Translations under genes and position numbers: made by a program | Notes under the pieces: generated by a model | Database searches by the model: none | What the model saw: only the letters and a program-made list of their open reading frames with translations | What the model was told of the DNA's origin: nothing | Part shown: positions 1 through 32,000 of the stretch, piece by piece | How the letters are laid out: each line of letters starts with the position of its first letter | Position numbering within the stretch: the first letter of the stretch is position 1 | Source of the DNA: Kineococcus radiotolerans SRS30216 = ATCC BAA-149 | GTDB lineage: Bacteria; Actinomycetota; Actinomycetes; Actinomycetales; Kineococcaceae | Length of the DNA: 32,000 bases | Direction of reading: 5' to 3' | Assembly: GCF_000017305.1 (NCBI RefSeq) | Contig: NC_009664.2 | Span: 2,310,001 to 2,342,000 of the forward strand

Positions 1-1174
1 CCCGCAGGATGTGCGCGCGCTCCTCGGCCTTGCGCAGCCGGAACCGGGTCCGGCGGACGATGACGTCGAGCTGGTGGGCGATCCAGTGCTTGAGGAAGGC
101 GTGGATCGGCAGCGTGCGCGGCACCCCGTCGACCAGGGCGAGCATGTTCGCGCCGAAGTTCGTCTGCAGCTGGGTGTGCTTGTAGAGGTTGTTCAGCACG
201 ACCTTCGCCACGGCGTCGCGGCGCAGGATGATGACGAGGCGCTGGCCGGTCTTGCCGGAGGTGTGGTCCTGCACGTCGGCGATGCCGGTGAGGCGGCCGT
301 CGCGGACGAGGTTGGCGATGTTCTCCGCCAGGTTGTCCGGGTTGACCTGGTACGGCAGCTCGCTGACGACGAGGCAGGTCCGGCCCTGGATCTCCTCGAC
401 CTCCACGACGGCCCGCATGGTGATGGAGCCGCGGCCGGTGCGGTAGGCGTCGCTGATGCCGCGGTGGCCCAGGATCAGGGCCCCGGTCGGGAAGTCGGGT
501 CCCTTGATGCGGGTCAGCAGCGCGGCGAGCTGCTCCTCGTCGGAGGCGTCGGGGTTGTCCAGCAACCACTTCGCGCCCTCGGCGACCTCGCGCAGGTTGT
601 GCGGGGGGATGTTCGTCGCCATGCCCACGGCGATGCCGGCGGACCCGTTGACCAGCAGGTTCGGGAAGCGGCTGGGCAGGACGTCGGGCTCGTCGGTGTG
701 CCCGTCGTAGTTGGGCGAGAAGTCGACGGTCTCCTCGTCGATGTCGCGGACCATCTCCATGGCCAGCGGCGCCATGCGGCACTCGGTGTAGCGGGGCGCG
801 GCGGCCGGGTCGTTGCCCGGGGAGCCGAAGTTGCCCTGCCCGTCGACGAGCGGGTAGCGCAGCGACCAGTCCTGGGCGAGGCGGACCAGGGCGTCGTAGA
901 TCGAGGTGTCGCCGTGCGGGTGGTAGTGACCCATGACGTCGCCGACGACGCGGGCGCACTTGGAGTACCCGCGGTCGGGGCGGTACCCGCCGTCGTACAT
1001 CGCGTACAGCACCCGGCGGTGGACGGGCTTGAGACCGTCGCGCACGTCGGGCAGGGCCCGGGAGACGATCACGCTCATCGCGTAGTCGAGGTAGGACCGC
1101 TGCATCTCGGCCTGCAGGTCCACCTGCTCGACGCGGTCGCCGGGGTGGGGGGGTTCGGTGGTGCTCTCGCTCAC
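1..1174 (-). CDS. gyrA: DNA gyrase subunit A, N-terminal ~391 codons (3' end runs off the left edge of the window)
   Basis: Own reverse-strand translation from GTG at 1174-1172 gives [59 protein letters not shown]...[34 protein letters not shown]...[10 protein letters not shown], a canonical GyrA N-terminus including the catalytic Tyr region. A GAGAGG SD lies ~10 nt upstream. It is absent from the ORF track because there is no in-window stop. It lies directly downstream of gyrB. Confidence 0.95.
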
Positions 1175-1215
1175 GCTGGGGTTCGCCTCTCAGATCACGG
1201 TCGTCGTGTCGTCTC

Positions 1216-1229
1216 GTTCCACGTGGAAC
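1216..1229. other. parS-like perfect palindrome GTTCCACGTGGAAC in the 64-nt gyrB-gyrA spacer
   Basis: Read directly. It has two symmetric mismatches to the canonical parS core GTTTCACGTGAAAC. Both half-sites equal the GTTCCAC half-site used by the other parS sites in this window. Confidence 0.5.
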
Positions 1230-1238
1230 ATCGACCTG

Positions 1239-3299
1239 TCACACGTCGAGGAACCTCACGTCGCGGGCGTTGCGCTGGATGAAGCTGCGGCGCGACTCCA
1301 CGTCCTCGCCCATGAGGACCGAGAACACCGCGTCGGCCGCGGCGGCGTCCTCGAGGGTCACCTGCAGCAGCGTGCGGTGGGCGCGGTCCATCGTGGTCTC
1401 GGACAGCTCGTCCCAGTTCATCTCGCCCAGACCCTTGTACCGCTGGGTCTTGCCCTCCTTGGGCAGCTTCTTGCCCGCCGCGAGACCGGCCTCCATGAGC
1501 GCGTCGCGCTCGCGGTCGGAGTAGGCGAACTCGTGCGCGGCCCCGCCCATCCACTTGATCCGGTACAGCGGCGGCTGCGCCAGGTACACGTGGCCGTTCT
1601 CCACCAGCGGGCTCATGTAGCGGAACAGCAGCGTCAGCAGCAGCGTGCGGATGTGCTGACCGTCCACGTCCGCGTCGGCCATGATGATGATCTTGTGGTA
1701 CCGGAGCTTCTCGAGGTTGAACTCCTCGCCGATGCCGGTGCCGAAGGCGGTGATGAGGGCCTGCACCTCCTGGTTGCCCAGGGCACGGTCCAGGCGGGCC
1801 TTCTCCACGTTGAGGATCTTGCCGCGGATCGGCAGGATCGCCTGGGTGCGCGGGTCGCGGCCGCGGGTGGCCGAACCGCCCGCGGAGTCGCCCTCGACGA
1901 TGAACACCTCGCACTCGGCGGGGTTGTTGGACTGGCAGTCCTTCAGCTTGCCCGGCAGCGAGTTGCGCTCCAGCAGCGACTTGCGGCTCGCCTCGCGCGC
2001 CTTGCGGGCGGCCTGGCGCGCGACCGAGGCCGAGTGCGCCTTCTTCGCGATCTGGTAGGCCTCCTTGGGGTTGGAGGCGAACCAGTGCCCGAGGTGCTCG
2101 CGCACCTGGGCGTTCACGTAGGTGCGGGCGGAGGTGTTGCCCAGCTTCGTCTTCGTCTGGCCCTCGAACTGCGGCTCGGACAGCTTCACCGAGATGATCG
2201 CCGTGAGGCCCTCGCGGATGTCGGACCCCTCGAGGGTGTCGTTCTCCTTGAGCAGCGCCGGCTTCGCGGCCCGGGCGTACTCCTGGACCAGCGAGGTCAG
2301 CGCCGTCCGGAAGCCCGTCTCGTGCGTCCCGCCCTCGGTGGTGTTGATGGCGTTGGCGAAGGTGAAGACCGTCTCGGAGTACGCCGTCGTCCACTGCATG
2401 GCGACCTCGAGGGAGATCCCCTGCTCGGTGTCCTCGGCCTCCAGGCTGATGATCGAGTCGTGCAGCGGCTCGTTCTTCTTCAGCGAGTTCACGTGCTTCA
2501 CGTAGTCCACGAGACCGCCGTCGTAGCGGTAGGTGACGTCGCGCAGCGGCTTCGCGTCGGTGGACTCGTCCTCGACCTCGTCCTCCACGACGCGCTCGTC
2601 GCTCAGGGAGATCGTCAGGCCCTTGTTGAGGAAGCACGTCTGCTGGAAGCGGGTGCGCAGGGTCTCGAAGTCGAAGACGGTCGTCTCGAACGTCTCGGGG
2701 CTGGGCCAGAACGTGATCGAGGTGCCGGTCTCGCCGGTCTCCTCGCCCTTCTCCAGCGGCGCCACCGGGACGCCGCCCTCGAAGGACTGCCGCCACACGT
2801 GGCCCTGCCGCCGGACCTCGACGTCGACGCGGCGCGAGAGCGCGTTGACGACGGAGATGCCGACGCCGTGCAGGCCGCCGGAGACGGAGTAGCCGCCGCC
2901 GCCGAACTTGCCGCCGGCGTGCAGGACGGTGAGCACGACCTCGAGGGCGGAGCGCCCCTCCCCGGGCATGATGTCGACGGGGATGCCGCGGCCGTTGTCG
3001 ACGCAGCGCAGCCCGCCGTCGGCCAGCATCGTCACGGCGATGGTGTCGCAGTACCCCGCGAGCGCCTCGTCGACGGAGTTGTCCACGACCTCGTAGACGA
3101 GGTGGTGCAGCCCGCGCTCGCCGGTCGAGCCGATGTACATGCCGGGGCGCTTGCGCACCGCCTCGAGACCCTCGAGGACGGTGATCGCGTCGGCGCCGTA
3201 CTCCGGGCGCGGGGTGCCGTCGGGTGCCACCGCGTCGGCCAGCGACGGTGCGTCCTCGGGGCTGGTGTCCTCGGGACCGGGCGTCTCTTGGTCTGGCAC
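1239..3299 (-). CDS. gyrB: DNA gyrase subunit B
   Basis: ORF 1239..3524(-) carries the GHKL N-box [17 protein letters not shown], the Toprim [20 protein letters not shown] and the C-terminal [13 protein letters not shown]. Start is set at GTG 3299-3297 (VPDQETPG...), which has GGAGGGA 11 nt upstream. The 75 codons upstream are Arg-rich with low GC3. Confidence 0.93.
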
Positions 3300-3582
3300 G
3301 AGCGGGTGTGCTCCCTCCGCGTCGAGGCGACCGGTCGGGCAACGGGGCACGGACGTTCGGGCCCGTGTCCGCCAGTCTTGATCAGAGGAAGCTTCGATCG
3401 ACGACGAAGGCCCTACGACCGCCAGGTTCGTGTCCCAGTGTACCCCGCGCGGGCCGTGATCTCGCGCTGCGCGGCCCCTAGCGCGCTCCTGAGCGGTTCG
3501 ACCCCCCCGGGTGTGGGGGACCACGCGCGGGCACCCCGGCCGGGTGCACGCGAAACCTGGGCCGTCGGACGGGCCCGGGACG

Positions 3583-4236
3583 CTACCCGTAGGTGTCGCG
3601 CGGTCCCCGCCCGCCGGGGGCGGAGCGCCCGCCCTTGCGCCACGAGGGCCCCTGCGGGCCCCGGACGACGACCTTCGTCACGACGCCGTGGCCCAGCTCC
3701 TCGTCCAGGCGCCGGACGAGGTGGCTGGTGAGGAGGCGGACCTGGGTGGCCCAGGCCGTGGACTCCGCGCGCACCACCAGCGTCCCGTCCTTGAGCGTCT
3801 CGGGGGTGCAGTGCCCGGCCAGCTCGGGGCCGACGACGACGTCCCAGCGCCCGAACGCCCCGCCGACGGCGACCGGCCGCTCCCAGCCGCGCTCCCCCAC
3901 CAGGCGCCCCAAGGTGGAGTCCAGCGACTGCGGGTCGCGGGCGTCGGGGTGGGCCCCGGAGCGGGTGGACCCCCCGCCCCGCCGGGCCTCGCGCCACTCC
4001 TCGCGGGTCTGCTTGCCGCCCAGCGGCACCTGCCCCGGCCGCAGCCCGCGGGCCGCGGCCGCGGCCCGGGCCCGGCCCAGGGCGGTGCGCGCGAGGTCGG
4101 CCCCGATCGACCCGTCGTCGTCCTCGGGCCCGTCCCCGGGGTCCTGCCCCGGCTCGCCGGCGGCGTCGGGGTCCTCCCTGGGCCCGGCCGCCCCCGGCGG
4201 CTCAGTCACCGCGGACCGCCGCGCCGGAGGTGACAT
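3583..4236 (-). CDS. dciA: DUF721 / DciA-like protein (helicase-operating factor family), conserved between recF and gyrB in Actinobacteria
   Basis: ORF 217 aa. It occupies the position of M. tuberculosis Rv0004. The C-terminal core [69 protein letters not shown] is typical of DUF721. The start is uncertain: ATG 4236 overlaps recF by 35 nt, and GTG 4209 overlaps the recF stop by 8 nt. Confidence 0.75.
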
Positions 4237-5377
4237 GCACCCGGTCGGTGTGCTCCCCGCGCAGCGCGGCGGGGACGTCCTCGGGCACCGCGGCGGTCAC
4301 CAGCACCTGCTCGGCGTCGGCGACGACCTCCGACAGCCGTTCGCGCCGGCCCGCGTCGAGCTCGGCGAAGACGTCGTCGAGCACGAGCACCGGCCCGCCG
4401 GGGTCGTCCACCTCGTCGTCGGCCAGCAGCAGCCGGTAGCTGGCCAGCCGCAGGCCCAGCGCGACCGACCAGCTCTCCCCGTGGCTGGCGTAGCCCTTGG
4501 CGGGCATCCCGCCCAGGGTGAGGACGAGGTCGTCGCGGTGCGGGCCCACGAGGCACACCCCGCGGTCCAGCTCGCTCTTGCGCTGCTCGAGCATCGAGGC
4601 CAGCAGCGCCTCCCGCAGCGCGTCCCGGGTGGGGGCCTCCCCGCCCGGGGTGGTGGCCACCCCCTCCGCGAGCAGGGGCAGGCTGGAGCGGTAGCCCAGC
4701 TCCAGGTCGCCCTGCCCACCGCTGACCGCCCGGTAGGCGGAGTCGGTGGGCGAGCGCAGGTCCGCCAGCAGCGCCAACCGGGCCGACAGCAGCTCCGCCC
4801 CCGTCGTGGCCAGGTGCTCGTCCCACACGTCGAGGGTGTGGGTGTCCGCCCGGCCCGAGCGCATCGCCGACCCGGCCGACTTCAACAGGGCCGTGCGCTG
4901 GCGCAGGATCCGGTCGTAGTCGGCCCGCACCCCGGCGATCCGCGGCCACCGGGTGACCAGCAGCTCGTCGAGGTAGCGGCGGCGCTCCCCGGGGTCGCCC
5001 TTGACCAGGGCGAGGTCCTCGGGGGCGAAGAGCACCGTCCGCAGCACCCCGAGCACGTCGCGGGTCCGGCGGACCGGGTTGCCGTTGAGCCGGGCCCGGT
5101 TCGCCTTCCCCGGGGTGATCTCCAGCTCGACCAGCGCCCGGCGCCCGCCGCGCTCCAGCTGCGCCCGCACCACGGCGCGCTCCGCTCCCTGCCGCACCAG
5201 CGGGGCGTCACCGGAGACCCGGTGGCTGCCCAGCGTCGCGACGTACCCGATGGCCTCGACCAGGTTGGTCTTGCCCTGCCCGTTCAGGCCGACGAAGGTC
5301 GTCGTCCCCGGACGCAGGTCCAGCTCGAGGGTCGGGTACGAGCGGTAGTCGACGAGCGAGAGGTGCGCGACGTGCAC
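4202..5377 (-). CDS. recF: DNA replication and repair protein RecF
   Basis: N-terminus [21 protein letters not shown] plus Walker [14 protein letters not shown], with a C-terminal [10 protein letters not shown] signature. GTG at 5377 was chosen (7 nt after the gnd stop) rather than the track start at 5443. Confidence 0.92.
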
Positions 5378-5384
5378 GCGGGGG

Positions 5385-6299
5385 TCAGCTGTTCGTGGAG
5401 CCCGTGCCCGAGGTGGGCCCGGCCTGCGCGACGGCGTGACCACCGAACTGGTTGCGCAGCGCGGCGACGGCCTTGATGGAGGGGGAGTCCTCCTGGCGGG
5501 AGGAGAAGCGGGCGAAGAGGGCCGCGGCGAGGACGGGCATGGGGACCGCGTTCTCGATGGCCTGCTCCAGGGTCCAGCGACCCTCGCCGGAGTCCTGCGC
5601 GTAGCCGCGGATGTTGTCCAGCTTGGGGTCCTCCTCGAGGGCGCGGACCATGAGGTCCAGCAGCCAGGAGCGGACGACCGTGCCGCGGGTCCAGGCCTTG
5701 AAGACGGCGGGGACGTCGTGGATGATCCCCTTCGCCTCCAGCAGCTCGTAGCCCTCGGCGTAGGCGTGCATCAGGCCGTACTCGATGCCGTTGTGGACCA
5801 TCTTCGAGTAGTGGCCCGCCCCGACGCCGCCGGCGTGGACGAAGCCCTCCTCGCGGGGGCCCTCCGGGCGCAGCGCGTCGAAGATCGGCATCGCCAGGTC
5901 GACGTGGCCCTTGGAGCCGCCGACCATCAGGCCGTAGCCGTTGTCCTTGCCCCACACGCCGCCGGAGACGCCGCAGTCCATGTAGCCGGTGCCGCGCTCG
6001 GCGAGGAGCTTGGAGTTGATCTCGTCGTCGGTCCACTTGGAGTTGCCGCCGTCGATGACCAGGTCGCCGTCCTTGAGCAGCGGCGCCAGGTTCGCGACGG
6101 TGTCGCGGGTGATCTTGCCCGAGGGGACCATCACCCAGACGATCTTGGGCGAGGGCAGCGCCTCGACCAGCGCAGCCAGGGACGGGACGTCGGTGACGTC
6201 GGGGTTCGGGTCGTACCCGGTGACCTCGATGCCCTTGTCGCGGAGGCGGGAACGCATGTTCCCGCCCATCTTGCCCAGACCCACGAGACCGATGTGCAT
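5385..6299 (-). CDS. gnd: 6-phosphogluconate dehydrogenase, decarboxylating (short ~300-aa form)
   Basis: [15 protein letters not shown] Rossmann N-terminus, with GNSKWTDD and CGVSGGVWG motifs. It has the same dnaN-gnd-recF placement as in Streptomyces (remembered synteny). Confidence 0.85.
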
Positions 6300-6357
6300 C
6301 CTGACGCTTCCCTTCTCGCGCCCGGCTCTCGCACCGGGCTCTGTGGACGTACCGGGC

Positions 6358-7485
6358 TCAGCCGGCCAGCCGGACCGGCATCAGCAGGTACCGGTAGCTG
6401 TCGTCGTCGTCCCCGTCGAGGTCCGCCTGGCCGGTGAGGACCGCCGGGCGGGTCGACTGGGTGAACGACAGGCGGGCGAACGGGGCGGCCAGCGCCCCGA
6501 GCCCGTCGAGCAGGAACTGGGGGTTGAAGGCGATGGCGATGGACTCGCCGACGAGCGCGGCCTCGAGGGCCTCCGTCGCCTGCGCGTCCTCGCCCTGGCC
6601 CGCCTCCAAGGAGAGCACGCCGTCCTCGAACCGCAAGCGCACGGGTGTGTTGCGCTCGGCGACCAGGGCCACCCGCTTCACGGCCTCGGTCAGGGCGGCG
6701 GTGGAGACGACGGCGTGGGTGGGGGACTCGGCCGGGAACAGGGCCCGCACCTTCGGGTACTCCCCGTCGACCAGCAGCGAGGTCGAGTACCGCCCGCCGG
6801 CCTGGAAGCCGATGAGGTCGCTCTTGCCGTCGGCCATGGCCATCGTGAGCATGCTCGAGGAGCCCAGGGACCGGGCCACGTCGGACAGCGTCCGGGCCCG
6901 GACGAGGGCCACGGCGGAGATGTCGGGGCTGCTGGGGTTCCAGCGCAGCTCCCGCACCGCGAGCCGGTAGCGGTCGGTGGCCAGCAGCGTCAGCCGGTCG
7001 CCCTCGATCTCCATGCGGACGCCGGTGAGGATCGGCAGCGTCTCGTCGCGGCTGGCCGCGACCGTGACCTGGGCGACGGCCTCGGTGAACTCCGCCCCGG
7101 GCAGCTCCCCGGAGGAGTCCGGCAGCGTGGGCAGGGCGGGGTACTCCTCGACCGTCATCGTCAGGAGCGTGAAGCGGCTCGCGCCGCAGGTCACGACGAC
7201 CTTGGAGCCCTCGGTGGTGAGCGTCACCGGCCGGTTGGGCAGGCTGCGCGAGATGTCGGCGAGGAGGCGGCCCGAGACGAGGACGCGCCCGGCGGTGCGC
7301 ACGTCGGCGGGGAGCTCGACCCGCGCGGACACCTCGTAGTCGAAGGTGGACAGCTTCAGCGTGCCCTCGTCGGTGGCCTCGAGGAGGACACCGGCCAGCA
7401 CGGGGACGGGCGGCCGCGAGGGCAGGGCCCGGGCCGCCCACGCGACGGCGTCGGCCAGCACGTCGCGCTCGACCTGCAACTCCAC
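6358..7485 (-). CDS. dnaN: DNA polymerase III beta sliding clamp
   Basis: VELQVERDVLADAVAWAARALPSRPPVPVLAGVLLEA... ends in YLLMPVRLAG. Start is set at GTG 7485, which has GGGAAGG 9 nt upstream. ATG 7509 is an alternative. The track start at 7743 would run through DnaA boxes. Confidence 0.92.
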   Translation of the reverse strand: MELQVERDVLADAVAWAARALPSRPPVPVLAGVLLEATDEGTLKLSTFDYEVSARVELPADVRTAGRVLVSGRLLADISRSLPNRPVTLTTEGSKVVVTCGASRFTLLTMTVEEYPALPTLPDSSGELPGAEFTEAVAQVTVAASRDETLPILTGVRMEIEGDRLTLLATDRYRLAVRELRWNPSSPDISAVALVRARTLSDVARSLGSSSMLTMAMADGKSDLIGFQAGGRYSTSLLVDGEYPKVRALFPAESPTHAVVSTAALTEAVKRVALVAERNTPVRLRFEDGVLSLEAGQGEDAQATEALEAALVGESIAIAFNPQFLLDGLGALAAPFARLSFTQSTRPAVLTGQADLDGDDDDSYRYLLMPVRLAG

Positions 7486-8318
7486 CAGGCACCGCCTTCC
7501 CTCGAGCATCCGTCGTCCCGCCGTCGACAGGCGGGGCGGCTCCCGACAGTAGTGGAGACCGCCGCGCGGGGTGCACGCGCCTCCACAGCGACCGGCCCCG
7601 TGCACCGCTGCGTCCACCGCGGCGGGCTCCGTCCGCGTCGTCGCTCTCCGTGACCAGAGCGTCGGGGACGGCGCACAGCTTGTTCGAACGCGACGGGTCT
7701 CCCCCACGGCTCCTCGGTCCTCAGGGCTGCCCGTCCCCACCACCAGTCCACAGTGGACGTGGGTTGACGAACTTCACCGTAGAGGGGTCCATCGTCGTAG
7801 TAGCCCTTGTGCACGCTGTGGACAACCCGGTGTCGTCGCAGGTCAGAGGCGGTTCGCCCCCTGTTCCGTGGTGTGGACGGCCTGAGGACCCGTCGACCCC
7901 GTCGTCCACAGGGAGGTGGAGCGCGCCGCCGCTGTCCACCGCCGTCCCCAGGCGCCTGCTGCGGGATCCACCCGTTGTCCACCGAGTTGTCCACCGCTGA
8001 GGACATCTTTGTCCACATGGCTGTCCCCAGCGTGTGGACAACTGTGGAGAAGTGTTCGGACGGGCCGGGAGGAGGCCGTCGGGACCGCCCGCGAGGCGGT
8101 GCCGCGGCCCGCGGTGGGGTGTGGTGCGCCGGGGAGCGGGCGGGCTGCCCCAGGGCCCTGGACGGGCTCTTGACGGGCCCTCGACGGGCCGGTGACGGGC
8201 GTGCGGAGGCGTTCCCGGGGATCGACCACCCGGGACGTGTTCACCGGGACGGTCGGCTCACGGCCCGTCGGCGGGACGACCTCGTCGTCACCCCGCCGGC
8301 CGGTCCCCCGGAGGGGGC
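7486..8318. other. oriC: Chromosomal origin of replication oriC (dnaA-dnaN intergenic DnaA-box cluster)
   Basis: Matches to the actinobacterial DnaA box TTGTCCACA were read directly. Perfect 9/9 boxes: 7817-7825(-), 8009-8017(+), 8033-8041(-). 8/9 boxes: 7902-7910(+), 7975-7983(+), 7987-7995(+), 8043-8051(-). 7/9 boxes: 7744-7752, 7807-7815, 7872-7880(-), 7932-7940. Position between dnaA and dnaN is canonical. Confidence 0.9.
8161..8200 (+). repeat. Four direct GACGGGC repeats at an exact 11-bp step inside oriC
   Basis: GACGGGC starts at 8161, 8172, 8183 and 8194 (ctgGACGGGCtct tGACGGGCcct cGACGGGCcgg tGACGGGCgtg). Confidence 0.7.
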
Positions 8319-9875
8319 TCAGGCCCCGGACTGCTTCTTGATGCGGTTGGTCAGCTCGGTGACCTGGTTGTAGGTGCTGCGCCGCTCGGCCATCTGCTGC
8401 TTGATCTTGCGCTCGGCGTGCATGACGGTCGTGTGGTCGCGGCCGCCGAAGTGCTGCCCGATCTTCGGCAGGGACAGCTCGGTGAGCTCGCGGCAGAGGT
8501 ACATGGCGATCTGGCGCGCGGTGACCAGGGTGCGCGAGCGGGACGTCCCGCACAGGTCCTCCAGCGTGACGCTGAAGTAGGACGCCGTCTGCCCCATGAT
8601 CGCCGCCGCGGTGATCTCCGGGGTCTCCTCGTTGGGGATGAGGTCGCGCAGGACGATCTCGGCCAGCTGCATGTCGACGGGCTGGCGGTTGAGGCTGGCG
8701 AACGCCGTCACGCGGATCAGCGCGCCCTCCAGCTCCCGGATGTTCGAGGAGATCTTGGAGGCGATGTACTCGTTGACGTCGTCGGGGACCTCGAGGCGCT
8801 CGCCGATCGCCTTCTTGCGCAGGATCGCGATGCGGGTCTCGAGGTCGGGGGGCTGGACGTCGGTGATGAGGCCCCACTCGAAGCGGCTGCGCATCCGCTC
8901 CTCGAACCCGGACAGCTGCTTCGGCGGCAGGTCGGAGGTGATGACGACCTGCTTGCTCGCGTTGTGCAGCGTGTTGAAGGTGTGGAAGAACTCCTCCTGC
9001 GTCTGGACCTTGTTCGACAGGAACTGGATGTCGTCGATGAGCAGGACGTCCACGTCGCGGTGCCGGCGCTGGAACGCCTGGGCCTTGTCGTCGCGGATGG
9101 AGTTGATGAAGTCGTTGGTGAACTCCTCGGAGTTCACGTACCGCACCTGCACCCCGGGGTAGAGGTTCTGCGCGTAGTGGCCGATCGCGTGCAGCAGGTG
9201 GGTCTTGCCCAGCCCGGACTCCCCGTAGATGAACAACGGGTTGTACGCCTTGGCCGGGGCCTCGGCGACGGCCACCGCGGCGGCGTGCGCGAAGCGGTTG
9301 CTGGCGCCGATGACGAAGGTCTCGAAGATGTACTTCGGGTTCAGCCGGGAGTTCTCGATCCTGGTCGTGGGGCGCCGCGGCTGCCGGCCCGTCCCCGGAC
9401 CGCGGTCCACCTTGTACCCGGTGAACAGCAGGTCCGGGTCGGAGTCGTCGAGGGGGGAGTCCTCCTCGAGCGAGCCGGAGCGCCGCTCGTCCAGGTGCAG
9501 CCCGTCGTCGCCGTCGAGACCGGTGAGGACCGAGCCGCGCTCCCGCTCCACGCTCGGCACGCTGCCGACGCCCCCGGAGTGCTCCCCGGTCCGTTCCGGG
9601 GTGAGCACCTGCCCGATGGAGGGGTCGACCGTGACCGCGAGGCGGATGGGCGAGCCGTAGGCCTCCGACAGCGCCCTCGTCAGCGGTTCGCGGACCTTCT
9701 GCTCGATGACGTCCTTGGTGAGGTCGTTCGGCACCGCGAGCAGGGCCGTGCCGTCGAGCAGGCCCAGGGGTCGGGTCAGGCGCACGAACGCCCGCTGGTG
9801 CTGAGTGACACCGTCGTCCAGTTGCGCCAGCGCGCGCTCCCAGACGCTGGGGAAGTCCCCTCCGTCGGTCTCCAC
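8319..9875 (-). CDS. dnaA: Chromosomal replication initiator protein DnaA
   Basis: Walker [16 protein letters not shown], box VII/sensor motifs, and a C-terminal HTH ([20 protein letters not shown]). Start is set at GTG 9875 ([19 protein letters not shown]), which has GGGAGAGGG 5 nt upstream. The 78 codons upstream are Arg/Pro-rich junk. Confidence 0.93.
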
Positions 9876-9915
9876 TCGAGCCCTCTCCCGTCGTACCGGA
9901 TCCGTCCGACGGGTC

Positions 9916-9947
9916 CCGTCCACACCCCTGTCCACAGCTGTGGAGGA
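9916..9947. promoter_or_regulatory. DnaA-box pair/palindrome 41-72 nt upstream of the dnaA start (probable autoregulation site)
   Basis: CCGTCCACA at 9916-9924, CTGTCCACA at 9928-9936, and inverted TGTGGAGGA at 9939-9947. Positions 9931-9944 form the perfect 14-bp palindrome TCCACAGCTGTGGA. Confidence 0.6.
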
Positions 9948-10261
9948 CGAGGGGATGCGCGAGATGACCGTCGCAGCACCTCGAGGCGGGTGCGGGCGTC
10001 GGTACGTCGAGCGGGACCGTAACAACGGCGACCGCCACCGTTCAAGTGGCGGCCTCCCAGACGACGTCCGGCCGCTACGCCGCGCCGGTCCCTGCGGGCC
10101 GGGCGGCACCGTTCGAGGACCGCGGCCGCAGCGGGGCGTCTCCCACCGGACCTGGGACGAACGCTACCTTCCTCCCGTCACCCGCACAGCCCCGTCGCCG
10201 GGGCTGTGGACGGCTGGAAGGGGCCCGACACCCCCGGAGCCGGGGTCCGTGCCCGCGCGCT

Positions 10262-10291
10262 TTGACCCGGGTCGGTCCGGGACCGTACTCT
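10262..10291 (+). promoter_or_regulatory. Candidate housekeeping-type promoter for the rpmH-rnpA-yidD-yidC operon
   Basis: TTGACC (10262-10267), an 18-nt spacer, then TACTCT (10286-10291, fits TANNNT), ~100 nt upstream of the rpmH GTG. Confidence 0.45.
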
Positions 10292-10389
10292 GCTGGGGAT
10301 TGTGCTCCGCATCGCCGCCCGTCCCGGTCGTCCGGGTCACGGTCCGGCAGTCCGGCGGGGCCCGCCCGCACGAGTCCTGGAGTTCTGAC

Positions 10390-10527
10390 GTGAGCAAGCG
10401 CACCTTCCAGCCGAACAACCGTCGTCGCGCCAAGGTGCACGGTTTCCGTCTCCGCATGCGCACCCGCGCCGGCCGCGCCATCCTCTCGGCGCGTCGCACC
10501 AAGGGCCGCGCCCAGATCTCGGCCTGA
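10390..10527 (+). CDS. rpmH: 50S ribosomal protein L34
   Basis: [45 protein letters not shown] (45 aa). GTG 10390 has GGAG 7 nt upstream. It is the tail of track ORF 9805..10527. Confidence 0.95.
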
Positions 10528-10546
10528 CGCCGCTCCCCCAGCCCGC

Positions 10547-10909
10547 GTGCTGTCCGCGGAGCACCGCCTTCGCCACAAGGACGACTTCACCGTCGCCCTG
10601 AAGAACGGTGCGCGTGCTGGGACCCGCCGCCTGGTCCTGCACTGGGCGGTGACCGACCGAGCCCACCCCACCCGGGTGGGCTTCGTCGTGTCCAAGGCCG
10701 TGGGGGGTTCGGTCGTCCGGCACCGCACGCAGCGCCGGTTGCGCCACGTCGCCGCCGGACGGCTGACCACCCTGCCCGCCCTGGGCGGTCTGCTGGTCGT
10801 CCGCGCCCTCCCGGCGGCCGGGACGGCCACGTCGGCCGAACTGGCGGTCGACGTCGACCGCGGGCTGCGGCGGCTGGGTCTGGTCGCCACCGGCGCCGGT
10901 GATGGCTGA
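10547..10909 (+). CDS. rnpA: Ribonuclease P protein component
   Basis: 120 aa and basic, with [13 protein letters not shown]...[24 protein letters not shown] (RNR-like motif). Canonical position after rpmH. Confidence 0.9.
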
Positions 10910-11177
10910 CCGTCGCCCGTGGCACCCGCTGCGCTGGCCGGCGCTGCTGCTGGTGGGCCTGGTCCGGGTCTACCAGCTCCTCGTGTCGCCCCTGCTGGGG
11001 CCGACCTGCCGCTTCTACCCCTCGTGCTCCGCCTACGCCGTCGAGGCGCTGAGGACGCGCGGTGCTCTCGTCGGGACCTGGCTCGCCGTCCGACGACTCT
11101 TCCGCTGCCACCCGTGGAACCCTGGTGGAGTGGACCCCGTTCCGCCGAAGGGCCACTCGCGGGTGAAGGCCCCGTGA
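10899..11177 (+). CDS. yidD: Membrane protein insertion efficiency factor YidD
   Basis: [35 protein letters not shown]...[17 protein letters not shown] is the YidD signature. It overlaps the rnpA end by 11 nt. Confidence 0.9.
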
Positions 11178-11208
11178 GCCCGACCCCTGTGAGAGGACAA
11201 ACCGCACG

Positions 11209-12222
11209 ATGATCGACTTCTTCTACGACCTGCTCTACCCCATCCAGTGGGTGGTCGCGTGGATCATGGTGCGCTTCCACGACGCCCTCACCTTCGTCGG
11301 CCTCGACCCCGCCGGCGGCGCGGCGTGGTCGCTCTCGATCGTCGGCCTGGTGGTCGTGATCCGCATCCTGCTGATCCCGCTCTTCGTCAAGCAGATCAAG
11401 GCCATGCGCGGGATGCAGGTCATCCAGCCCGAGATGCGCAAGATCCAGGCGAAGTACAAGGGCAAGAACGACCCGGCCAGCCGCCAGGCCATGCAGCAGG
11501 AGATGATGGCGCTCTACCGCGAGTCGGGCACCAACCCGATGGCGAGCTGCCTGCCGATCCTGCTCCAGTCCCCCATCTTCCTGGCGCTGTTCCACACCCT
11601 GAACGGCATCGGCAAGGGCGAGACGGTCGGCCCGCTGGACCGCACCCTGGTCGACCAGGCCGACAACGCGACGATCTTCGGCTCGCAGCTGTCGGACATC
11701 TTCATGAAGTCGTGGTCGACGGGCGAGTGGAACACGATCATCCTCACCGCGGTGATGATCGTCCTGATGTCGCTGTCGCAGTTCGTCACGCAGAAGCAGC
11801 TGATGGCGAAGAACACCTCCTCGGCGTCGATGGAGGGCAACCCCTTCGCGCAGCAGCAGAAGATGATGCTGTACATCCTCCCGGTCATCTTCGCGGTCTC
11901 CGGCGTCAACTTCCCCATCGGTGTCCTCCTCTACTGGCTCACCACGAACGTCTGGTCCATGGGCCAGCAGTTCTTCGTGATCCGGCGCATGCCGAACCCC
12001 GGTTCGCTCGCCGAGAAGGAGCTCCAGGAGCGCAAGGCTCGTCGTGCCGCCCGTCGCGGCCAGGTCCTGACCACCGACACGAGCGCGCCCGCGGTGGGCA
12101 CGACGGCCGAGCACACGACGAACGCTCCGGCCCGTCGTCAGCGTCAGCAGCCCAAGCGCGGGGCCAGCCGGGAGCAGCGACGCCCGGGCGGCCCGCGCTC
12201 CAGCCAGGGCCCCAACCGCTGA
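11209..12222 (+). CDS. yidC: Membrane protein insertase YidC/Oxa1 family
   Basis: 337 aa, with ILLIPLFVKQIKAMRGMQVIQPEMRKIQAKYKGK...NPMASCLPILLQSPIFLALF, multiple TM segments and a basic C-tail. Confidence 0.92.
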   Translation: MIDFFYDLLYPIQWVVAWIMVRFHDALTFVGLDPAGGAAWSLSIVGLVVVIRILLIPLFVKQIKAMRGMQVIQPEMRKIQAKYKGKNDPASRQAMQQEMMALYRESGTNPMASCLPILLQSPIFLALFHTLNGIGKGETVGPLDRTLVDQADNATIFGSQLSDIFMKSWSTGEWNTIILTAVMIVLMSLSQFVTQKQLMAKNTSSASMEGNPFAQQQKMMLYILPVIFAVSGVNFPIGVLLYWLTTNVWSMGQQFFVIRRMPNPGSLAEKELQERKARRAARRGQVLTTDTSAPAVGTTAEHTTNAPARRQRQQPKRGASREQRRPGGPRSSQGPNR

Positions 12223-12264
12223 CCACCCCCAGAGCCAGCTCCACAGCCAGACCCAGGAGGACGT

Positions 12265-12861
12265 GTGAACGACACGACGGAAGCGCTCGAGGCGACCCCG
12301 GCGGACGAGACCGAGGCCACCGACGCCCCCAGCGCCGACGAGGCCCCGAAGCGCGGGACGTCGAAGTCCCGGCTCGAGGAGGAGGGCGACATCGCCGCCG
12401 ACTACCTCGAGGAACTGCTGGACATCGTCGACCTCGACGGGGACATCGACATCGACATCGAGAACGGCCGCGCGTCCGTGGCCATCGTGGCGGACGAGCC
12501 CGGGACGCCGGCGCTGTCGCGGCTCGTCGGGCCCGACGGGGAGGTCCTCGAAGCCCTCCAGGAGCTGACCCGCCTCGCCGTCCAGGCCCAGACCGGGGAC
12601 CGGACCCGCCTCATGCTCGACGTCGCGGGTCACCGGCTCACCAAGCGCGGTGCCCTGGTCCGCCTGGCGGGCGAGGTGGTGGCCCGCGTGCGCACCAGCG
12701 GGGCGGCCGAGCGCCTGGACCCGATGCCGGCCTTCGAGCGCAAGGTCGTCCACGACGCGGTTGCCGCGGCCGGTCTGCTCAGCGAGTCGGAGGGCGAGGA
12801 GCCCCACCGTCGGGTCGTCGTGCTGCCGGCGGCGCTGGACCCCCAGGAGAGCAGCGACTGA
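12265..12861 (+). CDS. jag: Jag/KhpB-type KH + R3H RNA-binding protein
   Basis: 198 aa. AGGAGG lies 4 nt before GTG 12265. It has an acidic N-terminus and a C-terminal R3H-like segment LDPMPAFERKVVHDAVAAAGLLSESEGEEPHRRVVV. Canonical yidC-jag-rsmG order. Confidence 0.85.
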   Translation: MNDTTEALEATPADETEATDAPSADEAPKRGTSKSRLEEEGDIAADYLEELLDIVDLDGDIDIDIENGRASVAIVADEPGTPALSRLVGPDGEVLEALQELTRLAVQAQTGDRTRLMLDVAGHRLTKRGALVRLAGEVVARVRTSGAAERLDPMPAFERKVVHDAVAAAGLLSESEGEEPHRRVVVLPAALDPQESSD

Positions 12862-12896
12862 CCTGGAGGACGCACCCCGGCCGATAGGGTGACGGG

Positions 12897-13673
12897 GTGT
12901 CTGATGAGGTGCCTGAGGGCGATGGTGTTCCACGTGAAACACCATCGCCCTCCGTCGTTCCCGAGAGTCCCGTCGAGGTCCCGGTGGAGGCGGTGGCCAG
13001 AGTCTTCGGGGACCGGGCCGACCGCGCCGCGACCTACCGGGAGCTCCTCGCCACCGCCGGCGTGGAGCGGGGTCTGATCGGGCCGCGTGAGGTTCCGCGG
13101 CTGTGGGATCGCCACCTCCTGAACTGCGCGTACCTGGGGGAGGTCATCGACCAGGGGTCCTCCGTCATCGACCTCGGCTCCGGAGCCGGCCTCCCGGGCA
13201 TCCCGCTGGCCCTGGCCCGCCCCGACCTGCAGATCCGGCTCGTCGAGCCCCTGGAGCGTCGCTACACCTTCCTCCGGGAGGCCATCACCGAGCTCGGCCT
13301 CCGGGACCAGGTGGCGGTCGCCCGCGGGCGAGCGGAGGACGTCCGGGGCGAGTTCTCCGCGTCGGTGGTGACGGCCCGTGCGGTGGCCCCGCTGAAGACG
13401 CTGTACGGCTGGGCCCTGCCGCTGGTGGTCACCGGTGGGCACCTGGTGGCCATCAAGGGCCGGAGCGCCTCCGACGAGATCGCGGCCGCGGGGGAGACAC
13501 TGCGACAGATGGGTGTCACCGCGGCTCCCGAGGTGTTGAGCGTCGGTCCTGACGACGGCACCGGGACGACCGTGGTGCGAGTGGCCCGGGGACACGGCCC
13601 GCTGCGAGCGGCGACGGCCCCGGCCCCTCCCGGGGCGGCCAAGCGCCGACCCGGCAAGGGCAACCGGCGATGA
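12897..13673 (+). CDS. rsmG: 16S rRNA (guanine527-N7)-methyltransferase RsmG (GidB)
   Basis: GVERGLIGPREVPRLWDRHLLNC, SAM motif VIDLGSGAGLPGIPLA, and RGRAED. The start is uncertain: GTG 12897, or GTG 12984/12993 downstream of the parS site. GC3 is low in the first ~15 codons. Confidence 0.88.
   Translation: MSDEVPEGDGVPRETPSPSVVPESPVEVPVEAVARVFGDRADRAATYRELLATAGVERGLIGPREVPRLWDRHLLNCAYLGEVIDQGSSVIDLGSGAGLPGIPLALARPDLQIRLVEPLERRYTFLREAITELGLRDQVAVARGRAEDVRGEFSASVVTARAVAPLKTLYGWALPLVVTGGHLVAIKGRSASDEIAAAGETLRQMGVTAAPEVLSVGPDDGTGTTVVRVARGHGPLRAATAPAPPGAAKRRPGKGNRR
12926..12941. other. parS: parS site tGTTCCACGTGAAACa (one mismatch to the canonical 16-mer), centre of a 26-bp near-palindrome
   Basis: Read directly. 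It is embedded in GATGGTGTTCCACGTGAAACACCATC (12921-12946) and translated as GVPRET in the rsmG ORF. Confidence 0.8.
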
Positions 13674-15082
13674 ACGAAGAGAGGGAACAGCGCGTGACGC
13701 AGCTGGGCTGGTTCGGAAGCTCGCGATCCGCAGCGGGGGACCAGGGTCACCTGGGGTGGGTGTCGACCACCCGCCCGACCGCAGCGACCCCCACCGAAGC
13801 CGCTGCTGACGTTTCACGTGGAACCACCCCGGTCCTCGAGGACCTGCGCGTCGTGCCGAACGAGGACCTCTCCCCCCGGGAGGTGGACGATCCCCAGGAC
13901 GCCGAGGTCGATGTTCCACGTGAAACCGAGACTGATGTTCCACGTGAAACGGCTCCCCCGGCCCCGATCTTCACCGGCGTCCCTGTGCCGACGGAGGAGC
14001 AGTCCCGTGACGAGACCATTGATGTTCCACGTGAAACGCCTCCCCCTGCTTCCGTCCTGACGGCGGTGGAGGAGCCCGACGACGACGTGGTGGGCGACGA
14101 CCTCGGCGCGGTTCCACGTGAAACGTCGCGTTCGGCCGTCGTGGAGCGGTTCCCGCTCCCCACAGAGACCCGCGTCATGACCATCGCCAACCAGAAGGGC
14201 GGCGTGGGGAAGACGACGACGGCGGTCAACATCGCCTCCGCCCTCGCCGCGGCGGGCCTCAAGGTCCTGGTGCTCGACCTGGACCCGCAGGGCAACGCCT
14301 CCACGGCCCTGGGGATCGAGCACCACGCGGACGTCCCCGGCGTCTACGAGGTGCTCGTGGAGGGCAAGCCGCTGGCCGATGTCGTGCAGCGGTGCGAGGA
14401 GGCGCCCGATCTGTGGTGCGCGCCCGCCACGGTGGACCTCGCCGGCGCCGAGATCGAGCTGGTCTCGATGGTGGCCCGGGAGTCGCGCCTGCAGCGCGCG
14501 GTGGCGAAGTACCTCAAGGGGCTGGAGCGCGCCGGTGAGCGCCGGGTGGACTACGTCCTCATCGACTGCCCGCCCAGCCTCGGGCTGCTCACCATCAACG
14601 CCTTCGTCGCGGCGCCCGAGGTCCTCATCCCCATCCAGTGCGAGTACTACGCCCTGGAGGGCCTCAGCCAGCTCCTCGCCAACATCGAGCTGATCCAGGA
14701 GCACCTCAACCCGGACCTCTCGGTCACGACGATCCTGCTGACGATGTACGACGGCCGCACCCGGCTCGCCGCGCAGGTCGTGGACGAGGTCCGGCAGCAC
14801 TTCGGGCCGCAGGTGCTGCGGTCGCTGATCCCGCGCTCCGTGCGCATCTCCGAGGCGCCCAGCCACGGTCAGACGGTGATGGCCTACGACCCGATGTCCT
14901 CGGGGGCGCTGGCCTACCTGGAGGCCGCGCGGGAGATCGCCCAGCGTGGCGTGCACGAAACCCCGGAGCCGGCGCGGGATGCTGCCGTGGGAGCGCCCCC
15001 CGACGTGGCGGACCCCTGGGCACGGTGGACTGGTGGAACGGTGGCGCGACGCGGGTTCGCGTCGAAGGAAGGTGGAGCGTGA
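13670..15082 (+). CDS. parA: Chromosome partitioning ATPase ParA/Soj with a long acidic/Pro-rich N-terminal extension
   Basis: Deviant Walker [33 protein letters not shown] and [12 protein letters not shown] 13670 overlaps the rsmG stop (ATGA). High GC3 in this frame across the extension supports the long form. The shortest possible start is ATG 14177. Confidence 0.88.
13811..13824. other. parS: parS site GTTTCACGTGGAAC (inverted orientation of the local variant)
   Basis: Read directly. In the parA frame it encodes VSRGT. Confidence 0.8.
13913..13926. other. parS: parS site GTTCCACGTGAAAC
   Basis: Read directly (GATGTTCCACGTGAAAC). It encodes DVPRET in the parA frame. Confidence 0.8.
13937..13950. 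other. parS: parS site GTTCCACGTGAAAC
   Basis: Read directly, 24 bp after the previous site. It encodes DVPRET. Confidence 0.8.
14024..14037. other. parS: parS site GTTCCACGTGAAAC
   Basis: Read directly, 87 bp after the previous site. It encodes DVPRET. Confidence 0.8.
14111..14124. other. parS: parS site GTTCCACGTGAAAC
   Basis: Read directly, 87 bp after the previous site. It encodes VPRET. Confidence 0.8.
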
Positions 15083-16311
15083 GCGAGAAGCGGCGTGGAC
15101 TCGGACGCGGACTCGGTGCGCTGATCCCGAGCAGCGGTCCCACCACCACGAGCCGGGGCGGGCTGGCGACGATCCCCCCGGCGATGCGGACGGGTGGCCG
15201 TCCGGTGGATGTCTTCTTCGACCAGCGCCAGGAGCTCGTCGACATCCCCGACACCCCGGAGGACGTCGTCGAGGAGCGCCTCGACGACCTCGCCGTCGTG
15301 ACCACGGAGGGGCCCGACGCGGAGGCGCCCGAGGTGGAGGCGCTGGAGGTCGAGGTGGTCGCGGAGGCGACGCCCACCCCCGCACCCGCCGAGGACGCCG
15401 CTGCGGCGACCTCCGTCCCCGAGGACGCCCCGGCGGCCCCGGCTGACGACGTGACCGCAGCGCAGCCCTCCGCGGTCGACGACGGCCTGGTGGACGTCCC
15501 CGGGGCCCGCTTCGCCGAGGTGCCGGTCACCTCGATCGTCCCCAACCCCCGCCAGCCGCGGACGGTGTTCGACGAGGACGACCTCTCCGAGCTCGTCCAC
15601 TCCATCCGCGAGATCGGCGTCCTGCAGCCCGTCGTCGTCCGCGCCGTGGAGCCGGCCGAGGACGGCGTCGCCCGCTTCGAGCTCGTCATGGGCGAGCGTC
15701 GCTGGCGGGCCGCGACCGAGGCCGGCCTCGCGGCCATCCCCGCGATCGTGCGGGAGACCGCCGACGACGACCTGCTGCGGGACGCGCTGCTCGAGAACCT
15801 GCACCGCAGCCAGCTGAACCCCCTGGAGGAGGCGGCGGCCTACCAGCAGCTGCTCGACGACTTCGGCTGCACGCACGAGGAGCTCGCCTCGCGCATCGGC
15901 CGGTCCCGCCCGCAGATCAGCAACACCCTGCGCCTCATGAAGCTGCCCCCGCTGGTCCAGCGGCGGGTGGCCGCCGGCGTCATCAGCGCGGGCCACGCCC
16001 GGGCCCTGCTGTCCCTGGAGGACGGCGCGGCGATGGAGCGGCTCGCGCAGCGGATCGTCGCGGAGGGCCTGTCCGTTCGCGCGGTCGAGGAGATCATCGC
16101 CCTCGGCGACGCGGACCACGAACCTCGCCGCCGCAACCCCGCGCGGCCGCAGCCGGAGCTCGACAGCCGCGCCTCCACGCTGGCCGACCGGCTCGACACC
16201 CGGGTCAAGATCAGCATGGGCCGCACCCGGGGACGGGTCACGGTCGACTTCGCCGGTCTGGAGGACCTGGACCGCATCCTGCGGCTGCTGGACGCCACAC
16301 CGGCCCCGTGA
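15079..16311 (+). CDS. parB: Chromosome partitioning protein ParB (CTPase clamp, parS-binding)
   Basis: [18 protein letters not shown]-terminal peptide, GERRWRA box, HTH ([25 protein letters not shown]), and an acidic linker. GTG 15079 overlaps the parA stop (GTGA) and has GAAGGAAGGTGGAG upstream. Confidence 0.92.
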
Positions 16312-16315
16312 ACCC

Positions 16316-16354
16316 GGGCGGCGCACCGGTGACCCGGATCCCGGTGCGCCGCCC
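16316..16354 (+). terminator. Hairpin terminator candidate after parB
   Basis: Perfect 14-bp stem GGGCGGCGCACCGG (16316-16329) / CCGGTGCGCCGCCC (16341-16354) with an 11-nt loop, 5 nt after the parB stop. There is no U-tract, which is common in GC-rich actinobacteria. Confidence 0.6.
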
Positions 16355-16494
16355 GAACACCGCGTCCCGGCGGGCGCTGCTCGTCGCGCTCCCCGGGACA
16401 GCCACCTAGGATGGTGCCCTCGCACCGTCGAGGTGCGGCCACGTCGTCGAGACGCCACGGGCGGGATGGGGGGCTGGCCCCGGTGGGTCGTCGC

Positions 16495-17145
16495 ATGGCG
16501 CCGTTGACGCTCGACACGGTCGCCGACCTCCCCAAGCAGTCGCGGCAGTGCGTCTTCTGGGAGCTGGACGCCGTCGCCGCGCAGCGCGCGGCCGAGGCCG
16601 GGTACCCCGACTTCGAGAAGGAGGCGTGGATCTCCAGCGTCCTGCTCCAGTGGGGTCCCTGCGGTCGGCTCGTCTACGTCGACGACCAGCCCGCGGGTTT
16701 CGTCGTCTACGCGCCGCCGGTGTACGTCCCGCGGTCGACGGGCTTCCCCACCTCACCGGTCAGCGGTGACGCGGTGCTCCTCACGACGGGCTGGATCGAG
16801 CCCCCGTTCCGCGGCGAGGGGCTGGCCCGGATGCTCCTGCAGGGCGCCGCGAAGGACCTCACCCAGCGCGGGGTGAAGGCCGTGGAGGCGTTCGGCGGGG
16901 GACCGGCCGCCGTCGGCGGCGACGGCCGCGACGACTGCGCCCACGACAGCGACGAGGCCTGCGTGCTGCCCGCGCACCTGCTGGAGTCGGTCGGGTTCAC
17001 CGTCGTCCGCCCCCACCACCGCTACCCGCGGCTGCGGCTGGAGCTGAAGACCGCGCTGAGCTGGCGCGAAGACGTCGAGGCGGCGCTGGAACGGCTGCTC
17101 GCCGGGGTCCGGGTGCAGACCCTCGCCGGCGTCGCCCACCCCTGA
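16495..17145 (+). CDS. GNAT-like acetyltransferase family protein (conserved parB neighbour; Rv3916c position)
   Basis: Core segment LLTTGWIEPPFRGEGLARMLLQGAAKDLTQRGVKAVEAF resembles GNAT motif A. Start is set at ATG 16495 because the track's upstream 28 codons have low GC3. Confidence 0.6.
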   Translation: MAPLTLDTVADLPKQSRQCVFWELDAVAAQRAAEAGYPDFEKEAWISSVLLQWGPCGRLVYVDDQPAGFVVYAPPVYVPRSTGFPTSPVSGDAVLLTTGWIEPPFRGEGLARMLLQGAAKDLTQRGVKAVEAFGGGPAAVGGDGRDDCAHDSDEACVLPAHLLESVGFTVVRPHHRYPRLRLELKTALSWREDVEAALERLLAGVRVQTLAGVAHP

Positions 17146-17149
17146 CACG

Positions 17150-17189
17150 CACGAGCGCCGGCCCCCGGGGACGGGGACCGGCGCTCGTG
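17150..17189. terminator. Bidirectional hairpin terminator candidate between the convergent GNAT gene and trxA
   Basis: Perfect 12-bp stem CACGAGCGCCGG (17150-17161) / CCGGCGCTCGTG (17178-17189). The loop CCCCCGGGGACGGGGA can extend the pairing (CCCC/GGGG). Confidence 0.6.
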
Positions 17190-17199
17190 GAGCGGTGCG

Positions 17200-17526
17200 T
17201 CAGCCGATGAAGTCGCCGAGCTCCTTGAGCAGCACGGGCTTCGGGCGGGCGCCGATGACGGTCTTGACGACCTCGCCGCCGGAGTAGACGTTCAGCGTCG
17301 GGATCGACGTCACGCCGTACTTCGCCGCGATCCGCGGGTTCTCGTCGGTGTTCACCTTCACCACGGTGATCTTGTCGCCGTGCTCGGCGGCGATCTCCTC
17401 GAGGATGGGGGCGACCTGGCGGCACGGGCCGCACCAGGGGGCCCAGAAGTCCACGAGGACGGGCTTGTCGGACTGCAGGACCTCGGCGTCGAAGGTGTCG
17501 TCGGTGACGGGAGCGGTGCTGCTCAC
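17200..17526 (-). CDS. trxA: Thioredoxin
   Basis: 108 aa, [40 protein letters not shown] (WCGPC active site). GTG 17526 has GGAGG 7 nt upstream. It is only the tail of track ORF 17200..18663. Confidence 0.93.
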
Positions 17527-17552
17527 GGGGGAACCTCCAGGTGGGTGGTGCG

Positions 17553-18593
17553 TCAGGCCCGCGGCTGCGGGCGGTCGGTGGTCTCGGAGTCCGGGACGTC
17601 CGGGGTCTCGGTCTCCTCGCGGGCCGGCTGCGCGTCCAGGCCGGCGTCGCCGCGGGCGGCGAGGTACTTCTCGGCGTCCAGGGCGGCGGAGCAGCCCATC
17701 CCGGCGGCGGTGATGGCCTGCATGTACTCGTGGTCGACGACGTCGCCCGCGGCGAACACCCCGGGGACGTTGGTGCGGGTGCTGCGGCCCTCGACGAGGA
17801 CGAAGCCGTTCTCGTCCAGGTCGACCTGCCCCTTCACGAGGTCGGTGCGCGGTTCGTGGCCGATGGCGATGAACAGCCCCGTCGCCGGGATCTCGCGGGT
17901 CTCCCCGGTCACGGTGTCGCGCAGCGTGAGCCCCTCGACCTTGTCCCCGCCGAGGATGCCGGTGACCTCGGAGTTCCAGGCGAAGCGGATCTTCGGGTTG
18001 TCCTCGGCGCGCTTGCGCATGATCCGCGAGGCGCGCAGTTCGTCGCGGCGGTGCACGATCGTCACGGTGCGGGCGAAGCGGGTGAGGAAGGTGGCCTCTT
18101 CGACCGCGGAGTCCCCGCCGCCGACGACGACGATGTCCTGCTCGCGGAAGAAGAACCCGTCGCAGGTCGCGCACCAGCTGACCCCGCGCCCGGAGAGGCG
18201 CTTCTCGTCGGGCAGGCCGAGCTGGCGGTACGCCGAGCCCAGGGCGAGGATCACGGCGTGGGCGCGGTACGTCTCGCCGCCACCGGTCACGACCTCCTTG
18301 ACGTCGCCCTCGAGGCGGACGTCGACGACGTCGTCGGTGATCAGCTCGGCGCCGAACCGCTCGGCCTGCTGACGCATGTTGTCCATGAGGTCCGGGCCGA
18401 GGATCCCCTCGGGGAACCCGGGGAAGTTCTCGACCTCGGTGGTGTTCATCAGCGCACCGCCGGCGGTCACCGACCCCTCGAAGACCAGCGGCCGCAGCTC
18501 CGCGCGCGCGGCGTACAGGGCCGCGGTGTACCCCGAGGGGCCCGAACCCACGACGATGACGTTGCGGATCTCGTTCGTGGTGACGTCGCTCAC
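17553..18593 (-). CDS. trxB: Thioredoxin-disulfide reductase
   Basis: FAD motif [19 protein letters not shown], redox-active CATCDG, NADPH motif [13 protein letters not shown] and GVFAAGDV. It has a ~35-aa acidic C-terminal tail. Confidence 0.93.
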
Positions 18594-18661
18594 CTGTGCG
18601 GCCTGCTTCCTCGGTCGGTGCCCACCCCGTGGTCACGGGGCTCGGGCGGTGCTGCCTCTTC

Positions 18662-18687
18662 AACCGATCGTAGGGGTGCGCTGTTCC
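18662..18687 (-). promoter_or_regulatory. ECF (SigH/SigR-type) promoter candidate upstream of trxB-trxA
   Basis: The minus strand reads GGAAC (18687-18683), exactly 18 nt, then GTT (18664-18662). The remembered SigR/SigH consensus is GGAAT-N18-GTT, and trxBA is a classic target. It lies ~70 nt upstream of the trxB GTG. Confidence 0.5.
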
Positions 18688-18711
18688 CGTCGCCGACCCC
18701 CCGGGCGGGCG

Positions 18712-19494
18712 TCAGGAGCCGGCGGGGAGGGGGACGTCCACCCGGCTGTACGCGGCGTCGCCGGGGACGCAGTCCAGGGCCACGACGACGACCTCGGCCC
18801 CGTCCCCGCTGCGGTGCACGACGAGCGCGGCGGGGACGGTGCGCCAGCTGGCGATCTCCACCGCGAGCACCGAGACCGGGTCCACCCCGAGGCTCTTCGT
18901 GCAGGCCAGGGCCCGCTCGGCGACCGGGCGCTGGGCCGGGTCGCTCGTGGCGGACGCCTCCCCCGAGGGGGCCTTGAGCAGGGTCCGGCCGGGGGCGGTC
19001 GCGTCGGTGCCGCTGGTGGCGTCCGGGGCCCTCCCACCGCCACCCGTGGCCTCCGCGGCCTCCTCCTCCAGGGTCTCCTCGGCGAGGTCCTCCACCGCCG
19101 CGGCGTCGGTGTAGTCCCGGCCGCTGACCAGCACCCTCGCCTCCGGCGGGGCCGCCACGTCCACGGCGGCGGAGTCCGCGGCGCTGGAGCCGCTGGCGCT
19201 GTCGGAGGAGGGTTCGTGCTGCACGGCGAGGACGGCCCCGCCGCCGATGACCAGGATCCCCGCGGCGGCGGTGAGCAGCCGCGGCAGGCGCGGGCGGCGG
19301 CGACGGGCGGCCAGCGACGCGACGGGGGTGTCCGCGCGGGCCGCGGCGAGGGCGGCGTCGAGGCGGGCCACGACGTCGTCGGGGACCGGTCCGACGTCGG
19401 CGGCGGCGCGCAGCAGGGCGCGGACGCGCTGCTCCTCGGGGCTCAGCGGCTCCTCGGCCCCGTCCCCGGCGTTCCCGCCGAACGTCTCGCTCAC
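18712..19494 (-). CDS. Single-pass membrane anti-sigma factor candidate (RsmA/RstA position)
   Basis: 260 aa. It has a short cytoplasmic N-domain, RRRRPRLPRLL followed by the TM segment TAAAGILVIGGGAVLAV, and an extracytoplasmic C-domain. GTG 19494 has GGGAGGAGG 6 nt upstream. It lies immediately downstream of the ECF sigma and upstream of trxB, as in M. tuberculosis and Streptomyces. No ZAS HxxxCxxC motif was seen. Confidence 0.65.
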   Translation of the reverse strand: MSETFGGNAGDGAEEPLSPEEQRVRALLRAAADVGPVPDDVVARLDAALAAARADTPVASLAARRRRPRLPRLLTAAAGILVIGGGAVLAVQHEPSSDSASGSSAADSAAVDVAAPPEARVLVSGRDYTDAAAVEDLAEETLEEEAAEATGGGGRAPDATSGTDATAPGRTLLKAPSGEASATSDPAQRPVAERALACTKSLGVDPVSVLAVEIASWRTVPAALVVHRSGDGAEVVVVALDCVPGDAAYSRVDVPLPAGS

Positions 19495-19868
19495 CGCGGA
19501 CCTCCTCCCGTCTCCCGTGCTCGGCCGGTTCGCGCCCGACCCGTTCGCGCCCGACCCGTTCGCGCCCGACCCGTTCGCGCCCGACCCGTTCGCGCCCGAC
19601 CCGTTCGCGCCCGACCCGTTCGCGCCCGACCCGTTCGCGCCCGACCCGTTCGCGCCCGACCCGTTCGCGCCCGACCCGTTCGCGCCCGACCCGTTCGCGC
19701 CCGACCCGTTCGCGCCCGACCCGTTCGCGCCCGACCCGTTCGCGCCCGACCCGTTCGCGCCCGACCCGTTCGCGCCCGACCCGTTCGCGCCCGACCCGTT
19801 CGCGCCCGACCCGTTCGCGCCCGACCCGTTCGCGCCCGACCCGCAGTACGACGTGGTGCGGCGTTCAA
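19491..19868 (-). CDS. Hypothetical repeat-encoded Arg-rich peptide, LNAAPRRTA-(GRART)x21-GRAR-ETGGGPR, 125 codons (speculative)
   Basis: TTG 19868-19866 overlaps the sigma stop TGA 19867-19865 (TTGA). The stop TGA 19493-19491 overlaps the anti-sigma GTG 19494-19492 (GTGA). The diverged copy ACC GGC CGA GCA CGG differs from the unit ACG GGT CGG GCG CGA only at wobble positions and still encodes TGRAR. Caveats: the TTG start is rare, and all six frames are open across the repeat. Confidence 0.3.
   Translation of the reverse strand: MNAAPRRTAGRARTGRARTGRARTGRARTGRARTGRARTGRARTGRARTGRARTGRARTGRARTGRARTGRARTGRARTGRARTGRARTGRARTGRARTGRARTGRARTGRARTGRARETGGGPR
19528..19842. repeat. Perfect tandem repeat: 21 copies of a 15-bp unit (plus GTTCGCGCCCGACCC / minus GGGTCGGGCGCGAAC)
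   Basis: Read directly. Four consecutive 60-nt sequence lines are identical, and unit starts fall at 19528+15k for k=0..20. A diverged extra copy lies at 19515-19529. The repeat fills most of the 370-nt gap between the sigma stop (19865) and the anti-sigma start (19494). Confidence 0.97.
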
Positions 19869-20467
19869 CGGTTCCCCGGCCCGCCGAGGAGCTCCGCCAG
19901 CGCCGCCCGCCCGCGCGAGCAGCGGGACTTCACCGTGCCCACTGCGACGTCGAGGATCGCGGCGGCCTCGGCGACCGGCACGTCGTACATGTCGACGAGC
20001 ACCAGCGCCGCCCGCTGCGCCTCCGGCAGCCGCGCCAGGGCGCTGGTCACGTCGAGGGCCGTCTCCACGTGCGGGGTGGCGTCCTCGGCGACGGCCAGGG
20101 CGGCCCCGGTGCGGGCGCTCTCCTCCCCGCCGGGACCGACCTCCTCCTCCAGGGGGCGCGTGGGGCGCACCGCCCGGCGCCGGGCCCGGTCCAGGCAGGC
20201 GTTGACGACGATGCGGTGCAGCCACGTCGTGACCGCGGACTCGCCGCGGAAGCGGCCGGCGGCCCGCAGCGCCGAGACGAGGGCGTCCTGGAGGGCGTCG
20301 GCGGCCTCCTCCCGGTCGCCCGTGGTGCGCAGCGCCACCGCCCACAGCCGGTCGCGGTGGCGGCGCACGACCTCCCCGAACGCCTCCGGGTCCCCCGCCA
20401 CGTGCGCGGCGAGGAGCTCCGCGTCGCTGCGCGGGTCCACCGGCGCGCCGGGGCCCGCCGGGGTCAC
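19865..20467 (-). CDS. ECF-type RNA polymerase sigma-70 family factor (SigM/SigT-like by synteny)
   Basis: 200 aa. Region 2: DALQDALVSALRAAGRFRGESAVTTWLHRIVVNACLD. Region 4 HTH: LPEAQRAALVLVDMYDVPVAEAAAILDVAVGTVKSRCSRGRAAL. GTG 20467 overlaps the pseudokinase stop (GTGA). It is only the tail of track ORF 19865..22666. Confidence 0.88.
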   Translation of the reverse strand: MTPAGPGAPVDPRSDAELLAAHVAGDPEAFGEVVRRHRDRLWAVALRTTGDREEAADALQDALVSALRAAGRFRGESAVTTWLHRIVVNACLDRARRRAVRPTRPLEEEVGPGGEESARTGAALAVAEDATPHVETALDVTSALARLPEAQRAALVLVDMYDVPVAEAAAILDVAVGTVKSRCSRGRAALAELLGGPGNR

Positions 20468-22065
20468 GGGGCCTGCGGGGTCGGCGGGGTCGGTGCCTGC
20501 GGGGCCGCGACGGTCCCCGTGACGGCGACCTCCGCGACGCTCGCGCGGAACACGCCGTCCGTGGTCGGCAGCTGCGTGAACCACAGGACCAGGTAGCGGC
20601 TGCGGACCGGCTGCGGCGGCGTCAGCGCCTGCACGCCCCCGGCGGCCGCGGTCGCGACGGGCACCGACCCCTCCAGCGCGGGACCGGGGGCGGTGAGCAG
20701 CGACACCGACCCGCCCTCCCCGCCGGCGGTCAGCTGCACGCCGGTGACGTCGGCCTCCGCCCCGAGGTCGAGGAGGAGCCCCATGCCGTCCTTGAGCCCG
20801 CCGAAGGCCGCCGAGTTGTACCGCTGGCTCTCCCACGCCGTGGCCGGGTCGCCGTCGACCGCCCGCGGCGCCGTCTCGGAGGACTCCCCGCCCCCCTGCG
20901 GGTCCAGCGCGGAGACCACCGCGACGGGCAGCACGGCGGGTGCGGGGGGCGGGGTGCTCGGGGTGGCGGTGGGCGCCGGGGCGCTGCTCGGGGCCGGAGC
21001 GGGGGTCGTCGCCGCGGGCGCGCTCGCGGCCGCGGTGCCGGGGATGGCGGGCACGCTGATCCGGCTGAGCTGCCACAGCGCGAGCACCAGCCCCACCACG
21101 ACGACCGCCCCGACGATGGCGAGCACGAAGCGGGAGTCGTCGCGCGGGGGACGGGCCGTGGGGTGCGGGCGGGTGAACGGGACGGGCGGCTCGGCCTCCG
21201 GCACCACCTCGTCGCGGTTCTTCAGCCGGCCCCGGAACTCCCGCGTCGCGGCCTCGCCACGCATCCGGCGCAGGGTCTCCTCCCAGGGCGCCATCGTCCA
21301 CGGCGCCAGCTGCAGGGCCAGCTCCGCCGGATCGCGCGGACCGTCCTCGTGGGGCCCGAACGTCACGCTGCACAGGGTGTCCAGGTCGTTCGGCACGTCG
21401 GGACGGATGTCCTTGGGCGGCAACGGTTTCCCGTCCGCCGTGGGGGACTGCGGCAGACCGTCGTGCGGGGCTGTCCCCTCCAGCGCGGGCCAGCGGGCCA
21501 CGAGCCCGGCGTAGACGAGCGCGACGAGCCCCACGGCGTCGGCGCGGTTGGCGAGCGCCGCGGCCCGGGCCGGCGACACCGCCGGCGGGTCGACCTCCAG
21601 GGCCGCCTCGACGCCCACGCCCCGGACCCGGACGACCCCGTCGGGACCGAGAACCACGTCGTCGGGGGTCAGCCGGGTGTGGTGCAGCCCGCGCCGGGCG
21701 GCGACGTCCAGGGCGCTGGCGACCTCGCCGACCAGCGCCCGCACGGCGGCCGGCTTCAGCGGGCCGGTGCTCAGCAGCTCGCCGAGGGACCGGCCCTCGA
21801 CGTGCTCCTCGACGACGAACACCGTGGGCGTCCCGCCGGGCTGGGCCGCGTCGGTGCCGGCGTCGAGGATGCGCGGGACGCGGGGATCGGTGAGCATGGC
21901 CGCGCGGCGGGCGGCGTCGAGGAACTCCTCGGCGCGGGGGTCGGCGGCGGGCAGGGTGCGGACCCGGACCGGCCGGTCCAGCGTGAGGTCGCGGCCGCGG
22001 AACTCGCGGGTGCCCGACCCCGCGGCCACCGGCAGCTCCCGGTCCAGGGCGTAGCGGTCGGCCAC
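20464..22065 (-). CDS. Pseudokinase (degenerate Ser/Thr kinase fold) - TM - extracellular carbohydrate-binding-like domain; equivalent to the C-terminal half of M. tuberculosis MviN/Rv3910
   Basis: 533 aa with kinase-like spacing but dead motifs: no GxGxxG (AAGSGTREFRG), VRVRTL instead of VAxK, HHTRLTPDDV instead of HRDxKxxN, and VRGVG instead of DFG. The TM segment is FVLAIVGAVVVVGLVLALW, followed by a Pro/Ala/Thr linker and a C-domain with DGDPATAWES (discoidin/CBM-like). Confidence 0.8.
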   Translation of the reverse strand: MADRYALDRELPVAAGSGTREFRGRDLTLDRPVRVRTLPAADPRAEEFLDAARRAAMLTDPRVPRILDAGTDAAQPGGTPTVFVVEEHVEGRSLGELLSTGPLKPAAVRALVGEVASALDVAARRGLHHTRLTPDDVVLGPDGVVRVRGVGVEAALEVDPPAVSPARAAALANRADAVGLVALVYAGLVARWPALEGTAPHDGLPQSPTADGKPLPPKDIRPDVPNDLDTLCSVTFGPHEDGPRDPAELALQLAPWTMAPWEETLRRMRGEAATREFRGRLKNRDEVVPEAEPPVPFTRPHPTARPPRDDSRFVLAIVGAVVVVGLVLALWQLSRISVPAIPGTAAASAPAATTPAPAPSSAPAPTATPSTPPPAPAVLPVAVVSALDPQGGGESSETAPRAVDGDPATAWESQRYNSAAFGGLKDGMGLLLDLGAEADVTGVQLTAGGEGGSVSLLTAPGPALEGSVPVATAAAGGVQALTPPQPVRSRYLVLWFTQLPTTDGVFRASVAEVAVTGTVAAPQAPTPPTPQAP

Positions 22066-22250
22066 GAGCCCCTCGCCCGTGCTGCGGCCTGCCCCGTCCA
22101 GAACTACCCCCCGTGAACCCGCGCGGAACCGTGGGACCGCGTGCGCGACCCCCGGCCCATGCTAGGGCGCGGACGGGGCGGCACGCTCCGGGCGCGCAGG
22201 GGGCGGCCCCGCCGGGACCCGGCGCGGCGTCCCCCCGCGGGGGAGCGGGT

Positions 22251-23270
22251 TCACAGGAGCTGCTGCAGGTCCTCCGCCCAGGCCTCGGCGGCGAAGACCT
22301 CCGACCCGGGGTCCTCGCCCGTGCTCGGCCGCGGTTCGAACCACACCGTCTTGCCGACCCCGCCCGAGGCGAGCGGGTCGACGCCCCACGCGGAGGAGAC
22401 GGCCTCGACCAGGCGCAGGCCGCGTCCGGTGGTGGCGCCCAGCCCGAGGTGGCGCTGCTGGGCGGGCAGGGGGGAGGAGTCGCTGACCTCGATGCGCACG
22501 GTGCCCGTCGGCATCGAGCGCACGGTGATGGTGAAGGCGGTGCGCGCGTGCAGCAGCGCGTTGGTGACCAGCTCGGAGACCCCCAGCTCGGCGGACTCCT
22601 CCACCTCCGGCACGTGCAGCTCCGCCACGGCCCGGCGGACGTGGCGCCGCGCCGCCGAGACCGCACCGGCCATCGGGTCCAGCACCAGCGCGGGCCCCAC
22701 CAGCCGTCCCGGCGGCTCCCCGGGTGCCGCGCCGGCGGCCACCGCCTGCTCCCCGGGCGGCGGGGGCGGGACCGGCGGCGGGGGCGGCGGTGCCGAGGCG
22801 TCGGCGGGGCGCCAGGGACGCGGCTCCTCCCCCGCGAGCTGGCGCGCGAACTCCCCGAAGACCCAGCGCCGGTAGGCCACGACCTCGGGGGGAGCGGGCA
22901 GGGTGAGCAGGTGCTGCTCGGCGCGGCAGAAGTCGTCGGCCTCCTCCAGCACGTCCCCGACCTGCCGCAGCAGGGGAGCCACCTCCGCGGGCACCGTGTA
23001 CGCGACGTCGCAGGAGGCCCGCCCGGCGGCCGCGGCGGCGTCCAGGGCGGCGGCGGGCTGGGCCTGGAAGGGGGCGTAGACGCGGGCCAGCTCGTCCGCC
23101 AGCGAGAGGAGGCGCTGCGGCAGGGTGCTCGCCGGGCCCCGCTCCCGCCCGATCTGGATCAGGGCCAGCTCCCGCAGCAGGTCCTCGTGGTAGCGCAGGA
23201 ACCGGCCCCGCAACGCCAACGGCAGCCCGAGCAGGCGCACCGTCACCAGCTCCGCCGTTTGATCGACCAC
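22251..23270 (-). CDS. GHKL (HATPase_c, RsbW/SpoIIAB-type) ATP-binding protein with an uncharacterised N-terminal helical domain and a poly-Pro linker
   Basis: C-terminal N-box ELGVSELVTNALLHA, VSDSSP, GRGLRLVEAVSSAWGV and GKTVWFE. Start is set at GTG 23270 because GC3 rises sharply after it; the track start 23348 is less likely. Confidence 0.75.
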   Translation of the reverse strand: MVDQTAELVTVRLLGLPLALRGRFLRYHEDLLRELALIQIGRERGPASTLPQRLLSLADELARVYAPFQAQPAAALDAAAAAGRASCDVAYTVPAEVAPLLRQVGDVLEEADDFCRAEQHLLTLPAPPEVVAYRRWVFGEFARQLAGEEPRPWRPADASAPPPPPPVPPPPPGEQAVAAGAAPGEPPGRLVGPALVLDPMAGAVSAARRHVRRAVAELHVPEVEESAELGVSELVTNALLHARTAFTITVRSMPTGTVRIEVSDSSPLPAQQRHLGLGATTGRGLRLVEAVSSAWGVDPLASGGVGKTVWFEPRPSTGEDPGSEVFAAEAWAEDLQQLL

Positions 23271-23384
23271 CCGCCGAGCCTCGCACAACCCGCGCGGAAG
23301 CCCCCTGTCGTGTCGCGCGGGACCCCTCCGGGGAGCGCGGACGGGCACCCGCGGCGCACCCCTGGGCGCGGTCGCCCCGCGTCC

Positions 23385-24602
23385 TCAGCCCGCGGTGGGC
23401 CGCACCGCGCCGTACAGCCCGGGCATCGCGACCCCGGCCACGCGCACGACGTCCCCGGTGTGCGGGGCGTGCAGCACCTCGCCCCCACCGAGGTACAGCG
23501 CGACGTGGTGGATGCTCGACGGGTCGCTCCCGGAGGCGTAGAACACCAGGTCACCGGGCTGGAGCCGGTCCAGCGGCACCTTCGGCAGCCCGGCGTACTG
23601 CTGGCGGGAGGTCCGGGGGATCGCGGTCCCGGCCTGGCGGTAGGCCCACTGCGTGAGGCCGGAGCAGTCGAAGGTCGTCGGGCCGGTCGCGCCCCAGACG
23701 TAGCTCATGCCCTCGCGGGTGCGGGCCGCGGCGATGGCCGCCGCGGCGGTGCCGGCCGCGGCGTCCGCAGCCGACTGGGCGTCCGCGACCCCCGTGGACC
23801 CGGCCGTCGAGGCGGCGGCGGTGCTCGCGGCGGTGCTCGCGGTGGACGGGCGCGTGGGAGCGGTCGTCGACGCGGCCCGGGCCGCCGCGTCCCGGACCCC
23901 GGCGGCGGCGGCCTCCCGCGCCGCGTCGGCGAGCGCCGCCCGCCGGGCCCGCTCCTCCTCCTCCGCGACGGCCCGCGCGAGCGCGGTGCCTGCCGCGCCC
24001 AGCAGCGACTCCTGCTCCGCCAGCGCCGCGGTCACCCGCTCGCGGGCCGTCGCCGCCGCGGCCTGCGCCGCGGTCCTGTCCGCCCGGACCCGCTGCAGGT
24101 GCTCCTCCGCGGCCGCGGCCCCGGCGCGCGCGCCGGTGGCGGCGGCGACCGCCGCGGTGTCGTCGGCGACGACCTCGCGGGCCACGCGCGTGGCCCGGGC
24201 GGCGTCGTCGAGGCTGCTCAGGTCCCCCGTGCCGAGGGCCCGGCCCAGCCCGCCGGCCAGGGCCCCGCCGCTCATGTAGAGGGCGCGGACCCGGCGGGTC
24301 GCGTCGGCCGTGGCCGTGCCGCTGCGCCCGGTGGCGGCGTCGAGGGCGGTGCGGGCCCGGACCTCCTCGGTGACCGCCGCCGCGGTCTCCTCGACGGCGG
24401 TGCCGTAGGCCTCGGTGGCGATCGACTGCTGCAGGCGCAGGGCCTCGACCCGGGCGCGCAGCGCGTCGACCCGGCTCTCCAGGGAGCGGCTGCTCGGCGC
24501 GGGCGCGGCCGCCGGCCCGGGATCGGCGTGCGCGGCCCCGGCGGGGGCGAGCAGGGCCAGCGCCAGGGCACCCGCCGACACGACCCGCCCGAACCTCGTC
24601 AC
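23385..24602 (-). CDS. Secreted NlpC/P60 (C40) peptidoglycan endopeptidase with a long Ala-rich coiled-coil N-domain (RipA-like architecture)
   Basis: Signal peptide MTRFGRVVSAGALALALLAPAGAAHA. The central region is Ala/Glu/Arg-rich. The C-terminal catalytic domain is YVWGATGPTTFDCSGLTQWAY...HHVALYLGGGEVLHAP. Confidence 0.85.
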   Translation of the reverse strand: MTRFGRVVSAGALALALLAPAGAAHADPGPAAAPAPSSRSLESRVDALRARVEALRLQQSIATEAYGTAVEETAAAVTEEVRARTALDAATGRSGTATADATRRVRALYMSGGALAGGLGRALGTGDLSSLDDAARATRVAREVVADDTAAVAAATGARAGAAAAEEHLQRVRADRTAAQAAAATARERVTAALAEQESLLGAAGTALARAVAEEEERARRAALADAAREAAAAGVRDAAARAASTTAPTRPSTASTAASTAAASTAGSTGVADAQSAADAAAGTAAAAIAAARTREGMSYVWGATGPTTFDCSGLTQWAYRQAGTAIPRTSRQQYAGLPKVPLDRLQPGDLVFYASGSDPSSIHHVALYLGGGEVLHAPHTGDVVRVAGVAMPGLYGAVRPTAG

Positions 24603-24653
24603 GGGTGGTTGCTCGTCACCGCGTGTGAAGACCTTGACCGGACCGGGGGCGCG

Positions 24654-26366
24654 ATGACCCGGACGGCGCAGGCATCAGCCACCATCGTCGGTGTGAGCGC
24701 ACCGCAGGACCAGCAGACCGCCAGACCGGACGAACCCCCCGCGGGGGACTCCCTCGCCCGGTCCAGCGCGCTGATGGCGAGCGGGACGCTGGTGTCGCGG
24801 CTGCTGGGGTTCGTGCGCAGCGCCGTGCAGGGGGCGGCGATCGGCGGCACCACGCAGGTCGGGGCCCAGGTCTTCGACGTCGCCAACAAGGCGCCCAACG
24901 TCTTCTACATGCTGCTGGCCGGCGGCGTCCTCAACGCCGTCCTCGTCCCGCAGATCGTGCGGGCGCTGAAGCTGCCCGACGGCGGCAAGGAGTTCGTCGA
25001 CCGGCTCATCACCCTCGCGCTGGTGATCATGGCGGGGGCGACGGTGGTCCTGACGCTGGCGGCGCCGCTGGTGGTGCGCATCTACGCCCGCTTCCCCGCC
25101 GACTGGATGGCACTGACGGCGGCCATGGCGTTCTGGTGCCTGCCGCAGGTGTTCTTCTACGGCCTCTACACGGTGCTCGGGCAGGTCCTGAACGCCAAGG
25201 GCAGCTTCGGGCCGTTCATGTGGGCCCCGGTGCTCAACAACGTGGTGGCCATCGCCGGGCTGGTCGCCTTCATGCTGCTCGTGCCCGGGGCCGCGGAGCT
25301 GCCGGTCGGGGAGTGGCAGCCGTGGATGATCGCGCTGCTCGCCGGGACGGCGACCCTCGGCATCGTCGCCCAGGCCCTGGTGCTGTTCTGGCCGCTGCGC
25401 CGGGCCGGGTTCCGCTACCGGCCCCGCTGGGGCTTCCGCGGGACGGGCCTGCGCAGCGCGGGGCGGGTCGCGGGGTGGACCTTCGCCGCGGTCGTCGCGG
25501 GGCAGCTGGTCTTCGCCTTCACGACGCAGACCGCCACCCGCGCCGGGCGCCAGCTCAGCGAGCTCGGGGTCAACGGCGCGAGCGGCGCCTCGTACACGTA
25601 CGCGTTCCTGCTCTTCATGCTGCCGCACTCCCTCGTCGCGGTCTCCCTCGTCACCGCGCTCTTCACCCGGCTCAGCTCCGCGGCGGCGACGGGCGACACC
25701 GCCGCCGTCCGCCGCGACTTCTCCACCGGGGCCCGCACCGTCACCGTCGCGGGGGCGCTGGCCACCGCCGCGTTCGTGGCGCTGGGGCCGTGGATCGGGG
25801 CGGCGATGATCCCCGACGGCCGGCCCATCGGGCAGGTGCTCGTCGCGATGGCCGCCGGCCTCGTGCCCTTCAGCGTGAACTACCTGGTCAGCCGGGTGTT
25901 CTATGCCTACGAGGACGCCCGGACCCCCTTCGTCACCGCCGTCGTCAACGCCGTCGTCACCGCGATCGGCAACGTCGTCTGCTGGCTGGTCGTCCCGGCG
26001 CAGTGGACGGTCGTGGGCATCGGCGTGACCATGAGCGTCGCCAACGTCGTCGCCGGCACGCTCGGGCTGGTGCTGCTGCGCCGGAAGCTGAAGAGCCTCG
26101 ACGGGCGGGGGATCGACGGCCACCTCGTCCTGCGCACCGGGGTCCGCGTCCTGCTGATCGCGGTCCTCGCGGGGGGCGTGACCGCCGCGGCCGCCCGCCG
26201 CGTCGGGCCGCTGGAGGGCCAGGTGCCGAACCTCGCCGTCGTCCTCGCCGGCGGTGTCGTCGTCCTGGTCGTCTTCGTCCTGCTCTGCCGCGCCATGCGC
26301 GTGCGCGAGCTGCAGGACCTCGCGGGCCCGCTGCTGCGCCGGCTACCCCTGCCCCGTCGGCGCTGA
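24654..26366 (+). CDS. murJ: Lipid II flippase MurJ (MviN), stand-alone ~570 aa form
   Basis: MASGTLVSRLLGFVRSAVQGAAIG...NAVLVPQIV, about 14 hydrophobic segments, and VNYLVSRVFYAYEDARTPF. It is only the last 570 codons of track ORF 22113..26366. ATG 24654 was chosen; GTG 24693 is an alternative. Confidence 0.88.
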   Translation: MTRTAQASATIVGVSAPQDQQTARPDEPPAGDSLARSSALMASGTLVSRLLGFVRSAVQGAAIGGTTQVGAQVFDVANKAPNVFYMLLAGGVLNAVLVPQIVRALKLPDGGKEFVDRLITLALVIMAGATVVLTLAAPLVVRIYARFPADWMALTAAMAFWCLPQVFFYGLYTVLGQVLNAKGSFGPFMWAPVLNNVVAIAGLVAFMLLVPGAAELPVGEWQPWMIALLAGTATLGIVAQALVLFWPLRRAGFRYRPRWGFRGTGLRSAGRVAGWTFAAVVAGQLVFAFTTQTATRAGRQLSELGVNGASGASYTYAFLLFMLPHSLVAVSLVTALFTRLSSAAATGDTAAVRRDFSTGARTVTVAGALATAAFVALGPWIGAAMIPDGRPIGQVLVAMAAGLVPFSVNYLVSRVFYAYEDARTPFVTAVVNAVVTAIGNVVCWLVVPAQWTVVGIGVTMSVANVVAGTLGLVLLRRKLKSLDGRGIDGHLVLRTGVRVLLIAVLAGGVTAAAARRVGPLEGQVPNLAVVLAGGVVVLVVFVLLCRAMRVRELQDLAGPLLRRLPLPRRR

Positions 26367-28511
26367 CTCCTCGCGGGGCGCCGCGGCGAGGTCGGCGTGC
26401 TCGGCCTCGTCGACGCGGCGGCGGCCCTTGCGCACGGCCCGGACCACGCCCAGCACGAGCAGGCCCGCGGCGCCCCCGCCGACGACGCCGCTGATCCAGG
26501 TCTCGACGTCGGCGCGGACGTTGAGGTGGATGTCGACGGGCTCGCCGACGGCGCTGCCCGCGGGGGTGCGCAGCTGCGCCTCGACGACGACGCCGCCGTT
26601 GGCCAGCGCCCGCACCGGCACCGCGACCCGCTGCTGGCTGCGGGCGGCGACGGTCTGGCGGGGCACGGCGTCCAGCTGCACCCGCGGGGTCCGCGGCTTC
26701 AGGACGAGGTCGACCTGCACCGGCACGTCGAGCTCGTTGACCAGGGTGACGGGCAGCTCGCTGCGCTCGGCGGCGAGGTTGCGGACGCTGCCGCCGACGA
26801 TGCCGATCCCGGCGACGAGGCCCGCGAGCGCCTCCTCCACCCGGGTCCGGGCGGCGGGGAGGTCGGCGGTGTGACCCCGCCAGGACGCCCCGAGCAGCAG
26901 CAGCGCCGAGCGCTGCTGGGCCAGCAGCTGCGGGGCGGGCCGTCCGTCGGGGGTCCGCAGGGCCGTCGCGAAGCCGTCGGCGCCGGTGAGCTCGGCGTCC
27001 ACGGCGGCCACGTGGGCGGTGGGCAGCGCGGCCCGCGCCGCGGCCCGGGGGACGACGGGTCCCGCCCAGGGCGCCGCGGGCGCCGGGGCGGCCAGGAGGT
27101 CGGTCAGCGGCTGCCACCTCGCCCACCCGGACGCCTCGACGTCGGCGACCAGCGCCTGGACCGCCCCCGCGACGGGGCTGAAGCTGCGCGGGGCCACCAG
27201 CAGCTGGGGGCGGGGGTCGCTGGGGCGCTGCAGCGTCGTCGTGGCCGCCTCGGCGATCAGCCGCTGGCGGACGAGCACGACCTGGTCGGCGTCGGCGCAG
27301 TCGGCGAGGACCGAGGACATGGTCCGGTCGGCCACCAGGGTCTCGACGACGGAGCCCCCCACCTCCACCTCGGCCCGGCCCGCCGGGGTGAACGTCAGGT
27401 CCCCGTCGGGGACCAGGCAGGCGTCGTCGAGGACGACCGCGGTGGCACCCGCCCCCCGCGCCAGGGCCAGCACGTCCTCGTCGGCGGCCTCGTCGGCGGG
27501 CCAGGCGAGGTCGGTCCGGACCGTCGCGCCGAGGTCGTCGAGGGCGCCGGCGGCGGCCGCCACGGCCCGGGCGAGCAGCTGCGGCCCGTGGGCGGAGCGT
27601 TCGAGGGCGAGGAGGTCGGGGTCCCCGTGGGGCAGGGCGACGACGTCGCGCCCGCCCGCCGCCGCCCGCAGGTCCGCCAGCCACGCCCCGACGGCGCGGG
27701 CCTCCTCGCCGGTGGGCACCGCCCCGCCCGGGGTGGCCCCCGCCGGCTGCCCCGCCGACGCCGCCGCGGCGGCCGCCTCGGCGGCGGCGACGACGTCGCG
27801 CACGGCCGCCGGCAGCGCCGGGTCCAGCGCCCACGCCGTGCGCGGGTCGCTGCTCGCCGCGACGAGGGGACCCAGCCGGTCCCCGACGGCGCGCGCCAGC
27901 CCGCCGGGCGAGCCGTCGCGGCCGGTGACCAGGGGCAGCAGCAGCGTCAGGGGGGTGGGGGCGACCTGCGGGGGGGCGGAGACGAGGAACGTGCGGACGA
28001 CGCCGACCTTCCCGTCGTCGCCGGACACCTCGACGGCCGCGAGGTGCGCCCCGGCTCCGCTGCCGAGGTCGGCGGCGGCCAGGCTCAGCGAGACCTCCGC
28101 GCCGGCGCCGGGCGCGAGGGCGCCGGCGCCGACGGCGACGTCGTCGGAGCTGGCGGAGGAGCGGGTGATGGAGGCGCGGTCGGGGGCGCGGGCCCAGTCG
28201 TCCAGCGCCGAGCGCGCCACCGAGGGGGCGCGCTGGGCGACGAGGCGGGCGGTGAGACCGGTCAGGGCCCGCGCCCCGGGGTTCTCCACCCGCACCCGCA
28301 CGACGACGGTCGAGCGCTCCGGGTCCTGCGCGGAGTACGCCGACGGGGTGACGTCGAGGAGCACCACCCGCAGCGGCAGGTCGCTGCCGCCGGCCGTGGA
28401 CGTGGCGGTGGGGGCGGGGGTCGCGGCCCGGGCCGCGCCGGCGGGCAGGAGGGCGCCGCCGGCGGCGAGACCGGCGAGGACCCGCCGCCGGCCCACGCTG
28501 CGGGGGGTCAC
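26343..28511 (-). CDS. Large exported, C-terminally membrane-anchored conserved actinobacterial protein (Rv3909 / DUF6049-like)
   Basis: 722 aa from GTG 28511, which overlaps the Nudix stop (GTGA). Tat-like signal GRRRVLAGLAAGGALLPAGAARA. C-terminal TM segment WISGVVGGGAAGLLVLGVVRAV followed by RKGRRR. Family assignment is by synteny and memory only. Confidence 0.75.
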   Translation of the reverse strand: MTPRSVGRRRVLAGLAAGGALLPAGAARAATPAPTATSTAGGSDLPLRVVLLDVTPSAYSAQDPERSTVVVRVRVENPGARALTGLTARLVAQRAPSVARSALDDWARAPDRASITRSSASSDDVAVGAGALAPGAGAEVSLSLAAADLGSGAGAHLAAVEVSGDDGKVGVVRTFLVSAPPQVAPTPLTLLLPLVTGRDGSPGGLARAVGDRLGPLVAASSDPRTAWALDPALPAAVRDVVAAAEAAAAAASAGQPAGATPGGAVPTGEEARAVGAWLADLRAAAGGRDVVALPHGDPDLLALERSAHGPQLLARAVAAAAGALDDLGATVRTDLAWPADEAADEDVLALARGAGATAVVLDDACLVPDGDLTFTPAGRAEVEVGGSVVETLVADRTMSSVLADCADADQVVLVRQRLIAEAATTTLQRPSDPRPQLLVAPRSFSPVAGAVQALVADVEASGWARWQPLTDLLAAPAPAAPWAGPVVPRAAARAALPTAHVAAVDAELTGADGFATALRTPDGRPAPQLLAQQRSALLLLGASWRGHTADLPAARTRVEEALAGLVAGIGIVGGSVRNLAAERSELPVTLVNELDVPVQVDLVLKPRTPRVQLDAVPRQTVAARSQQRVAVPVRALANGGVVVEAQLRTPAGSAVGEPVDIHLNVRADVETWISGVVGGGAAGLLVLGVVRAVRKGRRRVDEAEHADLAAAPREESAPTGQG

Positions 28512-28984
28512 GCCAGTTCGCCCAGCCGCGACGTCGCGGCGAGCGCGGCGCGGCGCTCGTTGGGGAAGGCGAGGCGGGCGTCGAGGTCGCTGAACGCGAC
28601 CCACTCCACGTCGATCGCCTCGGCGTCAGGGTCGTTCTCGACGGTCAGGGTGCCGCCGGTGGCCTTGAGCAGGAAGAGGTGCACGACCTTGTGGATGCGC
28701 CGGCCGTCGGCGGAGAACCAGTAGTCGATGCTGCCGAGGTCCTCGACGACCTCGCCGCGGATCCCGGTCTCCTCCTCGATCTCGCGCACGGCCGCCTCCT
28801 CGAGGGTCTCCTCGCCCTCGAGGTGCCCCTTGGGCAGGCACCACTCCTCGCGCCCGGCGCGGTTGAGGCGGCAGATCACCGCGGCGCGCGGGACGCCGGT
28901 GGAGAAGTCGACGACGAGCCCACCGGAGGAGGTCTCCTGCACGGTGGGCAGCCGGCGGCGCGGCTCCCGGGCAGGCTTGACCAT
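28508..28984 (-). CDS. Nudix hydrolase (MutT4-like position)
   Basis: Nudix box GHLEGEETLEEAAVREIEEETGI. 158 aa. Confidence 0.88.
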   Translation of the reverse strand: MVKPAREPRRRLPTVQETSSGGLVVDFSTGVPRAAVICRLNRAGREEWCLPKGHLEGEETLEEAAVREIEEETGIRGEVVEDLGSIDYWFSADGRRIHKVVHLFLLKATGGTLTVENDPDAEAIDVEWVAFSDLDARLAFPNERRAALAATSRLGELA

Positions 28985-29016
28985 CGGCTCACTGTAGCCA
29001 GCGCGGGGTCCGCTCC

Positions 29017-30543
29017 ATGGCAGGCTTGGACCCCGTGCTGCCCGACCCGCCCAGCCCGACCGTCCCGACGGACCCGACGACCGCCCTGGAACGGGCGATG
29101 GAGGAAGCCCGGACCCGCGCGATCACCGCGCTGGAACCGGTGATGCCGCTGCTCGTCGACCTCGGCCGGGTCTTCGCGGGGGCCGGGTTCGAGCTGTCGC
29201 TGGTGGGGGGCCCGGTCCGCGACGCCTTCCTCGGCCGCCGCTCCGCCGACCTGGACTTCACCACCGATGCCCGCCCCGACGACACCGTCCGGCTGCTGAA
29301 GGCGTGGGGCGACGCGCACTGGGAGGTCGGGCGGGACTTCGGCACGATCGGCGCGCGCAAGAAGGACGTCGTGGTCGAGGTGACGACGTACCGCTCGGAG
29401 AGCTACGACCCGGACTCCCGCAAGCCGGAGGTCGCCTACGGCGACGACCTCGTGGGCGACCTGTCGCGGCGCGACTTCACCGTCAACGCGATGGCGCTGC
29501 GGCTGCCGTCGCTGGACTTCGCCGACCCCCACGACGGCCTCACCGACCTCGCCGCGGGGGTCCTGCGCACCCCGGGCACGGCGGAGCGGTCGTTCTCCGA
29601 CGACCCGCTGCGGATGATGCGCGCGGCCCGGTTCGCGGCGCAGCTGCGGATGCGGGTCGCCCCCGACGTGGTGGCCGCGATGACGGCGATGGCCGCGCGG
29701 ATCGCCATCGTGTCCGCGGAGCGGGTGCGGGTGGAGCTGGAGAAGACGCTGCTGGCCGCCGACCCCGTCGCGGGTCTGCGCCTGCTGGTGGACACCGGGC
29801 TGGCCGAGCACGTGCTGCCGGAGCTGCCGGCGCTGCAGCTGGAGATCGACGAGCACCACCGCCACAAGGACGTCTACGAGCACTCCCTGACGGTGCTGCA
29901 GCAGGCCATCGACCTGGAGGGCGGCGACGTCCCGGGCCCGGACCTGCTGCTGCGGCTGTCGGCGCTGCTGCACGACATCGGCAAGCCCCGCACGCGCCGG
30001 TTCGAGGAGGGCGGCGGGGTGAGCTTCCACCACCACGAGGTGGTGGGGGCGAAGCTGGTGGCGAAGCGGCTGAAGGCGCTGCGCTTCGACAACGACACGA
30101 TCAAGGCGGTGGCGCGGCTCACCGAGCTGCACCTGCGCTTCCACGGCTACGGCGACGGGGAGTGGACCGACTCCGCGGTGCGCCGCTACGTCACCGACGC
30201 GGGCCCGCTGCTGCCGCGGCTGCACAAGCTGACCCGCAGCGACTGCACGACCCGCAACGCCCGCAAGGCCAAGCGCCTGGCCGACGCCTACGACGACCTG
30301 GAGGCGCGGATCGCGCGGCTGCGCGAGCAGGAGGAGCTGGACAGCATCCGCCCCGACCTCGACGGCACGCAGATCATGGCGCTGCTGGGGATCGGGCCCT
30401 CGCGGGTGGTGGGCCGGGCCTACCAGTTCCTGCTGGGGCTGCGGATGGACCGGGGGCCGTTGGGGGCGGAGGTCGCCGAGCGGGAGCTGCGGGCGTGGTG
30501 GGCGCAGCAGCCGGAGGCGGCGCCCGACGCGGACGGGGCCTGA
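29017..30543 (+). CDS. cca: CCA tRNA nucleotidyltransferase / poly(A) polymerase family with HD domain (PcnA-like)
   Basis: LVGGPVRDAFLGR..DLDFTT nucleotidyltransferase motif, RDFTVNAMA, DPLRMMRAARF, and HD domain HHRHKDVYEHS / LLHDIGKP. Confidence 0.88.
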   Translation: MAGLDPVLPDPPSPTVPTDPTTALERAMEEARTRAITALEPVMPLLVDLGRVFAGAGFELSLVGGPVRDAFLGRRSADLDFTTDARPDDTVRLLKAWGDAHWEVGRDFGTIGARKKDVVVEVTTYRSESYDPDSRKPEVAYGDDLVGDLSRRDFTVNAMALRLPSLDFADPHDGLTDLAAGVLRTPGTAERSFSDDPLRMMRAARFAAQLRMRVAPDVVAAMTAMAARIAIVSAERVRVELEKTLLAADPVAGLRLLVDTGLAEHVLPELPALQLEIDEHHRHKDVYEHSLTVLQQAIDLEGGDVPGPDLLLRLSALLHDIGKPRTRRFEEGGGVSFHHHEVVGAKLVAKRLKALRFDNDTIKAVARLTELHLRFHGYGDGEWTDSAVRRYVTDAGPLLPRLHKLTRSDCTTRNARKAKRLADAYDDLEARIARLREQEELDSIRPDLDGTQIMALLGIGPSRVVGRAYQFLLGLRMDRGPLGAEVAERELRAWWAQQPEAAPDADGA

Positions 30544-30653
30544 GGGCGGCGCCGCCGCGGCGCGGGCCCGGGGGGTGCGGAGCGCGGGGCTGTCCTACCG
30601 TGCCGGGGGGCGCTCACGCCGCCCCTGGACCCGAACCGCACCGTGGAGCACCG

Positions 30654-30719
30654 ATGTCGCCGATCACCGCAGTCCCCGTCGACCGCCGCGGCGGGTGCGA
30701 GCGCGGGGGGCGGCGGTGA
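30654..30719 (+). CDS. Candidate 21-codon upstream ORF coupled to the GAF-ANTAR gene (speculative)
   Basis: GGAG lies 5 nt before ATG 30654. The peptide is MSPITAVPVDRRGGCERGGRR. The stop TGA 30717-30719 overlaps GTG 30716 of the downstream gene (GTGA). 19 of 20 codons end in G/C. Confidence 0.3.
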   Translation: MSPITAVPVDRRGGCERGGRR

Positions 30720-31474
30720 GCCGCCTCGTGGACGCCTTCACCACCGCGTGGCGGGGTGAGGTGGCCGTCCGGGGGGAGGACCTCCTGCCCAGCGTCCTGG
30801 CCCGGGCCTGCGCGCGCGTCACGGCCTTCGACGCGGCGGGGTTGAGCCTGATGAGCGGTCCCGACGCCCGGGTTCCGCTCGGCGCCAGCGACGAGGACGC
30901 CTCCGTCGCGGAGCGGTTGCAGTACACCGTCGGCGAGGGACCGTGCTTCCGGGCGATGACCACCGGGCGCCCGGTGGTGGTCACCGAGGAGGGGTTCGCG
31001 CGGGAGTGGCCGGTGCTGGCCGAGCAGCACTTCAGCCGCACCCCGTTCCGCGGGGGCCTCAGCGTCCCCCTGCGGGCGGGCGGTGTCCCCGTCGGGGTGC
31101 TCGACCTCTACCTGCTCCGTTCCCGGCCGCTGGACGGCGGGGACGTCCTCGACGCCCAGGACGTCGCCGCGGCCACCACGGCCGTCCTGGTCGGCACCCT
31201 GCACGAGCCCGGGGGCGACGTGGACCGCGACCACCCGGGCGGGGACGGCGCCGCCCTCGACGGGTGGCGGGACTCCCCGGCCACGCACCGGCGCCGGCAG
31301 GTGTGGATCGCCGCCGGCATGGCCGACCTCGTCCTGGCCGTGCCGAGCGAGCAGGCCCTGGCCCTGCTGCGCGCCCACGCCTACGCCACGGGCGTGACCC
31401 TGGACGCCTTCGCCGAGGACGTCGTCTCCGGGCGCTTCGACGTGGCCGAGCTGCGCCTGGACCTGCTGCGCTGA
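30716..31474 (+). CDS. GAF + ANTAR domain (RNA-binding antiterminator-type) regulator
   Basis: N-terminal GAF-like segment (AAGLSLMSGPD...QYTVGEGPCFRAMTTGRPVVV...GVLDLY). C-terminal ANTAR-like helices (RRRQVWIAAGMADLVLAVPSEQALALLRAHAYATGVTLDAFAEDVV). The start is uncertain: GTG 30716 is favoured, and the track start is 30575. Confidence 0.65.
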   Translation: MSRLVDAFTTAWRGEVAVRGEDLLPSVLARACARVTAFDAAGLSLMSGPDARVPLGASDEDASVAERLQYTVGEGPCFRAMTTGRPVVVTEEGFAREWPVLAEQHFSRTPFRGGLSVPLRAGGVPVGVLDLYLLRSRPLDGGDVLDAQDVAAATTAVLVGTLHEPGGDVDRDHPGGDGAALDGWRDSPATHRRRQVWIAAGMADLVLAVPSEQALALLRAHAYATGVTLDAFAEDVVSGRFDVAELRLDLLR

Positions 31475-31481
31475 GGGGCCG

Positions 31482-31525
31482 GCGCGGGCCGGCTGGGGCC
31501 GGTCAGGGGCGGCCCTGGCCCGCGC
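31482..31525. terminator. Nested GC hairpin between the convergent GAF-ANTAR and PilZ genes
   Basis: Outer stem GCGCGGGCC (31482-31490) / GGCCCGCGC (31517-31525). Inner stem GGGCCG (31496-31501) / CGGCCC (31510-31515) with an 8-nt loop. Confidence 0.4.
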
Positions 31526-31537
31526 GGGCGGGTGCGG

Positions 31538-32000
31538 TCAGCCGCGCGACTGGCGGGCCAGCTCGCTGAGGACGCTGCGCTCCAGGACCTGCGCGGCGCT
31601 CTCCTCCAGCTCCACGAACCGCACGACGGCCTCGCCGGACTCCTGGTCCACGCGCAGGACCTCGCCGCGGGCGTGGACCTCGAGCCCGTCCCCGAGCTCG
31701 AGGTCGACCTCGAGCTCGCCGTGGGCGGGCACGTCCGCCGCGCCCTCGATGCGCATGCCGGTGCGGGAGTAGTCGATGGTGCGGACGTCGGCGACGCCGT
31801 CGGCGGTGGTCAGGTGCGCGGTGACCGCGACGGGGGCGCGGACGGCGGCGCGGCGGGTCTCGGAGGCGAGCAGCATGACGCCGGTGAGGGCGAGCTCGTC
31901 GTCGCGGTGGGCCTGGGCGACGGCCTGGAAGACGGCGTGGGGGGTGACGCCGTCGGCGCCGCCGGCGTCGGTGCTGACCCAGACGCGCTGGCCGTCGAGG
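31538..32000 (-). CDS. PilZ domain (c-di-GMP receptor) protein, 5' end probably beyond the right edge
   Basis: RRAAVR (RxxxR) and DYSRTG (D/NxSxxG) motifs. The frame stays open with near-100% GC3 from 31876 up to position 32000 (..LDGQRVWVSTDAGGADGVTPHAVFQAVAQAHRDDELALTGV-MLLASETRR..), so the track's ATG 31876 is probably internal. Confidence 0.7.
   Translation of the reverse strand, partial: LDGQRVWVSTDAGGADGVTPHAVFQAVAQAHRDDELALTGVMLLASETRRAAVRAPVAVTAHLTTADGVADVRTIDYSRTGMRIEGAADVPAHGELEVDLELGDGLEVHARGEVLRVDQESGEAVVRFVELEESAAQVLERSVLSELARQSRG

Follow-up and report, generated by a model that had tools for sequence, protein, structure and literature searches.

The 21-copy tandem array that separates the sigma factor gene sigM from the anti-sigma factor gene rsmA in Kineococcus radiotolerans SRS30216 is best explained as a strain-specific minisatellite (VNTR) that expanded recently and has no peptide product under selection, a reading to which we assign a probability of about 0.6 on the comparison of related sequences. 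The array lies in a 32-kb stretch of DNA that was analysed as a whole and is referred to here as the window (Table 1). The initial annotation had proposed that the repeat is a cryptic ORF for an arginine-rich peptide, coupled to both neighbouring genes. Part of this interpretation stands, namely the geometry of the two overlaps and the presence of bridging ORFs in relatives, whereas the view of the array as an evolved (TGRAR)n coding sequence is not supported.

Table 1. Features of the sigM-rsmA region in the window
Feature	Position	Strand	Basis
sigM, SigM-type ECF sigma factor, 200 aa, ends GNR-TGA	19865..20467	-	NCBIfam NF007225 SigM and Pfam
SigM-type promoter motif GGAACC-N16-CGTC, straddling the sigM stop	19850..19875	-	only match in window; conserved
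TTGA, sigM stop TGA (19867-19865) overlapped by TTG (19868-19866)	19865..19868	-	sequence reading
Formal ORF, TTG to TGA, 125 aa, 37.6% Arg	19491..19868	-	open frame; putative
Tandem array, 21 units x 15 bp, unit ACGGGTCGGGCGCGA	19530..19844	-	TRF and direct reading
Diverged terminal copy ACCGGCCGAGCACGG	19515..19529	-	five differences from unit, all period 3
Shine-Dalgarno GGAGGAGG of rsmA, 6 nt upstream of GTG	19501..19508	-	sequence reading; kept in relatives
rsmA, anti-sigma factor of SigM, 260 aa, start within GTGA	18712..19494	-	identity and homologues
trxB, thioredoxin reductase, followed by trxA	17553..18593 (trxB)	-	Pfam Pyr_redox_2, 5.6e-52

The tandem array and its copy number

TRF reports a 15-bp period with 21.1 copies and 100% matches at 19528-19843. 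On the minus strand, 20 exact copies of the unit are found at 19530-19829, while the first unit of the array (19830-19844) begins with G and has one mismatch. The first two bases (AC) of the diverged terminal copy still fall within the perfect array. The complete spacer between sigM and rsmA measures 370 bp in SRS30216. The 15-bp unit occurs at this single locus within the window and among 103 fetched loci. Viral contigs contain no match to it, and a search of 5.8 billion predicted proteins with the repeat peptide in six frames found no carrier. A metagenome scan for the locus returned 9 loci only, mostly distant, and a literature search found no paper on tandem repeats of K. radiotolerans.

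The sigM product scores 264 bits against the NCBIfam SigM model (cut-off 190) and matches Pfam Sigma70_r2 and r4_2. Its start is supported by a 200-aa gene call in the near-identical loci L081 and L099, and the translation was checked. The rsmA product is 100% identical to K. radiotolerans ABS05961; its NCBIfam anti-sigma match is weak, and PF27063 RsmA_C is present in RsmA homologues. The order of the sigM-rsmA-trxB-trxA block is identical in all relatives compared. It is noted that trxB has a promoter-like site of its own, GGGAAC-N18-GTTG. An Rfam scan of 18500-20600 at a permissive E-value found no family. Sigma-70 promoters and intrinsic terminators were not found either, with a sigma-70 scan that is not designed for ECF promoters.

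Copy number differs between strains of one species, 21 versus 2. The long allele is present in one genome only, SRS30216. The second K. radiotolerans isolate (L099) and six metagenome or Logan contigs (L081, L098 and L100-L103) carry two units plus the diverged copy in a spacer of 85 bp, and the flanks of the three compared (L099, L081 and L102) are 98.6-99.5% identical to those of SRS30216. Within K. radiotolerans, differences are found at 4 of 85 spacer sites, 4 of 603 sites in sigM and 6 of 783 in rsmA. Three of the four spacer differences swap states between copies, and in L100 the terminal copy is a variant nearer to the unit. Judged from these sequences, the within-species pattern is that of a repeat undergoing conversion, not of synonymous drift.

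More distant Kineococcus have no array, and their spacers are 51-111 nt long. The terminal copy aligns to a single-copy spacer segment of L083 and L095-L097, and on this alignment it is the orthologue of that single-copy sequence. The alignment of both the unit and the diverged copy to the resident spacer of relatives indicates local duplication, not insertion. Spacer lengths in close relatives (55, 67, 85 and 370 nt) all differ by multiples of 3. Other lineages have independent repeats in the same spacer, again with units of 3n, as seen in the 6-bp repeat of L087 and the 18-bp duplication of L086.

Coding properties of the open frame across the array

The sequence-level statements of the initial annotation are all borne out. 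The terminal copy differs from the unit at exactly five third positions of one minus-strand frame, and all five changes are synonymous. The count of 3 period-3 placements among 3003 is arithmetically correct, and the probability of placing all five differences in this way by chance is about 0.001-0.01. One open minus-strand frame does link TTGA to GTGA, where the rsmA start GTG (19494-19492) overlaps the ORF stop TGA (19493-19491) on the minus strand. The product had been put at 125 aa with about 40% Arg and is computed at 125 aa with 37.6% (Table 1); the repeat leaves every one of the six frames open, as had been cautioned.

The 125-aa formal ORF is nevertheless most likely not a gene for an evolved arginine-rich peptide, as judged from codon usage and from the related sequences. 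All other K. radiotolerans-type sequences have a unit count of 2, so the 125-aa peptide would be strain-specific, and no protein homologue was found. The frame has a GC3 of 60%, compared to 95% in real genes, and each unit scores -4.6 bits when compared with a coding model. Its rare codons include CGA (2% of Arg codons) and GGT (9% of Gly codons), with others at 1-3% in its flanks; taken together, the usage of its CGA, GGT, GCA, CCA, CGT, ACT and GGA codons is 1-9%.

The preservation of register by a 3n unit had been offered as support for coding, but a 15-bp unit keeps the frame automatically. The initial annotation had also expected that relatives would show neither indels out of register nor nonsynonymous drift. 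Between species, both are found. Indels other than 3n are seen in L082 (-1), L104 (spacer 51) and L092 (spacer 78), and 12 of the 21 variable spacer sites fall at codon positions 1-2. The distribution of these sites by codon position (6/6/9) fits a uniform model as well as a weakly coding one. The double overlap was evaluated in 12 Kineococcus-type spacers by shuffling the spacer interior and randomising the length modulo 3. It is not a rare arrangement, since 11 of the 12 spacers yield the strict form in 18-27% of trials, the 2-copy spacer of K. radiotolerans among them at 24%. The value for L092 is 0%, the triplet at the stop being CTG.

Genes in other frames were considered and set aside. 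The (GSGAN)n frame, in register with rsmA and gene-like in its GC3 of 100%, was rejected as an N-terminal extension of RsmA, since it has no ATG, GTG or TTG upstream and is interrupted by TAG in relatives. Plus-strand genes in the FAPDP and RARPV frames have no homologues and are taken as long open antisense frames of the kind common in high-GC DNA.

Promoter motif, leader RNA and proposed history

The promoter motif across the sigM stop has its -35 element at 19875-19870 and its -10 element at 19853-19850 on the minus strand. The published SigM -35 element in M. abscessus is GGAACCG; the consensus site there reportedly agrees with the one in M. smegmatis (PMC13491425). The same GGAACCG is found here at 19875-19869 (minus strand), in a comparison that covers the -35 element only. 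Of 80 actinomycete loci, 77 have GGAACC-N16-CGTC with identical spacing at the 3' end of sigM (CGTC 17 nt after GGAAC), and GGAACC is invariant across loci while the preceding codon base varies. The motif is also retained where it lies beyond the coding sequence, as seen for the 198-aa-sigma clade and for L082 and L095-L097. From the position of the motif, transcription is predicted to start at approximately 19844-19841, at the first repeat unit. The TTG of the formal ORF sits in the promoter spacer, between -35 and -10, so transcripts from the predicted promoter would lack it. The sigM stop forms NTGA, taken as an overlap with the rsmA start, in 78 of the 80 actinomycete loci. Together, the NTGA and the promoter motif can account for both the GTGA and the conserved sequence around TTGA, and the GTGA where rsmA begins is probably left over from an ancestral state.

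The RNA of the array is predicted to form a long hairpin contained within the array itself (-240.6 kcal/mol, z -6.25 versus shuffles), compared to no significant structure in the 2-copy leader (z +0.25). The rsmA Shine-Dalgarno has a predicted unpaired probability of 0.69-0.75 whichever copy number between 1 and 21 is modelled; occlusion by the array structure, a possibility that was considered, is thus predicted at none of them. The minus strand of the window has 14 quadruplex motifs of the G3N1-7 type, 10 of them inside the array. As a description of the fold, the quadruplex reading was rejected, since RNAfold with quadruplex energies keeps the hairpin and places one quadruplex only, at its tip; it survives within one of the alternatives discussed below.

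From the comparison of loci we infer the following history for the minisatellite. In most actinomycetes, a poorly conserved C-terminal tail of sigM would run over the promoter motif as well as the ribosome-binding site of rsmA, to end in the NTGA overlap. In Kineococcus, an early sigM stop at or before the -35 element would have turned the former tail into a spacer of 51-111 nt that keeps the motif, the Shine-Dalgarno and GTGA. The K. radiotolerans lineage may then have duplicated a 15-bp stretch located where transcription is predicted to start, giving two units and an older diverged copy, and replication slippage in SRS30216 may have raised the number to 21 identical units. The repeat RNA would pair with itself, leaving the rsmA Shine-Dalgarno as accessible as in the 2-copy allele according to the folding model, and rsmA would be translated from its own strong ribosome-binding site. 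Because of this predicted accessibility and separate binding site, the expansion would be tolerated and near-neutral.

Alternative explanations and known systems

Some observations do not fit easily with a neutral minisatellite. The five differences at one codon phase require either chance or a period-3 non-coding constraint, the independent repeats of L087 and L086 are likewise 3n, and ORF chains bridge more related spacers than expected. One alternative is a relay, in which ribosomes ending at the sigM TGA would reinitiate at the TTG, cross the spacer and array, and stop on the TGA at the rsmA GTG. We consider such a relay unlikely, but not remote. It needs sigM read-through transcripts; only the act of translation would matter and not the peptide sequence, and copy number would alter the length of the relay only. 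NTGA junctions are present at both ends of the formal ORF; among coupling motifs NTGA is the most frequent, and ribosomes can be brought to a downstream gene by short ORFs (PMC12548453). A single ORF or a chain of short ORFs bridges both genes in 10 of 12 spacers versus 4.2 expected from shuffles (P = 0.0004 if the lineages are independent); however, the lineages are not independent, since their spacers are inherited in common, and the relay criterion was chosen after the data had been seen. Strict double overlaps number 5 of 12 versus 2.5 expected (P = 0.08) and are found also in L083, L084, K. siccus L001 and L086, while the 198-aa-sigma clade and K. gynurae have two-step chains. In L082 a 1-nt deletion breaks the bridge, and in L092 CTGA does so. 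The length differences among close relatives count in favour of a relay, but indels of 15-bp and 3-bp units are 3n mechanically. Paralogous and within-species variation is confined to third positions of the formal-ORF frame, whereas between species the near-even distribution given above is fitted equally by a uniform model. The position of the TTG within the conserved promoter motif, and hence its absence from promoter-derived transcripts, also argues against the relay, as do the strong Shine-Dalgarno of rsmA itself, predicted to be accessible, and the 21 CGA and 21 GGT rare codons that would slow the 21-copy version.

A role as a regulatory contingency repeat has a rather small chance of being correct. 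The G-rich array forms the first 315 nt of the predicted rsmA leader, and its copy number might alter expression of rsmA, possibly also of trxB-trxA, by way of R-loops, an RNA hairpin or G-quadruplex, a change in transcript stability, or loss of coupling between sigM and rsmA translation. A changed SigM:RsmA ratio would then give heritable, reversible variation in the stress regulon. The array does begin where transcription from a conserved SigM-type promoter is predicted to start, its 21 perfect units should slip often, its RNA folds far better than shuffles, and it holds most of the quadruplex motifs of the strand. The distance separating the sigM stop and the rsmA start also grows from 85 to 370 nt. 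A spacing screen from +50 to +850 nt is reported to have shown a gradual change in coupling, and short distances are described as the most efficient for coupling (PMC12548453). In contrast, the predicted accessibility of the rsmA Shine-Dalgarno and start codon is unaltered by copy number, the hairpin is still favoured when quadruplex energies are included, the long allele is confined to one genome, and trxB could be served by its own promoter-like site. The combination of both ideas, with the spacer as a translated relay left from a split-off ancestral SigM tail, two NTGA junctions tying the production of RsmA to that of SigM, and the VNTR as a length rheostat tuning the RsmA:SigM ratio, seems to us improbable, and slightly less probable again. 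It is extremely improbable that the 21 copies of the reference, or the 2 copies of the others, are assembly errors. Arrays of perfect repeats are difficult to assemble, and the comparison sequences stem mostly from short-read assemblies, but seven independent assemblies agree on two units (the isolate genome, with a 2.36-Mb contig, and the Logan and k127 metagenome contigs), and the window is drawn from a 4.76-Mb contig. Since the metagenome contig names give a k-mer of 127, longer than the 85-bp spacer, a long array should not have been able to collapse silently to two units.

The initial annotation had likened the array to mycobacterial MIRUs. MIRUs are a family dispersed over many intergenic loci of Mycobacterium and are apparently mobile, inserting at start codons; their unit, as reported by Supply et al., is roughly 50-100 bp. 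Like the MIRUs of senX3-regX3, the present array consists of tandem repeats in an actinobacterial operon spacer, with a 3n unit and an internal ORF in -4 overlap with the downstream start. The coupling logic invoked in the comparison is indeed described, with the internal ORF of an intercistronic repeat overlapping the downstream start codon (PMC12548453), and the -4 junction is present here; the ORF in our array begins, in addition, on the upstream stop (the sigM TGA). The analogy fails in other respects. The array is not a MIRU, because its unit is 15 bp and no dispersed family is seen in the 32-kb window or the 103 loci; it also differs in its origin by local duplication and in its genus, Kineococcus.

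The closest likeness is to bacterial VNTRs or minisatellites, with head-to-tail perfect 15-bp copies, a degenerate terminal copy, 2 versus 21 copies between strains, and signatures of slippage and conversion. Unlike a usual VNTR, this one lies inside a sigma/anti-sigma operon, exactly at the predicted SigM-type promoter start, and is represented so far by one long allele. Compared to translational coupling through leader or relay ORFs, the region shares NTGA at both ends and recurrent short-ORF chains in related spacers; it differs in the strong and predicted accessible Shine-Dalgarno of rsmA and in an internal promoter motif that would bypass the relay start, and it is known here from sequence alone. 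As in the ancestral actinomycete sigM-rsmA arrangement, the promoter motif, the Shine-Dalgarno and the GTGA at the rsmA start are all kept. The differences are that sigM of Kineococcus stops at or before the -35 element, with the former tail as spacer, and that SRS30216 has an additional 285 bp of repeat.

On the favoured reading, the array is an ordinary, though tidy, example of strain-specific minisatellite expansion, set in the operon spacer of an actinobacterium that resists radiation. It is a possible typing marker, and it calls for caution with gene callers in high-GC genomes, where six frames can stay open. If copy number does shift the balance of SigM and its anti-sigma factor, a sigma/anti-sigma pair would here be under the influence of a simple-sequence switch; if the rheostat is true, a change from 30 to 125 codons rich in rare CGA and GGT would provide a heritable, reversible set-point for the stress regulon. 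The promoter motif inside the sigM 3' end, present in nearly all of the actinomycete loci compared, suggests a conserved SigM-driven feedback on rsmA, and this is perhaps of more general significance than the array.

The sigM-rsmA spacer and its open frame

The 533-aa ORF, sigM, rsmA, trxB and trxA follow one another on the minus strand as a conserved actinobacterial block, and the RsmA of the window is 100% identical to ABS05961 from Kineococcus radiotolerans. Gene calls in a metagenome or Logan contig (L081) and in a second K. radiotolerans isolate (L099) suggest, by analogy, a 4-nt overlap of the 533-aa ORF with sigM (20464-20467). The sigM stop, TGA at 19867-19865, is separated from the rsmA start, GTG at 19494-19492, by 370 nt, which include a perfect tandem array. 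Its minus-strand unit, ACGGGTCGGGCGCGA, recurs in 20 exact copies, preceded by a first one with a single mismatch, and was not found elsewhere in the 32-kb window. The other repeats detected by TRF in the window are imperfect, and none of them approaches the perfection of this array.

The initial annotation had suggested that the array may be a cryptic, doubly coupled ORF encoding an Arg-rich (GRART)n peptide, with an intercistronic logic like that of MIRUs. Its sequence observations are correct in every detail, including the array itself and the six frames open across it. The diverged terminal copy differs from the unit at five positions, each exactly 3 nt apart, and all five differences are synonymous in the TGRAR frame, as can be seen directly. 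Both overlaps, within one open frame, are likewise directly visible: the frame opens at a TTG over the sigM stop (TTGA) and closes at a TGA over the rsmA start (GTGA), giving a product of 125 aa with 37.6% Arg. It should be mentioned that open frames of 933, 609 and 449 aa also run over real genes and the array. Such lengths are taken to be typical for DNA of 74.6% GC, and openness here means little.

Features of the sigM-rsmA region and other repeats in the window
Feature	Position	Strand	Remark
533-aa ORF, 5' of sigM	20464-22065	minus	weak F5/8 type C match only
sigM	19865-20467	minus	NCBIfam SigM 264 bits (cut-off 190); Sigma70_r2 and r4_2 domains
SigM-type promoter motif GGAACC-N16-CGTC	19875-19850	minus	sole match in window; published comparison covers -35 alone
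TGRAR frame	19491-19868	minus	TTG to TGA
Array	19528-19843	minus	TRF: period 15 bp, 21.1 copies, 100% matches
Diverged terminal copy ACCGGCCGAGCACGG	19529-19515	minus	
rsmA	18712-19494	minus	homologues with PF27063 RsmA_C
GGGAAC-N18-GTTG	18661-18688	minus	inside 118-nt rsmA-trxB gap
trxB	17553-18593	minus	followed by trxA
Open frame, 933 aa	19865-22666	minus	
Open frame, 609 aa	18376-20205	plus	
Open frame, 449 aa	19247-20596	plus	
Repeat, 10 bp x 6.2	31476-31537		imperfect
Repeat, 24 bp x 2	13902-13950		imperfect
Repeat, 11/22 bp	8153-8200		imperfect

Copy number among strains and relatives

A 90% cluster neighbour of RsmA led to the genome of the second K. radiotolerans isolate (GCA_014191015.1), and six metagenome or Logan contigs are of the same type (L081, L098, L100-L103). 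In the three compared (L099, L081 and L102), the flanks are 98.6-99.5% identical to the window. The spacer is 85 bp in 7/7, made of two units and the same diverged copy. Because all seven other K. radiotolerans-type sequences have two units versus 21 in the window, the array is, on this comparison, a VNTR with a common state of two copies, 21 being seen only in the sequenced strain SRS30216. The array is absent from more distant Kineococcus (K. siccus, K. gynurae, K. rhizosphaerae, Kineococcus sp. R86509 and several metagenome lineages), whose spacers of 51-111 nt each have their own rsmA Shine-Dalgarno sequence. Spacer alignment identifies the diverged copy as the orthologue of the relatives' single-copy sequence, and the perfect units as its duplicates.

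A variant two-copy allele in metagenome contig L100 (2416-2500) has GCA for GCG in its first unit and a terminal copy, GGGTCGAGCACGG, nearer to the unit than the usual one, a configuration that indicates conversion between copies. In a distant relative (L087), TRF reports another repeat in the spacer, (CGACCA) x 6.7 (861-930). It is in frame with rsmA, the frame being open back to a GTG over the sigM stop, and this RsmA may carry a Thr/Ala-rich N-terminal extension. In another relative (L086, ~190-225), gtggccgatcgagcaaca / gtggccgatcgacgaacg was read directly in the spacer as an 18-bp tandem duplication with imperfect copies, under the TRF threshold. Tandem duplications of 3n length seem to arise readily in the sigM-rsmA spacer.

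Tests of coding and the origin of the overlaps

The proposal of a cryptic Arg-rich gene lacks support. GC3 is 0.60 in the TGRAR frame, and GC1/2/3 is 0.74/0.53/0.95 in real genes of the window. The frame is made of rare codons, CGA (2% of those for Arg) and GGT (9% of those for Gly), with GCA, CCA, CGT, ACT and GGA, each at 1-3% usage, in its unique flanks. Its log-odds against the coding model are -4.6 bits per unit, and a query with all six repeat translations found no protein with the repeat among 5.8 billion. Of the array frames, the two most gene-like are GSGAN, which is in register with rsmA, and FAPDP, its antisense counterpart; the former was rejected as coding, having no start codon and being closed by a TAG in relatives.

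On the coding reading, relatives should keep the frame and drift only synonymously; between species, both frame-breaking indels and non-synonymous changes occur. A 1-nt deletion breaks the frame in L082, and L104 (51 nt) and L092 (78 nt, CTGA) show length differences that are not 3n. Spacer lengths in the closest lineages (55, 67, 85 and 370 nt) are all 1 mod 3, since the differences consist of whole 15-bp units or of GGA triplets from the Shine-Dalgarno sequence and are 3n mechanically. Variable sites between species at codon positions 1/2/3 of the bridging frame number 6/6/9 in ungapped spacer-alignment columns, with 82/86/145 in rsmA and 19/17/106 in sigM as controls; these 21 sites are too few to separate no constraint from weak constraint, and they show plentiful non-synonymous change. 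L100 and L099 differ at four spacer sites, all synonymous third positions of the TGRAR frame, with a spacer divergence of 4.7% versus 0.7-0.8% in sigM and rsmA. Three of the four are states swapped between copies, and these are, on this pattern, conversion among repeats and not independent synonymous substitutions.

The sigma protein was used to recover 80 actinomycete loci (L001-L080), and in 78 of them the sigM stop lies within NTGA, which is taken to be an overlap with the rsmA start; in Angustibacter, a GTG overlapping the stop was read directly and opens an ORF downstream of sigM. Given this frequency, the A of GTGA at the rsmA start is probably inherited from the old sigM stop. Kineococcus departs from this pattern: its SigM is truncated (GNR-stop at the -35 element) and is followed by a spacer of 51-111 nt.

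The motif GGAACC-N16-CGTC, with constant spacing, stands 8-128 nt before the sigM stop in 77/80 loci. As GGAACC-N16-CGTC(ccA), it keeps a constant codon phase in the sigM 3' end of Streptomyces, Micromonospora, Dactylosporangium, Lentzea and others. GGAACC is invariant and the preceding base, a first codon position, is variable; therefore the constraint is on DNA, not protein. In one Kineococcus clade, sigM stops ahead of the motif, which is retained in non-coding DNA. This clade (L082, L095, L096, L097, L088) has a 198-aa SigM with its stop 8-20 nt upstream of the motif. A 6-codon mini-ORF overlaps that stop and ends on a TGA overlapping the next short ORF, in a chain of overlapping ORFs to rsmA that the deletion in L082 breaks. 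For the -35 element, GGAACCG is the one published for the M. abscessus SigM site, with a consensus reported to match M. smegmatis (PMC13491425). In the window, the -35 coincides with the codons Gly-Asn-Arg ending SigM, TTGA falls within the promoter spacer, and the first repeat unit follows the end of the -10 CGTC by 6-8 nt. Should the motif be active, rsmA transcripts would start at the array, without the TTG. The motif's position inside sigM in 77/80 loci suggests that rsmA has a conserved promoter driven by SigM, an arrangement that would form a negative feedback loop. Further downstream, GGGAAC-N18-GTTG resembles the SigR/SigH-type promoter of trxB in other actinomycetes, and trxB-trxA is probably independent of the array-bearing leader.

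Interpretation of the array

We propose, with a probability of about 0.6, that the array arose by slippage within the rsmA leader, as a VNTR particular to this strain; this is the most economical account. The array RNA is predicted to fold into one long imperfect hairpin (-240.6 kcal/mol vs -205.8 for shuffles, z -6.25), kept when quadruplex energies are included, and the array holds 10/14 of the minus-strand G3N1-7 quadruplex motifs. The two-copy leader has no significant predicted structure (z +0.25). From the predicted TSS, the unpaired probability of the rsmA Shine-Dalgarno sequence is predicted at 0.69-0.75 for 1 to 21 copies, and at 0.55-0.56 on read-through RNA of either allele. Scans for an Rfam family, a sigma-70 promoter and a terminator found none. 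The array would be tolerated because its RNA folds on itself and does not block the ribosome-binding site of rsmA. The geometry described initially stands; on this account, the overlaps and the 15-bp register lose their force as signs of coding, as GTGA is probably ancestral, TTGA is the new sigM stop within a conserved promoter motif, and a 15-bp unit leaves the frame undisturbed at any copy number.

The VNTR account leaves the period-3 pattern of the terminal copy to chance alone. A non-coding constraint may instead explain it, since segment sites 1, 7 and 10 are also variable between species. It is also conceivable, but less likely, that ribosomes are relayed through the spacer to rsmA and that translation itself, not its product, is what counts. 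The sigM stop and the rsmA start are bridged in 10/12 Kineococcus-type spacers, either by a single ORF or by successive ORFs that each begin no more than a few nt from the stop before, vs 4.2 expected with shuffled interiors and lengths randomised mod 3 (P = 0.0004 if lineages are independent); strict double overlap occurs in 5/12 vs 2.5 expected (P = 0.08). However, this excess is suggestive only, because the lineages have spacer sequence in common by descent and the criterion was chosen once the data had been seen. A regulatory role of copy number appears still more doubtful. An error of assembly in copy number is least probable by far: the metagenome contig names imply a k-mer of 127, which exceeds the 85-bp spacer, so a long array would probably not have collapsed to two units.

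The array shares with MIRUs the logic of intercistronic overlap (PMC12548453); it differs in its unit of 15 bp and its formation in place, with no dispersal seen in the sequence examined, and its assignment to the MIRUs was rejected. What is left standing is a VNTR of a known kind, together with the idea that a relay of ribosomes may cross the spacer.

Follow-up and report, generated by a model that had tools for sequence, protein, structure and literature searches.

What is a perfect array of short repeats doing between the gene for an ECF sigma factor and the gene for its anti-sigma factor, and could its length matter to the balance between the two? The array lies in 32 kb of Kineococcus radiotolerans DNA (the window, meaning the whole stretch of 32,000 nt analysed here), and the features that frame it are collected in Table 1. 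Its unit reads GGGTCGGGCGCGAAC on the sense (minus) strand and GTTCGCGCCCGACCC on the plus strand, and Tandem Repeats Finder reports it at 19528-19843 with a period of 15, 21.1 copies, 100% matches, no indels and a score of 632. Searching the whole window for the unit with up to two mismatches returned 21 exact matches, all of them in the array, where shuffled sequence predicts 0.98, and nothing in the window outside the array matched at that tolerance; the match is exact and chance is ruled out. Units abut one another directly, with none of the unique spacers that separate CRISPR-type repeats, and GC skew over the array is -0.34. Both the repeat finder and the pattern search therefore bear out the original prediction of 21 perfect 15-bp repeats between the two genes, and the coordinates agree with it that the gap from the sigM stop to the rsmA start is 370 nt long, 315 nt of which are array.

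Table 1. The sigM-rsmA junction and its surroundings (positions are those of the window).
Feature	Position	Strand	Basis or remark
sigM, ECF sigma factor, 200 aa	19865..20467	minus	NF007225 SigM equivalog, 264 bits (cutoff 190)
SigM-type promoter-like motif GGAACCGTTGAACGCCGCACCACGTCGTA (GGAACC-N16-CGTCnnA)	19847..19875	minus	cross-species conservation
unique spacer from sigM stop to array, 22 nt, with -10-like CGTCGTA	19843..19864	minus	
tandem array	19528..19842	minus	21 identical 15-bp units
unique leader from array to rsmA start, 33 nt	19495..19527	minus	holds the Shine-Dalgarno sequence
rsmA-like anti-sigma-M gene, 260 aa, GTG start (19494)	18712..19494	minus	homologues with PF27063 RsmA_C
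GGGAAC-N18-GTTGA promoter-like motif, 5' of trxB	18660..18688	minus	kept in 6/6 Kineococcus loci compared
trxB	17553-18593	minus	Pfam Pyr_redox_2; downstream of rsmA
trxA	17200-17523	minus	Pfam Thioredoxin; downstream of rsmA and trxB

The sigM product carries the Sigma70_r2 and r4_2 domains and its gene ends in a TGA (19867-19865), while RsmA has a 100% identical counterpart among K. radiotolerans proteins, matches the anti-sigma model NF052375 weakly (26.5 bits) and has 35 homologues, all from Kineococcus or from metagenomic/assembly contigs and most with the Pfam domain PF27063 (RsmA_C). Gene order is murJ - pseudokinase-like gene - sigM - rsmA - trxB - trxA - parBA, near oriC, and the window is origin-proximal, with gyrB, recF and dnaN at 1.2-7.7 kb and an ORF of 596 aa at 8.3-10.1 kb, probably dnaA, all on the minus strand (on this probable assignment the array is about 10 kb from dnaA), and yidC, jag, gidB, parA and parB on the plus strand. 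Sitting on the minus strand, sigM, rsmA and trxBA would run head-on to a replication fork coming from the origin. The array had also been placed upstream of trxBA, which is correct as to position; trxB has a conserved promoter-like motif of its own (GGGAAC-N18-GTTG, which I take to be of SigH/SigR type), so trxBA need not rely on read-through and the array mainly concerns rsmA.

Other K. radiotolerans assemblies were recovered via exact matches to the TrxB and SigM proteins. In GCA_014191015.1 (L001/L003), whose flanking DNA is 98.3-99.4% identical to the window, the gap measures 85 nt and holds exactly two units, the flanks of the array being identical to those in the window, and L004, a Logan k=31 contig with 100% identity to L001, runs through the junction with the same two units. 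The 30 nt of two units give no repeated 30-mer, so that a k=31 graph crosses them uninterrupted, and the passage of L004 through the junction at this k shows the two-copy state to be real and not a collapse. A third lineage from an ENA metagenome (L025), about 99% identical to both of the others, likewise has two units, and in L001/L004 and L025 alike the 45-nt flanks of the array are identical to the window. The contigs with 100% identity to the window, L002 and L005-L008, break 28-30 nt into the array on both sides: L005-L008, of which L006 was seen in 14 samples, stop 28-29 nt inside the array when coming from the sigM side, and L002, with 21 similar places, begins with 30 nt of array on the rsmA side. 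K. radiotolerans has been taken through mutation-accumulation lines (Long et al. 2018, cited in PMC6604790), and the runs SRR5887052 to SRR5887294 encountered here may derive from them. Contig ends lying k-1 bases into the array are what a cycle in a k=31 graph produces and thus imply at least three copies; the number 21 is that of the reference assembly alone, the short-read contigs establishing at least three. The expansion is real in the lineage of the window strain, and the two-copy genomes, about 1% divergent from the window in the flanks, are other strains.

Outside the species the repeat is absent from the sigM-rsmA spacer of L026-L030, which stand for five further Kineococcus species or populations at 80-85% DNA identity, and from that of L031; the spacer in other Kineococcus species is 51-71 nt long and repeat-free, and no array stands at this junction elsewhere among 110 loci. 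The parsimonious reading is that two copies are ancestral in the species and that one lineage grew to 21. The source of the unit appears to be local, given that the spacer of L027 can be written CGTCGTAGTGC-CGGTCGGGAAC-GGGAGACGGGAGGAGG and that of K. radiotolerans CGTCGTACTGC-(GGGTCGGGCGCGAAC)n-CGGCCGAGCAC-GGGAGACGGGAGGAGG, with GGTCGGGAAC in L027 at the position equivalent to the array; these alignable parts point to a unit derived from the spacer itself, not imported. On the matter of history, then, most of what had been proposed from the window holds: the array is no artefact by the evidence of the short-read contigs, its expansion was recent, copy number does vary between isolates (21 here against exactly two in L001/L004 and L025, the other species of the genus lacking the repeat), and relatives are far from uniform.

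The place where the array grew is best understood from the motif at the sigM stop. Written from its -35 side, the motif at 19875-19847 is GGAACCG-N15-CGTCGTA, the -35-like element overlapping the last sigM codons and the TGA stop (GGG-AAC-CGT-TGA), and GGAAC-N17-CGTC occurs at the sigM stop codon in every Kineococcus locus aligned; L026, whose sigma gene stops 13 nt earlier, retains GGGGAACCGTTGA outside the coding sequence. In a wider comparison set of 80 SigM-like loci from metagenomes (60-87% protein identity), 76 of which include the sigma stop, GGAACC-N16-CGTC is present in 72 of the 76 at 44-143 nt before that stop, against a background frequency of 0.18 per kb per strand. Spacing is GGAAC-N17-CGTC in 78 of 79 instances, the A three bases past CGTC is invariant (the search pattern did not specify it), and the base before GGAAC is G, C or A, which makes the residue Gly or Arg while the GG bases stay fixed. 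Fixed spacing, the invariant A, the varying residue and the non-coding copy in L026 together argue for constraint on the DNA rather than on the protein. The -35-like half equals the GGAACCG of the experimentally derived SigM binding site of M. abscessus, which is said to match that of M. smegmatis (PMC13491425). In the sequence, therefore, what one would look for in a SigM-dependent promoter, namely a -35 GGAACCG with a conserved -10-like element at fixed spacing, appears to be present, and I infer that a SigM-dependent promoter inside the 3' end of sigM drives rsmA. Within the 32-kb window GGAAC-N16-18-CGTC is not significantly enriched (4 matches, 1.8 expected), so the case for a promoter stands on conservation across species.

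Going by the distances typical of ECF promoters, transcription from this motif is predicted to start at about 19842, give or take 3 nt, and the array begins some 7 nt past the -10-like CGTC, about where +1 would be expected. The array lies outside the promoter spacer and outside any ORF, within the putative leader of rsmA. In the distant loci the sigma stop and the anti-sigma start overlap by 4 nt (ATGA/GTGA) in at least 47 of 76 cases, and there is some overlap in 70 of the 76, which would make the leader of the putative rsmA transcript coding sequence there; in Kineococcus sigM ends on the -35 element, and this leaves a leader of 51-71 nt that is free of coding constraint and in which the repeat arose. 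Ending sigM on the embedded motif would in this way explain why the spacer evolves freely in Kineococcus. Two further claims made from the window need adjusting on these grounds. Adjacency of sigma and anti-sigma genes is indeed the norm, as the at least 47 distant loci with a 4-nt overlap show, but the Kineococcus genes were already 51-71 nt apart without any repeat; and the statement that the array sits exactly where the sigma:anti-sigma ratio is set is broadly sound in that the position could matter, the actual site being the stretch just after the SigM-type promoter motif.

On the other side of the array the Shine-Dalgarno sequence GGGAGGAGG (19509-19501) lies 6 nt 5' of the rsmA GTG, and GGAGACGGGAGGAGGTC(C/T)GCGGTG is common to L026 and L027, L028-L030 sharing only a GAGGAGG-type Shine-Dalgarno before the GTG. 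Searches for other known elements returned nothing: the window has no Rfam match at the gathering score, 19300-20000 has none even at E<=1, and neither sigma-70 promoter nor terminator patterns were found in 18400-20800.

Taken together, these observations make it likely that the array is a real, non-coding VNTR or minisatellite specific to one strain lineage, expanded from two units to 21 in a weakly constrained rsmA leader and near-neutral in its effect. It is a head-to-tail run of a 15-bp unit whose number varies between strains at one and the same place with conserved flanks, and both of these are marks of a VNTR. The proposed course of events would start from a two-copy direct repeat already present in the species, on which replication slippage or unequal recombination would have acted, and growth to 21 identical copies would have taken place only in the lineage of the window genome. 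What would have allowed it is the lack of coding constraint on the spacer in Kineococcus, where sigM terminates on the -35 element of the conserved motif; in most other Actinobacteria the SigM-type motif lies within the coding tail of sigM, whose stop overlaps the rsmA start. The strands of the array are also unequal, with four units of the G-rich strand predicted to fold as single-stranded DNA at -22.9 kcal/mol (z = -4.9) and those of the C-rich strand at a z of about 0, and the position of the origin makes the G-rich strand the nascent lagging strand, an arrangement that, by analogy with the orientation effects of repeats that form structures, would favour expansion.

The array would be transcribed as the intercistronic part of a sigM-rsmA read-through mRNA and would probably also account for nearly all of the 5' leader in an rsmA transcript driven by SigM, the presumed negative-feedback arm; with the expansion this leader would grow from some 65 nt to some 350 nt. 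Promoter, first transcribed bases, Shine-Dalgarno and start codon stay identical whatever the copy number, and an effect on RsmA dosage is therefore most likely small or nil. Folding predictions agree, although they are thermodynamic and leave kinetics, G-quadruplexes, RNases and effects on transcription elongation out of account, and the near-neutrality that I favour is to be read within that frame. Leaders with 0-30 units were modelled both from the putative start and as sigM read-through: mean unpaired probability from Shine-Dalgarno to start codon is predicted at 0.55-0.585 over 0-30 copies in the start-site transcript and at 0.425-0.445 for the same stretch in the read-through transcript, each added unit contributing about 10 kcal/mol more of a self-contained stem. 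For the sense RNA of the junction the predicted structure (-240.6 kcal/mol, z = -6.25) is a single long, imperfect hairpin to which the array alone contributes. That the array might hide the ribosome-binding site was considered and rejected on the flat accessibility; should the array have any effect, it would more plausibly act through mRNA stability, processing or elongation.

The original prediction went further than this and saw in the array a contingency or phase-variation element, in which frequent and reversible gain and loss of units would shift RsmA relative to SigM and give subpopulations heritably different thresholds of SigM response. Repeats in 5' untranslated regions do tune expression elsewhere, as with the 7-bp repeats of Haemophilus influenzae hmwA (hmw1A/hmw2A) and the AGAT repeats of Moraxella catarrhalis uspA2, and beside this precedent the reading can draw on the difference between lineages (2 and 21 copies), on the perfect identity of the copies, which implies recent turnover, on a location between the SigM-type motif and the rsmA ribosome-binding site from which the anti-sigma gene alone could be acted on, and on the predicted 10 kcal/mol of 5' structure per unit. 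However, both of the other lineages stand at two copies, which fits a single expansion better than constant flux; copy number leaves the predicted Shine-Dalgarno accessibility unchanged; promoter spacing and first transcribed bases are constant; no other locus among 110 has an array at the junction; and the array would act on a cytoplasmic regulator instead of a surface antigen. The claim stays unsupported and speculative, and I regard a contingency locus as unlikely, if still the best placed of the alternatives. Its molecular counterpart, a heritable rheostat driven by slippage in which array length would fix the yield of anti-sigma factor per unit of SigM activity, by way of the load of hairpin or G-quadruplex at the 5' end, of mRNA half-life or of elongation, I hold to be about as unlikely.

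It is rather improbable that the array serves as a structural element in its own right, whether as a G-quadruplex or long sense-strand hairpin acting as a roadblock, R-loop former, RNase III site or 5' stabiliser, or, on the C-rich antisense strand, as a Rho-loading site that blocks antisense transcription. The array does contain 42 GGG tracts, 2 and 7 nt apart, it accounts for 10 of the 14 canonical G4 motifs (here G3N2G3N7) on that strand of the window, its two-copy form makes exactly one four-tract G4 motif, its predicted fold is strong and asymmetric between strands, and the GC skew across it can be counted in favour as well. But at 74.5% GC such G-rich tracts are nothing unusual, the array is accompanied by neither a U-tract nor a terminator-like site, and its absence from relatives means that no such function is conserved. 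As the dominant fold a G-quadruplex found no support, for in the G-quadruplex model of ViennaRNA the hairpin still prevails, the one exception being the apex of the loop with 21 copies.

Could the repeat be protein-coding? In the frame of rsmA, which it shares, the array would spell (GSGAN)21, and this might be an N-terminal extension of RsmA or an extension of SigM by read-through or frameshift; its period is a multiple of 3, all five third codon positions are G or C, no sense frame of the array holds a stop codon, and the other strand of the 15-mer encodes DPFAP repeats in unrelated genomes. This is nonetheless very improbable, for the 435 nt that separate the GTG at 19494 from the upstream in-frame stop at 19930-19932 hold none of the start codons ATG, GTG and TTG, that GTG has a strong Shine-Dalgarno before it and is the point at which the proteins of relatives begin, conspecific strains would differ by 95 residues, and the segment is absent from all 35 homologues (35/35) and from the conspecific strains. 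The array is non-coding. As a separate observation, 21 identical copies out of 21, the frame of rsmA and third positions that are 100% GC could, side by side, hint at something beyond neutral slippage.

That a member of some dispersed intergenic family of the MIRU or REP type landed at sigM-rsmA by chance is scarcely credible either, for all that mycobacterial MIRUs take intercistronic positions in operons, including that of the regulatory pair senX3-regX3. A stretch of 1.47 units was used as a query against 185,579 genomes, one per species, and returned no Kineococcus match, although the window's own locus was not returned either and was probably masked, so that reading the scan as negative for the remaining K. 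radiotolerans genome assumes that the rest of that genome was covered; what did come back were 16 unrelated places, mostly single chance 22-mers in coding DNA, a few of the matches being degenerate arrays in unrelated genomes whose other strand encodes the DPFAP repeats. Together with its uniqueness in the window even at up to two mismatches, its apparent derivation from the local spacer, a length of 15 bp instead of 40-100 bp and the lack of any small ORF bridging the stop and start codons, this argues for a unit specific to its locus, as the original prediction had presupposed. It is about as hard to believe that 21 copies are the product of mis-assembly at a locus that truly has two, even though perfect arrays are a classic outcome of assembly error and the sole other full-length assembly of the species has two, because independent Illumina-based contigs identical to the window break in the repeat from both sides in many samples, which two copies could not cause at k=31, because the two-copy strain assembles through at the same k, and because the two-copy genomes, about 1% different in flanking DNA, are other strains.

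If the preferred reading of a near-neutral VNTR is right, the locus offers a clean case of very recent minisatellite expansion, from two copies to 21, in a high-GC actinobacterium, as well as a useful strain marker and a known break point for short-read K. radiotolerans assemblies; no paper on tandem repeats of K. radiotolerans was found, nor any typing scheme or publication for this locus. Were copy number to modulate RsmA dosage after all, tuning by repeats would extend from surface genes to the feedback between an ECF sigma factor and its anti-sigma factor, and were the rheostat true, SigM feedback would be stronger in some lineages or subclones than in others of an actinobacterium that withstands radiation and desiccation, and a contingency-type mechanism would be at work on a regulator instead of a surface antigen. 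The SigM-type motif in the 3' end of sigM is a separate lead: its conservation in about 95% of 76 diverse actinobacterial loci would imply additional, SigM-driven transcription of the anti-sigma gene alone, and for ECF specialists it may be of greater interest than the array.

Among known systems the nearest are the VNTRs or minisatellites used in MLVA typing of bacteria, which share head-to-tail units of 10-100 bp, conserved unique flanks, a number that varies between strains and slippage as the presumed cause; the array belongs to this class, differing from the usual loci in lying in an anti-sigma leader right after a putative ECF promoter, and the tuning of rsmA by its repeats is speculation. 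The tracts of hmw1A/hmw2A and uspA2 resemble it in lying between a transcription start and a ribosome-binding site, where length could alter the mRNA or its translation while the promoter stays unchanged. Those tracts have short units that change at high frequency within populations, with measured effects on surface adhesins, whereas the predicted accessibility of the ribosome-binding site behind the array is flat. The MIRU of senX3-regX3 in the M. tuberculosis complex is also an actinobacterial repeat of variable number between co-transcribed regulatory genes, but MIRUs are 40-100 bp long, occupy about 40 dispersed loci and contain short ORFs reaching into the stop and start codons beside them, and the unit here has 15 bp, is known from one locus in the available data and forms an array that stays 22 nt clear of the sigM stop and 33 nt clear of the rsmA start. 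Finally, the SigM/RsmA operons of mycobacteria and the SigT/RstA operons of Streptomyces share with this locus a SigM equivalog, RsmA_C homologues, a neighbourhood near oriC and a GGAACCG -35-like element, and it is their usual 4-nt overlap that has given way to 51-71 nt in Kineococcus and to 370 nt in the window strain.

The first 12,300 nucleotides of the window (1-12300) make up the replication-origin region, within which a minus-strand ORF at 8.3-10.1 kb is probably dnaA, and the sigM-rsmA-trxBA block further along is oriented head-on to replication.

Features of the window discussed here, with strand and remarks
Feature	Window position	Strand	Remark
gyrB, recF, 6PGD-like gene, dnaN	within 1-12300	-	
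yidC to parB	within 1-12300	+	
rsmA-trxB intergenic stretch with promoter-like motif and hairpin	18594-18690	-	also compared in L026-L030 (other Kineococcus species or populations)
SigM-type promoter-like motif GGAACC-N16-CGTCnnA	19847-19875	-	sequence motif
Gene upstream of sigM, 533 aa	20464-22065	-	counterpart at 2808-4415 of L001 (another K. radiotolerans lineage)

The gene preceding sigM shares 4 nt with the start of sigM. Its product, for which a weak F5/8 type C hit was the sole match, is 533 aa long both in the lineage of the window and in L025, a further K. radiotolerans lineage, versus 535 aa in L001/L004. Imperfect short tandem repeats also lie around the 3' end of this gene and the sigM start (20449-20515). 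On the other side of rsmA, GGGAAC-N18-GTTGA, which we take to be of the SigH/SigR type, lies ahead of trxB and is followed by the GC-rich hairpin GAGCCCCGTGACCACGGGGTGGGC in the trxB leader, and both elements are conserved between the window and L026-L030.

The 15-bp array itself (19528-19842) is a systematic break point in k=31 assemblies of the window's strain, as seen in the Logan contigs L002 and L005-L008, with the 15.5-kb L002 beginning at the array; contigs of 10-20 kb were present in 35 of the 50 collection blocks holding the TrxB protein. Degenerate arrays of the same 15-mer occur in unrelated genomes (L018 3297-3405, L022 3387-3490 and L016 6058-6260), and read on the opposite strand these code for DPFAP/PDPFA peptide repeats; the array in L018 is inside a 959-aa ORF, and that in L022, from Actinomadura yumaensis, appears from the sequence to be an insertion within an ORF that looks ClpP-like by eye. 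A separate 24-bp array (9.2 copies, 97% identity) lies at 3117-3336 of L038, a distant SigM-like locus, about 480 nt downstream of the sigma gene and reaching the contig end, presumably inside the anti-sigma gene of that locus.

Of 76 SigM loci from a diverse set of actinobacteria, 72 carry GGAACC-N16-CGTCnnA within the 3' end of sigM, its position among the distant loci (L031-L110) ranging from 44 to 143 nt upstream of the respective sigma stop, with a codon phase that is constant across the SigM loci and an invariant A. This pattern suggests a putative SigM-driven promoter that would transcribe the anti-sigma gene alone, and the motif agrees with the published -35 element of mycobacterial SigM, GGAACCG (PMC13491425).
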